Source: a virus (Duplodnaviria > Caudoviricetes). From it: a stretch of 54,151 nt of DNA. Location of the stretch: IMG/VR virus record IMGVR_UViG_3300044960_000107, positions 1 through 54,151 of that record, one strand, 5' to 3'. Both the position numbers and the translations under genes were made by a program. The number at the start of each line of letters is the position of its first letter. The stretch's first letter is position 1. The notes below the pieces were generated by a model. That model had not been told where the DNA came from. It saw only the letters and a program-made list of their open reading frames with translations, and did no database searches. Shown here one piece after another: positions 1-54,151 of this stretch.

Positions 1-307
1 AGAAGCGCAGGACTCCGTCTTCGCGGCGGATGCTCTCTGCGCAGGCGACGATCGTGTCAAGGCGCTGCCGGCGCGTGGTGAGGTCCATCGGGAGCGTCTG
101 GCCGTTGACGACTGGAAAACGAGCGGTGTCATAGCTGGGGTGGACGAGAGAGCGGTCCTGCATCGGGGCGGGCTCGGAGGCGGTGCGCAACGGTGGTCCG
201 CCGAGCCCGGTGATGTCAAGCAGGCGCAGGCCCATCGTCGCGCCGTCGGGCTCGAAGGTGAGCGTGCCACGCGGGGTGTCCAGCTCGTACTTGATCCCGA
301 CTTCCAT
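1..307 (-). CDS. distal tail (Dit-like) protein, 5' part, truncated by window start
   Basis: ATG at 307, open frame MEVGIKYELDTPRGTLTF...DITGLGGPPLRTASEPAP...EDGVLRF to position 1; directly after the tape measure gene; not in ORF track. Confidence 0.7.
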   Translation of the reverse strand, partial: MEVGIKYELDTPRGTLTFEPDGATMGLRLLDITGLGGPPLRTASEPAPMQDRSLVHPSYDTARFPVVNGQTLPMDLTTRRQRLDTIVACAESIRREDGVLRF

Positions 308-316
308 CGCTCTGCT

Positions 317-3300
317 TTATCGCGCGAACTCGGCGGCGGCGCGCGCCCGCTGAAGCCAGTGAAAATGGTCGTCGGGCGGCCGGCTGAAGTTCTGGATGAT
401 CGTCACCGGCGGTCGCCCGAACTGGTGAGGCAGGTTGGCGGTGCCACCCTGGGCGCGTCGTAGGGCGAGGAGCTCCTGGATGATCTCCTCGCGGGTGCGC
501 TTTCGCGTCGCGGGACCCGCGGAGCCGGTCGTGCCGCCCTGCGCGGCGACGACCATCTGGGCGGGAAGTTCGTCGAGGAGGCTCGAGCCGAGGATGTGTC
601 CGGTGTCGCCGAGGATCGACTCGTCGAACAGGTTGCCGAGGACGCCGGTAAGCAGTCCCTTCTTGTAGTCCTTGAGCGCCTGGAGTCGCTGGCGGGCGTC
701 CTCGAGCGCCTGAGCTGCGTCTTGGGCTGTCGATCCGGCGTCGCCCCCGCCGAAGTCCCCGCCGCCGCCGTCGCTGAAGCTCTCGCCTCCACCGTCACCG
801 GGCGAGCTCGACTCGACGGTGGTGCCGCGGACCTCGGCGAGCTCGCTGCGCAGCTCGTCGGCGTCGGAGAGATGTCCCTTGATGTCCTCGGCGAGCTGCC
901 TGCGCGTTTCGCGCGCCTCGGGGATGTCCTCCTTGACGTCCTTCAGGTGCTTGCGTGCGTCGTCGATCTTCTTCTGGAGCGCCGCGCGGACCTCGGGGTC
1001 GACGGCCTTCTTCAGGTTCGACTCCCAGTCTTCGATCTTGCGCTGATACATGCCACGGAGCTCAACGAGGAGCTCGACCATCTGTCGGATCATGGCCTGG
1101 AGATCGCGGATCATCTGGACGATCTTGTCCTTGCGGCGGATGAGGTCCTCGAGCTCGCTGGCCCGCTGGTCAATCGCAGCCTGGTCGATGGTCTCCCCGC
1201 CCTCCTCGCTGAAGACGGTGAACTCCTCGACGCTGCTGTCGTAGCGGGTGACGGCGTCGTCGTATGCCTTCGCCTCACGCTCGATCGCCTTGTGCTTGGC
1301 GTCAATCTTGCGCTGGAGCCTGGCGACGTCCTTCGCCTTGGCCTTCAGGCCCTTCTTCGGCGGCTTGCCGGCCTTGGGGGCGGACTGGGAGGTCGGGAAC
1401 CTGCGCACGATGCCGCCGCGGGCGTAGCGGCCGATGATGCCGCCCCGCTGATAGCCGCGCGGGTGGGTCATCGAGTAGCCGGAGAACGTACGCGGCGTCC
1501 AGCCGATGCCATAGGTGCCGGACGACTCGAAGCGCTGCCCGTTCCAGAATCCCATGCCGACATGGCCTTCAGCGCCATAGCCCCCGGTCGCGTAGACCGT
1601 GATCCACTTGCCGCGCCCGGGCACGAGGCCGGAGCCGCCACCTGGCTTGAAGTGCCAGGAGCCGAACGCCGGGCCGTAGCGGATGAAGCCACCGGCCATG
1701 AGGACGCGGCTGACCATTGCCGAGCAGTCGCCGGGATAGGAGGGGGGCGTCACTCCATGGCCTGCGCCTACTCCCGGGTAGGGTCCATTTAGTCGGGCCA
1801 GGCGGGCGGCCTCAGCATAGGCGGCGGCGACCGATCGAGGTACGCCGCCGAGATCGCTGGGTGGGCTTTCAAGCGATCCGCGACCTCCGGGCTCGGGTTC
1901 GGGAACCTGTCTCCACGGCCAGCGATGTCTTGGCACCTTGTCGCCGACGAGGCCGAGCAGTTTGGCGGCAAGCGGGTGCTTCTCGACGAACTGCTCGCGA
2001 AAGACCTCGGGGCGCTTGCGGTTGCGCTTCGCCCATTCACGCATGAACTTGACGCCCTCGCCAGGACCCCACCAGTCTCCCCAATAGGGGAACTGGAGCG
2101 GTCGCCCCTTCATCTTGTCGCCGGTCGGGCCGACATGGGGAAGTCCGTCGGTGGAAGGAGTCTTGCGCCCGTCGACCTTGTGCTTCTGCCCGCCCGGGAT
2201 GTAGGCCCAGAAGGTGTCCTCGTCGACCGGGCTGAAGAAGCGATTGCGTGCGCCCTGCCAGAAGGTTCCGTAGCGAGTCTTCGGCTTTGCTGCGGCGTTG
2301 CTTGGAGCACTGGGCGAGCCCGGCTGTGAGGCGTTCCCGCCAGGGCCGGGGGACGGGGTCACGCCGATGGCGATTCCTCCGACCTGCCCCCCGGTCTGGA
2401 AGCCAGGGATACCGAGGGAGGCCCAGAAGTCGCGGCCCATTGCTGCCACCGTGTCTGCGGGCACGACCACCTCGCCAGGGGCGGCCATGATGAGGACGCC
2501 GTCTCTGCCCCAGGTCGTGCCGGGCAGCATCGGGATGATCCCGCCTTCCTGGCGGGCGGGGAGGGTGTTGGTCGGCCCGAAGACGAGGTTGCCACGCTGC
2601 TCGAGCAGGACCTCGATGGTCGCCGTGACGCGCTTGCCGTCAGCAGTGTTGAGGTAGTTGATGATGGTCTCGAGATCGCTCTTGGCGTTCTTGGCGCCGT
2701 GGAGTAGGACCTTGGTCTCGGTCTTGTTGGGCACACGGCCCGTCTTCTCGATGAACTCGGCGATGGCGAGCGCGGCGCGGCCGGCCTGCGTCTTGGTGCC
2801 CCCGTACTTCTCTGCCATCTCGCGCAGGTCGCTGACCCGCTCGCGCAGGATGGGCCCGATCCGCTCGTTCGCGAGCCTGGTCTTGTCCTGTTCGCTCGCG
2901 AAGCGGCCTGCGGCGTTTGCGGCCTCACGAGCAGCGGCGGTCTCCTCGCGGGTGCCCTGGAGGAGCTCCTCGATCGCCCGGTTGGCATTGAGCGTCATCC
3001 GGGCCTGCTCGTCGCGCTCGCTCTTGAGGTTCTTCTCTGCGTCGGTCTCGGCGGCGATCGCCTCGCGGAGTCGCTGCTTCGCCTCGCGCAGCGCGAGCTC
3101 GGCCTCCTTGTATTCGAGGCTGTCTCTGCCGGCGTCCTTGCGGACCTGCTTGAGGTTCTGCTCTGCGCGCTCGACGTCGAGCGTGGCGCGCTCGACCGAG
3201 AGCTGTGCGCCGGAGAGCGTGAGGCTCGCGTCAGCGATCTGACGAAGGTTCGGCGCCAGGTCTTTTGCGATCTCGTTGAGGTCTTCGAGGGCCTTCTCGG

Positions 3301-4648
3301 CGCGACTCGGGCCGGAATCGATGAGCTTGGTGATCGCGAATGCGAGCCCGCCGACGCCGGCGGCTGCGGCCAGTCCCCACGGGCCTAGGGCGATGCCCGC
3401 GATCCTGCTGAGACCACCGACGATGCCGCCGATCTTGCCGCCCTTGCTGGTGAGCTCGGCGAGCTTGCCTGCGAGACCGCCGACGCCTGCTGCGGCCTGG
3501 CCGGTGCCGATCGTGGTGAGCGCACCACTGAGCCTGCCGAGCAGGCCGAGAACGCTGGAGATGCCGGTGATCTTGGCGGCGAAGTTGAGCACCTTCATGC
3601 CAGCGGCGGCGGTGGCGACACCGCCGATCGCGATGGCGAGCGCCTTCGCTGCGCCCTCGTGCTCCTTGAAGAAGCCGATCGCTCGCCGGACGACGTCGAC
3701 CACGCCGCCAAAGACGGTCTTCACGCCTTCCACTGCGCCCTTCAGGATCGAGTGGGCCCTCTCCGATTCGGTGAGGGCGGTGACCCAGTCGGTGACCTTG
3801 TTGACGACCTTGGTGACGATGGGTAGGAGCCCCTGTCCGACCTTCTCCATGAGATTCTCGACGGCGACGCCGAGGCGCTCCTGCGCGCCGGCCGCGGTCT
3901 TGCCGTACTCCTCAGCCTGCCCGGCGACGGCGCGCTGGAGGGCGACAAGGTTCTCCTGGCGCTGTCCGAGCTGGTCGAGCTGCTGGGCGCGCTTCTTCTC
4001 GGCCTCCAGCGCCTTGAGCTGGGCCTCGAGCTGGGTCTTCTCTGCTCCCTCCGCGTCCTTCAGCGCATCCTTGACGCGGTCGATCTTGGCCTTGAGCTTG
4101 TCCTGGTTGACCGTGTACTTCTCGGTGACGATGCCGAGCCGGCTCAGCGACTTCTCGCTGCCGTTGTAGGCGCGGATGATGAGCTTCGAGGCAGCCTCAA
4201 GAGAGATGTTCTTGGCGCGCGCGAGGTCGGCCGCTGTTGCGTTGAGCTTCAGGGCCTCGTTGACGTTGCCGGTGGTGCGAACGAGGTTGGTAAACGACTC
4301 AGCGAGGTCCTCGTCGTCGAATGCGGAGAGCTTCGACTGCTTCTGGATGACCTCGTCGATTCGCTTGCCGTACTCCTTGTAGGAGAGCCCGAGCGCCTTG
4401 AGCTGGGCCTCGAGCTTCTTCTGGGACTTCTCGGCATCAACAGCGGCGTCGATCGACTTCTTCAGGCCAACGGCGAGCAGGCCGGCGCCGGCGGCTGCCG
4501 CTGCGGCGCCGACCTTGAGTGCGGTCGACATGGTCTTGCCGGTGCGGTCGAAGTCGCGACGTGCCTCGGCAAGGCCCCGCTTCAGGTCGGAGGTGTCCGC
4601 CCTGAGCAGGACCTTGCCGGCCGCGACTACGTTGCCGCCGAGAGCCAT
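317..4648 (-). CDS. tape measure protein with C-terminal-half NlpC/P60-like peptidase segment
   Basis: 1443 aa, Ala/Gly-rich and coiled-coil; follows tail chaperones; GG motifs (RQEGGII, FQTGGQV, YARGGIV); GDCSAMVS...GHVGM motif. Confidence 0.92.
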   Translation of the reverse strand: MALGGNVVAAGKVLLRADTSDLKRGLAEARRDFDRTGKTMSTALKVGAAAAAAGAGLLAVGLKKSIDAAVDAEKSQKKLEAQLKALGLSYKEYGKRIDEVIQKQSKLSAFDDEDLAESFTNLVRTTGNVNEALKLNATAADLARAKNISLEAASKLIIRAYNGSEKSLSRLGIVTEKYTVNQDKLKAKIDRVKDALKDAEGAEKTQLEAQLKALEAEKKRAQQLDQLGQRQENLVALQRAVAGQAEEYGKTAAGAQERLGVAVENLMEKVGQGLLPIVTKVVNKVTDWVTALTESERAHSILKGAVEGVKTVFGGVVDVVRRAIGFFKEHEGAAKALAIAIGGVATAAAGMKVLNFAAKITGISSVLGLLGRLSGALTTIGTGQAAAGVGGLAGKLAELTSKGGKIGGIVGGLSRIAGIALGPWGLAAAAGVGGLAFAITKLIDSGPSRAEKALEDLNEIAKDLAPNLRQIADASLTLSGAQLSVERATLDVERAEQNLKQVRKDAGRDSLEYKEAELALREAKQRLREAIAAETDAEKNLKSERDEQARMTLNANRAIEELLQGTREETAAAREAANAAGRFASEQDKTRLANERIGPILRERVSDLREMAEKYGGTKTQAGRAALAIAEFIEKTGRVPNKTETKVLLHGAKNAKSDLETIINYLNTADGKRVTATIEVLLEQRGNLVFGPTNTLPARQEGGIIPMLPGTTWGRDGVLIMAAPGEVVVPADTVAAMGRDFWASLGIPGFQTGGQVGGIAIGVTPSPGPGGNASQPGSPSAPSNAAAKPKTRYGTFWQGARNRFFSPVDEDTFWAYIPGGQKHKVDGRKTPSTDGLPHVGPTGDKMKGRPLQFPYWGDWWGPGEGVKFMREWAKRNRKRPEVFREQFVEKHPLAAKLLGLVGDKVPRHRWPWRQVPEPEPGGRGSLESPPSDLGGVPRSVAAAYAEAARLARLNGPYPGVGAGHGVTPPSYPGDCSAMVSRVLMAGGFIRYGPAFGSWHFKPGGGSGLVPGRGKWITVYATGGYGAEGHVGMGFWNGQRFESSGTYGIGWTPRTFSGYSMTHPRGYQRGGIIGRYARGGIVRRFPTSQSAPKAGKPPKKGLKAKAKDVARLQRKIDAKHKAIEREAKAYDDAVTRYDSSVEEFTVFSEEGGETIDQAAIDQRASELEDLIRRKDKIVQMIRDLQAMIRQMVELLVELRGMYQRKIEDWESNLKKAVDPEVRAALQKKIDDARKHLKDVKEDIPEARETRRQLAEDIKGHLSDADELRSELAEVRGTTVESSSPGDGGGESFSDGGGGDFGGGDAGSTAQDAAQALEDARQRLQALKDYKKGLLTGVLGNLFDESILGDTGHILGSSLLDELPAQMVVAAQGGTTGSAGPATRKRTREEIIQELLALRRAQGGTANLPHQFGRPPVTIIQNFSRPPDDHFHWLQRARAAAEFAR

Positions 4649-4651
4649 CAG

Positions 4652-4898
4652 CTACATCCCTCGCTCGGCCTTCCACTCGGCGATGCGCCGTTGTCCTTCC
4701 TCGAGGGCTTCGAGTCGAGCCTGCTCTTGCTGTTGCTCTTGCTGTCGCTTCGCATGCCACGCGGCTGCGATCGCCTCGCAGACAAGCCACTGCTGGTCTG
4801 GGTCGGACGAAAGCTGGGGCCAGGGGAGGCCCCACTCGTAGACTGCGCGGCCGATACGAGCGACGAGCCGCTCATTCGCGACGACCTTCGCGAAAGGT
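4652..4898 (-). CDS. tail assembly chaperone, frameshifted C-terminal extension (GT-like)
   Basis: Overlaps the end of 4872..5576 in the +1 frame and ends just before the tape measure gene; no obvious own SD. Confidence 0.65.
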
Positions 4899-5576
4899 GG
4901 CGAGGGCCTCACGGCCGAAGACCGGCCTGCCCTTGCCGTCGGTGTTCACGGTGCCAAGTGCGAGCCCGACCGCCCAGTCGTAGTCCTCGGGCGGCAGGAA
5001 GGAGACCGGGTCAGGAGCGAGCTGCTCCTTCAGGGCCTCGATGTTCGGCTCGAGCGCGCCGGGCTCGTCTGCCTCGCGCGCGAGGTCGCGCAGGCGCTTG
5101 ATCTCGGCCTTGATCGGCTCGTTCTCCGGCGGGGCGGTGAGCCGGGGCTCAACGATGACGTTGCGAACGATCTCGTCGAAGTAGTCGCCCAGGTCTGCAT
5201 AGCGCGCGATCAGCACGCTGGGCGCCTGGCCTTCGTCCTCGGGGCGAACGACGCTCTCACCGAGCGCCTGCTTGATCGCTATTTCCTGGAGCGACGCGGG
5301 GAAGCTGCCGGAGAAAGCGTGACGCTGAAGGTTCAGGCTTCGGACGCGGTAGACGAAGCCCGACGGGCCTGGGCAGATTCGCTCCGACGTCTGCCGAAGC
5401 TCCTCGAGAGAGACAGGGGTTGCAGGCTCGTCGTCGAGCGGCTCCGGCTCGGCCGCAGGCGGCTGCGCCGGAGGCTCAGGCGTTTCTCCCGCTGGCGCAG
5501 GCGCAGGCGTCACGGCGGCAGACGCCTCGAGGGCCTCGGTCTCCTGGGTGATGGTCTCGCTCTGGGTTGCTTCCAT
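4872..5576 (-). CDS. tail assembly chaperone (G-like)
   Basis: 234 aa acidic; GGAGG SD; position upstream of tape measure gene. Confidence 0.7.
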   Translation of the reverse strand: MEATQSETITQETEALEASAAVTPAPAPAGETPEPPAQPPAAEPEPLDDEPATPVSLEELRQTSERICPGPSGFVYRVRSLNLQRHAFSGSFPASLQEIAIKQALGESVVRPEDEGQAPSVLIARYADLGDYFDEIVRNVIVEPRLTAPPENEPIKAEIKRLRDLAREADEPGALEPNIEALKEQLAPDPVSFLPPEDYDWAVGLALGTVNTDGKGRPVFGREALATFREGRRE

Positions 5577-5724
5577 CGCTCGTGTCCTCCTGGGTGTCGA
5601 GCTGGTTCTCGATGGCGTCCTGGAGTTGCGCGAGCAGACGGTTCGCCTCCTCGAGGTCGCGCTTCGCGCGTTTCACCCTCGACTGGGCGAGGCCGGCTAG
5701 CCCTCGGAGCTCCGCGGTGCCCAT
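5476..5724 (-). CDS. small coiled-coil hypothetical protein
   Basis: MGTAELRGLAGLAQSRVKRAKRDLEEANRLL...; overlaps next gene by ~100 nt. Confidence 0.4.
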   Translation of the reverse strand: MGTAELRGLAGLAQSRVKRAKRDLEEANRLLAQLQDAIENQLDTQEDTSDGSNPERDHHPGDRGPRGVCRRDACACASGRNA

Positions 5725-5747
5725 CCCTTGGCGGGCTAATCGGCGTC

Positions 5748-6044
5748 TCAGAGGACCTTCGGGCGACGGACGTAGAAGGACCGCTCGGCGGCGGCCTGAG
5801 CAACGCCAGTGCTCAGGCCGCCGTACCACCAGCGGCCAGGCTGGTCGGCGGTGAGCGTGTAGCGAAAGAGCCCGGCCGAGACTCTTACGAGATCGTTGGT
5901 GTCGAGGTCGATGATTGAGCCGTCTGGCTTCCTGATCTTCCCGGCTCTGGTGGTCGGGTCTGTGGCGATGCCGTCGACCGTCCAGAGGAAGTCGAGCTCG
6001 ATGGCGTCGCCAACGTCATAGGTGTTCTCAGCGGGCGTTGTCAT
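5748..6044 (-). CDS. small beta-rich virion accessory protein
   Basis: MTTPAENTYDVGDAIELDF...; in structural operon after fibre-like gene. Confidence 0.6.
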   Translation of the reverse strand: MTTPAENTYDVGDAIELDFLWTVDGIATDPTTRAGKIRKPDGSIIDLDTNDLVRVSAGLFRYTLTADQPGRWWYGGLSTGVAQAAAERSFYVRRPKVL

Positions 6045-6058
6045 CCTGAGCACCTATG
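6017..6058. repeat. 42-bp dyad site, copy 1
   Basis: CATAGGTGTTC-N20-GAGCACCTATG. Confidence 0.85.
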
Positions 6059-6096
6059 CCGGAGACATCGCAGTTCTCGCGTCCCATCGCGCTCGT

Positions 6097-8754
6097 CTAT
6101 CGGTCGGCGAGCTCGAGCTGGGAGCGGGCCGTATCGCCGAGCCCGAGGTCGGCCGACTGCGCGAGGTGATCATTGAGGAGCAGATCGAACGCAGCGCGAT
6201 CGGCGAGGGCGAGCGCCGCTACGGTTCGGTCGGCTAGGGCGAGTTCGGCGATGGCGCGGTCTGCGAGCACGAGCAGTCCGCGGATCACCTCCTGAGCGAA
6301 GGTGGCGCTGAGCGAGCCGGTGGCGCTGAGTGCGGCCGCAATCTCAACGAGTCGTTCGATGTTCGCGAGCAGGTCGCCAGCACTTGCCAGCGTGGCCTGC
6401 GCGAGAGCATGGTGGGCCAGGGCTGCCTGGAGCTGTCCATTGCCTGCCAGTGCTGCTCGAACGATCGCGGTTCGCTGAGCAGCGGCAGTGAGCGAGCTGT
6501 CCCCTGGCATGCTGGCTGCGGCGAGGATGATCGGTACCGCTTGGGCCTGGAGATCGCCCTGTCCTGCGATGATGGCATTGATGATGCGCTCTGGGAGCGC
6601 GGCAGCGCCCAGCGTGCCTGCTCCGGCGAGAACGGCGCTGGCGCGTCCATCGTGGCGGGCGCTCGCGGACATGGCCCCGGCCCCAGAGATGGTTACGGCG
6701 ATGATGACTTCGTTGGTCGCGTCAGCAGCCAGGGCGCCGAGCCCGCTCAGCGTCGCCGCGATCTGGTTCTCCCCGCCGAAGGTGACTAGGGCGGCCCCAA
6801 AGCCAGTGAGTGAGACTGCGGCTCGAACTTCGGAACGAAGGAGCGCGATCAGGCTGCCTGCGGCGGCGAGGGTGGCCTGCGCGAGCCTGGTTCGCTGCGC
6901 TGCTGCGCTCAGTTCGCCCCCTCCCGCGAGCGTTGCGGCTGCGATTGCAGAATGATCGGCTTGCGAGAGCAGGGCGCCTACGCCCACTAGGGCGGCCGAG
7001 GTGATGCGCTCGAGGTCTGCGTCGCCCTGAGCCTGGCCGAGCCCCTGGAGAGCTGAGGCGGCGAAAGCTTCATGATCGGCCTGCGCAGCGAAGACTCCGC
7101 TCGCCGCGAGGGCGGCAGCGGCAAGCCGCTCTCTGAGGGCGACGGCGCTGAGCGCCCCCGATGCAGCAAGGACTGAGGTGACGAATGCGTCATGGTCGAG
7201 CTGGGCGGTCAGGTTGCCGGTGCCGGGGAGGTTCGCAGTGGCGAGTCGTTCTCGGATCGAGCTCGCGGTAAGCGAGCCGGAGCCCGAGAGCGCGGAGGAG
7301 ATGAGGTGAAGGCGGTAGGCGGTGGCGGTCAGGTCGCCTGCTCCGGTGAGTGCCGAGATGGCGAATGCCTCATGATCGAGCTGTCCGGTGAGCCCGCCGG
7401 CTCCGGCGAGAGCGATCTGGGCGAAGGCGTCGTGGTCGACCTGCCCGGAAAGCGACCCGAGGCCAGCGAGTGCGGCGGCGGCGGTGTGCTCGGTTGCCCC
7501 TCCGGAGACGGCGACGGTGATCGCTGCCCAGACGCTCGGCGAGTAGGAGCTCCAGGCAGCGGGGTCTTCGGAGGCAGCAGTCGCGTAGCGTTCGGCGGCA
7601 AGGATCGTTGACGAGCTCGCCGACGCAAACCGCTTGCCTGAGTAGCCGGCTGGCGGGATCGAGGGCCCCGCTCCTGAGTCGTTGGCGCCGGTAACGGAGA
7701 GCCAGACACGATCCGCGGACGTACCCGGGTTGGCGTTGTCAGAGTTCGGCGCGCCGGTCCCGGTGGCGATCGACGACACGGTGGGAGCGCCGCTCGCGCC
7801 GCGTATGAGGTAGCAGATAGCGGCGAACTGGTTGGTTCCGCCTTCAGTGATGTCGACCGTTGATCCCTCGGAACCGTCGAGGTAGCGGTAGAAGACGCCA
7901 AGCGCTGCGCCCGAGGTACCGCCATCGGCGATCTCTGTCCAGCCTGACGGCGGCGATTTGCTCCCGCCGGCGCCGTTGGTGGTGCAGACGATCAGCGCGA
8001 GGTCGCCGGCCTGTCGACCGGAAGGGAGTGTGACGGTGTACGGGCTCGAGGTGTCCGTGCTGGTTGTTCGCTCGATCACGTCCGGGAAGTCCCCAACCTC
8101 GGCCGAGTTGAACGCGATGACAAGGTGTGCCCGGGTCGCGGAAGTTGCCGCGGTGAACGTCGTATTGCCGACGTCCCCTGACCCGTTGAACGTGCCGGTG
8201 GCGATGCCGATGGCACCGCCGTTACCGCCGGTTGTGGTCGAGTCGAGTCGCTCGGTCAGGCTGTTGAGGTTGCTGTTCGCCCAGCTCCCGAACTCCGTGG
8301 TCGTCGCCGCGTCGGGCAGCGAGCCGGCGGTCGCGATGACGACGAGGGTCTCGGTGACCGGGACATCGGGCCCATCGGCGTCTCCCGAGGTCGTGGCGGC
8401 CTGCGTCGAGCTCTGGAAGGCTGCGAACGGGACGCCTTCGGAGACGCAGCCGCGGATCAGCAGGATGCACGACTGCCGGTGGTTGACGGTGCCCGAGAGC
8501 GTTGGTCCGGTGTGTGAGGTGCCGGTCGCGCGTGCCCAGTACGCCTGGATGCTGGTACCGTCGGCGCCGCCCGCAGTGCCGGTGCCGACGAGGCGAATCT
8601 CGTTCCAGGTGAGGTCTCCTCCTGAGACGCGCGTGTCCTGGTTCGCGCTCTCGATCAGGAGCAGGAAGATGTCGCCAGCCTGGTAGCCGGACGGCAGCGC
8701 AGGCGTCGCGCCTGTGCTCGCGGAGCCTCTGGTGACATAGGTCGGGGCGGCCAC
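6097..8754 (-). CDS. fibre/decoration-like virion protein with tandem domains and ~20-aa repeats
   Basis: 885 aa; two related N-terminal domains (LPSGYQAGD / LPSGRQAGD); ~20 AxLxGxGxL repeats; C-terminal LADR repeats. Confidence 0.7.
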   Translation of the reverse strand: MAAPTYVTRGSASTGATPALPSGYQAGDIFLLLIESANQDTRVSGGDLTWNEIRLVGTGTAGGADGTSIQAYWARATGTSHTGPTLSGTVNHRQSCILLIRGCVSEGVPFAAFQSSTQAATTSGDADGPDVPVTETLVVIATAGSLPDAATTTEFGSWANSNLNSLTERLDSTTTGGNGGAIGIATGTFNGSGDVGNTTFTAATSATRAHLVIAFNSAEVGDFPDVIERTTSTDTSSPYTVTLPSGRQAGDLALIVCTTNGAGGSKSPPSGWTEIADGGTSGAALGVFYRYLDGSEGSTVDITEGGTNQFAAICYLIRGASGAPTVSSIATGTGAPNSDNANPGTSADRVWLSVTGANDSGAGPSIPPAGYSGKRFASASSSTILAAERYATAASEDPAAWSSYSPSVWAAITVAVSGGATEHTAAAALAGLGSLSGQVDHDAFAQIALAGAGGLTGQLDHEAFAISALTGAGDLTATAYRLHLISSALSGSGSLTASSIRERLATANLPGTGNLTAQLDHDAFVTSVLAASGALSAVALRERLAAAALAASGVFAAQADHEAFAASALQGLGQAQGDADLERITSAALVGVGALLSQADHSAIAAATLAGGGELSAAAQRTRLAQATLAAAGSLIALLRSEVRAAVSLTGFGAALVTFGGENQIAATLSGLGALAADATNEVIIAVTISGAGAMSASARHDGRASAVLAGAGTLGAAALPERIINAIIAGQGDLQAQAVPIILAAASMPGDSSLTAAAQRTAIVRAALAGNGQLQAALAHHALAQATLASAGDLLANIERLVEIAAALSATGSLSATFAQEVIRGLLVLADRAIAELALADRTVAALALADRAAFDLLLNDHLAQSADLGLGDTARSQLELADR

Positions 8755-8767
8755 GCCCCCTGCCTAC

Positions 8768-9142
8768 CTAGTCGAGCGTGACGTCGAGGTCGCCGGTCGG
8801 GATCGTGAGGTTGTCTCCGGCGTTGACCGCCTTGCTCGCGGTCAGGGGACCTGCCCAGAGGCAGTTGCCGCCGGTGCTCGCGTCCCAGAGAGAGATGTGC
8901 GTGATCGTCTCGGAGGCGGCCAGGTTCGTCCACTGGATCGGCGCGTCATTCGAGATCGCGCCGCCGGACGCGGTGCCGAACGTCGCAGCGGCCCGAGTCG
9001 TCTCGGATGCCGGATTCGCCGTGCCAGCCTCGCCGGGGTCGCCGACGTGCAGCTTGACGTAGACGGTCGACTGTCCGCCGTAGGCGGTGCCGTTGAAGAC
9101 AAGGTTGAGGAGGGTGTCCTCGAGGAAGTTGCTGATCGACAC
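8768..9142 (-). CDS. small structural protein often paired with phage fibre genes
   Basis: SNFLEDTLLNLVF...YVKLHVGDPGEAGT...ITHISLWDASTGGN. Confidence 0.7.
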   Translation of the reverse strand: MSISNFLEDTLLNLVFNGTAYGGQSTVYVKLHVGDPGEAGTANPASETTRAAATFGTASGGAISNDAPIQWTNLAASETITHISLWDASTGGNCLWAGPLTASKAVNAGDNLTIPTGDLDVTLD

Positions 9143-9154
9143 GGCCCAGCCCGC

Positions 9155-10435
9155 CTAGAGGCTCGCCACCTGGTCCTTGGTCGTCGCCGTGACGATGTTC
9201 TGACCGGACGGCTTCTCGACCTCGCACGGGACCTGCACCTCGATGGGCGCTCCACCCGGGTCGGGGTTGACCGGGATGGCGGTGTAGACGACCTGGGGCA
9301 GCTCGTACTTCACCGAGAGCACCGAGCTCTTGAACAGCTCGAACTCGAAGGCGTGCGAGGCGACCGGACCAACGAGCTCGTTGCCAGTGCCGGGGGCGGT
9401 GGTCGCGACCTGCACGCTCGGCGAGGTGCCACCCGTGAGGGCGGTCCCGTCACCAACGAGCTGCGGGACGTTGAAGCCGGCGTAGCGGCCCTGGAACGTG
9501 ACCGTGTACGGGCCGCCGGCCGAGCCACTGACGGCGGCGTCGCCGGGGTCGAGATTCGAGAGCGCCTCGAGTGCCGACTGGACCGCAGTGGAGGCGGCGT
9601 TGTAGGCGATCGGGGCAGTGGTCTGACCGTCGAACGAAAGCGTGAACGTGCCGCCTGTCGGCGAGCCGGTGATGGTGACGGTCTGAACCTCGTTGGTCTT
9701 CGAGCCGTAGAAGAACTCGCGATAGTTGGGCCACGCCTCGAGGCCCTTGAACCGGGTCGCGAAGGAAAGCGTGACCGTCCGTCCGCCCGGGTCGATGTCG
9801 TCGTAGACGTAGTCGTCGGCCTGGTAGCCGGAGAGACCGTTGTCGATCCCGAAGGAGAGCTGGTGAATCTTCTGGGCGACCGTGTCGACCTTGAAGCGAC
9901 CCTTGATGTCGGGGAATAGGTAGGGGTCGCTGTCGATCGGGGTGAGAGCCGTGTCGAACGGCGTAAGCTCCGACGTGCAGCCTAGGATGCCGAGCGTGGC
10001 GCTGAGCGGCTGTCCGGCCGAGCCCTCGATCTGGAGGCTGTTGAGCTTGCAGTCGACGAACTTCTCGTGGACGACGTTCCCGACCATGCGCCAGGCGGTG
10101 AACCAGGGCAGGTCATCTCCGGGGGTCGCGATGTGCTGATAGTTGGTGGGTCCGCCGCTGTCGGCGTTCTCACCGAGGACGAGGTAGTTGAGGAGCGAGA
10201 TGGCTTCGGGATGGAGGTAGACGGGGACGTCACCTCCGACGCTGACAAGCTGGGTGAACGCCTTGCCCTGGTCGCGGCCGGCATCGGTCATGGACAGCCG
10301 CGCGCGTTCCTTCGTCGGAGCGAGCGACGGTGCCCCGTTCATGAGCAGCTTGATCGTCGGAACGGTCGCCGGCGTGCCCTTCGCGGACTGCTTGCCGATC
10401 GCGAAGGTGCCGATGCGGGAGGAGATGCCCGCCAT
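9155..10435 (-). CDS. major tail tube protein with internal inserted domain
   Basis: 426 aa; IGKQSAKGTPAT N-terminus; position; NEVQTVTITGSPTGGTFTL insertion. Confidence 0.8.
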   Translation of the reverse strand: MAGISSRIGTFAIGKQSAKGTPATVPTIKLLMNGAPSLAPTKERARLSMTDAGRDQGKAFTQLVSVGGDVPVYLHPEAISLLNYLVLGENADSGGPTNYQHIATPGDDLPWFTAWRMVGNVVHEKFVDCKLNSLQIEGSAGQPLSATLGILGCTSELTPFDTALTPIDSDPYLFPDIKGRFKVDTVAQKIHQLSFGIDNGLSGYQADDYVYDDIDPGGRTVTLSFATRFKGLEAWPNYREFFYGSKTNEVQTVTITGSPTGGTFTLSFDGQTTAPIAYNAASTAVQSALEALSNLDPGDAAVSGSAGGPYTVTFQGRYAGFNVPQLVGDGTALTGGTSPSVQVATTAPGTGNELVGPVASHAFEFELFKSSVLSVKYELPQVVYTAIPVNPDPGGAPIEVQVPCEVEKPSGQNIVTATTKDQVASL

Positions 10436-10767
10436 CAGGACTCACCCCCCTTGGGAACTCGAATCACGAACGGGTGGGCGTCGAGCGCCGCGATGACGAG
10501 CGGATCGCTGGTGCGGAACTCGCCCTCGACCGTGATGAGCTCGTCGAGTCCCTGGATCGCGAGCTCGACGCGGTTGAAGCCCTCGGCCGGCGCGAATAGC
10601 GCGCCCTGCGGCTGAGCCTCTGGTTCAGGCTCGGGGTCAGGATTCGGGTTCGGCTTCGGGGCCTCGGCCTTCTGCTCGACGGCCGGGGCGTCCGCCAGGT
10701 CGATGGGTTCGTCGACCTTGACGTCCTCGACCTTCTTCTTGGTCTCGGGTGCGTCCTTCGCTGCCAT
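10435..10767 (-). CDS. hypothetical virion/assembly protein
   Basis: 110 aa, Pro/Glu-rich, coupled to tail tube gene. Confidence 0.7.
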   Translation of the reverse strand: MAAKDAPETKKKVEDVKVDEPIDLADAPAVEQKAEAPKPNPNPDPEPEPEAQPQGALFAPAEGFNRVELAIQGLDELITVEGEFRTSDPLVIAALDAHPFVIRVPKGGES

Positions 10768-10776
10768 CGCCCGCGC

Positions 10777-10783
10777 CTATCGG
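10777..10783 (-). promoter_or_regulatory. putative late promoter -10 (CCGATAG)
   Basis: CCGATAGGCGCGGGCG-ATG, identical to the site at 16182. Confidence 0.55.
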
Positions 10784-10793
10784 CGGGCGGCGG

Positions 10794-10835
10794 CATAGAT
10801 GCGCAGGATGCGCGCGCGAGTCCTGAGCGCCTATG
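10794..10835. repeat. 42-bp dyad site, copy 2
   Basis: CATAGATGCGC-N20-GAGCGCCTATG; includes stop codon of 10831..11040. Confidence 0.9.
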
Positions 10836-11040
10836 CCTTCTGGGCGTCGGCGAGGTCGATCAGCCGACGCTGAAGCTCGATCGCCCACTCACGGAGAGGC
10901 GGGAGCTGCCAGGAGGTGAGGCTGAGACCTAGGAAAACGAGCGAAGCCTCGCGCGCAGTCATGGCGACGAACAGGGTGTCGTCGGGGTCGTCTTCGCTCT
11001 CCTCGACTCGTTCGGCGAGCGTGGAGAGATGCTTGAACAT
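10831..11040 (-). CDS. hypothetical protein
   Basis: MFKHLSTLAERVEESEDD...DAQKA, 69 aa. Confidence 0.6.
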   Translation of the reverse strand: MFKHLSTLAERVEESEDDPDDTLFVAMTAREASLVFLGLSLTSWQLPPLREWAIELQRRLIDLADAQKA

Positions 11041-11059
11041 CTCGGACGAGTCCACCGGG

Positions 11060-11464
11060 CTATGTGCTCTGCGTGAACTTGGAGAACTGGGTTCCCTGCG
11101 CGAGCGCCTCGAGGCCCTGGGCCTCGAGGTCGTAGTCGATGCGGACGATTCGGAAGTACCAGATGGGGACGTTGGTCTCGATCTCCGAGAGCGCGACCTG
11201 GAGCTGCTCGGCGACCTCCTCGAGCCTGGTGGGATCGAATGGCTCCTCGGGTCCGCCGCGATGCTTGTGGTTGAGCCAGATGCCGACGCCGGCCTCGAGC
11301 ACCTCCTCGGCAACGTTGTCGGGGTTCTCGTAGACGGCGACCGGCCAGACGCATGCCACGTCCTTACCCTCCTGTGGTCCGAGGCGCCCGGGCCTCACCC
11401 TGATCTGGAGCTCGGATTCGATCTGCTGAGCGATCGCGTTGCGAAAGTCGGTCATAGAGCTCAT
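11060..11464 (-). CDS. tail terminator/completion protein (putative)
   Basis: 134 aa; size and synteny. Confidence 0.6.
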   Translation of the reverse strand: MSSMTDFRNAIAQQIESELQIRVRPGRLGPQEGKDVACVWPVAVYENPDNVAEEVLEAGVGIWLNHKHRGGPEEPFDPTRLEEVAEQLQVALSEIETNVPIWYFRIVRIDYDLEAQGLEALAQGTQFSKFTQST

Positions 11465-11877
11465 GGCGCCGCCTTCTTGATGTTCATGAGCAGGCGTTTG
11501 CGCGCAACCGCTCGAGCTGCGGTCATGAAGCGGATGGGCCTAACGCCGCGGTTCGGCCCAGGTGGGTCGCCGCCCTTGGCGAGTGCGCCCTTTCGCTGGT
11601 AGGTGCCCTTGTTGAAGAAGTTGGCGCGGAAGTCGGTCCAGCCGAGCACAAGCTCGAAGCCACGGAAGGTGCGCTGGACGAGCCCGATCTTCGTCGACGA
11701 GAGGATGTGCTGGATTCGATAACCGCGGGTGTTGACGCCACGGGCGACAACAGCAGCCTCGAGGGCAGTACGGCGCAGGCCGGACTTGACGGCCTCCTCG
11801 AGCTTGTCCTCGAAGCCGTCGAAGTCGTCTTTCGTGACGACAACCTTGGCCTGGAGCTTGACGCCGCCCCGCGCCAC
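11461..11877 (-). CDS. HK97 gp10-like tail component
   Basis: GTG start; basic; ANFFNKGT...PIRFMTAA resembles the gp10 family. Confidence 0.6.
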   Translation of the reverse strand: MARGGVKLQAKVVVTKDDFDGFEDKLEEAVKSGLRRTALEAAVVARGVNTRGYRIQHILSSTKIGLVQRTFRGFELVLGWTDFRANFFNKGTYQRKGALAKGGDPPGPNRGVRPIRFMTAARAVARKRLLMNIKKAAP

Positions 11878-11878
11878 T

Positions 11879-12502
11879 TCAACTCCCGACGTAGTGAGCG
11901 CGCCTGAAGGGGGCCAGGAGGTCGCGGATCGCTTTCGGGAGTGCTGCGTCGATCTCGTCGGCCTGCACTTCGGAGAAGGAGAACTCACCCAGACTTCGGC
12001 TGGAGAAGCCCTCTGGGTTGCGGTAGTCGCGCTTGATCGCCTTCAGGCAGGCGAGGCGCACGAGTGGTGGAACCTCTGCCATACCCCACTTGCCGGTGAT
12101 ATGCAGCTCGGCCCACGGGTCCCCGGGGACCACCTTCAGGCGGATCGAGAGCCAGGTTCCCTCCCGAGTCTTCCCTACCGGCCGCAGGGAGTAGTCCTTG
12201 CTGGTGAGCGTGGTCGAGGTGTCCCCGGAGATGAGCACGACGTTGCCGGTGATCTCTCGGAGCTCGGAGGGCTCGAGCGAGGTAGATGCGCCCTCGACGA
12301 CGAAGGCACGCTCGATCGCGGTGTCGGGGTCGGGCTTGACGAACTCGCGCCCTAGGAAGCGTCTGAACAGATCGCTGTAGCCGTTGATGAGCTCGATGAG
12401 ATCGGCCTCGAGTCCTGGATTGTCGACGAGAGCCTCATCGTCGCGCAGGATGTAACGCGCAGCGTCCTCGGGGGTGACGAGTGCGTAGTCGACCAGGCTC
12501 AT
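11879..12502 (-). CDS. head-tail connector/adaptor
   Basis: YALVTPEDAARYI...GWG-like GKWGMAEVPPLVRLAC...SRSLGEFS. Confidence 0.75.
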   Translation of the reverse strand: MSLVDYALVTPEDAARYILRDDEALVDNPGLEADLIELINGYSDLFRRFLGREFVKPDPDTAIERAFVVEGASTSLEPSELREITGNVVLISGDTSTTLTSKDYSLRPVGKTREGTWLSIRLKVVPGDPWAELHITGKWGMAEVPPLVRLACLKAIKRDYRNPEGFSSRSLGEFSFSEVQADEIDAALPKAIRDLLAPFRRAHYVGS

Positions 12503-12512
12503 GTCGTCTCGT

Positions 12513-13256
12513 TCATCGGACGGCTGCGACTGCTGCTCCCCAATGGAGCTCAGGGGTGCTGCCGAAGGCGCGCATGAGGCCGGCGATGTCGTCGTACCAG
12601 GTGGGGCAGACGGCGCAGTAGCCGGCGAGGTCGTAGATCGTCCTGGCGTTCGGCCAGCGGCAGCGGATGAAGTCGGGCACGGCGCGGAACGCTTCGCGCC
12701 AGGAAACGTCGAGGCGCCTGGCGTCGAAACCTGGGCCGCCGTTCACGCAGCCGGTGGTAGGCCACCAGGCTCGGGCGCAGGCGGTGATGCCCCAGGCATT
12801 GAACTCGCCGCCGCATCGGTAGAGCCCGAACGAGCTCTCCTTGCCGGCGATGCCGGCGATGGCGAAGGGGTTGAAATCAGCGTCGCGCGCGATGCGGGCG
12901 AGCGTGACCGCGTATGGGGCCATTGGGGAGCCGCGAGCGCGTAGGTGGGTCTCGAGGCGTCGGGCAACGAGCTCCACTTCGTTCGGTGGCGGCCACTTGC
13001 GGCCGAACTGGAGCGCGGCCTGGCGGTGGTGCTTGGCCCAGACCTTGCAGGAGGTCCCTCGGGAGGAAAGCCAGCCGCAGAACTGTCGTCCCTCGAGTCG
13101 GTTCCAGAGGGCAGTCTCTCCGACGCGCTTGCAGTAGCCCTTAGCGGCGTCCTGTTCGGTGCAGGTGCCCCATGCGAACTGGCCGGGGAAGAACAGAGGA
13201 ATGGCAACGAGAACCGCCGCCACGAGGGCGGCGGCGAGAAGGCGGGGGCGACTCAT
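12513..13256 (-). CDS. secreted lysozyme-superfamily (glucosaminidase-like) protein
   Basis: Signal peptide MSRPRLLAAALVAAVLVAIPLF; AIAGKESSFG...NAWG motif; ATGA overlap with upstream gene. Confidence 0.6.
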   Translation of the reverse strand: MSRPRLLAAALVAAVLVAIPLFFPGQFAWGTCTEQDAAKGYCKRVGETALWNRLEGRQFCGWLSSRGTSCKVWAKHHRQAALQFGRKWPPPNEVELVARRLETHLRARGSPMAPYAVTLARIARDADFNPFAIAGIAGKESSFGLYRCGGEFNAWGITACARAWWPTTGCVNGGPGFDARRLDVSWREAFRAVPDFIRCRWPNARTIYDLAGYCAVCPTWYDDIAGLMRAFGSTPELHWGAAVAAVR

Positions 13257-13543
13257 TCCGAGTCGCCCTGCGCCTGATCGTCTTCGGTGCCCTCGTCGCT
13301 GCTTGGGTTCTCGGGAGCGGTGGTGCGCTCCTCTGCGGGCGGCAGGTCGGTCGTCTCCCGCTGCTCGCGGGTCGCCTTCTCGTGGCTCTTGCCTCGGCTG
13401 CGCCGGCCCTCGAGAAGCTCGGCCTGCTGAGCCTCCACGAGACGCTCGGCCTCGTCTTCGCTGACCTCGACCTCGTCGCCAGCGTTCTGGACGAAGTCGC
13501 GGCCGGCTCGGTTGACGAGGAGCCGAACCTTGGCGCCGCTCAC
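13253..13543 (-). CDS. hypothetical head-associated protein
   Basis: 96 aa; AGDEVEVSEDEAERLVEAQQAE. Confidence 0.7.
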   Translation of the reverse strand: MSGAKVRLLVNRAGRDFVQNAGDEVEVSEDEAERLVEAQQAELLEGRRSRGKSHEKATREQRETTDLPPAEERTTAPENPSSDEGTEDDQAQGDSE

Positions 13544-13731
13544 GACTCGACCTCGTTCCGGGCGTCGAATGCCTCGCGCTCGGCCTGCATGGTCTCATCG
13601 ACCTGCTCGGCGACATCGGGATCGACCTCGCCCGGGTTGTGGTTGGCGATCGCCCGCTCGAACTCCTCGCGCTCGAACTGCGCGCGAGCCGCGAGCTCCT
13701 GCTTGGCCTGCTTCTCTGTGGCCTTGTCCAT
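13540..13731 (-). CDS. small acidic hypothetical protein
   Basis: MDKATEKQAK...; AAGGAGG SD. Confidence 0.7.
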   Translation of the reverse strand: MDKATEKQAKQELAARAQFEREEFERAIANHNPGEVDPDVAEQVDETMQAEREAFDARNEVES

Positions 13732-13777
13732 CGCGGACCTCCTTCCGGGGTTCCGGGGGTCGCGCGGTCTATCGGGC

Positions 13778-13810
13778 AAAGAGAGAGGGCCGGCGCTAAC
13801 CGGCCCTCTC
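13778..13810 (-). terminator. intrinsic terminator after major capsid gene
   Basis: GAGAGGGCCGG/CCGGCCCTCTC stem followed by TCTTT on minus strand. Confidence 0.7.
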
Positions 13811-13834
13811 AGGACTCGGGCTCAGGAAGGCCCC

Positions 13835-15187
13835 CTACGAGGCTGCCATCCGCAGGCCGACCATCGCGTTCGGATCGAGAAGCATCCCATCCGTGCGGTG
13901 ATAGGCCAGGAAGCCGACCTGGAGGTTGTCGGCGAACCGCTCGTCGAGTCGGCGGACGGCGAACGCTCCGACATCGGCGGTCGAGCTGGTCCGACGCGGC
14001 CCGACGCGACCAACGTCCCTGATCCAGTAGGCGCCGAAGTCGCCGAAGATGCCGAACTTGTTGCTTGCGACGCCGAACGCCTGGAGGTCCGGGTCGATCG
14101 AGACGGGGTGGCCGAGCAGGACGTCCGGCTCGCCGGCCTGGAGGCCGGTCCGCCAGATGTACTGGCCGTCGTTGTCCTTGAGCTTGCTGATGGCGAGCAC
14201 CGCGCTGTCGTGGATGACCCACCGGGCGTTGCGTCGGTAGGCGATGGGCAGCGTGAACTTCGCCTCGATCAGCTCGTCCGCGGTGATGGCCGTCGCGGAG
14301 GCGAGCGTCTTGTAGGTGGTGACGCCGCCGGAGGCCGCGAGCATGCCCGTCGGCTTGCCGGAGCCATCGCCCACGAAGTAGGCGGCGTTCTCGAGCGCGC
14401 CGATGGACTGACCGATCGCACGTCCGAGCAGGGTCTCGAGATCGACCGCGCTGTCCTCGAGGAGCTCGACCGAGGTCTTGACCAGGCGGACGGCCTTGTA
14501 CGCCTTCAGCGTGACCGTGCCGAAGGTCTCGTCCGTCGCCGTGATCGCCCCGGCCTCGCCGACCCAGCTCGCGGCGCCGTGCGCGGTGAGCTTCGGCAGG
14601 GTCAGGTCCTCGCCGGCCCCAGTGACGATCTGCGTGGTGCCGATGTCGCGGGCGGTGCCGGCCTGGATGAGGTACTCGACGAGGGTCGCCTGGAACTCGG
14701 CCGGGACGACGTAGCCGCCCGTTGCGCCGGCGCCCTTCGCCTGGTCGCGCTGCTCGAACTCGACATCGCCGAAGGAGGTGCGGCCCTTCATGTCGACGTA
14801 GCCGAGCCGGAGCGTGCGCCAGTCGTCCGCCTCCATGCCCTCGCGGCCGTAGCGGACGTAGCTCTCGAAGGCGCGCGCGTAGCGCTCCTGGAGCTCGTTG
14901 ACCTGGTCGCGGACCTCGCCCTGCGCGTCGCGCGGGTTCAGGCTGCGTCCCCCGTCCGGGTCCTCGATGCCGAGCTCGGCGTTGACGAGGGAGAGCTCGC
15001 GCTGACGAAGCTCCTCCTCCCGCAGGATCGAGCGACCCAGGTCGTCCGCCTCGGCGACGATTCGGTCGTACTCCTGCTCCTCCTCGGCCGTGAGCGTGCG
15101 CTCTGCCTCGTCGGCGGCATCGAGAAGGTGGCGAGCCTGGCGGATCAGCGCGGCCCGCTTCTGCCTCATTTCGATGATCTTGTTCAT
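13835..15187 (-). CDS. HK97-family major capsid protein
   Basis: Coiled-coil delta domain; GGYVVP, WVGEAG, GDGSGKPTG, KLKDNDGQYIW, FGDF motifs. Confidence 0.95.
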   Translation of the reverse strand: MNKIIEMRQKRAALIRQARHLLDAADEAERTLTAEEEQEYDRIVAEADDLGRSILREEELRQRELSLVNAELGIEDPDGGRSLNPRDAQGEVRDQVNELQERYARAFESYVRYGREGMEADDWRTLRLGYVDMKGRTSFGDVEFEQRDQAKGAGATGGYVVPAEFQATLVEYLIQAGTARDIGTTQIVTGAGEDLTLPKLTAHGAASWVGEAGAITATDETFGTVTLKAYKAVRLVKTSVELLEDSAVDLETLLGRAIGQSIGALENAAYFVGDGSGKPTGMLAASGGVTTYKTLASATAITADELIEAKFTLPIAYRRNARWVIHDSAVLAISKLKDNDGQYIWRTGLQAGEPDVLLGHPVSIDPDLQAFGVASNKFGIFGDFGAYWIRDVGRVGPRRTSSTADVGAFAVRRLDERFADNLQVGFLAYHRTDGMLLDPNAMVGLRMAAS

Positions 15188-15218
15188 AGCTGGGTTCCTC
15201 GTGGTCGGGTGTTGGCGG

Positions 15219-16172
15219 TTAGAGAGCCGCGCTGTTGTCGAACTCCAGCAGCGCTAGTCGGCGGCGACGCGGATCGAGTGACACGACTCGGGCCGAGTTG
15301 GTCTCCTCGTCGTCCTCCTCGTCGTCCTCGTCGCCAGCCGCCTCGAGCAGTGCGCGAAGCGCGGCGAGCGCGCTTTCGCCCTGCGCGATGGCGTCCTTGA
15401 CGAGCTGCCGGTTCTTCGCGGAGAGGACCTTCCCAACACGCTGTTCGTCCTCGTTGGCTCGGCCGGCCCTGAGCTCCTCGAGGGTGGCGTTGATGCGGGC
15501 GATCTCTCTGTCGAAGTCCTCCGTGTTGGCGCGCAGGGCCACCTCGATGACGTGCTGACCGTTCGTGACGGCTGCCGTCGCCGGCGGCGACACGAGTTCG
15601 GGGGCCTGCTCGACGCCGAGGTAGCGAAGCGTGCGCTGAAGGCTGTTGAGCTCTGCGTCGGTGCTCGGGTAGGCGGGGAAGGTGACGGGCGAGACGTCGA
15701 ACAGCTCGACTTCCTCGAGTGTTCGCATCTGGACGGTGATCGTCTCGCCGTCGACCGTCTCGATGTCTCGCTCCTCCCACGAGTCCTTGATCGTGCGGAA
15801 GCCGAAAGACATCTGATCGACGTCGCGACGCTCGAGCATGACTGCGAGGTCGCGTCCCATCGTCGTGTCCGGCAGCGACGCTTCGGCCACGAGGCCGTTG
15901 TCGTCCTTGGAGAGGGTGAGCGTGCCCTCGCCGTACTTGGAGCGGGCGAGGACGTGATCGGCGTTGTGATTGAACAGGAGGCGGACGTCATCCTCGCCGT
16001 TGAGGGCGCGATCGAACGCGGTAGGCGCCACCTGCTCGTACCAGTCCCAGATGCGAACCGGGGTGTTGAAGACGGCCGCGTGGCCGAAGAAGTTGCCGGG
16101 GGAGCCGCTGTCATCTTCGGCGGCGCGAAGCTCGACCCTGTCGAGGCTGAAGACTCGGCGCTCGCGTACCAT
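15219..16172 (-). CDS. HK97-family prohead protease
   Basis: GHAAVFN, LFNHN, QMSFGF, DVSPVTFPAYP. Confidence 0.95.
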   Translation of the reverse strand: MVRERRVFSLDRVELRAAEDDSGSPGNFFGHAAVFNTPVRIWDWYEQVAPTAFDRALNGEDDVRLLFNHNADHVLARSKYGEGTLTLSKDDNGLVAEASLPDTTMGRDLAVMLERRDVDQMSFGFRTIKDSWEERDIETVDGETITVQMRTLEEVELFDVSPVTFPAYPSTDAELNSLQRTLRYLGVEQAPELVSPPATAAVTNGQHVIEVALRANTEDFDREIARINATLEELRAGRANEDEQRVGKVLSAKNRQLVKDAIAQGESALAALRALLEAAGDEDDEEDDEETNSARVVSLDPRRRRLALLEFDNSAAL

Positions 16173-16181
16173 CGCCCGCGC

Positions 16182-17477
16182 CTATCGGCGGATCAGTTCG
16201 GAGAGCGCCTTGGCGTATCGCTCGCTGTGCCCGTTGCCGTTACCGTTGAGACCGAGCTTCTCGCGGAGGACGTCCTCGAGCGATTCCTCGTCTTGCTCGG
16301 GTTCCTCGGACAGAAGCGGGAGGTCTTCGAGCTCACGAACTTCATTGACGAGGAGGAACTTCTTGTCGATGCCAATGGCGTATGCCTCGTAGCGGGTCTT
16401 CGTGTCGCCACGGAGGAGTGCGGAGACGTTGAACTGTGGATAGATGTCGCGGTCGCCTTCCTTGTTGAACAGCCGCTTCTTGAGCGTCGATTCGATGCGG
16501 ACGAGCCAGGGCCGAAGGCTGTGGACGACGAAGTCGATGGCCTGCTGCTCGACGCTGGCGTAGGAGACGGAGCCGGCCTCGAGGTCGGCGAGCATGTAGG
16601 GCGGGACGCGGAAGATGCGGGCGACTTCGCGGACGCCGAACTTGCGGGTCTCGATGAACTGGGCGTCGCCCGGGGGAATGCCGACGGTCTTGATGTCGGC
16701 GCCGGCCGTGAGGATGCCGAGCAGGTGAGACTTCTTGAGGCCCTTGTGAGCCGAGTCCCAGGCGGCCTTGAACTCCCGCTGCTGCTCGGCGTCCATGACG
16801 CCGGGCCAAGTGACTACGGTGCCGGGTCGAGCGTCGTTCGCGAAGAACCGACCACCGTACTCCTCGGCAGCGATCGCGACACCGAGGGCCTGGCGGGCTA
16901 CCATGATCCGGCTGAGACCGACGTCGCCGCAGGTGCGGAAGCCCTTGAAGTGGATGACCTGATCGGCGGTGAGGCTGTGATCGCGCCCGTTAGGCAGTCT
17001 GGTGATGTAGACGAGCTTGCTGCCGTCGGGGCTGCGGAGCGGCTTGGTACAGGAGGGACTGAGCGGCCAGAGCTCGACGTCGCCGGCCCCGTTGCGGGGG
17101 AAGACGTACCAGTAGGAGTTGCCCCAGAGGGCGACCTGAGAGACGATCATCTCCCACATCTCGAATGAGGTGAGCTCGGGGTTTGGCTCGAGGTTGAGTA
17201 GGTCCCAGCGGGGGTCGTTGCGGAGCTTCTCGCGGCCCTGGTCGGTGCGCTTGTAGATCGGGCAGGGCAGGCCGGCGACGGAGTCGGAGAGGATGCCTAC
17301 CGCGGCAAGCACGGCGGTCATGCGAAGCGACTTCTCAGGGGTGACGCTGATGCCAGCATCGGTCAGGATGGACGTGCCGTCGTCCATCTGCGTCAGCGCG
17401 ATCTTCAGGTCGACGCTGGGGTTCTCGAGCGAATCACGCTTCTCGTCGAGTCGGAGGATGCGGCGCACGAGTCCCAT
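16182..17477 (-). CDS. HK97-family portal protein
   Basis: LWGNSY, VIHFK, DAQFIETRKF, ARIFRVPP, NEVRELEDL. Confidence 0.95.
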   Translation of the reverse strand: MGLVRRILRLDEKRDSLENPSVDLKIALTQMDDGTSILTDAGISVTPEKSLRMTAVLAAVGILSDSVAGLPCPIYKRTDQGREKLRNDPRWDLLNLEPNPELTSFEMWEMIVSQVALWGNSYWYVFPRNGAGDVELWPLSPSCTKPLRSPDGSKLVYITRLPNGRDHSLTADQVIHFKGFRTCGDVGLSRIMVARQALGVAIAAEEYGGRFFANDARPGTVVTWPGVMDAEQQREFKAAWDSAHKGLKKSHLLGILTAGADIKTVGIPPGDAQFIETRKFGVREVARIFRVPPYMLADLEAGSVSYASVEQQAIDFVVHSLRPWLVRIESTLKKRLFNKEGDRDIYPQFNVSALLRGDTKTRYEAYAIGIDKKFLLVNEVRELEDLPLLSEEPEQDEESLEDVLREKLGLNGNGNGHSERYAKALSELIRR

Positions 17478-17501
17478 CGGTGCGCCTATCGGGCGCTGCG
17501 A

Positions 17502-17573
17502 TTCGGGGGCAAGGACTCGAACCCTGATCTCGGCGGCCAGAACGCCGCGTCCTGCCGATTAGACGACCCCCGA
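17502..17573 (-). tRNA. tRNA-Gln (CTG)
   Basis: Full cloverleaf: TCGGGGG/CCCCCGA acceptor with T1:A72, anticodon arm CGGCG-TTCTGGC-CGCCG, T arm CAGGG-TTCGAGT-CCTTG; no encoded CCA. Confidence 0.9.
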
Positions 17574-17574
17574 G

Positions 17575-17664
17575 TGGAGCCGGCGGGAATCGAACCCGCG
17601 TCCCTGTCCGACGCTCGAGTGAAACTGGCCCTCGAACGTCTGACAGGCGCACCTCTGCGGCCCC
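17575..17664 (-). ncRNA. tmRNA-like RNA consisting only of the tRNA-like domain
   Basis: GGGGCCG/CGGCTCC-A acceptor with G3:U70; no D stem; 17-position helix; GAC linker; GCGGG-TTCGATT-CCCGC T arm. Confidence 0.75.
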
Positions 17665-17666
17665 AG

Positions 17667-17736
17667 GTAGCGGGCGAGGACTCGAACCTCCTAGCCGGCG
17701 TATGAGACCGGCCGAACCACCTGGCTCTACCCGCCG
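17667..17736 (-). tRNA. tRNA-Met (CAT), initiator-like but degenerate
   Basis: C1xA72 mismatch, GAGC/GTTC D stem (A11:T24), CTCATAC loop; one T-stem mismatch; lacks the third anticodon-stem G:C. Confidence 0.65.
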
Positions 17737-17751
17737 CCGACGCTGATCGGC

Positions 17752-19446
17752 TCAGGCCATCGGGATGAACTGCGGGACGGCGACGCGCGCATTCGCCTCG
17801 AGCCTGGCGACGCCCATGACGAGCGCGATGGCGAGATCGACGGGCTTGGTGACGTCCTTCTTGGTGAGGCGGAAGCCGCGGCCGGTGTCCTTGGCGACTG
17901 CGGAACGGATATGGGCGCGCAGGACAGGGTCCCCATCGTGAGCAATGACCTGATCGACGATCGCATTGCGGGCCGCCTCGGTAGCTGGGCACATACGGCT
18001 GTCCTGCTGGGGGAACTCGACGACGACCATTCCCTCGGCCTCGAAATCCTGCGCGGACCGCTCAAAGCGCCAGGGGTCGTAGCCGAACTCGAGCATGCGT
18101 CGGTACTTGCGCCGCTCGTTTCGGACGTCGTTTTCGACGAGGGCGAACTCGACCTTCTCGTCGATGAGCACGTGAGCGGGCGGGGGCGGCTTGTTCGGGT
18201 CGATCGGGCGGACACCCCAGGAGTTCGCCTTCACCACGTAACGGTCACGGCCGTCTATTTGTTGACGAGCGATGGTGATGCGCCCGGCGGTGTCGCGCTT
18301 GAGTCCCATGTCGACGGTGATGACGACCTCGGCCTCGGGGTCGATCTCGACGCCAGGGACCGCGCAGGCGTCCCAGGCGGTGATCGGAAGCCATGACTCC
18401 TCGGCCTCAGTCCAGGCGTTTAGCCGGCGGCGGCGGAAGACGAAGACAGGAAAGCGCTCGAAGTCACGGATGATCGTCTCGGCGCCGATCCAGCTCGCTT
18501 CGTTGACCTGTTTGGCGAGCTCAATCGCGCGGGAGTCAAGCGGCTTCTTGTCGATGACGTGGTCGGCGAGCTTCTCGAGGACGAACTCCTCGTCCTTATC
18601 GTCGAGCTCGGGCACGTAGGCGTAGAGGTCCCTGCGGGCCCCGGGGTCTCCAGCGATGACTCTGACTGCTTGCTGGTAGAGCTCGCCGCAGATGGTGTCC
18701 TCGTTGACGCCTGCGTTGGTGATGTTCAGGGTGAAGGGTTGCTCGCGGGCAACGTCACCGGAGGTGAGGACGTCGTAGAGGTCGCGCTTCGGGTGCCGGT
18801 GGAGTTCGTCGATGATGTTCGCGTGCGGGTTGAGCCCTTCGTGGACGCCGGCGTCTGCGGAGAGGACGCGGTAGACGCTGTTCGTTCGCTCGACGACGAT
18901 GGCGTCTCGCAAGACGCGGACGAAGTCAAGTAGCCGCGGTGAGGCGTTGACGGTCTCCCGGGCTTGGTTGAAGACGATCCGGGCCTGGTCCTTTGCGCTC
19001 GCGGCCGAGTAGACCTCGGCGCCCTCCTCGCCGTCGGCGCAGAGAAAGTAGAGCGCGTGCGCGGAGGCGCCGGTCGACTTGCCGGTCTTCTTGGTGAGCT
19101 GGATGTACGCCTCGCGATAGAGGCGGACGCCTGGCTCAGGATCAAGACGCTTGTACTCGCCGGCGAGTCGCTCGTAGAACAGGGCGGGGTCTCGGGCGCA
19201 GGTCTCGAGGTCGTCCTCGTCGAGCTCGATCCAGTAGTCAGAGTCAGTGCGCAGCATCTCCGACTCGATACGGAGCTGCCACGGTTCAAGGTAGAGCGGC
19301 CGCTTTGCCCAGCGGCCTTTCGTCTGGACGATGTATTCGGCGGCGAACAGCGCGAAGTGGGCGCCGCCCGCGGAGAGCATGAGCGCTGGCTCGAGGTCGC
19401 CGGAGCGTGTGCGGGGAACGCCACGGCGGCATGTGAGCGAGCTCAC
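17752..19446 (-). CDS. terL: terminase large subunit
   Basis: KKTGKST Walker A, GAEVYSAA, IIDELH Walker B, VDMG, YDPW, VDLAIA. Confidence 0.95.
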   Translation of the reverse strand: MSSLTCRRGVPRTRSGDLEPALMLSAGGAHFALFAAEYIVQTKGRWAKRPLYLEPWQLRIESEMLRTDSDYWIELDEDDLETCARDPALFYERLAGEYKRLDPEPGVRLYREAYIQLTKKTGKSTGASAHALYFLCADGEEGAEVYSAASAKDQARIVFNQARETVNASPRLLDFVRVLRDAIVVERTNSVYRVLSADAGVHEGLNPHANIIDELHRHPKRDLYDVLTSGDVAREQPFTLNITNAGVNEDTICGELYQQAVRVIAGDPGARRDLYAYVPELDDKDEEFVLEKLADHVIDKKPLDSRAIELAKQVNEASWIGAETIIRDFERFPVFVFRRRRLNAWTEAEESWLPITAWDACAVPGVEIDPEAEVVITVDMGLKRDTAGRITIARQQIDGRDRYVVKANSWGVRPIDPNKPPPPAHVLIDEKVEFALVENDVRNERRKYRRMLEFGYDPWRFERSAQDFEAEGMVVVEFPQQDSRMCPATEAARNAIVDQVIAHDGDPVLRAHIRSAVAKDTGRGFRLTKKDVTKPVDLAIALVMGVARLEANARVAVPQFIPMA

Positions 19447-19943
19447 GTTGCGTCATCGGCGCCAGTGCGCCGCGGGCTCCTTCCGATTCGATCCTGGAGC
19501 TCCTCCTGCATCTTGCGGCCTTCGAGCATGGCGAGGCCGATGCGCGCCCGGGCGACCGGCGTGAGAGCGTAGTGCTCGGCGAAGCGCAGGAACAGGGCGT
19601 GGGCGTTTCTCTCGATCGCAAGCGCGGGGTGCTCGACGATCTGTCCCATCGAGCCGAGGGCGAACATCCCCTCTTGGGCGAGGACACGCCGGGCCTTCTC
19701 GGCTCGCGCCCACTGGGTGCAGAGCGCGATCAGAGCCGGGTAGTCGATGCGGTCGACGAGGTTGACGCGCTCAAGCTCGGCGACGATCGTGTCCCAGAGC
19801 CGATGCCCCTCGGGAGGCACGTCGTCGGGAGGCGCTGGAAGCGAGCCGCGGCCGGCGACGATCACCGGTTCGGGCAGCGGGCGCCGACCGGGGTTGCCCT
19901 CGAGCTTCTTCTGCTCAGTCGGCTTCGGCGGGCGGCCCTTCAT
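19443..19943 (-). CDS. terS: terminase small subunit, P27 family
   Basis: MKGRPPKPT...LEGNPGRRPL; HPAL; LTPVARARI. Confidence 0.93.
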   Translation of the reverse strand: MKGRPPKPTEQKKLEGNPGRRPLPEPVIVAGRGSLPAPPDDVPPEGHRLWDTIVAELERVNLVDRIDYPALIALCTQWARAEKARRVLAQEGMFALGSMGQIVEHPALAIERNAHALFLRFAEHYALTPVARARIGLAMLEGRKMQEELQDRIGRSPRRTGADDAT

Positions 19944-20133
19944 CTCTGGTGAGCTCCCTGAGTCGCTGGTACTGGGCGAGGTTCTCGAGCGCGACCTCGA
20001 GTTTGGCAACGGCGTTCAGGTCGTTGGGCCTGACGCGCTCGCCGTTGCTGATCGCGCGCGCGATGTTCGCCTTGGCGGCGCGCAGGAGCTTCTGCGTCTC
20101 GTCGAGGCGCTTCTTCAGCTCGTCGTCGCTCAT
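19915..20133 (-). CDS. hypothetical protein
   Basis: MSDDELKKRLDETQKLL..., 72 aa. Confidence 0.6.
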   Translation of the reverse strand: MSDDELKKRLDETQKLLRAAKANIARAISNGERVRPNDLNAVAKLEVALENLAQYQRLRELTRDEGPPAEAD

Positions 20134-20149
20134 GCCCTGCCCTTCGGCG

Positions 20150-20191
20150 CATAGACGCTCAGCGCGCACATGCGCGGGTTGGGCACCTATG
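20150..20191. repeat. 42-bp dyad site, copy 3
   Basis: CATAGACGCTC-N20-GGGCACCTATG; includes stop codon of ATPase-GNAT gene. Confidence 0.9.
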
Positions 20192-21371
20192 CGTCGTCGG
20201 CCTTCGGCGGTCGATAGCGGAACGATGTGACGGCGGCGCGGCGCAGGTCGACGAGCGTGCCGTCGGCGAGGGTGCGCTTGCTGCCCTTCGTTGGCATCCA
20301 CTTCTGGGTCGTGCCCTTCTTACGCCGACGCGCCGCGGTCTGCTGACCGTAGGTGCCCTTCTTGCCCCAGGTCATAGTGTTGAAGCCCTGCTTGGTGACC
20401 ATCTCCCAGCGGGGCGAGCGGGCGAGCGCGCGCACGAGCCCAGGGTGCGCTGTGGTGATGTGGGCGCGCTGGCCCTGGTCGGCGAGTGTCTGTCCTGCCC
20501 AGTCGAGCATGACGGTCGCTATGCCGAGGCCCTGATAGTCGGGGAGAACGACGACCCGGTTGATGTAGTAGATGTTCTTCCGGCGCGGGTGCGGGAATCG
20601 GCGCCACGAGAGCCAGGCGACGGGGTCGTCGCCGACGTAGCCGACGTGGCAGTAGGACCCGTTCGGGAGGCTCGAGCTCAGATAGTGGTGCGGAGCAAAG
20701 GTTCGCCAGACTTCGCGCCCGCACGGATAGACCTCGAGGTCAAGGGCTGGTCGTCGTTGAAGACACCTCCAGGTGAACGCGAGTCCGGCCGGCTCGTAAA
20801 TCCAGTCGGGCTGAAGCCAGTCAATGACGTCGTAGTGGCAGGTGACGGCGACGAACTGCTTGTCCGTCTTCCTGATCGCCTTCTGGATCGCGTGCGAGGC
20901 CACCTTGGCGACCTGACGGTCAACGACGCTCGTGAACTCGTCAATGGCGACGAGGTCTTCGGCCTCGGCGATCGCGCGCGCGACGGTAGCTCTGAACTGC
21001 TCTCCGTTGGAGAGGACATGGTGAGGTCGAACCCAGGCGGGCGGCGATGCGAGCCCAACAGTCGAGAGGAGACTCGTGATCGTCTTCGTGTCGAGCTCCT
21101 CCGGGAAGGCGTCGATGATCCCTTTGTCGGTCGGCCAGTCGAAACGTTCGATGAGGCGATCGCCGAAGACCTCGCGCGCGATGGTGCTCTTGCCGCAGCC
21201 GGAAGGGCCGACGATCAGACCGACCTGCCAGGGGCATTCGTCGAGCGGCATTTCGACGTCCCAGGTGAGCTTCGACTGCTCGGAGGGGGGAACGTCGAAC
21301 ATCGACTCGACCTGGATCACGCGCGGGGTGCGCGCGATAGTCGAGATGCGCTCTACATGAACGCTCGGCAC
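20187..21371 (-). CDS. ABC-type ATPase fused to GNAT acetyltransferase (putative DNA modification)
   Basis: GPSGCGKST, LSNGEQFR, IDEFTS; then HHYL and RVVVLPDYQGLGIA acetyl-CoA motif. Confidence 0.88.
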   Translation of the reverse strand: MPSVHVERISTIARTPRVIQVESMFDVPPSEQSKLTWDVEMPLDECPWQVGLIVGPSGCGKSTIAREVFGDRLIERFDWPTDKGIIDAFPEELDTKTITSLLSTVGLASPPAWVRPHHVLSNGEQFRATVARAIAEAEDLVAIDEFTSVVDRQVAKVASHAIQKAIRKTDKQFVAVTCHYDVIDWLQPDWIYEPAGLAFTWRCLQRRPALDLEVYPCGREVWRTFAPHHYLSSSLPNGSYCHVGYVGDDPVAWLSWRRFPHPRRKNIYYINRVVVLPDYQGLGIATVMLDWAGQTLADQGQRAHITTAHPGLVRALARSPRWEMVTKQGFNTMTWGKKGTYGQQTAARRRKKGTTQKWMPTKGSKRTLADGTLVDLRRAAVTSFRYRPPKADDA

Positions 21372-21937
21372 TCGTAGCCGTCCTCGGTCAGGCGCTCGAG
21401 CAGTTCGCGCTGCTCGACCTCGCTGGTGCATTCGACGAGCACGCCGAAGAAACCGGCGACCTCGTCCTCGTCGGCATCCCCCTCGTCGGGCGGGGCAAAC
21501 TCGGCGAGCAGCTTGTTGACCTCCGTCTCGGCGAGCCCGGTCAGGTCGAGGTCGCGACCGGCATCCTGGAGCTCGCGCAGGAGCTCGCTCAGCTCATCGC
21601 GCTCCCACTCGCCGAATGGGGCGTTGTCTCGGATCGCCCACTCAATCGCCTCCTCGTCCGTCATGCCCTCGGGGACGTAGAAGGTCGGAATCGTCTCCCA
21701 CTCGAGCTCGCGAGCGGCGCGTAGGCGCATGTTGCCGGCGATCACGGTGCCGTCCGATCGGGCGATGATCGGCCGCGCGCGCAGCATCTCCGGGACCTGT
21801 TCGATCGAGCGCATGAGCCGATCTAGCGCGTCCTTGCTGATGGTGCGAGGATTGCGCTCCCACTCGTGAAGGTCGCCGATCTTGGCGTCAACGACCTTCA
21901 GCGAGCGGGAGGATGCGGTCTTAGGAGCTGCTGCCAT
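21353..21937 (-). CDS. ParB/Srx-like protein of DNA-modification type
   Basis: NPRTI, RPII, VIAGNMRLRAA, IRDN...GEW. Confidence 0.85.
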   Translation of the reverse strand: MAAAPKTASSRSLKVVDAKIGDLHEWERNPRTISKDALDRLMRSIEQVPEMLRARPIIARSDGTVIAGNMRLRAARELEWETIPTFYVPEGMTDEEAIEWAIRDNAPFGEWERDELSELLRELQDAGRDLDLTGLAETEVNKLLAEFAPPDEGDADEDEVAGFFGVLVECTSEVEQRELLERLTEDGYECRAFM

Positions 21938-22340
21938 TGAGTGCGCGGTGGATGCGTCCCTGTATGTCGGACGGGACGTCCCAGAGCTGCCGCGCACCGG
22001 CGCAGGGGATTGGTTCGGGGAGCTCGAGCCGCTTGCCGAGCTGCCAGGCGAAGCGCCCCTTGCGGAAGTCGCCGAGGATGTTCTCGGGCCAGTCGAGCTG
22101 GACATCGTGTGTCCAGTGGACGTCGATCAGCTCGGCAATGCCGATGATCGCGCCAAGGGGGAGCGAGTTGAAGTCGAGGCCGAGCTGTTCGCAGATGTCG
22201 CGGCCTTCCTGCGTGACGCGCTTCCCGGCGTGGATCGCGAGCTTGCCGCGGTAGGTAGTCGACCAGCCTCGCGTCTCGTACTGCTTCATGCCGCGGACGA
22301 GCAGCGTCGCCCACGGCTGGTAGACAGTGAGTGCCTGCAT
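21921..22340 (-). CDS. ASCH domain protein
   Basis: ALTVYQPWA...GMKQYETRGW...GKLAIHAG...GAIIG. Confidence 0.9.
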   Translation of the reverse strand: MQALTVYQPWATLLVRGMKQYETRGWSTTYRGKLAIHAGKRVTQEGRDICEQLGLDFNSLPLGAIIGIAELIDVHWTHDVQLDWPENILGDFRKGRFAWQLGKRLELPEPIPCAGARQLWDVPSDIQGRIHRALNGSSS

Positions 22341-22579
22341 CAGTTGACCCGCTCCACTTCGATGTCGAACGGGCCCGTCCACTCGCGCACCCACTCTGGG
22401 GCCGCGGGATCGTTCCGCAGCTCATCGCTCTCGTAGGTGCAGGACTTGTTCCAGCCTGCGGGCAGAGACGCGATCAGCTCGGGCGTCACCTCCCAGGTCG
22501 TCGGCCCCTGCGGGTCGACTTCGATGGCATAGTCGTTCACCCACGCCTGCGGGTGAAACGTGGCGCGATACGTGGGCAC
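22340..22579 (-). CDS. hypothetical phage protein
   Basis: GTG after GGAGG; FHPQAWVNDYAIEVDP...APEWVREWTGPF. Confidence 0.75.
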   Translation of the reverse strand: MPTYRATFHPQAWVNDYAIEVDPQGPTTWEVTPELIASLPAGWNKSCTYESDELRNDPAAPEWVREWTGPFDIEVERVN

Positions 22580-22601
22580 GTTACCTCCTTCGATTCGTTC
22601 G

Positions 22602-23129
22602 TCATGCGGCCTGGGACGTCGCGCTAGGTGCCGCCTGGCGCGACCGTCGCGCGCGGACGCGGTCGCGCGATCGCTTCCAGGCCGCCTCCCTGCACGGGCG
22701 GCAGCGGCGGCGCCCGTCACGATCGACCATCACGTTGTCGCCAGCGAGTAGGTGCCCGCGGCGGCAGGTGTTCGGCCCGCGCGCGGCCTCGAGGGCGAGG
22801 CTCCAGCGGCCGAAGTGACGGAGGATCGTGCGCGTCGACGGGAGCGCCTTCGAGCGTCTCCAGCTCTGGTAGGTCGGCCAGTGCCCATGCTCGTCCCTCC
22901 AGACGATGATCGCCTCGACGATCGACTCGCGCGTCCAGGCTCGGCCCGGGTCGGGGCGCAGCTCCTCGAGCTTGACGACGAACGAGTCGGGCTTGGAGTG
23001 TCGTCGTGCGATCAGCCGCTCGATCTCCCGTTCGGCCCGCTCGGTGCGAGCCATGCAGTCGCGCACGATGCGGTCGCGCTCGCTTCGGATGAAGTCGCGC
23101 AGCTCAGCCGTGACACGAGGTCGCAGCAT
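22602..23129 (-). CDS. homing-endonuclease-associated repeat plus Cys/His DNA-binding domain protein
   Basis: WTRESIVEAI...LPSTRTILRHFGRWSLALEAA; CRRGH...RCRPC. Confidence 0.65.
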   Translation of the reverse strand: MLRPRVTAELRDFIRSERDRIVRDCMARTERAEREIERLIARRHSKPDSFVVKLEELRPDPGRAWTRESIVEAIIVWRDEHGHWPTYQSWRRSKALPSTRTILRHFGRWSLALEAARGPNTCRRGHLLAGDNVMVDRDGRRRCRPCREAAWKRSRDRVRARRSRQAAPSATSQAA

Positions 23130-23284
23130 CAGGAGACGATCTCCTCCTCGGGCACCCAGACCCATGCGGCCACCCAGGCGCCCTCCTCTGCGAGCGAAAC
23201 AACGGCGTCCTCGTCGATCTGGAGGTCGTCGTTCACCCAGCGAGCGCGTGCGGCTTCGCGAATCTCGAGCTTGCGATCGTCCAT
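23129..23284 (-). CDS. hypothetical protein
   Basis: MDDRKLEIREAAR...GAWVAAWVWVP; GGAGGAG SD; below ORF-track size. Confidence 0.7.
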   Translation of the reverse strand: MDDRKLEIREAARARWVNDDLQIDEDAVVSLAEEGAWVAAWVWVPEEEIVS

Positions 23285-23427
23285 TACTTCTCCTCCTCCG
23301 GGTCAAGGTGCAGGTAGGCGTAGATCGCGGCCAGGGCGCCTGGGATCGCCCAGACGCCCTCGCCGGTCTTGAGTGCGATCACGAGGCAGAGCAGCCAGGT
23401 GCCCCAGCCGAATGCCTGGACGATCAT
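23284..23427 (-). CDS. small membrane protein
   Basis: MIVQAFGWGTWLLCLVIALK...; coupled start/stop overlaps. Confidence 0.6.
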   Translation of the reverse strand: MIVQAFGWGTWLLCLVIALKTGEGVWAIPGALAAIYAYLHLDPEEEK

Positions 23428-23663
23428 CGGAGGATCGCTACCGCGAGCTCGAGGGAGCAGCCGGACCGGATGAAGCGATCGGCGTCGTGCCAGTCGATCG
23501 TCGTGCCGGCGAGCTCCTCGGCGAGCTCGAGGTCGTAGCCGAGGCGGACGAACTGCTCGGCGCGCCAGGCGCGCACGCGCTCGTCCTCGTTGCGAGGCTC
23601 GGTGACGAGCGTCTCGACCATCGCCTGCTCATCGGGCTGTAGAGTGGTGGTGTCGTCAGTCAT
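23424..23663 (-). CDS. hypothetical protein
   Basis: 79 aa; GGAGG SD. Confidence 0.75.
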   Translation of the reverse strand: MTDDTTTLQPDEQAMVETLVTEPRNEDERVRAWRAEQFVRLGYDLELAEELAGTTIDWHDADRFIRSGCSLELAVAILR

Positions 23664-23686
23664 CGGGCTACCTCCGGTGGCTGGTG

Positions 23687-23714
23687 GAGAGGGGGCGCGG
23701 GATCGCCCCCTCTC
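23687..23714. terminator. terminator-like hairpin
   Basis: GAGAGGGGGCG/CGCCCCCTCTC 11-bp stem after 23729..23878. Confidence 0.6.
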
Positions 23715-23728
23715 GCGTGCTTCAGGGG

Positions 23729-23878
23729 CTAGGCCGGGACCTTCTCCGGCTCGCGCTCGCGCTCGCGCTCGGGCGCGGGCGTCTCGCGGGGCTCGGGTGC
23801 CGGGGTGGGAACCTCGCGGTGGAAGGGGTCCTCGACCGGTTCGTAGATGCGTGCGGGCTGCTCCTTGCCAATGTCCAT
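23729..23878 (-). CDS. small Pro/Glu-rich peptide
   Basis: MDIGKEQPARIYEPVEDPF...EREREREPEKVPA; AAGGAG SD; not in ORF track. Confidence 0.7.
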   Translation of the reverse strand: MDIGKEQPARIYEPVEDPFHREVPTPAPEPRETPAPEREREREPEKVPA

Positions 23879-23889
23879 GACGTCTCCTT

Positions 23890-24489
23890 TCAAGCGTTGT
23901 GCTCGCGAGCGCGGCGCAGCGCGAGCGGGTCGACGGCGAGCGCGCTGCCCTCGGCGTCCCAGGTGTTGCGGAGCGCGATGTCGCAGCGGTAGAGGCGCTT
24001 GAGCGCGTCGCCTAGATTCCAGAATTCATAGGGAAGGTGGAGGCGGACGATGCGGCCCTTCTGGGCTCGCCACCCCTGGGTGCCCTCGATCACCTTGCCC
24101 GCGAGCCCAACCTCACCGATGATCCGGGGGGCGTGCTCGTTGTACTCGGCATAGCCGAGGTTCACGAGCTGCTCGCTCGTCTTCGCGGCGTAGAGCCCGC
24201 AGGTGCAGACCTCACCGGGCACGTTGTCGCCGCACCCACGCGGACAGGTCGCATAGGTCCAGTCGGTCGGCATCCAGAGCGTCTCGGTGTGCGTGACCGA
24301 GCCGAGGAGCGGGCGCCTCGAGGGGCCGACCACCCTCCAGGCGCGCCAGGCGATCACCTCGCCGAGCACGTCTGGCGTGCGATCGGCGGCCGGTGCCGGC
24401 GCCTGCTCGATGCGCGTCCCGCAGAAGGGGCAGAACGCGGCCTCGGGCAGCGTCGGGGCCTGGCAGTTGGGGCATGTCGCGTGCGTCAA
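23890..24489 (-). CDS. zinc-ribbon plus conserved phage domain protein
   Basis: CPNC..CPFC; AWRAWRV, CTCGLYA, GKVIEGTQGWRA; TTG start after AGGAGG. Confidence 0.75.
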   Translation of the reverse strand: MTHATCPNCQAPTLPEAAFCPFCGTRIEQAPAPAADRTPDVLGEVIAWRAWRVVGPSRRPLLGSVTHTETLWMPTDWTYATCPRGCGDNVPGEVCTCGLYAAKTSEQLVNLGYAEYNEHAPRIIGEVGLAGKVIEGTQGWRAQKGRIVRLHLPYEFWNLGDALKRLYRCDIALRNTWDAEGSALAVDPLALRRAREHNA

Positions 24490-24495
24490 GTCGAA

Positions 24496-24554
24496 CCTCC
24501 TGCGTCGATCTACCGTGACACTCAGATAGTCGCAGACCGTCCCATCGGTGTCAA
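24496..24554 (-). promoter_or_regulatory. island promoter P1 with conserved leader
   Basis: TTGACA-17-GACTAT, GTCACGGTAGATCGA, AGGAGG. Confidence 0.8.
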
Positions 24555-24571
24555 GTCGAATGACGCGCGCG

Positions 24572-24613
24572 CATAGGTGCCCACGTCGCGCGCCCTGGCG
24601 GTGAGCGCCTATG
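24572..24613. repeat. 42-bp dyad site, copy 4
   Basis: CATAGGTGCCC-N20-GAGCGCCTATG. Confidence 0.9.
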
Positions 24614-24731
24614 AGTCGATGATTCGATCGCGCCCCCTCGCCGCGGCTCGCTAGGTCGCAGCACGTCGCGCCCCGAACGCAAGCGAACCGCCCATCGGGC
24701 GGCCCGCATGCGTCAGGTAGGGCAGAAGGAG

Positions 24732-25919
24732 CTACTCGATCGCCGCCTCCTCGTCATCCTCCTCGCCCTCGGCGAGGAGGCTCTCGACTTCAGAGAAGAA
24801 CTCGTCGACGGCGTCCTCGTCGAGCTCGACCTCGTCGACCTCGTCGGCGACGGTCTGAATGCCATCCGGGTCGTCCTCCGCGTCGGGCAGCTCAATCAGG
24901 GCGGGGTGGCCCATCGGGAGCTCCCAGTAGATCACGGAGCCCGGGCCAAACTTGCCCTTCGTCGGATCGTCGGGATCGCGGCGCGAGACCTGCACCCCGA
25001 TGTCATCCTTCGCGCGGCGAATCGTCGCCATCGAGAAGCCCGACTGGATCGCGTCCTCGCGGATGTCGGTCATGGGCGCAGCGCCGACCGAGAGGTAGCG
25101 CGTAAGCCACTCGGCGGCGGCGGCGCGCTTCGAGGGATTGCCGTGGACGTTCGCTTCGGTCGGAACGAAGCCGACCACGTCGGCGGCAGTGATCTTCGGC
25201 TCCTCGCCGAGGCAGGTGAGCTTCGCAATCTCGACCAGCGAGCCGTCGTCCGTCTCGATCTCGACCGGCTCAATCTCGAATGCCATGGCGCACTTGCTGT
25301 TGCCGAGGTTAAACTTCGCGGGCGCGAGGATGCGCTCGTCGGTGTAGTTGTCGGGCGAAGGGCCGAACAAGAAGGCCGCGCGCGCTGCGCCGACGACCCC
25401 GCCCGAGGAGCCGCGGATGGCGGCGAGCGGGTGCGCCTTCGCGGAGGCGGACTTGTTCATGTGGTCGACCCCGACCACGGTGCAGCCCGTCCGCGCGAGC
25501 ATCTTCGAGAGTGGGCTCATCGCCTTGCGAGCATCCTGGTCGCTCGTAAGCGAGACCGTGAAGTGCGCGTTGATCGGGTCGAGGATGACCAGGCGGATGT
25601 TCTCGTCGACGATCAGCTTCTCGAGCTCCTCGAGGTCGTTCGGCAGCATCGGCTTCGCGAACAGGACCTTGGTAAGGTCGGCACCTGCCGCCTGGAGGCG
25701 CGGCCTCGTGACCGCCTCCTCGTCATCCTCGTCGTTCGAGAACAGCACCACCCCGCCCATGCGAGTGACCTGAGCGGTGAGGTAAGCGGTGAACAGGGAC
25801 TTGCCCTGCCCGGGTCGGCCGGCGACCAGCGAGAACATGCCGGCCGGGATGCGATCCTCCCAGAGCCAGGTGACCTGGCCCGACTTGATCTGGGAAGCGC
25901 GGCGCGGGTTGAGTGCCAT
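24732..25919 (-). CDS. RecA-fold AAA ATPase (RSF1010 RepA/AAA_25-like)
   Basis: WLWEDRIP, GRPGQGKS, VILDPI, IRGS, AARAA; winged-helix-like and acidic tail. Confidence 0.85.
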   Translation of the reverse strand: MALNPRRASQIKSGQVTWLWEDRIPAGMFSLVAGRPGQGKSLFTAYLTAQVTRMGGVVLFSNDEDDEEAVTRPRLQAAGADLTKVLFAKPMLPNDLEELEKLIVDENIRLVILDPINAHFTVSLTSDQDARKAMSPLSKMLARTGCTVVGVDHMNKSASAKAHPLAAIRGSSGGVVGAARAAFLFGPSPDNYTDERILAPAKFNLGNSKCAMAFEIEPVEIETDDGSLVEIAKLTCLGEEPKITAADVVGFVPTEANVHGNPSKRAAAAEWLTRYLSVGAAPMTDIREDAIQSGFSMATIRRAKDDIGVQVSRRDPDDPTKGKFGPGSVIYWELPMGHPALIELPDAEDDPDGIQTVADEVDEVELDEDAVDEFFSEVESLLAEGEEDDEEAAIE

Positions 25920-25928
25920 TTCGTCGTA

Positions 25929-25988
25929 CCTCCTGCGGTCGATCTACCGTGACACTCGAAGTGTCTCAGACCGTCCCATCGGTGTCAA
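25929..25988 (-). promoter_or_regulatory. island promoter P2 with conserved leader
   Basis: TTGACA-17-GACACT, GTCACGGTAGATCGA, AGGAGG. Confidence 0.8.
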
Positions 25989-26000
25989 GTCGGATGACGG

Positions 26001-26042
26001 CATAGGTGAGCAGATTGAGTCACGCCGCGGAGGGCATCTATG
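26001..26042. repeat. 42-bp dyad site, copy 5
   Basis: CATAGGTGAGC-N20-GGGCATCTATG. Confidence 0.85.
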
Positions 26043-26045
26043 GCA

Positions 26046-26077
26046 CGTGAAGGGCCCCCTGCGCGGGGACCCTCACG
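26046..26077. terminator. imperfect hairpin after the 26.1-29.6 kb operon
   Basis: CGTGAaGGGcCCCC/GGGGaCCCTCACG. Confidence 0.4.
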
Positions 26078-26100
26078 CGGTCGAGGGTTCGGTGCGCTCC

Positions 26101-27219
26101 CTATCGGCGCCGCTGCCGGACGGCCTCGTGGGAGAGGCCCGCAGCTTCGGCCACGGCGCGAAGGGTGGCGCCCGCCTCGAGGGCGTCGCGGATGGCTTCG
26201 TCGAGCTCGACACGCGCTCGCTCTAGCGCATCCTCGAGGGACTCGGTAGCTGCCCGCCGGCGGCGCACGAGCTCGAGCTCGGCAGAGACGTCGGGGCGTG
26301 GCACTTCATCAGCGTAGGTGGCGCTCATGACGTCGCTCCTTCGTGGGGATTGGATGAAGCCCGACGTCCAGAGGCTCACCGTCGGGCGACCGTACTCGCC
26401 TCCGGTCACAGCTTCGATCGCGACGTAGGCGGCCTGCGTCACCGCGCCTTCCGGCGGGATCGGCGCGAGCGCTCCGTCAGCGATCAGGCGCTCGACGATC
26501 GGCCTCCACTGGATGCGGATAGTGCGCGAGCGCATCGGCCGGCCAGGGCGCTTCACCTGCGGCGCTACGTCGAGCCCGAGCACCGCGCCATCGAGGATGA
26601 CGTACTCCCAGATACCGGCGAAGTCGCCATCGCGCCCGATCACCCAAGGGTGGGGGTGATGGTCGTAGCGGTGCTTGGCAGTCATGCCTACGTTGATCTC
26701 GATGAGCCGGGACTTGCCACCCCACCAGAACTGAGCGGCGGCGATCGCCCGGGCAGAACCCGTCGCATTCCACGCGAGCGTATGGACGCTGGCCAACTCG
26801 AGGGGGCCAGGCAAGGGGCCGCCCTCGTGGTCGCGGTGATCCATGAAACCCAGGAAGGTCCAGTGCGGGAGCCCGCTGCGCGCCACGCAGGGGCTCGGAT
26901 GCTTCATGTGGTTGATTCGCAGGTTGACAGCCCAGCCATTGCCAGACCGCCTCCAGGTGACCGAGGTCGGCTGCCCCGGCCCAAGCGGGAACGACCTCGC
27001 GTGTGGGCCGGGGCACGACTGCTGGCCCGCCGGCTCATGCTGGACGACGAGCTGCCAGTGCTTTCCGTCGGAGCCGCACTCGGCCGTCTCGTACCAGATC
27101 GTCGCCTCGCCCGGAAACGACGTCGCGGCGCAGCGCCGCTTGAGACCGTCATCCCAGCCGGCCTGAGCGACCGACGCGAGCAGAGCAGCGATGATGAGCG
27201 CGACGAGCCAGCGGATCAT
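26101..27219 (-). CDS. signal-peptide protein with in-frame C-terminal HTH-like domain (internal start at 26328)
   Basis: MIRWLVALIIAALLASVAQAG; last 75 aa include GATLRAVAEAAGLSHEAVRQ and follow their own AAGGAG SD and ATG. Confidence 0.65.
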   Translation of the reverse strand: MIRWLVALIIAALLASVAQAGWDDGLKRRCAATSFPGEATIWYETAECGSDGKHWQLVVQHEPAGQQSCPGPHARSFPLGPGQPTSVTWRRSGNGWAVNLRINHMKHPSPCVARSGLPHWTFLGFMDHRDHEGGPLPGPLELASVHTLAWNATGSARAIAAAQFWWGGKSRLIEINVGMTAKHRYDHHPHPWVIGRDGDFAGIWEYVILDGAVLGLDVAPQVKRPGRPMRSRTIRIQWRPIVERLIADGALAPIPPEGAVTQAAYVAIEAVTGGEYGRPTVSLWTSGFIQSPRRSDVMSATYADEVPRPDVSAELELVRRRRAATESLEDALERARVELDEAIRDALEAGATLRAVAEAAGLSHEAVRQRRR

Positions 27220-27452
27220 CAGGCGATCTCGCTCCCTGCGAGCAACTCGGGCTCCCACTCGCGCAGCGCCTCCGTCAACTGAGCCCAGAAGCCGCTCAGA
27301 TCATCAGGCGGCTCCGTAAGCAGGCGGTCGTAAAGCCGATCCCACTCATGGGCGCTCAGCGTCCGCCCAAGGACCGCGTTGGCATGCTCACGAATCTCGT
27401 CCCACGTAACGACGAGATAGACGTCCTCCTCGCCCCAGACCTCATAGCTCAT
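27219..27452 (-). CDS. hypothetical protein
   Basis: 77 aa acidic; GGAGG SD. Confidence 0.7.
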   Translation of the reverse strand: MSYEVWGEEDVYLVVTWDEIREHANAVLGRTLSAHEWDRLYDRLLTEPPDDLSGFWAQLTEALREWEPELLAGSEIA

Positions 27453-27454
27453 GA

Positions 27455-27781
27455 CTACACCTCCTCCGGGTTGGTCCAGAACTCGTCGTCCGCGCCATCG
27501 GCCGGACCCCAGGCGCCGGCGCCGGTGATGTCGGACGTGACCGCGTCGTAGACGAGGTCCGTGTCCCAGATGCGCTCGGCCGCATCCCCGAACGTCGCCT
27601 CGCGCAGCTTCGCCTCGGCTTCCTCGGGGCTCTCTGCCTCGACGATGAACTTCTTGTCGAAGCGCGTGGTCAGCCAGACCTCGTAGCGCTTCTTCTGTGC
27701 AGACGGGTTCTCGCGCTCGTGCTTTCGGCGCAGGTCGGCCGCGGCGGCGAGCGCGTCATGATCGACGGTGTCCCAGTCCAT
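27455..27781 (-). CDS. hypothetical protein
   Basis: VEAESPEEAE motif; coupled to neighbours. Confidence 0.7.
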   Translation of the reverse strand: MDWDTVDHDALAAAADLRRKHERENPSAQKKRYEVWLTTRFDKKFIVEAESPEEAEAKLREATFGDAAERIWDTDLVYDAVTSDITGAGAWGPADGADDEFWTNPEEV

Positions 27782-28071
27782 CAAACCGTCCCCTCCAGCG
27801 CCCAGCCCACGATCAGGTCGTCGGGATCGCTTGCGCGACTCAACGCCTCGCGCAGGACGTTGTCGATGATCTGCTCGGGCGCGTCGTCGGCGTATCTCGG
27901 GTCCTGGCGGACCGTGAAGATCACGCGGACGTGCCTCAGCTCGGGGATGAGTCCCCGGCTCTGCATCGAGTAGAGCTCGCCAAGCACATCGGCAGCCGTC
28001 ATCTCGCCGGATGCGCTTGCGACGAGCAACTCGGCCACTTCGTTCAGCGTGTCGACCCCGAGCTCTGGCAT
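27781..28071 (-). CDS. hypothetical protein
   Basis: MPELGVDTLNEVAEL..., GGAGG SD. Confidence 0.65.
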   Translation of the reverse strand: MPELGVDTLNEVAELLVASASGEMTAADVLGELYSMQSRGLIPELRHVRVIFTVRQDPRYADDAPEQIIDNVLREALSRASDPDDLIVGWALEGTV

Positions 28072-28739
28072 CAGTTCCTCCCTTCGTTGAGCGCCTCGAC
28101 GAACTCCTCGATCAAGCGCGGGACCATGCGGGCGTGGCCGTTGCGGATCAGGTCGTTGCAGCCGGCCGCGGTCACGCTGGTCAGCGCGCCAGGTACCGCC
28201 CAGACGGTCGCTCCGAACTCGCGAGCGAAGTCGGCAGTGATGAGCGCGCCAGATCGCTCGCGCGCCTCGACCACGATCACGTGCGTGCAGAGCGCGGCGA
28301 TGATCCGGTTGCGAGCCAGGAAGCGCCATGGCGCGGGCTCGGTGCCGGGCCCGTACTCGCTGAGCACGAGGCCCTGCTTGCGGATATGCCTATCGACGTC
28401 GGCGTTCGCAGCCGGGTAGACGCGGTCGATGCCGCAGCCGAGAACGGCGATCGTGCTGCCGCCGTCGCCGTCGTGGTCGAGCCCCTCGAGGGCGCCCCGA
28501 TGCGTGGCGGTGTCGATGCCACGTGCGAGGCCAGAGACAACCGTGAAGCCGTCCGCGGAGAGCGCGCACGCGAGTCTGCGCGCGTAGCTGAGTCCCTCAT
28601 GCGAGCAGGAGCGGGCACCGACGATCGCGACCGCGTGCTCGCGGGGCGAGATCGGCAACGGGCCGTCCGTGTAGACCTCGACGGCTCCCTCGCCGGGAAT
28701 GAAGATGCTCTGGCGGGTAAAGGTCTGAACTACCATCAC
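28071..28739 (-). CDS. dprA: DprA/Smf-like DNA-processing protein (Rossmann core only)
   Basis: VAIVGAR, VVSGLARGID, AVLGCGIDRVYP, RNRII, SGALITA, VPG, GCNDLI. Confidence 0.92.
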   Translation of the reverse strand: MMVVQTFTRQSIFIPGEGAVEVYTDGPLPISPREHAVAIVGARSCSHEGLSYARRLACALSADGFTVVSGLARGIDTATHRGALEGLDHDGDGGSTIAVLGCGIDRVYPAANADVDRHIRKQGLVLSEYGPGTEPAPWRFLARNRIIAALCTHVIVVEARERSGALITADFAREFGATVWAVPGALTSVTAAGCNDLIRNGHARMVPRLIEEFVEALNEGRN

Positions 28740-29005
28740 GCCACCGCCACGCTGTTGTCGAGGTGGGCGCCCTGCGCGAAGTGGCGGGCGATGTTGCCGG
28801 TGTGCTCGGAGAGCTCGAACGTCTCGATGGCATAGGCCGAGCCGACCGGGTAGATGGCGACCACGACATCGGAGTCGCCGTTCGCAACTTCATCCTGCGC
28901 GGCGGTGCGGGCTGCGAGACGCGCCTCCTCGATGGTGAGCGCGTCGCAGACGTGATAGTCCTCTGCCGCGTAGGCGATGACTTCGTAGCGTGCGTCCAGG
29001 AACAT
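28736..29005 (-). CDS. hypothetical protein
   Basis: 89 aa; GGAGG SD. Confidence 0.7.
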   Translation of the reverse strand: MFLDARYEVIAYAAEDYHVCDALTIEEARLAARTAAQDEVANGDSDVVVAIYPVGSAYAIETFELSEHTGNIARHFAQGAHLDNSVAVA

Positions 29006-29017
29006 CGTTGACCCTCC

Positions 29018-29101
29018 CTAGTGCCAGAAGGCGAAGTAGACGATCAGGCCGATGTAGGCGAACCAGAGCGGCCAGAAGTAGCGATCAGGCAGCCGATCCA
29101 T
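29018..29101 (-). CDS. very small hydrophobic peptide
   Basis: MDRLPDRYFWPLWFAYIGLIVYFAFWH; GGGGAG SD. Confidence 0.5.
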   Translation of the reverse strand: MDRLPDRYFWPLWFAYIGLIVYFAFWH

Positions 29102-29336
29102 CGTTCTCCCCCTCTCGAACCGCGCGAATAAGCGCCGAGCGGGCCTGCCGCTCAGCCTCAGCGCAGCGCTGGGTCCAGCGGTGGGCGCGCTGGTAGGCAC
29201 GCACGTTCTCCTCGATGCCGACGCGAGCGGCAGCCCCGGCCTCATGCTTGCGTGCAATGCGCAGGTCCTCTGCGCGCCGAGCAACCTCGGCGCGCAGATC
29301 GACCAGGTTCGGGCGAGTGCTCGGCATCGCGATCAC
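29085..29336 (-). CDS. hypothetical protein
   Basis: 83 aa; GTGA overlap. Confidence 0.6.
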   Translation of the reverse strand: MIAMPSTRPNLVDLRAEVARRAEDLRIARKHEAGAAARVGIEENVRAYQRAHRWTQRCAEAERQARSALIRAVREGENDGSAA

Positions 29337-29578
29337 CCGTCCATCCGCTGACCGCGGCCCGCGAGCTCGCCGACGGTCCCATCGGGCTTGACGCGGACGC
29401 GAGTCTGGAATTCGCGCTCGCCGTCATAGCCGTAAGCGATGACCGCGAAGTCGCCGGAGCCATCGACCATCTCGGTGACCTCCGCGGCGTAAGCGGAGAC
29501 CTCGAAGCCCAGTGCGGTGATCCCGCGAAGCGCGATCCCGAGCGCCTGGGAGAGGCCGTTGATCTGCTCGTGCGTCAT
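29333..29578 (-). CDS. hypothetical protein
   Basis: First gene after P3; AGGAGG SD. Confidence 0.75.
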   Translation of the reverse strand: MTHEQINGLSQALGIALRGITALGFEVSAYAAEVTEMVDGSGDFAVIAYGYDGEREFQTRVRVKPDGTVGELAGRGQRMDG

Positions 29579-29584
29579 GTCGTA

Positions 29585-29643
29585 CCTCCTTGCTCGATAT
29601 ACCGTGACTCACTCATGGTCTCACACGGCCCGCGCGGTGTCAA
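29585..29643 (-). promoter_or_regulatory. island promoter P3 with conserved leader
   Basis: TTGACA-17-GACCAT, GTCACGGTATATCGA, AGGAGG. Confidence 0.8.
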
Positions 29644-29673
29644 GACGATTGACAATCGCGCGGGCCATGCGAG

Positions 29674-29904
29674 TCACGGGAGGGGGCAGGGAAGCTGCCG
29701 CGCGGTCTCGTAGCAGACCTTCGCGGCAGCGAGATTTTCTGCTCGGCCGATGCGGCGCGCGAGCCCATCCGTGAAGGGCCAGGGCTGCCCGGTGCGCGGG
29801 TCGTTGCCGACCGGGCGATGCCCGCGGCGCGCGCACCAGATGTAGAACTCAGCCAGGGCGTACAGCTCGGCGCGCTTGCGGTTCGCGTGACCCATCGCGA
29901 TCAC
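29674..29904 (-). CDS. hypothetical protein
   Basis: 76 aa; GTGA overlap. Confidence 0.55.
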   Translation of the reverse strand: MIAMGHANRKRAELYALAEFYIWCARRGHRPVGNDPRTGQPWPFTDGLARRIGRAENLAAAKVCYETARQLPCPLP

Positions 29905-30410
29905 CGGAATGCCTTGATGCAGACGGGGCCGATACCGCGCTCGACGGAGGTCGCGTCCTTGAGCCGGCGTCCGCAGTTCAGGCAGCGCCCGTAGCGAATC
30001 GTCAGCTCCTTGGCGCGCTCGAGGTCCATCCGGTGCTCGGGGCGAATGCGGCGAATCGCGCCCGGTGCGTACTCGAAGTCGAAGTGCTCGTGCGAGTCGG
30101 CCTCGGTCAGGCGGGTGCCGTTGATCGTGACCAGGCGCTTCGCGTAGACCCGCGTGCCCTGTCGATTCGGCTTCACCACGAAAACCTCGCCGTCGACCTC
30201 ATAGACCCCTGGCTCGACGGGAGTGGGCGCATCCTCGCGCGCGCGCCGCGGAATCGCCTTCAAGCTCGTGATGACCTGACTGGCGAGGGCCTTGGTGAAC
30301 CCCTCGCCCTCCATCATCGCGCACGTCGCCTGCGCGAGCTCCTCATGGACCTCGCGTCCCTCGAGGAGCGTCTGGATGAAGGCGATCTGAGCTTCGGTTG
30401 CAGGTGCCAT
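29901..30410 (-). CDS. DUF6011-like zinc-finger protein
   Basis: ATEAQIAFI N-terminus; CLNCGRRLKDATSVERGIGPVC. Confidence 0.8.
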   Translation of the reverse strand: MAPATEAQIAFIQTLLEGREVHEELAQATCAMMEGEGFTKALASQVITSLKAIPRRAREDAPTPVEPGVYEVDGEVFVVKPNRQGTRVYAKRLVTINGTRLTEADSHEHFDFEYAPGAIRRIRPEHRMDLERAKELTIRYGRCLNCGRRLKDATSVERGIGPVCIKAFR

Positions 30411-30415
30411 GCCGT

Positions 30416-30475
30416 CCTCCTTGCTCGATCTACCGTGACGCGATCTATGGTCTCATGCCGTCGCATCGGTGTCAA
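30416..30475 (-). promoter_or_regulatory. island promoter P4 with conserved leader
   Basis: TTGACA-17-GACCAT, GTCACGGTAGATCGA, AGGAGG. Confidence 0.8.
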
Positions 30476-30480
30476 GAGCC

Positions 30481-30542
30481 TTGACACCAGTGGGGCGGTA
30501 TGAGACTATGAGGTTGTCACGGTAGATCGACTCGAAAGGAGG
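30481..30542 (+). promoter_or_regulatory. island promoter P5, back-to-back with P4
   Basis: TTGACA-17-GACTAT, GTCACGGTAGATCGA, AGGAGG. Confidence 0.8.
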
Positions 30543-30547
30543 CGACG

Positions 30548-30787
30548 ATGGAACTGCACACACTCATCGAGCTCGCACGCGAGTACGCCGATCTCGGCGA
30601 CTCGATGATGAGCCAGCTCGATGCCCTCGTCGACACGAACGACGTCCAGGCGCTCGTCGACAAGGGCGAGCTGAACCCGAACGCGCTGCCCTGGATTCAG
30701 CGCTTCCTCGAGAAGGCGGCAGCCGCCGAGGTCTATGGGGCCGACGGGCTGCTCGACCTGATCGACGACTACGAGCGGGGTCTCTGA
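30548..30787 (+). CDS. acidic hypothetical protein
   Basis: 79 aa; first gene after P5. Confidence 0.75.
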   Translation: MELHTLIELAREYADLGDSMMSQLDALVDTNDVQALVDKGELNPNALPWIQRFLEKAAAAEVYGADGLLDLIDDYERGL

Positions 30788-31014
30788 TGGCCCCGCTCCG
30801 CGTTCCCGGCTGGCTCCGGCCCTACATCGACGAGATGAGGGCGAACGGCTACGACATCGCGAAGGGCAAGGGCGGTCATATCGCAGTGGTCAATGCTCAA
30901 GGCAAGCGCGTTGCCACTCTGCCCGCCACCCCGGGCAAAGGGCGATCGGTCGAAAACAACATCGCGCTCCTGCGCAGGCTCGGCGTGCTGGGCCGCAAGG
31001 GCGAAGGGAGATAA
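30787..31014 (+). CDS. HicA-like protein
   Basis: 75 aa basic; KGGHIAVV...VATLPATP. Confidence 0.6.
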   Translation: MAPLRVPGWLRPYIDEMRANGYDIAKGKGGHIAVVNAQGKRVATLPATPGKGRSVENNIALLRRLGVLGRKGEGR

Positions 31015-31019
31015 ACTCG

Positions 31020-31280
31020 ATGTCGATGCCCCTCTACAACGTCACGCTGGAAACCGAGCCCGCCGCAGGCGCGGAGGAGGCGAGCGACGAGCTGCTCGAG
31101 AAGCTCGAGGGGCTCGAGGCCGCCGGCATCCTCGAGGGGCTCAGCGGCGTCGGCGTGACTGACGACAGGGCCCTCGTCACGATCTTCGACGTGCAGGCCC
31201 CGAACATCTGGCGAGCCGCTCGACGCGCGACGCACTACATCGGCAGGAACGCCCGCCTGCTGCACATCGTCGCCGCCTGA
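31020..31280 (+). CDS. hypothetical protein, possible HicB-like partner
   Basis: 86 aa acidic, directly after HicA-like gene. Confidence 0.5.
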   Translation: MSMPLYNVTLETEPAAGAEEASDELLEKLEGLEAAGILEGLSGVGVTDDRALVTIFDVQAPNIWRAARRATHYIGRNARLLHIVAA

Positions 31281-31318
31281 CTGGGCCTCGGCCTCGAGGC
31301 ACGCTACTATCGCGCGCC

Positions 31319-31639
31319 ATGAGAACACGTGCCATCTTCACCATCGGTGTTGTCACCATCGCGCTGGTCGCCGGCGCATGCGGCGGCGGTGGCAACAGCG
31401 GCAGCGAACAGGTCGACCAGGCACTTGCCGACCTCGAGCTCAACCCGCTGCCCGTCATCAACGAGACCACGGTCGAAGGGATGACCGAGGCAACTCGGCA
31501 GTACATCGAGGATGCGAACGCCCAGCGGGATGTGGTCGGCGACGAGCGCGTCGACGAAGCGCTGAGCGAACTCGCCAGCGATCTCGTCGGCATCTGCGAT
31601 CCCTGCGTGGAGCTACTCGATCGCGCGATCCGCGAGTAG
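31319..31639 (+). CDS. lipoprotein
   Basis: Signal peptide with lipobox VAGA-C; TACTAT 9 nt before ATG suggests own leaderless promoter. Confidence 0.75.
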   Translation: MRTRAIFTIGVVTIALVAGACGGGGNSGSEQVDQALADLELNPLPVINETTVEGMTEATRQYIEDANAQRDVVGDERVDEALSELASDLVGICDPCVELLDRAIRE

Positions 31640-31659
31640 GGAAGAAGCCCTCCACCGAA

Positions 31660-31747
31660 CGGAAAGGGCGGCCGGAGCCGCCCTTTCGCATTCCTGAAGC
31701 TCGGGCGAGAGAGGCCGACTTGTCACGGTAGACCTAGCCCGACTTCC
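31660..31747 (-). ncRNA. putative small RNA antisense to the P1-P5 leaders
   Basis: Own promoter; hairpin GAAG-UCGGGC...GCCCGA-g-CUUC with inner AGGUC/GGCCU and loop UACCGUGACAAGUC; ends in terminator. Confidence 0.65.
31662..31687. terminator. bidirectional intrinsic terminator
   Basis: GAAAGGGCGGC-CGGA-GCCGCCCTTTC. Confidence 0.8.
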
Positions 31748-31752
31748 CTCTC

Positions 31753-31782
31753 AGCGTAACACATGAAAGCGCTTTCCGGCAA
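31753..31782 (-). promoter_or_regulatory. putative sRNA promoter with palindrome in the spacer
   Basis: TTGCCG-18-TACGCT with extended TG; GAAAGCGCTTTC at 31765-31776. Confidence 0.55.
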
Positions 31783-31801
31783 GACAACGCACTTCGGCGC
31801 G

Positions 31802-31843
31802 CATAGGCGCTCAGGGCGCGCATCCACGGATGGAGCATCTATG
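31802..31843. repeat. 42-bp dyad site, copy 6
   Basis: CATAGGCGCTC-N20-GAGCATCTATG; includes stop codon of 31839..32036. Confidence 0.9.
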
Positions 31844-32036
31844 CGCGCTCGGCCCGCCGGAGCTCCCGCCACTCCTCATAGTCGTCGAAGCGCCACCGGC
31901 TAAGGCGTGGTCGGCGCCACTCTAACACGACTCCGGGGAGCTCGATCGCCAGCGCGTACTCCTTGAACCCGACAAGGATCGCGCCGGATGAACCTGCGTC
32001 GTGCGATGCCCAGAAGTGCCAGAAGCGAACGGTCAT
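31839..32036 (-). CDS. hypothetical protein
   Basis: MTVRFWHFWASHDAG...; start uncertain. Confidence 0.55.
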   Translation of the reverse strand: MTVRFWHFWASHDAGSSGAILVGFKEYALAIELPGVVLEWRRPRLSRWRFDDYEEWRELRRAERA

Positions 32037-32055
32037 GCGTCGGCAAAGGGACGCA

Positions 32056-32277
32056 TCAGCGGACCTCCTCGAAGACGAGCTCGCGCAGCTCGGGCCGACC
32101 GCTCGAGTGGGGCTCAAGATGAATGCGCCACGTCTTTGGTCCGATGCCTGTCTCGAGCTCCTTGGCGAGCTCGGCAGCGAATGGGACCAAGATGACTCGG
32201 TGAACAGTGGCGTACTCGCTGAGCGTGACGTCGCGCGATCTGCCCGAGACGTGGTAAACCGGATGGCGGTAGCTCAC
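32056..32277 (-). CDS. hypothetical protein
   Basis: GTG SYRHPVYHVSG...; GTGA overlap. Confidence 0.55.
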   Translation of the reverse strand: MSYRHPVYHVSGRSRDVTLSEYATVHRVILVPFAAELAKELETGIGPKTWRIHLEPHSSGRPELRELVFEEVR

Positions 32278-32363
32278 GACTCGCCTCGCATCACCAGCAC
32301 TGGGTTGAGCGCTATCCTGCGGCACTCCTCGATGTAAGCGATGGCGCGCTCGCGATCAGTCAC
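32274..32363 (-). CDS. very small hypothetical protein
   Basis: GTG TDRERAIAYIEECRR; GGAGG SD; overlaps both neighbours by GTGA. Confidence 0.45.
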   Translation of the reverse strand: MTDRERAIAYIEECRRIALNPVLVMRGES

Positions 32364-33031
32364 GCCGCCGCCTCCGGTGGCTTCGGCCAAGGCCACTCGT
32401 CGTCGCAGCCCCAAAGAACGGCGCGCACGGTCGACGTGTCCCAGGCGAACGGCTCCTTGAGCATCTGGCGAACCATGTGGTGTAAGACAGAGCCACGCTC
32501 GCTGAGCGCGACTGTCCGAGACGCCGGCGGGATGCACCGAAGAATCCGGGCGACTTTCGCGACCGTGCGCCGGGAGAGGGGCGGCGGTGTGAATGGGGTC
32601 CTCCCAGATTCCCCGCGCCCCCCTGCTGCCGGGGACAGCCACCGCTTGCGGCGCGAGCGCTCCCGTGCCTGCCGGAGACGCTGCTCGATCTGCCGGTGGT
32701 GAGGCTGGCAGACAGTGACCAGGTGCATCGGGTCGAACGGGTCCTCTCCCATCGAGAGGAGCTCGCGCACCGTCCACGGATGGTGATGCGCCTCCAGGCT
32801 GGAGTCTCCGCCGCGGACCTCACAGCGCAGCTCGTGCTCGACAACTCGACAACGCCACCCGTCTCGCACGAAGGCCGCTCGCCTCGCCTCCGGCCAGCGA
32901 GCATCGGAGTAGACCCACCGTCCGTCCAATCGCTCAGCCTGCTCCCTGCTGAACGCTCGCTCGTGTTCAGAGCACCTGCGCTTGCCCTTGTCGATCAGGG
33001 CTCCACAGTCGATGCAGAAGGTCTTGGGCAT
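32360..33031 (-). CDS. HNH endonuclease (HK97 gp74-like packaging nuclease) with long C-terminal extension
   Basis: CIDCG...RCSEH; WPEARRAAFVRDGWRC; EAHHH; LVTVCQPHH. Confidence 0.85.
   Translation of the reverse strand: MPKTFCIDCGALIDKGKRRCSEHERAFSREQAERLDGRWVYSDARWPEARRAAFVRDGWRCRVVEHELRCEVRGGDSSLEAHHHPWTVRELLSMGEDPFDPMHLVTVCQPHHRQIEQRLRQARERSRRKRWLSPAAGGRGESGRTPFTPPPLSRRTVAKVARILRCIPPASRTVALSERGSVLHHMVRQMLKEPFAWDTSTVRAVLWGCDDEWPWPKPPEAAA
32555..32623 (-). other. putative cos/packaging region
   Basis: GGGGGGCGCGGGGAATCT...ACCGCCGCCCCTCTC...TCGCGAAA right after the HNH domain, resembling as I recall the cos regions of P27-TerS phages. Confidence 0.5.
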
Positions 33032-33222
33032 CAGCGCTTCTGCCCGAGCAGGTCGATGACCGCGTCCGCTCGAAAGCGAACGAGGAGCGAGTGCCTGACC
33101 ACGAGGTAGGCGATCAGGGCGCCCCAGGGCGGGGACCTGAAGGCGAAGTAGGTGATCGCTCCGACGCAGGCGCCGAGCAGTGCCGAGACGATAGCGGCGT
33201 TCCAGTGCCAACGAGTAGGCAT
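33031..33222 (-). CDS. small membrane protein
   Basis: MPTRWHWNAAIVSALLGACVG...; two hydrophobic stretches. Confidence 0.6.
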   Translation of the reverse strand: MPTRWHWNAAIVSALLGACVGAITYFAFRSPPWGALIAYLVVRHSLLVRFRADAVIDLLGQKR

Positions 33223-33404
33223 CAGCAGTTGAGGACGATCGTGGTCTGGTTCTGAGCGATGACCTTGCAGCCATCGGCGAAGGGCCCTACGTCTACGGCC
33301 GCAAGGAAGGCCATGAAGACAAGAGCGAGAGCAACGAGGACGATCGCCGCGATGCCGATGCGTGCGACAGTGCTGCTGACGTTGCTGGGCCTGGACAGGC
33401 TCAC
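33222..33404 (-). CDS. small membrane protein
   Basis: One TM helix; coupled overlaps. Confidence 0.6.
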   Translation of the reverse strand: MSLSRPSNVSSTVARIGIAAIVLVALALVFMAFLAAVDVGPFADGCKVIAQNQTTIVLNC

Positions 33405-34048
33405 TCCTCGTCCTCCTCACCGATGAGTTCGAGCTGCTGCTCGGCCACGACCTCGGCTGCTTCGTTGAGCACCTGGACGGCCCATTGCTCGACCTCGACA
33501 CCTACCTCCTCGGCCGCCTGCTGCCAGAGGAGGTAGTGCTCCTCGGCTGCACGCAGCTCGACCTGACGCAGGCGCACGATGTCGTTGGAGCTCGCGCCTG
33601 GTCCCTGGGGACCAGGGGCAGGGGGTAGGGCAGTCTTCTCCTCTGCGACAGCCCTCTCGAGCTCGATCTTGTTGAGGCCCTCCTCCTCGGCCATGTCGAG
33701 CAGTCGTTCCTGGTCCTCATAGTCGAGGAAGGCGACAGCCTTGTGGTGGCTGAAGCTGAGGGTGGCCCTGCGCCGGTCCTTCGGGATTCGCTTGCAGACC
33801 TTGTGGTAGTTGCGAAGCGTCTCCTTGTCGATGCCGAGGCTGGCGACGACCTCGTCGATGCCCTCGATGTGAGAGAAGCGGTGGTCCTTGATGACAGCCC
33901 AATCGCCGATCGCCCACTGGACCGCGTTGCCACTGCGGGCGATCCGCTTCCCGATGTCTACCCACTGTTCGTAGGTGATGCTGTCTTCGTCGACGTTGAG
34001 CCCGACGGGGGTGAGGTAGTTCTGGGGGATCGTCGCTGGGACTGTCAC
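33401..34048 (-). CDS. LmbU-like transcriptional regulator
   Basis: QWAIGDW, TLRNY, RRRATLSFSHHKAVA, QERLLDMA. Confidence 0.75.
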   Translation of the reverse strand: MTVPATIPQNYLTPVGLNVDEDSITYEQWVDIGKRIARSGNAVQWAIGDWAVIKDHRFSHIEGIDEVVASLGIDKETLRNYHKVCKRIPKDRRRATLSFSHHKAVAFLDYEDQERLLDMAEEEGLNKIELERAVAEEKTALPPAPGPQGPGASSNDIVRLRQVELRAAEEHYLLWQQAAEEVGVEVEQWAVQVLNEAAEVVAEQQLELIGEEDEE

Positions 34049-34064
34049 GCTGTCTCCTGGGCGG

Positions 34065-34904
34065 TTACGCTGCGAGCGCTGATCGGAGGTCGCGCAGGGC
34101 CCGGCTGACCCTGCGTTTCGACCAGTGAAGGTCGCTGGCTACCTCCTCGATCGTCTTGCCCTCGAACGCGATGGGCATGGCGATGCGTCGCAGGTAGAAG
34201 CGCTGGTCGGTGTCGAGTCGGGTGACGTTCACGAGCGAGCCGATCTGCTCGGCCATGTCGAACTCGTCTGGCGTGCGCTCGAGCTCCTCGGCGGGGACAA
34301 CCTGTGGGCGTCGCCGCCCGATCGCCGCGGACTTGCAGATGCGGCAGTGGGGAAGGTCCGCCTCGCTCTCGTTCGGGAAGACGGCCCCGCAGTCGAGGCA
34401 GGTGAGAATGCCATGTCGGCTGTCTCCGAACTGCTCTCTGTACCAGTCAGCCAGGCGCAGGCGCATCATCCGGTAGGCGTAGGTCGAGAACGAGAGCCCC
34501 TTGCTCGGGTCGTAGCCAGGGACGCGCTCGAGGTCGTTGCCGCACTCATCGCAGGTCGACGCCTGGTGTGTGTGCGGGTAGTTCTTGCCGCAGCCGGTCT
34601 TACGAACGAGCTCGTGGTCGCATGTCTCGCAGGTGATGAGTCCGGTCTTCGGCGCGTAGACGGCACCGCACTCCGGGCAACGCAGCCGAGAAATGCAGCG
34701 GACGCTGCCATAGGCGAGGTGGTAGGCGACACCGACGAGATAGGCATGGGCATCCTCTCTCTGGTGCTCGTTCAGGTGAGCCGACCACTGCTTGAGACGG
34801 GTCTCAAGCGCCTGGCGGGCAAGTGCGTTGACGTCTTCGACGTCATGGAGCTCGAGCTTCACTGCCTCCGAGGGTAGCACACCAAGTGACATTCGCCTAG
34901 TCAC
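34065..34904 (-). CDS. sigma70-family sigma factor with inserted zinc ribbons
   Basis: Region 2 YDPSKGLSFSTYAYRMMR; region 4 KTIEEVASDLHWSKRRVSRAL; five CxxC motifs. Confidence 0.8.
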   Translation of the reverse strand: MTRRMSLGVLPSEAVKLELHDVEDVNALARQALETRLKQWSAHLNEHQREDAHAYLVGVAYHLAYGSVRCISRLRCPECGAVYAPKTGLITCETCDHELVRKTGCGKNYPHTHQASTCDECGNDLERVPGYDPSKGLSFSTYAYRMMRLRLADWYREQFGDSRHGILTCLDCGAVFPNESEADLPHCRICKSAAIGRRRPQVVPAEELERTPDEFDMAEQIGSLVNVTRLDTDQRFYLRRIAMPIAFEGKTIEEVASDLHWSKRRVSRALRDLRSALAA

Positions 34905-35128
34905 CTTCGGCGATCCCGTCGAGCGATCGGCTTCCAGTCTTCCTCGTCGTAGACGATCGCATCAAACAGACCCTTGAACAGGTGGATGATAGCCAGTTCG
35001 CTCTCGGGGCAGCCCTCCGCTCGCATGCGTCTGACGAGCTCGAACTCGTGCAAGCGGTAGGTCGCAGTGACGTCACCCCATGTCACGTCACGGGACCGCG
35101 CGGTCTCCTTTCGGACTTTCGTAGACAC
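34901..35128 (-). CDS. hypothetical protein
   Basis: 75 aa; GGAGAGG SD. Confidence 0.65.
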   Translation of the reverse strand: MSTKVRKETARSRDVTWGDVTATYRLHEFELVRRMRAEGCPESELAIIHLFKGLFDAIVYDEEDWKPIARRDRRR

Positions 35129-35154
35129 GTCAGACCCTCTCCCCCCGTGTGTGA

Positions 35155-35391
35155 CCCTAGATTGTGTATTTCGTTACGTATTGGGACACGTAGAGAGGGG
35201 GACACACAGACACCCCGTCTCCTTTGTCTCCGAAAGTCATCTTTATGCCCCAATCCCGCATGGTTGAGCCGAAACTTTCGGAGACAACCAGCGTTTCTGA
35301 AAGCGTCTCCGCTGTCGCTGAAAGTGTCAAGTCGGTTGACACTTTCGGAAGCATTCGGAGACGCGAATGTCTCCGAAAGTGTCTCCGAAAG
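35155..35391. repeat. iteron-like repeats, putative replication origin
   Basis: TGTCTCCGAAAG at 35225, 35368, 35380, inverted at 35275, plus degenerate copies; AT-rich patch at ~35158-35183; downstream of primase/helicase-like genes. Confidence 0.7.
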
Positions 35392-35392
35392 G

Positions 35393-36733
35393 TCACGCCC
35401 CCCCCTGGGCGCCCTGCCCACCCTGCCCCGGCAGACGGATGAGGTTCCCGGGTCGACCACCGCTACGCACGACTTCGATCTCGACTTCATCGGGCCAGAG
35501 GCCCTTGATGATCTCCCAGCGCTTCTGTCTGGGCAGGGAGGAGCGGATGCCGCGAAGCAGGTCGTTGCGCATCGTCGGCCCGCGTCGCTGAAGAAACTCG
35601 ATCACCTTGCGCGCGTAGACGTCGTGTTCGTGAACCCCGGCGTTCTGGGCGAGGTCGGCGACCTCCTGGAGCGCGTGCTCGGCGAGCAAGTGCCCGTACT
35701 CGACATGGTGTTCCTCGACCTGGATGCTGTTGAAGGGAGTCGGCGGCGCCCACTCACTGACCGCCATGACCGTCGCCACCTTGAGCGCAGTGGTCTGGAG
35801 TCTGCTGAACGCCTCGAGGAGGCCACGGTTGATCTCGCTCGGGTCTTCGAGCACGGCCTTCTCGAGCCGCGTGACCCAGTCCTCGTACCAGGTTGCGCGC
35901 AGATCGGCCGCATCGTCGGTCAAGCGATCGAAGACGTTGCCGAGCGAGGCGGTCTGCCCGACGAGGGACTCGATCCACTCGATGAGTTCCTCGCGCTGGC
36001 GCATGGCGAGCAGTGTCTGCTTTGGCGGGATCGGGAGCAGCCGAGCTCGGCCCGGGTAAGGGATGAGCACGAAGCGGCCCATGAACCCGTCGCGGAGCAG
36101 CCCGACGCTAACGCGCTTCTCGAGCTCCTCGCGGGTCATCGTGGCGAGGATCGAGACGGCGCAGCGGGCACCGGGCATCTTCACGCCGCCGGTCTGGAGG
36201 CCGCCGTGTCGACCGTTCGTGACCTGCATTAGGGTCGCCCGAAGCTGTCCGAGCCACGAGTTGCCGCCCTTGAGGTCGCCGGGGTCGCCCAGAACGCCGC
36301 CGAACTCGTCCCAGTAGATGAGCGTCCCCGGAGGAGGGAACTGCTCCCATGTTTCGGCCTCGTCCTTGTCCTGGGGCGCGACGAGCTCGAGCAGCCCGCG
36401 GTTCGACGTGTGCGACATCGAGCGAACGCGAAGCTGCGGGTCCTCCTTGCCCTTCATCGCCTCGCGCGCGATCTCGTAGGCGCTAGCGGCGACGGTGGTC
36501 TTCCGGGCGACCGCTGAGCCGCCCTCGATGATGACGTTCACTGTGCAGGGCTCGGAGTTCTCGCCCCACTTGATGTGCGCCTTCCAGCCGATCGCCGCAC
36601 TGATAAGCGCGATCGCGGCGCCGAGATGCGCGTTCTCGTGGGCCTCCGACATGGGGCCGTAGAGCTCGACCCAGGAGCGAATCGCGCCGGCGTTGGGGAT
36701 GATGTTCTGTGAGGAGGCGATCGTCGGTGTCAT
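35393..36733 (-). CDS. DUF3987/YfjI-like replication ATPase (primase partner)
   Basis: GSAVARKTT, WDEFG, DGFMGRF; C-terminal winged-helix-like region; follows Prim-Pol. Confidence 0.7.
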   Translation of the reverse strand: MTPTIASSQNIIPNAGAIRSWVELYGPMSEAHENAHLGAAIALISAAIGWKAHIKWGENSEPCTVNVIIEGGSAVARKTTVAASAYEIAREAMKGKEDPQLRVRSMSHTSNRGLLELVAPQDKDEAETWEQFPPPGTLIYWDEFGGVLGDPGDLKGGNSWLGQLRATLMQVTNGRHGGLQTGGVKMPGARCAVSILATMTREELEKRVSVGLLRDGFMGRFVLIPYPGRARLLPIPPKQTLLAMRQREELIEWIESLVGQTASLGNVFDRLTDDAADLRATWYEDWVTRLEKAVLEDPSEINRGLLEAFSRLQTTALKVATVMAVSEWAPPTPFNSIQVEEHHVEYGHLLAEHALQEVADLAQNAGVHEHDVYARKVIEFLQRRGPTMRNDLLRGIRSSLPRQKRWEIIKGLWPDEVEIEVVRSGGRPGNLIRLPGQGGQGAQGGA

Positions 36734-37626
36734 CGACCTCTCCACTCCACGGCGGGAGGTCGCCCGGCGTCGGGGACGGCGCTCGCCGTGCCACGCGGAT
36801 CAGGCCCGACTGGGCCGTCGCCAAGACCTGCGCGAAAGCCGGACAGGAACGTCGCTCTGCTCTCGCGCGCGGTCAGTCCGGCATCGAGCGCCGCGGAAAT
36901 GAGGTAGTCGGCCGCTTCGCTATGCGACAGGTGCCCACCAGCGCTGAGCCGGCCGGCGCCGTAGGCTTCCTCGTTGAGCTGGTCGTTGCGAGTGCCCTCG
37001 GGTGCGGCCAGGATGCGCTCGCGCATATGTTCCAGGGCGGCCTTCCCGTATGGAGTCAGGCTGCCGGGGGCGACGATCTCGGTGGGACGGATGGCGACTC
37101 TGCTCTGCTCGGGCTCGGCCTCCCGGTGGAGGAGCTCGAGGAGCCTGGCCGGCGCATCGTGCAGCCGCACCATGCGCACCCACTCGTAACGGTTGCCGGA
37201 CGGGTGGATGCTGGGCGGCGCGACGACGTAGCCCCCGTCGCCACGGGTGTCTAGCCCGGGCCCGAGCTTCTTGGCACTGTTCTTCGCCCCCTCGGGACAG
37301 CGATAGAAGACGTGCCAGCCGCCGCTGCCGGTGCGAGCGACGAGGTCGTTCGGCCAGGCGTGCTGAACGGCGAGACGCTTCCAGGACTCGAGCCCTTCGG
37401 GTCCGTCGAGGTCGACGACGAGCAGGCCGCTTGCGTCGCCGGTGGCGATCCCGACGTTCGCATCCGGCCTCATCTCCCACCAGCGCCCGATCTGCTCGTG
37501 ATCGCGCGAGGCGTCTCTGCACCCGTGGCGGGTCAGGGGACGCTTGCCCCTCGGTTCGATCGGGAATACGGCCCAGCCGCCCTCCGCGTAGGCAAGCGCG
37601 GAGACAAGGAAAGAGGGGGAGCTCAC
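36730..37626 (-). CDS. bifunctional DNA primase/polymerase (Prim-Pol)
   Basis: GWAVFP, GKRP, ANVGIATG, VVDLD, TGSGGWH, GGYVVAPPS, GTRND. Confidence 0.93.
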   Translation of the reverse strand: MSSPSFLVSALAYAEGGWAVFPIEPRGKRPLTRHGCRDASRDHEQIGRWWEMRPDANVGIATGDASGLLVVDLDGPEGLESWKRLAVQHAWPNDLVARTGSGGWHVFYRCPEGAKNSAKKLGPGLDTRGDGGYVVAPPSIHPSGNRYEWVRMVRLHDAPARLLELLHREAEPEQSRVAIRPTEIVAPGSLTPYGKAALEHMRERILAAPEGTRNDQLNEEAYGAGRLSAGGHLSHSEAADYLISAALDAGLTARESRATFLSGFRAGLGDGPVGPDPRGTASAVPDAGRPPAVEWRGR

Positions 37627-37814
37627 CGGGCGATCACCGCCGCCCCGGCGACCTGGTCACGATGAACCAGGACCGCGGCCCCACCGTGCAGGAGGGCGGA
37701 CAGGTAGCCGCTGGGGCTCTCCGGCCTCAGTGAGCCGATCTTGATGTTGAGCCAGGTGCCGCCCTGCATGTAGAGCGCCTGAGCCTTCGCGCGCTGCGCG
37801 TTCGTGAACGTCAC
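37623..37814 (-). CDS. hypothetical protein
   Basis: 63 aa; GGAGG SD. Confidence 0.65.
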   Translation of the reverse strand: MTFTNAQRAKAQALYMQGGTWLNIKIGSLRPESPSGYLSALLHGGAAVLVHRDQVAGAAVIAR

Positions 37815-37829
37815 GAGGTCGACGACCTC

Positions 37830-38264
37830 CTACGTGTCGATGGGGTGGACGACGATCTCGGCAGCCGGCGGGTCGCCGTAGACCTTGATCGCGTGCTGTC
37901 TGATGACCTGCGAGTCGTCCCGCCAGACGACGCCCTTCATGGCGTCCTCCGTCGAGCGAACGAGCTTCGTCAGGTCAGGGGCGACCGTCGGGTAGGGGCG
38001 CTTCTTCTCGCTGACAGACTGGGGCCGGGGTAGCCAGAACTTGAGGACGAGGTGGAGTGGTCCCTCGAGCGGGTCGCGACCGATCATGGCGGTGATGGCC
38101 GCGGTCCTGACGAGCTTCTTCCAGTGAGACGTCCTGGGCTTCGTCTTGCGTCGCTCGCCCATGTCGTAGGTGAAGATCGTCCCGTCCTTGCGTCGCCCGT
38201 GAGCCTTCGATCCGGCAGGCGCCGGCTCGCCGACGACGGTGAAGCGGATCGCATAGGGGTTCAT
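37830..38264 (-). CDS. rusA: RusA-family Holliday junction resolvase
   Basis: PAPAGSK, PDLTKLVRSTEDAM...WRDDSQV. Confidence 0.9.
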   Translation of the reverse strand: MNPYAIRFTVVGEPAPAGSKAHGRRKDGTIFTYDMGERRKTKPRTSHWKKLVRTAAITAMIGRDPLEGPLHLVLKFWLPRPQSVSEKKRPYPTVAPDLTKLVRSTEDAMKGVVWRDDSQVIRQHAIKVYGDPPAAEIVVHPIDT

Positions 38265-38434
38265 GCGGGCTCCTCGTCGACGACGAGTGATAGGTGCGCT
38301 CGCCGCTGTTCATGATCGCGGACGCGCAGCTCCACTTCGGCCGGCCCACGGATGACGAGGACCTCGTCCTCGTCGTCCATGAGGATGAGCCGCTCGCTCG
38401 CGCGCAGCGCGTAGCTGACCGTCGACGGGTTCAT
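38261..38434 (-). CDS. hypothetical protein
   Basis: MNPSTVSYALRASERL...; ATGA overlaps. Confidence 0.6.
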   Translation of the reverse strand: MNPSTVSYALRASERLILMDDEDEVLVIRGPAEVELRVRDHEQRRAHLSLVVDEEPA

Positions 38435-38754
38435 AGGCTGGGCAGCCCGTAGTAGTCGGCGGCCTCCTCGCCGAACATGGGCCGCCAGCCGAGGCGCTCC
38501 ATGTCCTTGCGGATGCGCGGAGTGACCTCGCCCTCGTTGCCACCGCAGTAGAAGTCGAGGTAGCACTCGCCGCGGTCGCGGATGTCTGCCACGATCGCGC
38601 CAGCCGTTCGCCACGTGCAGGAGAAGGTGTCGCCGGTCTCTAGGTGCTTCCACGGCACGTTGCAGAGCGCGGCGTATAGCTCGAAGGCATAGTCGAGCGC
38701 GCAGACGCGATCGGCGAGCTTCTCGAACTCGGGCTCCATCAGCGATTCCGGCAT
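38431..38754 (-). CDS. hypothetical phage protein
   Basis: YAFELYAALCN...SCTWRTAGAIVADIR...YLDFYC...LGW. Confidence 0.75.
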   Translation of the reverse strand: MPESLMEPEFEKLADRVCALDYAFELYAALCNVPWKHLETGDTFSCTWRTAGAIVADIRDRGECYLDFYCGGNEGEVTPRIRKDMERLGWRPMFGEEAADYYGLPSL

Positions 38755-38921
38755 GGCTCCTCGATCGAGTTGCCGATCGCATCGAAGATGCCGACCGCGA
38801 AGATCATCGTGCAGCCGATCGCCACGGACCGCCACCGGCCGACGTCGAGGACGTACACGAGGAAGTACATGAGCCCGATGTAAGGCAGCGAGCGGATCAG
38901 GCAGGCGACAACGAGGTTCAT
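38739..38921 (-). CDS. small membrane protein
   Basis: Two hydrophobic stretches. Confidence 0.6.
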   Translation of the reverse strand: MNLVVACLIRSLPYIGLMYFLVYVLDVGRWRSVAIGCTMIFAVGIFDAIGNSIEEPCRNR

Positions 38922-39154
38922 GCCGACCTCGGCATCCCGGGATGAGACAGCTCGGCCGCGTTCTCGTCGTAGACCTGACTGAGCGGCTTCGCCCAACCCG
39001 TCTTCTCGCGCGCGCGCAAGGCCATCAGTCGTTCGCCAAGCTGCTCGGGATCGCGCATGTCGCGGCGATCGGTCTGGAGCGTCGAGACGTCGATACTTAG
39101 GCCCCAGGGGCCCTTCGGTACTTCGACGCTGACGGGTGGTGCGTAGCCGCTCAT
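38918..39154 (-). CDS. hypothetical protein
   Basis: 78 aa; GGAGG SD. Confidence 0.65.
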   Translation of the reverse strand: MSGYAPPVSVEVPKGPWGLSIDVSTLQTDRRDMRDPEQLGERLMALRAREKTGWAKPLSQVYDENAAELSHPGMPRSA

Positions 39155-39294
39155 CGTTCCTCCTGCTGGTCGGCTAGATCGCGCTTGCGAAGTTCGTCTG
39201 CTGCTCGCCGCAGAAGCTCGGCGGTGTCTCGATAGCCGTGATGGTCGAGCTGTCGCGCCTTGCGTTCGAGCTGGTCAGGCAGCGGCCTCTCCAC
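39151..39294 (-). CDS. small hypothetical protein
   Basis: GTG ERPLPDQLERKARQL...; GGAGG SD. Confidence 0.6.
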   Translation of the reverse strand: MERPLPDQLERKARQLDHHGYRDTAELLRRAADELRKRDLADQQEER

Positions 39295-39607
39295 GGCGGG
39301 CCTCCTTCTCGGTCTCGAGCTCCTCGAGGAGATCGTGGTACTTGACCTCCCACTCCTCGCACTCCTGGCGCAACGCCTCGATCCGTTCCTCGAGGGCGGC
39401 GATCTGGAGCGCGGCCCTCGCGCGCTTCTCGATCGCATCCCAAAGCTCGGGTGAGGCGTGCGACTGCTTCAACAGCTCGACGAGTTCGCGGCGATGCTGG
39501 TCGGCCTCCTGGAGGCGGAAGGCGATCTGGCTCAGGTCGCCCATCGACCTGCACAACGCCGCGAGGTGCCGGTAGATGGTGACGAGGTGGTCGCTGTCCC
39601 TGCTCAT
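39275..39607 (-). CDS. coiled-coil hypothetical protein
   Basis: MSRDSDHLVTIY...; ATGA overlap. Confidence 0.65.
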   Translation of the reverse strand: MSRDSDHLVTIYRHLAALCRSMGDLSQIAFRLQEADQHRRELVELLKQSHASPELWDAIEKRARAALQIAALEERIEALRQECEEWEVKYHDLLEELETEKEARRGEAAA

Positions 39608-39927
39608 GCGGCGATCTCCTCTCGACCGAGGTTGGGCGGGCGCAGCGTGGTGATGACCACGAGACGCTCGCCATTGCGCGCGGGACGCACGACGTAGGCC
39701 CGCTTGTGATCCTCCGTCCAGACGTAGCGGGCGCCGGCCTGAGCCTTCCTCCGATCGGAACAGAGCCAGCGCGGCTGAGTCTTCGCCCTGCGGCCTTCCT
39801 CCCAGGCTCGACCGACCTCGTGGCAGATCATTCGGATGAGGCTCTGCCGCTCCATGCGGATATTCGGGAAGCGGTTGAGAGCCTGGTCGATCGCGTGCTG
39901 CGTGACGCTGATCTGGGGGCGGATCAT
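39604..39927 (-). CDS. hypothetical protein (RelE-like terminal motifs)
   Basis: VTQHAIDQA...LVVITTL. Confidence 0.55.
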   Translation of the reverse strand: MIRPQISVTQHAIDQALNRFPNIRMERQSLIRMICHEVGRAWEEGRRAKTQPRWLCSDRRKAQAGARYVWTEDHKRAYVVRPARNGERLVVITTLRPPNLGREEIAA

Positions 39928-40205
39928 GCGATGACCTCCACCGGCTCAACAGCGAACTTGGCGAGGCCCTTGATCCACGGGTGCGGCACGTTGTCGCTGT
40001 CGCGGGCGGCGTTGAGCTCGGTGCAGCGCTGCTCGGCGTGCTCCCGGTCGGCGTAGATGCCCTCACGCCACTCGACATCGCCGAGCCAGCCCTCGAGGAC
40101 GTAAACGACCTTCGGCGCCCTGAGCAGCTCGTCGATGTCTGCGGCAGCGCTCCAGTTCACGATCCCGCGCTTCGCGAGCAGACGTGCCCCAGGGCTGCCG
40201 GTCAT
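39924..40205 (-). CDS. hypothetical protein
   Basis: VYVLEG...GIYADREHAE. Confidence 0.65.
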   Translation of the reverse strand: MTGSPGARLLAKRGIVNWSAAADIDELLRAPKVVYVLEGWLGDVEWREGIYADREHAEQRCTELNAARDSDNVPHPWIKGLAKFAVEPVEVIA

Positions 40206-40534
40206 CGCTGTCCTCCTGCGAGCGTCTCGACGAGCGTGAGCAGACGATCGCGCACGCGCCTGGTGTCACCTAGCGCGTCCTGGTCGGTCGGTTCGTCGGG
40301 CGCGATGACTGACTCGAGCAGCTCCCAGAGATCGGCAGGGACCACAAGGGAGGGCGGCGTGCGCGTTGGCGCTGCCTCGTCGACCCTCTCGCTTTCGTCC
40401 CAGGCGCGCACGAGAACGCCGTCTTCGAGTCGGTAGCGGTAGACGATCGTTCCGGCGCTGTCACGCGAGAAAAGCCAGACGTGCCGGGCGAGCGTCGGAG
40501 GGTCGATCTCGACGTGTACGCGCACGCCAGTCAC
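40202..40534 (-). CDS. hypothetical protein
   Basis: GTG start after GGAGG. Confidence 0.6.
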   Translation of the reverse strand: MTGVRVHVEIDPPTLARHVWLFSRDSAGTIVYRYRLEDGVLVRAWDESERVDEAAPTRTPPSLVVPADLWELLESVIAPDEPTDQDALGDTRRVRDRLLTLVETLAGGQR

Positions 40535-40794
40535 GGCCGAACCTCCGCATACTCGCGCACGGTGATGTAGCTCCCGTCGTGCCAGACCTTCGACTCGGCC
40601 GCCCACTCGGCAAGATGGTCGAGTCCGATGTCCTCGATCCAGTGCGATGCAACAGCCGGCGGCACCGCGTAGTGGAATAGACAGTTGTCGCACCAGGCGG
40701 CGGACATCGCGACCCCAGGGACGCATGCGACGCCGACGTAGCTACCACCGCTGTTGCCGCCACAGACGTCGCAGGCGAGAGTGGTCGCGCTCAT
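40531..40794 (-). CDS. Cys-rich hypothetical protein
   Basis: CDVC...WCDNC. Confidence 0.65.
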   Translation of the reverse strand: MSATTLACDVCGGNSGGSYVGVACVPGVAMSAAWCDNCLFHYAVPPAVASHWIEDIGLDHLAEWAAESKVWHDGSYITVREYAEVRP

Positions 40795-41687
40795 GCGGCC
40801 ACCTCCTGCGGGCGCAGTCGGTCGTCGTGCTCGCGCCGGTGAAGCGAAAACCAGTAGAGGGCGGCGGCGTGCCAGGCGACAGCGATGATGTGGTTGATCT
40901 CGAACTCGAGCTCCTCGCCGGTCTCTCGGTCGACGAAGCGCTCGATCGAGGTCTCCTCGCCGACCTCCCAGGCAGCCAGGTGGCGGTGCAGGGCGGCGAG
41001 CGACCACGACCACGGATAGCCCCGAGCCCAGTTGTGGTCCTCGTACTTGCGTGCGCCGATCCCATAGTGGCGGCCGAGCGCCTGCCGGAACTCGGCCGGA
41101 ATCAGGTCGCCGCGCTCGAGCTTCTGCCCCTTCTGGCCGCCCGTCGAGGCGGTTGCGCGAATCTCGTCGCCGACAAAAGCAGTGGGCACCTTGATCGGCT
41201 CACGGCCCTCGACGTCGGGCACCCATAGGCGTTCAACCGACGAGGATTCACTCTGAGTACCAATGGGCTCGCCCTCGCTGTCGGTGGGGATGATCGTCAG
41301 GTCTGGGTAGGCGAGGACGGGGATGCTGAGTGTGCGCGCGACGTGGACCTCGAGCTGTGCCCCCTGCGACTTCTCCCAGCCCGGGAGCACCACGATGAAG
41401 TCGGAGTTGCAGACGACCGGCAGGTCGTCTGCCATGCAGTCCTTGAAGGTGCGGCCAGGGTTCTCGGTGTCGACTGCACGCTCGCGCGAGCCGAGAATCT
41501 CGATGTCGCGCTCGGCCGGGCTCCATACCTCGAAGCCGTCGTAACGGAGCGTCGCTGCGGCCTCCTCGAACGCCGGGAAGTTGAACTCGGGGATGCCGCG
41601 CATCGGCCCCGCTAGGTAGACGCGAGGCGGACGGAGCGCGTCCCAAGGGGTCGGCCAGTTGTGTCCATGCGGGCAGCGGTCGCTCAT
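40791..41687 (-). CDS. fusion of DUF4406 (nucleoside deoxyribosyltransferase-like) and DUF5664 (dATP/dGTP diphosphohydrolase-like) domains
   Basis: VYLAGPMRGIPEFNFPAF...LPGWEKSQGAQLE; GARKYEDHNWARG...ALHRHL...HIIAVAW. Confidence 0.8.
   Translation of the reverse strand: MSDRCPHGHNWPTPWDALRPPRVYLAGPMRGIPEFNFPAFEEAAATLRYDGFEVWSPAERDIEILGSRERAVDTENPGRTFKDCMADDLPVVCNSDFIVVLPGWEKSQGAQLEVHVARTLSIPVLAYPDLTIIPTDSEGEPIGTQSESSSVERLWVPDVEGREPIKVPTAFVGDEIRATASTGGQKGQKLERGDLIPAEFRQALGRHYGIGARKYEDHNWARGYPWSWSLAALHRHLAAWEVGEETSIERFVDRETGEELEFEINHIIAVAWHAAALYWFSLHRREHDDRLRPQEVAA
41224..41265. repeat. 42-bp dyad site, copy 7 (degenerate, intragenic)
   Basis: CATAGGCGTTC-N20-GAGTACCAATG, in the inter-domain linker. 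Confidence 0.7.
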
Positions 41688-41953
41688 CGTCCCATCGCCT
41701 TGTCGAGGAGGCTCTGCCCGACTGCCTCCGGGTTGACGTCCTGGTCGGGGATACCGCGGGCGACCCGCACCGGGCTCGTCGCGCGATGCAGCACCTCCCA
41801 CTGGTCGTGCGTGAAGACCAGCTCGAAGATGTGTCCGCTTACCGGCTCGGTAACGTGCAGGACCTTGACGGGCACCTCGCCGTTTGGCGTCTGCATGCCG
41901 CCGTCGATGACAGCGGCGACCTGAGCGGGGGAGACTCGAGTGAGTAGAGGCAT
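41684..41953 (-). CDS. hypothetical protein
   Basis: MPLLTRVSPAQV... Confidence 0.65.
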   Translation of the reverse strand: MPLLTRVSPAQVAAVIDGGMQTPNGEVPVKVLHVTEPVSGHIFELVFTHDQWEVLHRATSPVRVARGIPDQDVNPEAVGQSLLDKAMGR

Positions 41954-42216
41954 CAGCACGCCCCCTCGGAGATGGGACTGGACACGACTTCGACCGCGGT
42001 GTGCGAGAGCGGGACGTCGATGACGGCCTCCGGCCGAAGCGGCAGGAACGCCTCCTCGGGGATGCAGAGAGTGATGCCGACCAGCACCGTGCCGCCGAGC
42101 GGCGACTCCGGCTTGCGCTGCGTCATGCGCACGACGCGAGCGCCCCAGACCTTCGAGCCGTTGTAGTTGAACTCGGGCTCGACCTGGAGATAGCAGGTTG
42201 CCTCGACCTTGCTCAC
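41953..42216 (-). CDS. hypothetical phage protein
   Basis: ATCYLQVEP...RMTQRKP...AFLPLRP. Confidence 0.7.
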   Translation of the reverse strand: MSKVEATCYLQVEPEFNYNGSKVWGARVVRMTQRKPESPLGGTVLVGITLCIPEEAFLPLRPEAVIDVPLSHTAVEVVSSPISEGAC

Positions 42217-42413
42217 GATCCCTCCTTCTTGGCGCGCTCGCGCAGGGCCTCGCGGACCCAGCCGCGCCCCCCGCGCGCCAGCTCGTAGATGTCGGGCTCG
42301 CCGCGCGAGCAGTCCGCGCAGGCGCGGAAGTCGTCAGCAAGCCGCCTCAGCTTGCGAACGCGGTTGCATCGCGGGCAAAGTCCCACATTCGGGTTGCGTC
42401 TACGCTGCCGCAT
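42213..42413 (-). CDS. small basic zinc-ribbon protein
   Basis: CPRC...CADC. Confidence 0.55.
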   Translation of the reverse strand: MRQRRRNPNVGLCPRCNRVRKLRRLADDFRACADCSRGEPDIYELARGGRGWVREALRERAKKEGS

Positions 42414-42594
42414 GGCGCTTGCGCTCGTGCAGGAGCTTGATCTCGTCGTCGAGAGTGAGGTTCTGAGCGAGAAGCTCCTTCGCGTCCTCGTAGCCTCGCT
42501 TCCATTCCTCGCGCGCGAAGGGACCGCGCTCGCGGCACGCGCCACGTGATTCGCCGCATGTGCCGGCCTGGTAACCGCGCTCGTAGGGAGTCAT
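42400..42594 (-). CDS. Rmf/CrpP-fold-like small protein
   Basis: YERGYQAG..GE...C......REEWKRGY. Confidence 0.55.
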   Translation of the reverse strand: MTPYERGYQAGTCGESRGACRERGPFAREEWKRGYEDAKELLAQNLTLDDEIKLLHERKRHAAA

Positions 42595-42851
42595 CCGAGC
42601 ACCGCCCAGGTGACGCAGGCGGCGGCTGCACCCAACAGAAGGACGACGGCGGCTATCGCGAGGATCGGCGGCGCGCACTGCTCGTACTCCTTTCCGGGGT
42701 CATCCCAGGTCGGCTCGAGAGTCATGACGGGCTCCGGTCGCTCGTCGATCTCGTTCCTGCGGGCGAGCTCGGAAGCGATCGCCCAGAGCGCCTTGAGCCG
42801 GGGCTCTGCTGCCTGCCGGGACCGCTCGCGGTACTGCTCTGACCTCGTCAT
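42591..42851 (-). CDS. C-terminally anchored membrane protein
   Basis: One TM helix. Confidence 0.65.
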   Translation of the reverse strand: MTRSEQYRERSRQAAEPRLKALWAIASELARRNEIDERPEPVMTLEPTWDDPGKEYEQCAPPILAIAAVVLLLGAAAACVTWAVLG

Positions 42852-43048
42852 GCGACCTCCAGTGCGGCCTCGATCTTCTGGAGCTCATCCGACTTCGGCC
42901 GCTTGATCGGGTAGAGCTCGCGCCACTTCGGGCCGCAGAGGCGCCGATGGCGCTCGATCTGACCGGCATATAGGCCGGCGGCGCCGCAGTAGGCACAGCC
43001 GGCCCGCCCATCGCGGTAGGGGCCCTCGATCCCGTCCTGGTCAGGCAC
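42848..43048 (-). CDS. small zinc-finger protein
   Basis: CAYC...HRRLC. Confidence 0.55.
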   Translation of the reverse strand: MPDQDGIEGPYRDGRAGCAYCGAAGLYAGQIERHRRLCGPKWRELYPIKRPKSDELQKIEAALEVA

Positions 43049-43223
43049 GGTCCTCATTCCTCTCGACGAACTTGGTGGCACCGCGCTGGGTTGCGTAGAT
43101 GCCGCGAACGCGGGGCCCCCTGTCGGTGTGCTCGATGACTGCCCATCTGCCGCGAGGGCGCCAATCGGTGCCATCCACGACCGCGTTCCAGTCGCGGAGC
43201 TCCCAGACTGAGAAGCGCCTCAC
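43041..43223 (-). CDS. hypothetical protein
   Basis: 60 aa; GAGG SD. Confidence 0.6.
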   Translation of the reverse strand: MRRFSVWELRDWNAVVDGTDWRPRGRWAVIEHTDRGPRVRGIYATQRGATKFVERNEDRA

Positions 43224-43253
43224 GGCTTCGACCTCTCGACCCTCGCTGCATCC

Positions 43254-43730
43254 TTAGAAGGGGATGTCGTCGTCTTCGGGCGGCTTCGTGCCGAAGACCT
43301 GATCGAAGCTCGGCTGAGCGCCGACGTCGGGGGCCATTGTCGTCTCAGTTGCGGGAGTAGGCTGCTGCTGTGCCTGCTGCTGCTGCCCGTCGCCGTTGCG
43401 TGCGGGAAGGAAGTGGACCTGATCGGCGACGATGCGCACCTTCGAGCGATTATCGCCACTCTGCGTCTGCCAGCGATCCTGTCGCAGCCGTCCATCTACG
43501 ATCACGCCGCGGCCCTTGCTGAGATATTCGGCGCAGTTCTCGGCGCGCCGCCCGAAGACGGTGACGTCGAAGAAGTCGGGGCGGTCCTCCCACTCGCCGG
43601 TGTCACGGTTCTTCTCGCGACCGTTGACGGCGATGGAGAGCTCGGCGATCGCCATGTCGCCGCTCGGGGTGTACTTGATCTCCGGGTCCCTGGTCAGGTT
43701 GCCGCTGATGACGACCCTGTTGCAGTTCAC
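43254..43730 (-). CDS. ssb: single-stranded DNA-binding protein
   Basis: NRVVISGNLTRDPE, YLSKG, DDDIPF tail. Confidence 0.95.
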   Translation of the reverse strand: MNCNRVVISGNLTRDPEIKYTPSGDMAIAELSIAVNGREKNRDTGEWEDRPDFFDVTVFGRRAENCAEYLSKGRGVIVDGRLRQDRWQTQSGDNRSKVRIVADQVHFLPARNGDGQQQQAQQQPTPATETTMAPDVGAQPSFDQVFGTKPPEDDDIPF

Positions 43731-43741
43731 GTTGCCTCCTC

Positions 43742-43972
43742 TCAGACGGCGCGCAGAGGCGTCGTCGACTTGCTGGTCTGCGGTCCCTGGCGGTGCTCGT
43801 CGAGCCATGCCTCGATCTCGGATCGCTTGAAGCGGATGGGCGAGCTGGCGCCGGCGCCGAGCTTGTAGCCCGGGAGGTTGCCGGCCTGCCAGTGCTTGAG
43901 CACCCAAGACATCGACATTCCGAGGAGGTCAGCGACCTCTCGCGTAGTGAGCAGCTCGTCCTGCCCGCTCAT
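43742..43972 (-). CDS. AlpA/excisionase-like HTH protein
   Basis: LLTTREVADLLG...LPGYKLG...RFKRSEIEAWL. Confidence 0.85.
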   Translation of the reverse strand: MSGQDELLTTREVADLLGMSMSWVLKHWQAGNLPGYKLGAGASSPIRFKRSEIEAWLDEHRQGPQTSKSTTPLRAV

Positions 43973-44160
43973 GCAGCCTCCCGTAGTCCCTGATGCTCGC
44001 GCTGGTGTCGACGCTGCTCGCGCTTCACCTTCTCGCGAGCTCGAGCCTGACGGCAAGAGCGCTCCCATTCCATGCGGTCGCGAAACTGCGTCAGGTCGAG
44101 CCCGCGCTTCTTGGCGGCCTCGACGACGGCTGAGACGTGATCGCGCTTGCGCCGCTTCAC
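43969..44160 (-). CDS. small basic hypothetical protein
   Basis: 63 aa; coupled overlaps. Confidence 0.6.
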   Translation of the reverse strand: MKRRKRDHVSAVVEAAKKRGLDLTQFRDRMEWERSCRQARAREKVKREQRRHQREHQGLREAA

Positions 44161-45293
44161 GAGCCGGCCTCAGCGATCGCCTTGAGTACTGCGTTGACCT
44201 TCGCCTTGGGCACGTGCTCGACGACCTCGACGCTGGCATGGGACTGGAGAACAGCCGTGAGCGAGTCCTCATCAAGACCCGCCGCCTCGGCTCGAGCTCG
44301 AATCATGCGCACCTGTCCTGGGGCGGCAAGGGGCTCATCAGAGCCGCCGGCACCGGAGGGCTCGGGACTGCCCTCGGGAGTCGCCGATGTCGCCTCCGGT
44401 GCCGCGTCGTCCGGCTCTATCGGAGTCGGATCGGGCTCGAAGCCACTGGCTCCGATGTCAGGGGTGCGACCGCGGCGACCGACCTGTTCGACGCTCTGAG
44501 CCTGGGATAGACCCTCGGCCACTCCGACTCCACTCCCCTCGGGGACGGGCACGTAGCCCGACGTACTCGGCCCTGCCGGGAGCCCGCCGGGGGCTGCGCC
44601 CTGGCCTAGGGCCAGGATGTCGCCGAAGCCTGCGTCGATGTCGATGACCGGTACGGGGAAGTTCGTCTTCTCGCCGTTGCGCCACGCGCTGCGATGGTCG
44701 ATGCGAAGCCGTGCCTGCATGAGCGCGCCGCGCGCCGTGACAAGCTCGAGGAGCGAGGCTGCGCCAGCAAGCTCGATCGCGGCGTAGTAGGACTGCGTCT
44801 CGAGACGCCAGACGCCCATCCCGGGAACGTCCGGCAGGATCACGGAGAGGCGGGTGAACATGTCGCATGCTTCGCCTTCCTTGGCCTTCTCGCGTCGCTC
44901 GTCGTGGTCCTGGGGACAAGAGCAGGCGCGATCGTTCTTCACGTCCCACTTCCCGTCGCAGCGGCGCAGGCACTCGACGGCCTTGCCACGGGCGGTCTGC
45001 CCCCAAAGCTCGTACCACTGCGAGAGGTTCTGTCCGGGCATGAGCACGATCGGGAGCTGGTCGGTGGCCGTGATGACCTCCCACTCGCCATCGCGCCAGG
45101 GCTTCGGCTCGCCACCGAAGACCGTAGCGGCAGCCTCGATCTTCTTCTGGTCGCGCGAGGTGAGTCGCCACGTGTCAAGGCGGACGGGGATCGTGATGTT
45201 CTTGCCGGACCTCGTCGTGTGCGGCTTGGTCGTGCCCATGCGGATGCGGCCGACCTCGACGAGCTGGCGCTGAATGTCGATGATCGGGCTCAC
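44157..45293 (-). CDS. phiC31 Gp3-like recombination protein (RDF-like family)
   Basis: PIIDIQRQLVEVGRIRMG, WRLTS, RRCDG, TRLSVIL, GVWRLET. Confidence 0.8.
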   Translation of the reverse strand: MSPIIDIQRQLVEVGRIRMGTTKPHTTRSGKNITIPVRLDTWRLTSRDQKKIEAAATVFGGEPKPWRDGEWEVITATDQLPIVLMPGQNLSQWYELWGQTARGKAVECLRRCDGKWDVKNDRACSCPQDHDERREKAKEGEACDMFTRLSVILPDVPGMGVWRLETQSYYAAIELAGAASLLELVTARGALMQARLRIDHRSAWRNGEKTNFPVPVIDIDAGFGDILALGQGAAPGGLPAGPSTSGYVPVPEGSGVGVAEGLSQAQSVEQVGRRGRTPDIGASGFEPDPTPIEPDDAAPEATSATPEGSPEPSGAGGSDEPLAAPGQVRMIRARAEAAGLDEDSLTAVLQSHASVEVVEHVPKAKVNAVLKAIAEAGS

Positions 45294-45598
45294 GCGGCTT
45301 CCTCCCCCTCGGCGCTCTCGAGCCCGTTCGCGAGCCGTCCCTGGGTGAAGCGCAGGCGCTCGGTGTGATACTCCACGGCCACCTTGGGGGTGACTCGAGT
45401 CGGGTTGAGCGACGAGAGCGGGATCGGGATGAAGACTGTCGCTGGCATCTGACCTGGATCGTCGAGCTCCGTTGCAAGCAGGGAGGCAGCGAGGCGGGCT
45501 GCTTCATCGGGGTCCTTGGCCTCGAATGAGCCGACGAGGAATAGGTCCTCGAGCTCTCGGCTGCCGGTGATGGTGCGATAGACGGCGTACTGGATCAT
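45290..45598 (-). CDS. hypothetical protein
   Basis: MIQYAVYRTI... Confidence 0.65.
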   Translation of the reverse strand: MIQYAVYRTITGSRELEDLFLVGSFEAKDPDEAARLAASLLATELDDPGQMPATVFIPIPLSSLNPTRVTPKVAVEYHTERLRFTQGRLANGLESAEGEEAA

Positions 45599-45897
45599 TC
45601 GTCTTCCTCCTCGAGGGCTGCCAACGCCATGCAGCCGTGGCGGATGAACTCGCGCAGGACGGTGTGGAGCACCGTGATGAAGCACTCGCAGACTTCGAGT
45701 AGCTCCTCGGCGTTGTCGATGCTGATGACCTGACAGAGGCGGGCCTGCGTCGGGTCCTCGGGGTTCTGTGCGATCAGGACGAAGCTCCCGTCGCACGCCT
45801 TGAGCGTCTTCATCGCGTCGGCCTTGATCTGGTCGTGTAGCGCGACTCGGCCGGGACCAGTGACGGTCTGATGGCTCTCGTAATCGGGCATGCTCAT
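45595..45897 (-). CDS. hypothetical protein
   Basis: 100 aa; ATGA overlaps. Confidence 0.65.
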   Translation of the reverse strand: MSMPDYESHQTVTGPGRVALHDQIKADAMKTLKACDGSFVLIAQNPEDPTQARLCQVISIDNAEELLEVCECFITVLHTVLREFIRHGCMALAALEEEDE

Positions 45898-46700
45898 GCG
45901 GCCTTCCTCGTGGGCTCGGTGATGTCAGGGCGAAGAACCTGCTTTGAGGTCGTCGAAGTCCAGCGAGCGACCTCGCGCACGGCGAGAAACGAGCGCCAGA
46001 CCGTCTCGTCGGTGACGACCGGGACGAGCCGGTAGTCGGCGGGAGAGATCATCAGAGCGAGCGCGCCCTCCGTCTCGGGCATTGGCTCGTGGCGGTCGCC
46101 TTCGACCCAGACGTAGTAGCGCCGGCTCTTGTCGGAGAAACGCTCGGGCATGACGCCTACCCATTCGGCGCGTCGGTAGGCGACGAGCTGGAGCGCGACG
46201 TCGGGCCAGGGCGGTCGGGCGCCGTCGTGATCTGGGAGCTTGTCCGTGGTCTTGATGTCGAGGACGCAACGCAGCCCGTCGAGCCGAACGACCCCGTCGA
46301 GCGTGCCGGCGTAGGACCAGGTGAGGTTGTAGACCGGCGCCTCGGCCATCAGGAACTCGGGCGCGTGATCCTCGAGAAAGCGCGCATACTGCTCGGCGTA
46401 GGGCTTCGTCGCCTCGGGCACCTCGACCACCTGCCCGAGGTTCCACGCCTCGGCGATGCGGTGGAGCGCGCTGCCCCGTATCTGGGCTTCCTTCGTCTTC
46501 CTGAATCGCTGCTGGGCGAGCCACTTGACCGCCTCGTCGGGCTCCATCTGTTCCCAGACGTTGCGTCGCTCGAGTGCTGCCTCCGCGGTGACTCGCGCGG
46601 CCCAGGCGGTGAGGGCGTCCTTGGGGAGCCCTTCCTTGAGGATCGTGGTAACGCTCCAGAACCGCTGCTGCGGCGAGATCGTCGGCGCAACGATGGTCAT
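45894..46700 (-). CDS. PD-(D/E)XK exonuclease (RecE/Cas4-like)
   Basis: SVTTIL, RGSALH, YAGTLD, DIKT, QLVAY. Confidence 0.88.
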   Translation of the reverse strand: MTIVAPTISPQQRFWSVTTILKEGLPKDALTAWAARVTAEAALERRNVWEQMEPDEAVKWLAQQRFRKTKEAQIRGSALHRIAEAWNLGQVVEVPEATKPYAEQYARFLEDHAPEFLMAEAPVYNLTWSYAGTLDGVVRLDGLRCVLDIKTTDKLPDHDGARPPWPDVALQLVAYRRAEWVGVMPERFSDKSRRYYVWVEGDRHEPMPETEGALALMISPADYRLVPVVTDETVWRSFLAVREVARWTSTTSKQVLRPDITEPTRKAA

Positions 46701-47107
46701 CGACTCACCTCCATCACGTAGACGCGAACGCACTCGTGGCCGAACAGCGAGCGGGGCCTGGTCACCCAGAGCCCGATGTGTCTCCACTCGCCGAGCAGGT
46801 TGCGCCGATGTCCAGGGGAGTTGAGCCAACGGTCGACGATCTGCTGCGGCGTCAGGTAGTTGCTCCAGGCGAGGTTCTCGCCCTGCGCGATCGGCCCGAC
46901 GTCGTGCGCGAAGCGTTCGGCACGAAGGATCGCGTGCGCCTTGGCCTTGGCGATCTGTCGGAGCTTGCGGCTCGAGCTCAGCGCTGGGAGCCCGTGCTCG
47001 GCGCGGACGCGGTTGATCTCTGCCTGGAGGGTCTGCGCGAGCGTCTGCTTTGAGCCGACGTTCAGGAGCGCAAGTGCGGCGCTCGCGACAAGGACCGCAG
47101 CCTTCAA
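46697..47107 (-). CDS. secreted CAP/SCP domain protein
   Basis: Signal peptide; INRVRAEHGLPAL, GENLA, WLNSPGHRRNLL. Confidence 0.88.
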   Translation of the reverse strand: MKAAVLVASAALALLNVGSKQTLAQTLQAEINRVRAEHGLPALSSSRKLRQIAKAKAHAILRAERFAHDVGPIAQGENLAWSNYLTPQQIVDRWLNSPGHRRNLLGEWRHIGLWVTRPRSLFGHECVRVYVMEVSR

Positions 47108-47265
47108 GCTGCGTGCCTCTTGTCGAGGCGCTCGCTCTCCAGCTCGTACAGACGCCGCGCGATGCGATCTGCGTCAGCGGCGGCCCTGCACAGCCCGAGC
47201 ACGAAGACCAGGAGCAGGAGCAGCGAGGTCCCGATGCCGAGCGCGAGGGTTATCCACAGTGGCAT
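47104..47265 (-). CDS. small membrane protein
   Basis: TM helix then LCRAAADAD. Confidence 0.65.
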   Translation of the reverse strand: MPLWITLALGIGTSLLLLLVFVLGLCRAAADADRIARRLYELESERLDKRHAA

Positions 47266-47309
47266 GTTTGTTTTACCCCCAGGTGGTGTAAAGTGACGCT
47301 CTAAGTGGC

Positions 47310-47338
47310 AATCTAGCGCACGTGACATGATTCGCCAA
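47310..47338 (-). promoter_or_regulatory. putative early leftward promoter
   Basis: TTGGCG-17-TAGATT, divergent from XRE gene; nearby GTGAC/GTCAC repeats. Confidence 0.55.
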
Positions 47339-47393
47339 GCGCACTGTCACCAGGCGATCCCCCGGAAAGCGTGCGTGAGAGAGGAGAGGAGAA

Positions 47394-47753
47394 GTGACAC
47401 CAGCAGATGTCACTAGCGATCCGCACGAGCTTGATGCAGAATCGGACTCCATGCCTGAGCCTTCGTCTCAGCGGTTCACGCCTGGTCGCGTGATCCGCGA
47501 TGCCCGACGTCGGGCCGGGCTATCTCAGGAGGAGCTCGCCGAGCGCGTCGGTGCCACGCGGCGGCAGGTCATCAGATGGGAAGGGGATCAGAACGCCCCG
47601 AGCGAGGAGTACCGGCGGCGACTTGAGGACCGCATGCACGCTCTGGAGGCACGATCGCTCGACCTCGAGAAGGTCATGCTCTCGCACCTCCAGGAAGTCG
47701 AGGCGAGACTCAATGACGTGCTCGAGCGTCTATCGAATCCAGAAGATCGCTGA
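47394..47753 (+). CDS. XRE-family HTH regulator (repressor-like)
   Basis: IRDARRRAGLSQEELAERVGATRRQVIRWEG; divergent orientation. Confidence 0.88.
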   Translation: MTPADVTSDPHELDAESDSMPEPSSQRFTPGRVIRDARRRAGLSQEELAERVGATRRQVIRWEGDQNAPSEEYRRRLEDRMHALEARSLDLEKVMLSHLQEVEARLNDVLERLSNPEDR

Positions 47754-47952
47754 TTCTCGCCGAGCAACTCACGAGCGATGATTCGATTGAGCTGAGGCGA
47801 TCTTCGACGGAGAGCGCCGCCTCCTCGAGGCGGTCCCAGAAGTAATCGGCTGACTCTCCGCTCGCTGCGCCGACCTCATTGAGAACGCTCCCCTGCTGGT
47901 GCAACCCTCCCAACTCCTTTCCCTCGCCACAGGTTTTCGTTGCCCCGCCCAT
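47710..47952 (-). CDS. possible hypothetical protein
   Basis: Helical-looking C-terminal half; start unclear; overlaps XRE 3' end. Confidence 0.3.
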   Translation of the reverse strand: MGGATKTCGEGKELGGLHQQGSVLNEVGAASGESADYFWDRLEEAALSVEDRLSSIESSLVSCSARISDLLDSIDARARH

Positions 47953-48035
47953 GTTGGGCAGCCCCCTTTATAAGCCGAAAAGATACCTGCGTCGCGCGGC
48001 AATCGGTAGGTCCCCGCGCAGGTTGGGGTGCGCGA

Positions 48036-49337
48036 TTAGGCCGCCGTGCTAGCGGTGTAGATGCGGGGTCGCTCGCGCTTCGGTGGGGCGAGGTAGATGG
48101 GCAGGTTCTCAGTGATTCCGTACTTCGCCGAGACGAACAGGAGCCGCTGCTGAGGAGTTGACGCGGCGCCGAGATTGCGGGCGAGGTTGTTGGCTCCCAC
48201 CCAGTCGCCGGAGACGATGAACTCGCCCCCGGAGCCGTTTGGGATCGAGGCCGGCTGGTGGTGGTGGCCCATCAGACAGTAGTCGTAGACCTCGCCGGTG
48301 AGGCGCATTGCGCGGCCGTCATAGCGGGTCATGCCGTAGAACGGCAGGCCGCCCCAGCCCTTGATCTCGTCACCGTGGATGAGCAGGAATAGGCGCTTCG
48401 CGGTCTCGAACAAGAGCGCGCCGCCGGGCTCGATGCCCCATACGTCGATCGGCTCCTCGCGGAGCCTGTCCTTCAGCCACTCGGTGCAGAGCCAGTCCCA
48501 GCTCATCGTGCTGGGAGTTGCGCCAGAGCGCTTGCCGCCGACCTTCCCGTGGTTGCCGGGGACAGCGACGATCATGATGCGACGGGTGCCGATCTCCTCC
48601 TTCAGGAATCCGATCAGGGTGGAGATGGCGCCGGCGAGCTTCTCCTTCAACTCGACGACCTGGCGGGCCGGGTCGAGCTCGAGCTGCCAGGGCTGGCCGG
48701 CGAAGATGTCGGAGCCCTCGACCAGGTCCCCCCCGAGTGGCAGCACAAACTCGTCGATGGTGTGACTGGCTGCGTAGTCTCTGATCGAGCCGGTGACCGC
48801 CTCGAGCCAGCGAGAGAGCCGCTGGTCGAAGACCGCGGTATTGAAGTCCCCGACGTTGAGAGGGGTGTCACTTGGAGCGACGAGCTGGCCGTACTGGATG
48901 TCAAAGATCGGGGCGATCGCGGAACGCTTGTGCTTCGTCTGGTTCGCTCGCGCGACCGTGTACTTGGGCACGTCAACGGGGACTCGGCCGGCTTCGATGA
49001 TGCGCTCGATGACCGCCTCACGAGCGGCGAGCTCGGTGTGCAGGCGTTCGACCTCGCGCCGCAGGTGGGCGAGTTCGGCCTTCTGCTGCTGCTCGCGCAG
49101 CCGGGCTGGATCGAGGATGTCGCGCTCGTCGAGCTTGTCTTCGCGAAGCGGGGGAAGCTCGAGCTTGCGCCACCACTTCGTCAGAGTGGATGGATCGAGA
49201 CCGTGTGCGATCGCCGCCTTCTGGCAGGAGCCGTGTTTCTCGACCTCCGCGCGCAGGTGCTCCGCATCACGCCACCATCCGTCGGGGAGCACGGGTGGTC
49301 CCTGGGGACCACTCTGGTCCGCGCTGACGCGCTTCAC
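48036..49337 (-). CDS. calcineurin-like metallophosphoesterase with N-terminal HTH and coiled coil
   Basis: DIQYG, GGDLVEG, GNHG, HGD, GHHH. Confidence 0.85.
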   Translation of the reverse strand: MKRVSADQSGPQGPPVLPDGWWRDAEHLRAEVEKHGSCQKAAIAHGLDPSTLTKWWRKLELPPLREDKLDERDILDPARLREQQQKAELAHLRREVERLHTELAAREAVIERIIEAGRVPVDVPKYTVARANQTKHKRSAIAPIFDIQYGQLVAPSDTPLNVGDFNTAVFDQRLSRWLEAVTGSIRDYAASHTIDEFVLPLGGDLVEGSDIFAGQPWQLELDPARQVVELKEKLAGAISTLIGFLKEEIGTRRIMIVAVPGNHGKVGGKRSGATPSTMSWDWLCTEWLKDRLREEPIDVWGIEPGGALLFETAKRLFLLIHGDEIKGWGGLPFYGMTRYDGRAMRLTGEVYDYCLMGHHHQPASIPNGSGGEFIVSGDWVGANNLARNLGAASTPQQRLLFVSAKYGITENLPIYLAPPKRERPRIYTASTAA

Positions 49338-49537
49338 TGCGACCCGCTGCCGCCGTTGCCGTTGCGGACAGCGATGAGCGCGATCATCGCGGTGACGATG
49401 CCCGCGAGCGTCGTCTGAAACGCGGTCGCAGCGGACGTGTCGCCTTTGTCGACCGAGACGAGGTAAGTCACGGCGACGATCAGGACAGACGCGATCGCGG
49501 CGAGCGCTCCGATCAGGGCTGCACTGGGCTTCGGCAG
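49334..49537 (-). CDS. two-TM membrane protein with probable CTG start (lysis-associated)
   Basis: TAAGGAGG-taccc-CTG; PKPSAALIGALAAIASVLIVAVTYL...; stop overlaps next GTG; not in ORF track. Confidence 0.65.
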   Translation of the reverse strand: MPKPSAALIGALAAIASVLIVAVTYLVSVDKGDTSAATAFQTTLAGIVTAMIALIAVRNGNGGSGSQ

Positions 49538-49547
49538 GGGTACCTCC

Positions 49548-49883
49548 TTAGAAGACGAGCACGACGATCAGCGCGACGGTGGCGCCGACCGCCCATCCGA
49601 ACAGCCCGCCCATGAGGGCGTAGAGCCGGCTGGTCGCGACCGGTGGCGTCTTGGGGTCGTCATCGTGGTCTCGGAACAGAAGTTCGCCGAGCCATTTCGA
49701 CCGGGCTGCGCGGACCCCTAGATCGTGTGCGGCGAGTAGCGTCGCGATTGTGATGACGACCTCCCGGACACCCTCCTTGGCCTCGTCGGTCAGGGGGATG
49801 AACTGGGAGACGACGCCGGCGATTCCGAAGGCGATGGAACCCCAGGTGGCGGGCGTGATCGCTGGTGTCTTGGGCTTGCTCAC
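49548..49883 (-). CDS. holin-like membrane protein
   Basis: Three hydrophobic segments; downstream of endolysin. Confidence 0.65.
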   Translation of the reverse strand: MSKPKTPAITPATWGSIAFGIAGVVSQFIPLTDEAKEGVREVVITIATLLAAHDLGVRAARSKWLGELLFRDHDDDPKTPPVATSRLYALMGGLFGWAVGATVALIVVLVF

Positions 49884-49904
49884 TGCCTTGCCAGTCGGCG
49901 CCGT

Positions 49905-50279
49905 CTAGTGACTGACGTCACCGTTGCGGAGCTTGATGTCCCAGGCCAGCGCGAGCTTCTCGAGCACTCTGATCTGGCGATCTGCGCGCGCGGCGGCTCG
50001 CTGTTCGTGCTTCTCTAGGGCATCGACGACCCGGGAGCCGTTCTCGGCGACGAGGTCGATGACTCTGGTTAGGTCGGTGCGGTTGTGGAGCGAGTGCATC
50101 TCGAGGCGCACGCGCTCGAGCTCTCTTCGGAGGCGCTCATTGTCGTTCTGGTACTCGTCGCGTTCTTCCTTGAGGTTGCGACGCATGCGGTCGCGCCAGC
50201 CGGTGACGGCAATCAGGACGGTTGAGAGCGCGACCGCGGCGAGCAGGGCTTCGTAGAGACTGACAGCCGCGAGCAGCAT
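49905..50279 (-). CDS. membrane-anchored coiled-coil protein (lysis cassette)
   Basis: N-terminal TM helix then coiled coil. Confidence 0.7.
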   Translation of the reverse strand: MLLAAVSLYEALLAAVALSTVLIAVTGWRDRMRRNLKEERDEYQNDNERLRRELERVRLEMHSLHNRTDLTRVIDLVAENGSRVVDALEKHEQRAAARADRQIRVLEKLALAWDIKLRNGDVSH

Positions 50280-50281
50280 TT

Positions 50282-51073
50282 TCACTGGGTCACGCGAGCA
50301 AAGACCTCTACCTGCCGAACGCTGCGCTCGCGGCGCATGACCTGGCCGCCGTCGCTGTCGTTGCCGACAGCGGTGTTGCCCTCGATCGCGTAGAAGGTCT
50401 GCCCTGGGACCTTCCAGCGCTCGAACAGCCCAACATGATCGGCTACGCCGCCGTCCCAGTCGTACATGACGAGGTTGCCCGGGCGCACGCCGGCCGTCGA
50501 GGCGAGCACGAGCCCGTTGCGTCCGGCGCGGGCGTCGGCGACACCGTAGGGGACGTAACGGTGGCGCGACTGGCGCGGGTCGAGGGCGGTTGAGCCCTCG
50601 AGGTTGTAGCACCAGGTGACGAAGGCGAAGCACCAGGGGAAGCGGACGACCGTTCCCCATTCGAGCTTGCCCCACCACTCGATGTACTTGACGAGGTTCG
50701 AGCCGGGCGGGTTCTCCTTGACGCCGAGCTGGGTGATCGCCCGGGCGAGCGCGCGTTCGGCGAGCGGCCTCGACCTCGACTCCTTCTGCCGCTTGCGCCG
50801 CCGCTGCTGCTGCGCCGGCGACAGCTTCGCGTCACCGGTGAGCAGCTTGTGCAGGTCGGCCCCGTAGGCCTGGTTGAGGTTCTCGTCGGTGTAGCCGCAC
50901 CAGTACTTCGCGCGGTAGCAGGCTTGGGCGGTCAGCTCCCCGTACTCGCCGTCGATCTTGCCGTCGTAGAAGTCGCCGAAGCGGCTGTTGGCGAGCGCGC
51001 GCTGGGCTTCCTTGACGAGCTCGCCCTTCATCGGCGGGCTCGAGAGCATGAGGGGGAACTCGATCTTGGGCAT
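50282..51073 (-). CDS. endolysin: peptidoglycan-binding domain plus CHAP domain
   Basis: GELVKEAQRAL...IDGEYGELT; PWCFAFV, DHVGLF, IEGNT. Confidence 0.9.
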   Translation of the reverse strand: MPKIEFPLMLSSPPMKGELVKEAQRALANSRFGDFYDGKIDGEYGELTAQACYRAKYWCGYTDENLNQAYGADLHKLLTGDAKLSPAQQQRRRKRQKESRSRPLAERALARAITQLGVKENPPGSNLVKYIEWWGKLEWGTVVRFPWCFAFVTWCYNLEGSTALDPRQSRHRYVPYGVADARAGRNGLVLASTAGVRPGNLVMYDWDGGVADHVGLFERWKVPGQTFYAIEGNTAVGNDSDGGQVMRRERSVRQVEVFARVTQ

Positions 51074-51099
51074 CACCGCGTCTATCGGGAGCCATGTCC

Positions 51100-51141
51100 C
51101 ATAGGCGCTCAAAGCGGTGCTTTGCGGTCTGAGCGCCTATG
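51100..51141. repeat. 42-bp dyad site, copy 8 (perfect arms)
   Basis: CATAGGCGCTC-N20-GAGCGCCTATG; includes stop codon of 51137..51985. Confidence 0.9.
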
Positions 51142-51985
51142 CGGTGACCCAGCGCTGATAGAGGCGCATGTAGCGCCAGACCGCCGAGGTGGCGCTGTTG
51201 CGCCCGACAAAGAACGTTCGGACGATGTGGCCCGAGCTGGGCGCGTTGTTGAACGAGGGCTGTGTCCAGCCGGTGTCGCCGAAGTAAGTGGTGCTTGCGG
51301 TCAGGCCGGTCGCGGCGATCCCGTTCGCGTCGTTCTGCGTGCCGTTGCGATTGATGAGCGCGACCGCGCTCGAGTCCTGTGCGTTGCGCGTGTATTCCTC
51401 GACGTGGAAGTTGACGTGCGTGGCGTTTCCGCCGGTCGTGTTTGCGAGCTCGGCGACCAGGCGGTACTGCGGGCGCAGGCCGGCGTTGTAGAGGTCGTAG
51501 AACTCGGGCTGGAGCGCAATCGCCGTGTTGGTGATGAATGCGTAGGTGGTGCCGAGGTTCGTCTGCGTCGAGTCGGGCTCCTCGAGCAGGATGTCCTCGG
51601 CGCTAACCCACTTGGCGTAGGTGTCGTCGTAGACGAGGTCGATGAAGGTGTAGGGGCTCGAGCCGCAGCGCATTCGGACGACTTCGCCTCCCTGCGGCGA
51701 GGAGGGAAGGCCGGATGTCGAGCTGATGAGCGTGAGCGGCCGGAGCTTGGAGCCGATGATGCGGTCGGCCGCAGCGGAGCTGACATGCGCGCTCTTGATC
51801 GCTCCACCGGCGATCTTCGCTCCGGTGACGGCGTCGTCGGCAAGGCCGGCAGTGGAGAGGAGCGCCTCCTCCCATTCTCCGGTGGTGTCGTTCCAGAGAA
51901 GCGGGCGGCCGGTGACCGTGCCTTCGGGGAGACCGCTGCCGTAGGTGGGCGGGGGGCCGGGTTTGCCCGTGGGGGTGGTGGTCAT
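51137..51985 (-). CDS. tail fibre/receptor-binding-like protein
   Basis: LADDAVTGAKIA fibre repeat; beta-rich C-terminus; last tail gene. Confidence 0.65.
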   Translation of the reverse strand: MTTTPTGKPGPPPTYGSGLPEGTVTGRPLLWNDTTGEWEEALLSTAGLADDAVTGAKIAGGAIKSAHVSSAAADRIIGSKLRPLTLISSTSGLPSSPQGGEVVRMRCGSSPYTFIDLVYDDTYAKWVSAEDILLEEPDSTQTNLGTTYAFITNTAIALQPEFYDLYNAGLRPQYRLVAELANTTGGNATHVNFHVEEYTRNAQDSSAVALINRNGTQNDANGIAATGLTASTTYFGDTGWTQPSFNNAPSSGHIVRTFFVGRNSATSAVWRYMRLYQRWVTA

Positions 51986-52569
51986 AGGCTGATCCGATCG
52001 AGCACTCGCATCTCGGCGGTGAGTCCAAGCACCTGGCCTCGCGTGTCATCATCGACCCAGAGCTGCGGCGTCACGAGCAGGTAATCGGCTGCGGGCAGCG
52101 AGCTGCCACCCCAGGTGGTTTGCCAGTCGGCTGGTCCTCCCCAGTCGGTGCGCTCGAGGGACCACGTGCTCGTTGCCGGGTCGAGGTCAACGACCCAGTC
52201 GAGGTATTCGCTGCTGGGTTCATCGCCGAGGTCGACAGAGCGAATCTCGACACCGCAGGCGACGCCGACGTCGTTGCCGGCGCCGGGGCCGTCGAGGTTG
52301 CGCATGAGCATCTGGGCGCGAAGCTGAACATGAAGCCCGTAGGAGGTGAGGACACCCCAAGGGATGAGCGCAGCGTTGGCGTTCGCGATATAGGCGAAGC
52401 CGGTCGTCTCGAAGACGGCCCAGGTCTGCGCGATGATCTGACGAACGTCCGAGACGAGGATGTCGTAGTCGGGGTCGTAGTGCATCTGGAGCCACTCGAG
52501 ATCGTTGAGCGCGGTGCCCGCGAGGCGCTGGAGGTCTTGCGACCCGGTCTGGTAGTCGCGCGCCGGCAT
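51982..52569 (-). CDS. minor tail protein
   Basis: 195 aa; synteny. Confidence 0.6.
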   Translation of the reverse strand: MPARDYQTGSQDLQRLAGTALNDLEWLQMHYDPDYDILVSDVRQIIAQTWAVFETTGFAYIANANAALIPWGVLTSYGLHVQLRAQMLMRNLDGPGAGNDVGVACGVEIRSVDLGDEPSSEYLDWVVDLDPATSTWSLERTDWGGPADWQTTWGGSSLPAADYLLVTPQLWVDDDTRGQVLGLTAEMRVLDRISL

Positions 52570-52572
52570 GGC

Positions 52573-52944
52573 TCAGTTGCGGCTTGCGGGGTAGAGCACG
52601 AGGCCGGTTGACGTGGTGATGCTGCCATCGCCGGTCCGCATCGTCCAGCCTGCCGGCGCGCCCCAGTTCGACGGCACCACGGCCCAGGGATTTGTGCGTG
52701 GGAAGACGTTGAGCGCCTGACCCATCTGCTGCTCGAGAACTCCGACACGGTTGGCGAGCGCCTGAATCTGGTTGTAGAGGGATTGATCGCCCTGCTGTGC
52801 CTGCTGGGCCGCCGTGCCGATCTGGTTCTGAAGACTCTGATAGTTAGTCCTCGAGACCTCGTGCAACCCAACGATCGTGCGGTCCTGCTCGACGCCGAGC
52901 TCTCGGATGCGAACGTCTGGATGCGGGGGCTCGGGGACTGGCAT
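52573..52944 (-). CDS. minor tail protein
   Basis: 123 aa; short coiled coil; synteny. Confidence 0.6.
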   Translation of the reverse strand: MPVPEPPHPDVRIRELGVEQDRTIVGLHEVSRTNYQSLQNQIGTAAQQAQQGDQSLYNQIQALANRVGVLEQQMGQALNVFPRTNPWAVVPSNWGAPAGWTMRTGDGSITTSTGLVLYPASRN

Positions 52945-54151
52945 TAGCTCTCCGGCGAGGTGAGGACACTGCCGAGGTTCTCTACGCCTTCCTCGTTGAG
53001 GTCGATGTCTATTCCATATACGCGCTGGACGCCGCCGAAGCCGCCGCGCAGGATGGGGCCGGCATGCGCCCTGATCGTGTCGCCGACGTCGAAGTCAAGG
53101 AAGGGCTCTGGCGCGATCCCGGCCTGTGGGACCCAGGAGATGATCTGGCGCATCTTCGAGCGGAAAGCGAGCTCCTCCTGAGCAAGCGCGGTCAGGGTCG
53201 CGAAGCTCGCCGGGTTGCTCGCGCTGAACTGCCCGACGATGTGAGGGTGGTTGGCGAAGTGCTCCATCGTCCCGTAGACGCTTATCGAGGGGTTGTCGTA
53301 GGCGCCTGAGTCGAAGGCTGCGCCGCCGACGGCCGAGTTGCTGCCGACGCCGACCACGGCGTTCGAGAAGGTCTGAGCGTCGACGAGTCGGGTGACACGC
53401 ACGCAGTTCGAGCCTGCGCGCGCATAGGTGAAGACAGCGTTGGGACGGTCCGCGCCGCGCCGCTGGCTCATGATGAGGTCTGCGCGACAGTTCTCCTTGA
53501 CGCGGAACTCGTAGTCGAGCCCGTCGAGCATATCGCTCGTCTCGATGAAGGCGTCGTAGATCATCTTGCCCTCGAAGTTGAGGACGTAGACTGGGGTGGC
53601 GGGCCAGCCGCCAATGACGTCGATGGGTAGGCCGCCCTTCCACTGCTTCGAGTTCGCGATCAGTGCGTTGAGGGCGTCGCCTATGCGGGCGGTGAACCGG
53701 GGCCCGGGCGGGTTGCCGCCCTGGGGGTTCATGAAGTGGTGGCCCTGGTTGTCGATGCAGGCGCGCTTCTGAAGAAGCTGCATGATTCCGAAGGCGACGA
53801 CCATCGTGCTCTGTCCCTCACCAGCGCCGTCGTCCTGCATCTGCCAGATCGGTCCGCAGAAGCGGAGCCGGTAGATCGGGGTCGGGTCGGTGTTCGAGAC
53901 CGGCTCCTGGCGGTATGCCTTCAGGAAGCGCAGGATCGGCCAGACGAGAGGGAAGCCGTCGCTGTGCGTGATGAGCATGCGGTCGTCATCTGCTGGAAGG
54001 CGGAACGACGCGCTCTCAGGTCGGTTGAGTCTCCAGGAGAACTTTCGATCGGTGGCGATGTTCGTGACGTCGAGCAGGTTGGTGCCGTTGCGGTCGGCGA
54101 TGACGAGCTTCCACTTGACGCCAGTGCGCGGGGCAAGGATGAGGGGTGGCA
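52944..54151 (-). CDS. baseplate hub/minor tail protein; frame open to window end
   Basis: Frame extends upstream of 53978 (PPLILAPRTGVKWKLVIADRNG...WRLNRPESASF); DFDVGDTI...RVYGIDI C-terminus. Confidence 0.75.
   Translation of the reverse strand, partial: PPLILAPRTGVKWKLVIADRNGTNLLDVTNIATDRKFSWRLNRPESASFRLPADDDRMLITHSDGFPLVWPILRFLKAYRQEPVSNTDPTPIYRLRFCGPIWQMQDDGAGEGQSTMVVAFGIMQLLQKRACIDNQGHHFMNPQGGNPPGPRFTARIGDALNALIANSKQWKGGLPIDVIGGWPATPVYVLNFEGKMIYDAFIETSDMLDGLDYEFRVKENCRADLIMSQRRGADRPNAVFTYARAGSNCVRVTRLVDAQTFSNAVVGVGSNSAVGGAAFDSGAYDNPSISVYGTMEHFANHPHIVGQFSASNPASFATLTALAQEELAFRSKMRQIISWVPQAGIAPEPFLDFDVGDTIRAHAGPILRGGFGGVQRVYGIDIDLNEEGVENLGSVLTSPES

What the first reader, a model, noticed from the sequence alone, without database searches (positions are those of the whole stretch)
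17575..17664. Mini-tmRNA: tRNA-like domain with no message domain
Seen: GGGGCCG-CAGAGGTGCG-CCTGTCaGACGTTCGAG-(11-nt loop)-CTCGAGCGTCgGACAGG-GAC-GCGGG-TTCGATT-CCCGC-CGGCTCC-A, 2 nt from tRNA-Met on one side and 1 nt from tRNA-Gln on the other. Established: G3:U70 with discriminator A (AlaRS identity), no D stem, a long helix replacing the anticodon arm and a GAC linker into the T arm define the tmRNA tRNA-like domain; normal ssrA adds several hundred nt of pseudoknots and tag ORF, and message-less forms are known from some protist mitochondria. Inference: an alanylatable RNA that sequesters SmpB, rescues stalled ribosomes without adding a degradation tag, or acts as a decoy for anti-tRNA defences.
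Basis: partly seen in the sequence, partly recalled or inferred. Interest (0 to 1): 0.82.

Follow-up and report, generated by a model that had tools for sequence, protein, structure and literature searches.

The report
Phage tmRNA stripped to its tRNA-like domain
A phage carries a 90-base gene for the tRNA-like end of the bacterial ribosome-rescue RNA (tmRNA) without its message part, a rare kind known from mycobacteriophage DS6A, where it is reported to block the host's rescue system, and one that turns out to be common in uncultured viruses.

Summary
Window 17575-17664, minus strand, is a 90-nt tmRNA tRNA-like domain (TLD). It has a 7-bp acceptor stem with G3:U70 and discriminator A, a GG-containing linker with no D stem, one 17-position helix, GAC, and a tmRNA-type T arm. 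It has no pseudoknots and no tag frame. Rfam's tmRNA model matches it end to end with 274 consensus positions skipped. A covariance model built from 14 other viral mini-tmRNAs, without this one, finds it as the only hit in the window (44.9 bits, E 2e-7).

The element lies 1 nt from tRNA-Met and 1 nt from tRNA-Gln, between the large terminase and portal genes of a complete 54-kb phage. The phage encodes no SmpB and no integrase.

The kind is not new. Phage DS6A has a "TLD only" tmRNA reported to inhibit E. coli tmRNA (PMC4131195, PMC11915505). What I did not find in print is its breadth: two capped scans of viral contigs gave about 90 distinct examples, with helix covariation and conserved alanine identity elements.

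Most likely function: a competitor of host tmRNA for SmpB and stalled ribosomes. Verdict: real, a new member of a known kind, moderate interest.

The parts
17575..17664 (-). TLD-only (message-less) tmRNA gene, 90 nt
   Evidence: Sequence. RF00023 end-to-end match with 274 positions skipped. Model R1 built from other viral members: 44.9 bits, E 2e-7, positions 1-79 of 79. Fold z -4.06.
17658..17664 (-). acceptor stem, 5' strand GGGGCCG (G3 of the G3:U70 pair)
   Evidence: Pairs 7 of 7 with 17576-17582.
17648..17657 (-). 10-nt linker CAGAGGTGCG in place of the D arm; it holds the GG doublet
   Evidence: Aligned to the GG of the class consensus by R1. The same GGTGCGCCTG string occurs in L106, L127 and L145.
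17603..17647 (-). single long helix (tmRNA P2 equivalent): 17 + 17 nt around an 11-nt loop at 17620-17630
   Evidence: 16 standard pairs plus one A.G mismatch. Present in the MFE and centroid folds. The loop sequence is unique in the window.
17600..17602 (-). GAC linker into the T arm
   Evidence: GAC directly 5' of the T stem occurs in 33 of 72 unique class members.
17583..17599 (-). T arm GCGGG-TTCGATT-CCCGC
   Evidence: Matches the RF00023 consensus. The 28 nt from GAC to the discriminator are identical to the 3' ends of full-length tmRNA genes in 120 bacterial loci.
17575..17582 (-). acceptor 3' strand CGGCTCC (U70) plus discriminator A. CCA is not fully encoded: the next base is C, then tRNA-Gln begins.
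17666..17735 (-). tRNA-Met(cat), 1 nt upstream of the element
   Evidence: ARAGORN. It does not reach Rfam's gathering score. The best clan match there is tRNA-Sec at 31.4 bits.
17502..17573 (-). tRNA-Gln(ctg), 1 nt downstream
   Evidence: ARAGORN. Rfam tRNA, 54.7 bits.
17752..19446 (-). large terminase gene; ends 16 nt before tRNA-Met
   Evidence: Pfam TerL_ATPase 9.2e-26 and TerL_nuclease 4e-15.
16182..17477 (-). portal gene; starts 24 nt after tRNA-Gln
   Evidence: Pfam Phage_portal 1.5e-93.

Best explanation
This is a genuine phage gene for a tmRNA reduced to its tRNA-like domain.

Inferred processing. It is transcribed with the late head-gene operon as part of a three-gene tRNA cluster (tRNA-Met, mini-tmRNA, tRNA-Gln). 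It is cut out by the host's tRNA-processing enzymes, completed with CCA, and charged with alanine by host AlaRS through G3:U70 and A73.

Inferred action. It binds host SmpB, and with EF-Tu it may reach stalled ribosomes. Because it has no resume codon and no tag frame, it cannot complete trans-translation. The net effect is competition with the host's full-length tmRNA, which lowers or blocks tagging and rescue during late infection.

Shown here: the anatomy, the homology to tmRNA, the phage context, the absence of SmpB and integrase genes in the phage, and membership of a covarying class of viral RNAs.

Taken from print: inhibition of E. coli tmRNA by the DS6A-type molecule.

Inferred: everything about processing, charging and binding for this particular RNA.
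For: - Anatomy and homology.
- The phage is complete by CheckV and has only this one tmRNA-like match.
- It has no SmpB, so any SmpB partner must be the host's. 0 of 5 other phage records with a mini-tmRNA encode SmpB.
- Spacers are 1 nt to the flanking tRNAs. There are no promoter-like sites on either strand, and no terminator-like sites on the minus strand, in 16900-20200. This fits co-transcription and tRNA-type processing.
- Class evidence for a selected structure:
  - In 28 members registered only by their two GAC motifs, the helix is 82% paired in register against 34-50% when slid.
  - On the seed alignment A3 the helix has 5 of 5 pairs with changes on both sides.
  - On 61 distinct sequences fitted to the model, the helix is 88.1% paired.
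- In a scan that did not constrain the acceptor stem, 21 of 29 unique elements have a perfect 7-bp acceptor. All 21 carry G3:U70, and 29 of 29 have discriminator A.
- Literature, passages read. [quoted passage not shown]
Against: - No expression, processing, charging or binding data exist for this RNA.
- The primary paper (Mao 2009) is not held, so I rely on two later descriptions of it.
- The linker lacks the 5' GAC of the class consensus (UGCGCC instead of UUCGAC). The usual junction next to the helix is therefore altered, and SmpB binding may differ. The window element scores near the low end of the class (44.9 bits against 45-86 for most members).
- According to the cited passage, inhibition did not need charging. 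Pure SmpB titration therefore does not explain why G3:U70 and A73 are kept.
- One 340-kb phage record carries both a full-length tmRNA (362 nt, 87.8 bits) and a mini form (80 nt, 39.8 bits). That is awkward for a simple 'shut down trans-translation' role.
- The host is unknown. It cannot be checked that its SmpB and AlaRS would accept this RNA.
Confidence: 0.5

Rival explanations
1. Tag-free ribosome rescue. Ala-mini-tmRNA with SmpB enters non-stop ribosomes and accepts the nascent chain. The complex is then resolved by a host factor (a release-factor-like hydrolase, drop-off plus peptidyl-tRNA hydrolase, or a second round of rescue). Ribosomes are freed for phage late synthesis without marking the products for proteolysis.
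For: - The alanine identity elements are conserved even where the search did not impose them (21 of 21 G3:U70; 29 of 29 A73). That is expected if charging, and so ribosome entry, matters.
- The element sits in the late head operon, when translation load is highest.
- A full-length and a mini tmRNA coexist in one jumbo phage, suggesting distinct productive roles.
Against: - The only experiment in print for this kind of molecule, as described in PMC4131195 and PMC11915505, reports inhibition, not rescue.
- The phage encodes no RF-1-domain hydrolase and no SmpB.
- No mechanism for release is shown.
Confidence: 0.22
2. Decoy for something other than SmpB. The RNA would act as a sponge or bait for a host nuclease or defence factor that acts on tRNA or tmRNA (for example RNase R or an anticodon-type nuclease).
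For: - It sits among phage tRNA genes.
- tRNA and tmRNA fragments bound to an anti-CRISPR protein, and a link to RNase R, are described in PMC11662646 (passages read). That is only an analogy.
Against: - Nothing in the window points to such a partner.
- 51 of 72 unique class members have no tRNA gene in the fetched locus.
- The conserved features are those of AlaRS and the tmRNA elbow, not of an anticodon loop.
Confidence: 0.08
3. No function in trans. It would be a decaying remnant of a captured ssrA gene, or a tRNA-shaped processing signal that merely separates the terminase and portal messages.
For: - The window element has no close relative: the best identity to any other member is 64-66 of 90.
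- Its linker is degenerate.
- It lies exactly between two ORFs, with 16- and 24-nt gaps around the tRNA cluster.
Against: - All helices are intact (7 of 7, 16 of 17, 5 of 5 pairs). A decaying remnant should show broken pairs.
- The class shows compensatory changes and recurs in many unrelated viral contigs.
- The two ordinary tRNAs beside it would already serve as processing signals.
Confidence: 0.08
4. Attachment site (attP) for integration into the host ssrA gene.
For: - The 3' 28 nt are identical to the 3' end of many bacterial tmRNA genes.
- Phages that integrate at tmRNA carry such 3' pieces. Mycobacterium phage Milly has one 90 nt before its integrase gene.
Against: - The phage has no tyrosine integrase and no serine recombinase.
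- The 5' acceptor strand and the whole TLD are present, which an attP does not need.
- Only 1 of 117 nearest-neighbour ORFs of 67 class elements is a Phage_integrase.
Confidence: 0.02

Closest known systems
Mycobacteriophage DS6A 'TLD only' tmRNA (tmRNA Website tmID 11587; 'Phage__Mycobacterium.9'; form 'Standard, no CDS')
   Same: - It is phage-encoded and consists of a complete tRNA-like domain and little else.
- It has the identical acceptor stem GGGGCCG/CGGCTCC, discriminator A, and no complete encoded CCA (both have C after the discriminator).
- It starts the same way, GGGGCCGCA..GGTG.
- Model R1 hits both end to end: DS6A 58.3 bits, window 44.9 bits.
   Different: - DS6A's RNA is 80 nt, with a short helix plus an inner hairpin and the canonical TCGAC linker. 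The window's is 90 nt, with one uninterrupted 17-position helix and a shorter linker lacking the 5' GAC.
- The T stems differ (GCGAG against GCGGG).
- DS6A's stands alone after the lysis genes with no flanking tRNA. The window's is packed between two tRNAs in the head operon.
- DS6A has an integrase and is temperate according to PMC10865867 (passage read). This phage has no integrase.
- Overall identity is 64 of 90.
Standard bacterial and phage tmRNA (Rfam RF00023)
   Same: Acceptor stem with G3:U70 and A73, a GG-containing linker without a D stem, helix P2, GAC, and the T arm. The last 28 nt are identical to those of 120 bacterial loci.
   Different: It lacks PK1-PK4, the resume codon and the tag frame: 274 of 374 model positions are absent. 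Bacterial genes with the same 3' end are 345-392 nt long (100 of 120 loci where a 5' end was found).
CDS-less organellar tmRNAs (jakobid and other mitochondria, Rfam RF02544; ~65-bp plastid forms of Mallomonadaceae)
   Same: They are tmRNAs reduced to the tRNA-like part with no tag frame (PMC11915505, passage read).
   Different: - Most mitochondrial genes are circularly permuted; this one is in standard order.
- The organellar forms coexist with a dedicated SmpB as the only tmRNA of the compartment. The phage form meets a host that has its own full tmRNA.
- I could not see whether RF02544 scored here, because 4 lower clan matches were hidden.
Engineered TLD fragments used in trans-translation biochemistry
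   Same: Minimal acceptor, T arm and helix 2 constructs of similar size. As I recall, they are alanylated and bind SmpB and EF-Tu. This is recalled, not from any call.
   Different: They are laboratory constructs. This is a natural gene.

Membership tests
tmRNA (RF00023), standard one-piece | Acceptor stem with G3:U70 and discriminator A73 (AlaRS identity) | tested here: met
   GGGGCCG pairs with CGGCTCC 7 of 7, G3 lies opposite T70, and the next base is A.
tmRNA (RF00023), standard one-piece | tmRNA-type T arm preceded by GAC; no D stem; GG in the linker | tested here: met
   GAC-GCGGG-TTCGATT-CCCGC matches the model consensus. The linker CAGAGGTGCG has GG and no stem partner.
tmRNA (RF00023), standard one-piece | Linker motif UUCGAC, whose GA faces the 3' GGAC at the base of helix 2 | tested here: not met
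   The window has UGCGCC where the consensus has UUCGAC. Only the 3' GAC is present. The same variant is seen in L106, L127 and L145.
tmRNA (RF00023), standard one-piece | mRNA-like domain with resume codon, tag ORF and stop | tested here: not met
   Only an 11-nt loop lies between the two strands of the helix. 274 model positions are skipped. ARAGORN's tag peptide comes from a call that overruns tRNA-Gln and the portal ORF.
tmRNA (RF00023), standard one-piece | Pseudoknots PK1-PK4 | tested here: not met
   There is no sequence available for them.
tmRNA (RF00023), standard one-piece | Rfam gathering score (47 bits) | tested here: not met
   36.6 bits and 45.2 bits.
Phage TLD-only tmRNA (DS6A type; 'Standard, no CDS') | Complete TLD in standard order, no message domain, encoded by a phage | tested here: met
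Phage TLD-only tmRNA (DS6A type; 'Standard, no CDS') | Recognised by a profile of other members that did not include it | tested here: met
   R1 was built from 14 viral sequences and found a single window hit: 44.9 bits, E 2e-7, positions 1-79 of 79. Control: 74 unrelated phage loci (419,552 bases) gave a best hit of 18 bits, on a tRNA-Ser. Full-length tmRNA 3' ends score 27 bits or less.
Phage TLD-only tmRNA (DS6A type; 'Standard, no CDS') | Inhibits the host's tmRNA; binds SmpB; alanylated | not testable with these tools
   Reported for a DS6A-like molecule in E. coli, as described in PMC4131195 and PMC11915505. The primary paper is not held.
Mitochondrial tmRNA (RF02544) | Match to the family model; permuted gene order | tested here: inconclusive
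   It is not among the 9 rows listed at E up to 10, but 4 lower-scoring clan matches were hidden. The gene order here is standard, not permuted.
Ordinary tRNA-Ala | D arm and anticodon arm with a 7-nt loop | tested here: not met
   ARAGORN calls no tRNA here. There is no Rfam tRNA match at gathering score. The region between the acceptor stem and the T arm is a 10-nt linker plus one 17-position helix.
attP core for integration at ssrA | Only the 3' part of the gene, next to an integrase | tested here: not met
   The full TLD is present. PF00589 and PF00239 find nothing in the phage.

The most novel reading that the evidence does not exclude
TLD-only tmRNAs are a widespread, so far unsurveyed family of phage small RNAs that act on the host's stalled ribosomes as charged molecules. 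Alanyl-mini-tmRNA with host SmpB would enter non-stop ribosomes, add alanine and, having no message, leave a complex that is again 'non-stop'. Phages would thereby either jam rescue or replace degradation tagging with tag-free (or short alanine-tail) release. This would be a general phage strategy for controlling the fate of ribosomes and truncated proteins late in infection. It is independent of SmpB titration alone and distinct from the role of the full-length phage tmRNAs with which it can coexist.
Probability: 0.25. Interest if true: 0.75.

Novelty: new member of a known kind. Interest (0 to 1): 0.5.

Why it matters
Trans-translation is the main ribosome-rescue pathway of bacteria, is essential in several pathogens, and is a drug target. 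A natural, compact RNA that phages use against it, or in place of it, would be a ready-made probe and inhibitor scaffold.

The single instance in this window adds little beyond DS6A. The survey it prompted matters more. It shows that such RNAs are common in uncultured viruses, keep the alanine identity set, covary in their one helix, are mostly stand-alone genes without a phage SmpB, and can sit beside a full-length phage tmRNA. That turns an anecdote in the tmRNA database into a family that can be modelled, searched and tested. It also warns annotators that ARAGORN can stretch such genes into false full-length tmRNAs with invented tag peptides.

Tried and rejected
- **Close relatives of the phage.** megablast of 20 kb against 50,697 phage records found no match. 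Portal-based search of viral contigs gave 74 loci at 44% identity or less. None has a tmRNA-like element and one has a tRNA. Synteny and 'full-length ssrA in relatives' therefore could not be examined at close range.
- **Host assignment.** The large terminase is at most 31% identical to any isolate. The 28-nt 3' end is shared by Burkholderiales, some Actinobacteria, Gemmatimonadota, Bacteroidota and others. It does not name a host.
- **Expression.** No RNA holder was listed among 9 runs.
- **Laying contigs of 4 DNA runs.** This showed only the source-like contig across the whole stretch. It also showed a pile-up of other organisms' contigs on 17572-17603, the conserved tmRNA 3' end. There was no variant copy of the element.
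- **MAFFT alignments A1 and A2.** They mis-registered the helix or the 5' end and were not used for the model. A3 was used instead.
- **Isolates other than DS6A.** blastn with two other mini-tmRNAs found nothing. R1 on 8 other isolate loci gave 26.9 bits or less. These were full-length tmRNA 3' ends (MrMagoo, Rb1, PHB04), short 3' pieces (Tunturi_4, Phass-1, Calle_1), or an ordinary tRNA (Commonplace). Milly, an attP-like 3' piece beside an integrase, gave no match at E up to 1.
- **R1 on three bacterial genomes.** The best score was 36.7 bits on a 54-nt stretch. This was not pursued.
- **Loop complementarity.** The 11-nt loop occurs nowhere else in the window with up to one mismatch.
- **Closed or unavailable sources.** Mao et al. 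2009 is not held. Supplementary tables of PMC11915505, which list the 9 'Standard, no CDS' and 79 phage sequences, could not be seen and may contain further phage TLD-only forms.
- **Search for the term in print.** A search for 'mini-tmRNA', 'tmRNA-like', 'TLD-only' and 'minimal tmRNA' gave 4 papers, none on phage forms. Searches gave only the two Williams-group papers for DS6A.

Full report
**What is there**

- The two ends pair 7 of 7, with G3 opposite U70, and are followed by an unpaired A.
- The middle is one helix of 17 positions (16 standard pairs and one A.G mismatch) capped by an 11-nt loop.
- The T arm and the GAC before it match the tmRNA consensus.
- ARAGORN finds tRNA-Met(cat) at 17666-17735 and tRNA-Gln(ctg) at 17502-17573 on the same strand. 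The three genes are therefore separated by single nucleotides.
- The cluster lies between the large terminase gene (17752-19446) and the portal gene (16182-17477). Small terminase lies upstream; protease and capsid lie downstream.
- No promoter-like site on either strand, and no terminator-like site on the minus strand, was found in 16900-20200. The simplest reading is co-transcription with the late head operon, followed by excision by tRNA-processing enzymes.
- CCA is not fully encoded. After the discriminator comes one C, then tRNA-Gln.

**Is it more than chance?**

- Rfam's tmRNA model aligns its first and last positions to the element and skips 274 consensus positions. It scores 36.6 bits (E 3.4e-13) and 45.2 bits (E 2.2e-18). 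Both are under the gathering score of 47, as expected for a molecule lacking three quarters of the model.
- The fold is 4 standard deviations better than shuffles.
- The strongest test is independent of the element. A covariance model (R1) was built from 14 other viral sequences (alignment A3; model). It finds one match in the whole window, at 17575-17664(-), end to end, 44.9 bits, E 2e-7. It ignores the two neighbouring tRNAs.
- As a control, R1 gave nothing better than 18 bits in 74 unrelated phage loci totalling 419,552 bases. It gave 27 bits or less on the 3' ends of full-length tmRNAs.
- ARAGORN's 'tmRNA*' (17343-17668, with a 21-residue 'tag') overruns tRNA-Gln and the start of the portal ORF. 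I regard the extension and the tag as artefacts.

**Precedent**

The kind is known, though thinly.

- PMC4131195 (passages read) lists 'Mycobacterium phage DS6A (TLD only)' among phages with ssrA. It states that a similar molecule, chargeable or not, strongly inhibits tmRNA, perhaps by titrating SmpB, citing Mao et al. 2009.
- PMC11915505 (passages read) counts 9 'Standard, no CDS' sequences among 97,179. It says the DS6A form inhibits endogenous tmRNA when expressed in E. coli, and describes ~65-bp CDS-less plastid forms and CDS-less mitochondrial tmRNAs.
- Mao 2009 itself is not held, and the supplements were closed.
- I fetched the DS6A gene. It is 80 nt and has the same acceptor stem and the same opening GGGGCCGCA..GGTG. 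It scores 58.3 bits with R1 and is 64 of 90 identical to the window element.

**The class is much larger than the literature I could find suggests**

- A pattern scan of viral contigs that fixed the T arm gave 24 stretches, 8 with a perfectly paired acceptor stem 76-108 nt apart.
- Over all loci then held, 103 candidates had a perfect acceptor and T stem. ARAGORN called 21 of these ordinary tRNAs and 82 remained: 72 unique, median 79 nt, range 61-120. Some of the longest or oddest of these are doubtful.
- R1 found 68 matches at E up to 0.001 in 100 sources.
- A third scan, anchored only on inner motifs and the T arm, gave 34 stretches and 29 unique elements, most of them new.
- Features that the searches did not impose are nevertheless conserved. 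65 of 72 have GG in the linker, 42 of 72 have a GAC in positions 8-29, and 33 of 72 have GAC directly 5' of the T stem.
- The helix covaries:
  - When registered only by the two GAC motifs, 28 members are 82% paired in register against 34-50% when slid by 1-3.
  - On A3 all 5 modelled helix pairs show changes on both sides, and 0 of 500 shuffles reach the observed covariation score.
  - On 61 distinct model-fitted sequences the helix is 88.1% paired. That alignment leans towards the structure.
- In the acceptor-unbiased set, 21 of 29 have a perfect acceptor stem in the expected place and all 21 have G3:U70. The discriminator is A in 29 of 29, and CCA is encoded in 16 of 29. The other 8 had 3-6 of 7 pairs within my search range and were not resolved.

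**Context across the class**

- 12 of 72 unique elements lie within 100 nt of a tRNA gene, and 51 of 72 have no tRNA in the fetched locus. The window's tight tRNA packing is the minority arrangement; most members stand alone, as in DS6A.
- Among 117 nearest-neighbour ORFs of 67 elements, one is a Phage_integrase. No SmpB or RF-1 family appears among the 25 families listed. About nine are head-morphogenesis proteins: prohead proteases, capsids, a portal and Mu F.
- 0 of 5 phage records with a mini form encode SmpB.
- One 340-kb record has both a 362-nt full-length tmRNA and an 80-nt mini form.
- In 120 bacterial loci sharing the window's 28-nt 3' end, the gene is full length (345-392 nt) in the 100 where a 5' end was found. 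No mini form was seen.

**Mechanism**

The phage has no SmpB, no integrase of either kind and no RF-1-domain protein, so the RNA must work with host factors.

The best-supported reading is competition with host tmRNA. The RNA offers SmpB, and when charged EF-Tu and the stalled ribosome, a tRNA-like domain that cannot resume translation. This is what the literature reports for the DS6A-type molecule.

Three points do not fit simple SmpB titration:
- the alanine identity elements are kept across the class;
- the mini form coexists with a full-length tmRNA in one phage;
- this element's linker is degenerate.

I therefore keep tag-free rescue as a serious rival (0.22 against 0.5). Decoy, remnant or processing signal, and attP readings get small weights. 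None of processing, charging or binding was or could be tested here. No RNA run holds the sequence.

**Verdict**

It is a new, somewhat divergent member of a known kind (phage TLD-only tmRNA). The wider result is new as far as my searches reach: at least some 90 distinct viral examples with covariation and conserved alanine identity. That result is what makes the finding worth following.

Noticed in passing
window 17343-17668 (-): ARAGORN reports a 326-nt 'tmRNA*' with a 21-residue tag peptide. The call runs over tRNA-Gln and into the portal ORF. It is a false extension of the 90-nt element, and pipelines that trust it would annotate an invented tag.
   Followed up: yes
window 17666-17735 (-): The tRNA-Met(cat) is called by ARAGORN only. 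It does not reach Rfam's gathering score, and its best clan match is tRNA-Sec at 31.4 bits. By eye its acceptor stem has two G.U pairs and its T stem one mismatch. It may be an atypical tRNA.
   Followed up: partly
window 20187-21431 (-): A 414-aa protein joins an ABC-type ATPase domain to a GNAT acetyltransferase domain. It matches phrog_11143 (unknown function) at 6.6e-104 and lies between a ParB-like gene and the small terminase gene.
   Followed up: partly
L029 (Tunturiibacter phage Tunturi_4, PP885687.1) about 1118-1535: A gene annotated 'RF-1 domain peptide chain release factor' is followed within about 40 nt by a tmRNA-type T arm, 3' acceptor strand and CCA. No matching 5' acceptor strand was seen upstream. 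A release-factor-like gene beside a tmRNA piece may be a rescue module, or a permuted gene.
   Followed up: no
G004 (340,433-base virus record behind L170): C1:309390-309751 and C1:117191-117270: The same jumbo phage carries a full-length tmRNA (87.8 bits) and a TLD-only form (39.8 bits).
   Followed up: no
L106 4155-4233, L127 421-499, L145 9894-9972: Three viral contigs carry an identical 79-nt mini-tmRNA whose linker has the same unusual GGTGCGCCTG string as the window element, in place of GGTTTCGAC.
   Followed up: partly
neighbours of 67 viral mini-tmRNAs (alignment A5): About 9 of 117 nearest ORFs are head-morphogenesis proteins: Peptidase_S78 3, Phage_capsid 2, CLP_protease 2, P22_portal 1, Phage_Mu_F 1. 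This echoes the window's position between the terminase and portal genes. No background rate was computed.
   Followed up: no
window 17572-17603: In contigs of four DNA runs labelled hot-springs or microbial-mat metagenome, this 32-nt stretch is covered at summed depths of 182-2396, against 0-18 around it. Other community members' tmRNA 3' ends match it at 80% or more.
   Followed up: partly
G007:C1:62101-62181 and G008:C1:23775-23854: Some 80-nt viral mini-tmRNAs pass Rfam's tmRNA gathering score (75.3 and 65.1 bits). Rfam-based annotation would label them plain 'tmRNA' without noting that the message part is missing.
   Followed up: no

What the first reader, a model, noticed from the sequence alone, without database searches (positions are those of the whole stretch)
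31660..31782. Small RNA whose hairpin loop is antisense to the shared 5' end of five phage mRNAs
Seen: the minus strand has TTGCCG-18-TACGCT (extended TG), then ~88 ORF-free nt ending in a strong terminator. The predicted RNA folds GAAG-UCGGGC/GCCCGA-g-CUUC plus AGGUC/GGCCU, leaving UACCGUGACAAGUC as the apical loop. Its segment GGUCUACCGUGAC (31734-31722) forms 13 bp (one G:U) with GUCACGGUAGAUC, the predicted first 13 nt of transcripts from P1, P2, P4 and P5 (P3 has one mismatch), a few nt upstream of each AGGAGG. I found this motif only at those five promoters and here, and here it is reversed relative to transcription. Inference: one trans-acting RNA switches off a whole regulon, by pairing with the nascent mRNA or by guiding a protein to the promoter +1 region. 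Known analogues are P1 C4 and P4 CI antisense RNAs; I do not recognise this one.
Basis: partly seen in the sequence, partly recalled or inferred. Interest (0 to 1): 0.88.

Follow-up and report, generated by a model that had tools for sequence, protein, structure and literature searches.

The report
Candidate phage anti-leader small RNA
An uncultured hot-spring phage carries a short gene-free unit, with a promoter-like site and a terminator hairpin, whose hairpin top is complementary to the shared first 13 bases of five phage messages; it looks like one small RNA controlling a set of operons, but nothing shows yet that it is made.

Summary
GTCACGGTAGATC occurs at most one mismatch away exactly six times in this complete 54-kb phage record (0.08 expected). 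Five copies sit at the predicted +1 of five near-identical promoter cassettes. The sixth (31722-31734, 12/13) lies inverted in a 199-nt non-coding gap between convergent operons.

On the minus strand the gap holds, in order:
- a 42-bp palindrome
- TTGCCG-18-TGTTACGCT, the only full promoter of this type in the genome
- a strong terminator hairpin without a U tract

Predicted duplexes with the five leaders are -22.7 to -29.1 kcal/mol and end just upstream of each Shine-Dalgarno site.

No RNA data exist. The phage has no close relative in any collection searched, so covariation cannot be tested. The first hairpin is only modestly better than shuffles, and equally good on both strands. A DNA-binding protein, or a cis-acting promoter-proximal element, could also explain the five leader copies.

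My odds: anti-leader sRNA 0.45, protein operator 0.25, cis element plus coincidence 0.2.

It matches no Rfam family and is not a C4 or CI relative. A parallel turned up: the single inverted SAS of Cluster K mycobacteriophages sits in a conserved hairpin loop.

The parts
31802..31843 (.). 42-bp palindromic element CATAGATGC...GAGCGCCTATG. It contains the stop codon of the upstream minus-strand gene and is one of 7 such elements in the genome. It probably marks the 3' end or terminator of the preceding operon.
   Evidence: 7 copies, all exactly 42 bp, hairpins -8.7 to -30.2 kcal/mol
31777..31782 (-). -35-like hexamer TTGCCG of the putative sRNA promoter, 18 nt downstream of the palindrome
31753..31761 (-). 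extended -10 TGT-TACGCT (TGnTAnnnT). One of only 5 such sites on both strands of the genome, and the only one with TTGNNN at promoter spacing.
31696..31746 (-). hairpin 1 of the predicted RNA (stem GAAGUCGGGC / GCCCGA-g-CUUC; upper part AGG/CCU and CCG/CGG)
   Evidence: MFE -21.2 kcal/mol, z -2.15, 6 of 200 shuffles as good
31722..31734 (-). anti-leader GGUCUACCGUGAC in the upper part of hairpin 1. It is complementary (12 Watson-Crick pairs plus 1 G:U) to the first 13 nt of the P1, P2, P4 and P5 leaders.
31657..31693 (-). terminator hairpin GAAUG-c-GAAAGGGCGGC UCCG GCCGCCCUUUC-CGUUC, no U tract. It sits between convergent units and is more stable on the minus strand.
   Evidence: -29.9 kcal/mol on -, -23.5 on +
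24507..24554 (-). P1 cassette: TTGACACC...TGCGAC promoter (24529-24554) and leader motif (24507-24519). Downstream gene is a Zn-ribbon protein.
25941..25988 (-). P2 cassette: promoter plus leader motif (25941-25953). Downstream gene is an AAA_25 helicase-like protein.
29596..29643 (-). P3 cassette: promoter plus leader motif with one mismatch (GTCACGGTATATC). Downstream is an 81-aa ORF.
30427..30475 (-). P4 cassette: promoter plus leader motif. Downstream gene is a DUF6011 protein. Back to back with P5.
30481..30528 (+). P5 cassette: promoter plus leader motif. It drives the only plus-strand operon (30548-31639), which converges on the terminator hairpin.

Best explanation
The gap 31655-31782 encodes a roughly 90-nt non-coding RNA on the minus strand.

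Inferred: host RNA polymerase starts near 31747 from TTGCCG-18-TGTTACGCT, just after the palindrome that closes the long early/replication operon, and stops at the hairpin 31657-31693.

Computed: the RNA folds into a 5' hairpin whose upper part carries GGUCUACCGUGAC, followed by the terminator hairpin. That segment can pair with nucleotides +1 to +13 (up to +17 at P3 and P4) of the five messages started at P1-P5.

Inferred: the duplex ends 2-8 nt before each Shine-Dalgarno site. Binding would therefore hinder 30S loading or create a double-stranded or 5'-end substrate for RNases, regulating the five units together. These units are replication and unknown genes plus the one divergent operon. 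Repression is the more likely direction, but the sign is not known.

No integrase was found among the proteins scanned, so this would be temporal control in a lytic cycle rather than immunity.
For: - Six copies at <=1 mismatch against 0.08 expected. The sixth lies in one of the few non-coding gaps (12.8% of the genome by my map) and is antisense to the local minus-strand unit.
- Only 5 TGnTAnnnT sites exist on both strands. The one here is the only one with TTGNNN at promoter spacing.
- The same layout of 42-bp palindrome followed 11-18 nt later by a -35 occurs at P1, P2 and here.
- The 93-nt RNA has MFE -51.1 kcal/mol, z -4.50, and 0 of 200 shuffles are as good. The terminator is 6.4 kcal/mol more stable on the minus strand than on the plus strand.
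- There is no coding signal in the gap.
- Duplexes with the five leaders are -22.7 to -29.1 kcal/mol. Opening costs are 7.9 kcal/mol for the sRNA and 0.7-5.8 for the leaders.
- The single base that differs from the leader consensus gives G:U rather than a mismatch.
- Within the cassettes, the +1..+15 block is more conserved than the 3' half of the -10 and the discriminator. It is therefore selected in its own right.
- Analogy: in Cluster K mycobacteriophage Adephagia the single inverted SAS lies in the 10-nt apical loop of a hairpin in a 432-nt gap. The surrounding 141-nt query matches 143 records, and 129 of them cover at least 80% of it. In 8 aligned phages, 2 of 18 pairs show compensatory changes.
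Against:
- No relatives were found, so covariation could not be tested.
- Hairpin 1 alone has z -2.15 (6 of 200 shuffles as good) and folds equally well on the plus strand (-21.9 kcal/mol, z -2.14). With a 5' end 13 nt further upstream the region is no better than shuffles (z 0.03, 96 of 200).
- Six of the 13 anti-leader positions (14, 15, 20-22 and, at 0.17, position 16) have an unpaired probability of 0.3 or less.
- The terminator has no U tract.
- In a genome-wide duplex scan with a 23-nt core, two unrelated sites (37861-37890 +, -33.5 kcal/mol; 17287-17316 -, -30.7) score better than the leaders.
- A distant relative (G001, helicase 35% identical) has 14 copies of its own leader motif, all in sense orientation and none antisense.
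- In Cluster K, DarthP and Ekdilam have a deviating loop although DarthP's SAS is unchanged (Ekdilam's SAS was not examined). Pixie and Hurricane lack the hairpin.
Confidence: 0.45

Rival explanations
1. The 13-15-bp motif is an asymmetric DNA operator for a phage (or host) protein that sits at +1..+15 and blocks or modulates the five promoters. The sixth copy is a further binding site. It could be a roadblock just beyond the terminator of the P5 operon, where it has the same orientation relative to plus-strand transcription as at the promoters. It could also be a site at +14..+26 of the small minus-strand unit. On this reading the complementarity to the leaders is a by-product.
For: Asymmetric 13-mer sites bound by a monomeric repressor at promoters and in short intergenic gaps, with orientation tied to transcription, are established for Cluster A mycobacteriophages (PMC9283540, passages read). 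All six copies here lie in non-coding DNA. The sixth copy has the same orientation as P5 on the plus strand. The phage encodes candidate DNA-binding proteins: a sigma-like protein at 34065-34862 and a 385-aa protein with a C-terminal HTH at 26101-27258. Hairpin 1 gives no strand preference.
Against: No stoperator-type or other repressor family was found in the 40 proteins scanned with Pfam or the 30 scans with PHROGs. There are only six sites rather than dozens. This model does not explain why the sixth site sits between a rare extended -10 promoter and a terminator with no ORF, nor why it is embedded in an inverted repeat.
Confidence: 0.25
2. The +1..+15 block is a cis-acting part of the promoter cassette. 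It could be a promoter-proximal pause or antiterminator-loading element (it contains the -10-like TAGATC), or an mRNA 5'-end stability or translation element. The cassettes spread by duplication. The sixth copy is a chance 12/13 match or a decayed remnant. The two hairpins in the gap are simply the terminators of two convergent operons.
For: The whole cassette from -40 to +30 is conserved, not only the 13-mer. Seven palindromic hairpins, which may act as terminators, lie along the operons, so an antitermination device at the promoters would make sense (inference). A convergent gap is expected to hold hairpins. Hairpin 1 is only marginally better than shuffles. G001 has 14 copies of a comparable leader motif without any antisense copy. 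Similar leader motifs (SAS) in Cluster K are still of unknown function (PMC11373665, PMC12699233, passages read).
Against: A <=1-mismatch copy is expected only 0.08 times per genome, and falling in non-coding DNA makes it roughly tenfold rarer. Its flanks show no cassette remnant: no TTGACACC and only a shifted GAGA. Neutral decay would not spare just the 13-mer. The coincidence with the only full TTGNNN-18-TGnTAnnnT promoter in the genome is unexplained.
Confidence: 0.2
3. The relevant transcript is the plus strand. Read-through from the P5 operon carries a sense copy of the leader (GUCACGGUAGACC) in a hairpin. This copy acts as a decoy for whatever factor binds the leaders.
For: Hairpin 1 folds as well on the plus strand (-21.9 kcal/mol). 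The copy is downstream of the P5 operon in sense orientation.
Against: It lies beyond a strong hairpin terminator. No leader-binding factor is known. The minus-strand promoter is left unexplained.
Confidence: 0.05

Closest known systems
P1/P7 C4 antisense RNA (immI region)
   Same: A phage-encoded small structured RNA whose exposed segment pairs with phage mRNA to shut down a group of genes (PMC8198154, passages read; further mechanistic detail recalled).
   Different: C4 is made from the same operon that it controls and acts on sites upstream of icd/ant. Here the unit is predicted to have its own promoter and to target the extreme 5' ends of five separate transcription units. There is no sequence or structure similarity (no Rfam hit). 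The phage shows no lysogeny genes among those scanned.
P4 CI RNA (seqA/seqC pairing, premature termination)
   Same: A small phage RNA pairs with short repeated complementary sequences in phage transcripts and prevents expression of replication genes (PMC4825925, passage read).
   Different: CI is processed from the leader of the operon it controls and causes transcription termination at two sites in that operon. Here there are five dispersed targets at +1..+13, adjacent to Shine-Dalgarno sites, and no homology.
SAS/ESAS of Cluster K mycobacteriophages, with the single inverted SAS of subcluster K1
   Same: [quoted passage not shown] The function is unknown (PMC3203893, PMC11373665, passages read). 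I find that the inverted copy in Adephagia lies in the apical loop of a conserved hairpin in a non-coding gap.
   Different: The motif differs (GGGATAGGAGCCC), contains the Shine-Dalgarno core and lies 3-9 nt from the start codon. Here the motif is the 5' end of the message and the Shine-Dalgarno site is separate. The phages are unrelated (terminase at most 31% identical to any GenBank phage). In Cluster K no terminator follows the hairpin.
Operators and stoperators of Cluster A mycobacteriophages (L5 gp71 type)
   Same: Asymmetric 13-bp motif at promoters and in intergenic gaps, with orientation linked to transcription (PMC9283540, passages read).
   Different: Those are protein sites, more than 20 per genome, in a temperate phage with a known repressor. 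Here there are 6 copies, no repressor was found, and one copy is framed as a small transcription unit.
Seed-type trans-acting sRNA regulons of bacteria (for example RyhB, GcvB; recalled, no call)
   Same: One small RNA with a promoter, a terminator and an exposed seed that pairs near the ribosome-binding sites of several mRNAs.
   Different: Those targets share only short degenerate seeds. Here all targets carry the same 13-15-nt block at the very 5' end, inside duplicated promoter cassettes.

Membership tests
C4 antisense RNA family (P1/P7; Rfam) | Sequence and structure match to the curated covariance model | tested here: not met
   Rfam 15 at gathering thresholds on the whole window found only a tRNA. 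A permissive scan of 31600-31900 gave 6 weak matches far below gathering scores, none to C4.
C4 antisense RNA family (P1/P7; Rfam) | Encoded in, and processed from, the operon whose downstream genes it represses | tested here: not met
   The candidate lies in its own gap after a palindrome and has its own promoter-like site. The targets are five other units. The definition of this feature is partly recalled.
P4 CI RNA | Homology to CI, and pairing with seqA/seqC in the same transcript to cause termination | tested here: not met
   No Rfam match. The targets are at +1..+13 of separate transcripts. Whether termination occurs cannot be tested.
Trans-acting base-pairing sRNA (functional class) | Own promoter | tested here: inconclusive
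   TTGCCG-18-TGTTACGCT is the only full site of this type in the genome. It fails the E. coli-type consensus scan, and no TSS data exist.
Trans-acting base-pairing sRNA (functional class) | Terminator and absence of an ORF | tested here: met
   Hairpin of -29.9 kcal/mol, z -4.54. GC3 is flat and no plausible ORF is present. There is no U tract.
Trans-acting base-pairing sRNA (functional class) | Accessible segment complementary to several targets near their ribosome-binding sites | tested here: met
   13 bp with 4 leaders and 12 of 13 with P3. Duplexes are -22.7 to -29.1 kcal/mol. Accessibility is only partial, with an opening cost of 7.9 kcal/mol.
Trans-acting base-pairing sRNA (functional class) | The RNA is expressed and acts in trans | not testable with these tools
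   No RNA run was listed for this DNA.
Stoperator/operator system (Cluster A type) | Asymmetric 13-bp sites at promoters and intergenic gaps, oriented with transcription | tested here: inconclusive
   The motif is asymmetric and all 6 sites are non-coding. The sixth site runs with plus-strand transcription but against minus-strand transcription.
Stoperator/operator system (Cluster A type) | Cognate repressor (HTH plus stoperator domain) | tested here: inconclusive
   No such family was found in the 40 proteins scanned with Pfam or the 30 scans with PHROGs. About 100 ORFs exist, so most small ORFs were not scanned.
SAS/ESAS (Cluster K) | Motif GGGATAGGAGCCC containing the SD core, 3-9 nt from the start codon | tested here: not met
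   The motif here is different. Its end lies 15-21 nt before the start codon (starts at +29 to +35), and AGGAGG is separate. The definition comes from PMC3203893 and PMC11373665.

The most novel reading that the evidence does not exclude
Anti-leader riboregulation is a recurrent, unrecognised control principle in actinobacteriophages. A family of operons carries one identical leader block, and a single inverted copy of that block, displayed in a hairpin loop of a small non-coding transcript, acts as the master regulator of the whole set. On this reading the present RNA and the conserved hairpin that carries the lone inverted SAS of Cluster K mycobacteriophages are two independent inventions of the same device. 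The function of SAS, unknown since 2011, would then be to serve as the target of that RNA.
Probability: 0.2. Interest if true: 0.85.

Novelty: new variant of a known kind. Interest (0 to 1): 0.62.

Why it matters
If real, this is a phage regulon wired through RNA. One roughly 90-nt transcript would address five operons through an identical 5'-terminal tag. That is simpler than the protein repressor networks known for actinophages and differs in layout from the C4 and CI immunity RNAs.

It would also give a concrete, testable idea for what conserved leader motifs in phage genomes are for. The parallel found in Cluster K mycobacteriophages can be tested at the bench in Mycobacterium smegmatis with existing phages and existing RNA-seq data. 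The phage in this window is uncultured.

Tried and rejected
Relatives and covariation. Each search below found nothing usable.
- Megablast of 29000-33500 against GenBank phages: no match.
- Exact scans of IMG/VR for the 15-nt leader (31 single hits), for the promoter-plus-leader pattern (23 hits) and for a 16-nt sRNA segment (11 hits). All hits were in unrelated, mostly coding contexts.
- Single-protein searches with the DUF6011 protein, the 215-aa protein and the terminase. The first two found no relative; the terminase found 12 loci at 30% identity or less.
- Helicase profile (A1). The profile gave 11 viral loci (best 42%), 52 metagenome loci (best 45%) and 27 genome loci (best 38%).
- I screened 14 of the 63 loci for repeated 11-mers. 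Only unrelated leader motifs appeared.
- blastn-short of the sRNA locus and the P5 cassette against the 193 loci held returned only loci that had been fetched by exact patterns.

Expression. No RNA holder was listed among the 7 runs. Contigs of 4 DNA runs showed no variant in 31574-31940.

Other checks.
- The lone forward copy of the G001 leader motif looked like a third anti-leader case. It is an ordinary sense copy in front of GGAGG and a GTG start on the other strand, so I rejected it.
- Pairing of the leader with the 16S rRNA 3' end was considered from recall and dropped, because the orientation does not fit; nothing was computed.
- A small ORF in the RNA (31613-31726, 37 aa) would run through the terminator, so I rejected it.
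- The depletion of TGnTAnnnT against block shuffles (5 observed, 27.5 expected) is explained by the scarcity of TA (77 TAnnnT sites). I do not use it as evidence.
- One literature search was set too loosely and gave nothing.
- Supplements of the Cluster K papers (site tables) are closed and may list the inverted SAS sites.

Full report
**What the window is.** The window is a complete virus record of 54151 bp (CheckV 100%). Its GC content is about 67%. The same DNA is held by DNA runs labelled hot-springs or microbial-mat metagenome.

It has no near relative among GenBank phages. Its terminase is at most 31% identical to any of them. The DUF6011 protein behind P4 matches only actinobacteriophages (331 records). 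The best cellular relatives of its helicase lie in Actinomycetota MAGs. An actinobacterial host is therefore likely.

By my ORF map nearly all genes are on the minus strand. The only plus-strand unit is a four-gene operon at 30548-31639.

Functions found along the minus strand:
- Exonucleases, a Gp3-like protein, SSB, RusA, Prim-Pol, a primase and a sigma-like protein lie between 49 kb and 34 kb.
- A helicase-like ATPase, a Zn-ribbon protein and DUF6011 lie between 30 kb and 24 kb.
- Terminase and tail genes lie below 20 kb.
- A CHAP endolysin lies at 50-51 kb.

No integrase or repressor family appeared in the 40 proteins scanned with Pfam.

**The observation.** GTCACGGTAGATC occurs six times at one mismatch or fewer, against 0.08 expected. 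Five copies belong to cassettes of the form CTTGACACC-N15-TG(a/c)GAC-nnn-N6-7-GTCACGGTAGATCGA-N3-8-AGGAGG.

Within the cassettes the +1..+15 block is invariant except for one base in P3. The 3' half of the -10 and the discriminator vary. The block is therefore selected for itself.

The sixth copy (31722-31734, plus strand, GTCACGGTAGACC) lies in the 199-nt gap 31640-31838. The gap shows no coding signal. It separates the plus-strand operon from the last minus-strand gene of the long upstream block.

**Anatomy of the gap, read on the minus strand.**
1. A 42-bp palindrome sits at 31843-31802 and contains the stop codon of the upstream gene. It is one of seven elements, all exactly 42 bp, of the form CATAGGYGCYCA-N18-TGAGCRCCTATG. 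Two others lie 16 and 11 nt upstream of the -35 of P1 and P2. This one lies 18 nt upstream of CTTGCCG.
2. TTGCCG-18-TGTTACGCT follows. Only five TGnTAnnnT sites exist in the genome, and this is the only one with TTGNNN at promoter spacing. The E. coli-type scan lists neither it nor P1-P5, so that scan is uninformative here.
3. From about 31747 there are 93 nt without a plausible ORF. Their MFE is -51.1 kcal/mol (z -4.50, 0 of 200 shuffles as good).
4. The terminator hairpin is 6.4 kcal/mol more stable on the minus strand than on the plus strand. It lacks a U tract.

**Pairing.** The segment GGUCUACCGUGAC forms 13 pairs (one G:U) with the first 13 nt of the P1, P2, P4 and P5 leaders. With P3 it forms 12 of 13. 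At P3 and P4 three more pairs follow a one-base mismatch.

Duplex energies are -22.7 to -29.1 kcal/mol. Opening the segment in the sRNA costs 7.9 kcal/mol. Opening the leaders costs 0.7-5.8 kcal/mol. Start codons lie at +29 to +35 and Shine-Dalgarno sites begin at about +17 to +22, so the duplex abuts the ribosome-binding region.

**Weaknesses.**
- Hairpin 1 alone is only modestly better than shuffles (z -2.15) and equally good on the plus strand. With a 5' end 13 nt further upstream a different fold wins and the z-score is 0.03.
- Part of the anti-leader is paired.
- A crude genome-wide duplex scan with a 23-nt GC-rich core places P2, P1 and P5 among the top seven sites. Two unrelated sites score better.
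- No RNA run is listed, and the DNA contigs show no variants at the locus.
- No collection holds a relative close enough to test covariation.
- Rfam has no matching family.

**Weighing the readings.** Pure coincidence requires two unlikely events together. The first is a rare 12/13 match falling in non-coding DNA. The second is that match lying between the only full extended -10 promoter of its type and a terminator, in antisense orientation. I rate that low.

A protein operator explains the non-coding position and has a strong precedent in Cluster A stoperators (PMC9283540). It does not explain the promoter/terminator frame, and no repressor was found.

A cis-acting promoter-proximal element explains P1-P5 well but leaves the sixth copy to chance. 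It could be a pause or antiterminator site. The block contains TAGATC, and the operons are dotted with palindromic hairpins.

I therefore commit to the anti-leader sRNA at 0.45. The operator stands at 0.25, the cis element plus coincidence at 0.2, and a plus-strand decoy at 0.05.

**Comparison with known systems.** P1 C4 and P4 CI are the closest working analogues (PMC8198154 and PMC4825925, passages read). This is not a member of either family. There is no model match, it is predicted to have its own promoter rather than be processed from the controlled operon, and its five dispersed targets sit at the extreme 5' ends of their messages.

The cassette architecture resembles ESAS plus SAS of Cluster K mycobacteriophages. 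Their function is still described as unknown in 2024 and 2025 (PMC11373665, PMC12699233).

In Adephagia this copy lies in the 432-nt gap between genes 92 and 93 (L162 38683-38695). That is record 58682-58694. The plus-strand RNA there folds into two strong hairpins (z -7.15). The second presents CCUCCUAUCC as a 10-nt apical loop. Nine of its ten bases are complementary to GGAUAGGAG of the SAS, including the Shine-Dalgarno core.

The 141-nt query around it matches 143 Cluster K records, 129 of them over at least 80% of its length. In eight aligned phages 18 pairs are predicted. Two show compensatory changes, and the ten pairs of the lower stem are never broken.

Against generality:
- DarthP and Ekdilam carry CCUCCUUCCCC in the loop, although DarthP's SAS is unchanged.
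- Pixie and Hurricane lack the hairpin.
- The unrelated phage G001 has 14 sense copies of its own leader motif and no antisense copy.

In the searches I made I found no paper that proposes an anti-SAS RNA (passages). One search was a loose search (2 of 3 terms, 35,047 papers, 10 listed) and carries little weight. The subscription literature and the supplements were not searchable.

**Verdict.** If real, this is a new variant of phage antisense-RNA control with a regulon-wide, 5'-terminal target. It is worth a bench test, most easily through the Cluster K parallel.

Noticed in passing
window 6017-6058, 10794-10835, 20150-20191, 24572-24613, 26001-26042, 31802-31843, 51100-51141: Seven copies of an exactly 42-bp palindromic element, CATAGGYGCYCA-N18-TGAGCRCCTATG. 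Each begins at or over a stop codon (..CATAG) in an intergenic gap. Three are followed within 11-18 nt by a -35 element (P1, P2 and the candidate sRNA promoter). They could be terminators, processing or stability hairpins, or sites for a dimeric protein. Hairpin energies are -8.7 to -30.2 kcal/mol.
   Followed up: partly
L162 38662-38714 (Mycobacterium phage Adephagia JF704105, record 58661-58713): The single inverted SAS of this Cluster K1 phage sits in the 10-nt apical loop (CCUCCUAUCC) of a strong hairpin in the 432-nt gap between genes 92 and 93. The 141-nt query around it matches 143 Cluster K records. In 8 aligned phages, 2 of 18 pairs show compensatory changes. It may be an anti-SAS/anti-SD RNA element.
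   Followed up: partly
window 35129-35392: A non-coding gap with many direct and inverted copies of TTTCGGAGAC(A) around a TTGACA. It looks like an iteron or operator array, possibly an origin or regulatory region, next to the primase-like gene.
   Followed up: no
window 34065-34862 (-): A 265-aa protein with weak sigma-70 region 2 and region 4 matches and inserted zinc ribbons. It may be a phage sigma factor, and it could be what reads the highly uniform CTTGACACC...TGAGAC promoters.
   Followed up: no
window 30440-30515: P4 and P5 are back to back. Their -35 elements form the palindrome GGTGTCAAG-AGC-CTTGACACC.
   Followed up: no
G001 (IMG/VR record holding L043), whole 49426-bp record: This distant relative (helicase 35% identical) has 14 copies of ACCTGAGCCAGTAA directly upstream of Shine-Dalgarno sites: 13 on one strand and 1 on the other, before a divergent gene. 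It is a SAS-like leader motif of its own.
   Followed up: yes
L052 4440-4500 and 13420-13530; motif copies at 4539, 5627, 6316, 8031, 9944, 12866: Another distant relative has a repeated start-associated block, AGAAGGAGCAGCA, and two short tandem arrays.
   Followed up: no
window 32592-32644: The long contigs listed for two DNA runs cover up to about 32577-32591 and resume at 32645. One 57354-nt contig carries the two sides at its opposite ends. This suggests a circular or permuted assembly with an assembly break in a 73-75% GC stretch.
   Followed up: no
window 17343-17735: tRNA-Gln and tRNA-Met genes lie inside the structural region. The ARAGORN 'tmRNA*' call overlaps the tRNA-Gln and is not supported by Rfam, so it is probably false.
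   Followed up: no
window 30787-31014 (+): The second gene of the P5 operon (75 aa, phrog_2089, no Pfam hit) has a basic sequence that reminded me of HicA-like RNA-binding toxins. This is a recollection only and was not tested.
   Followed up: no
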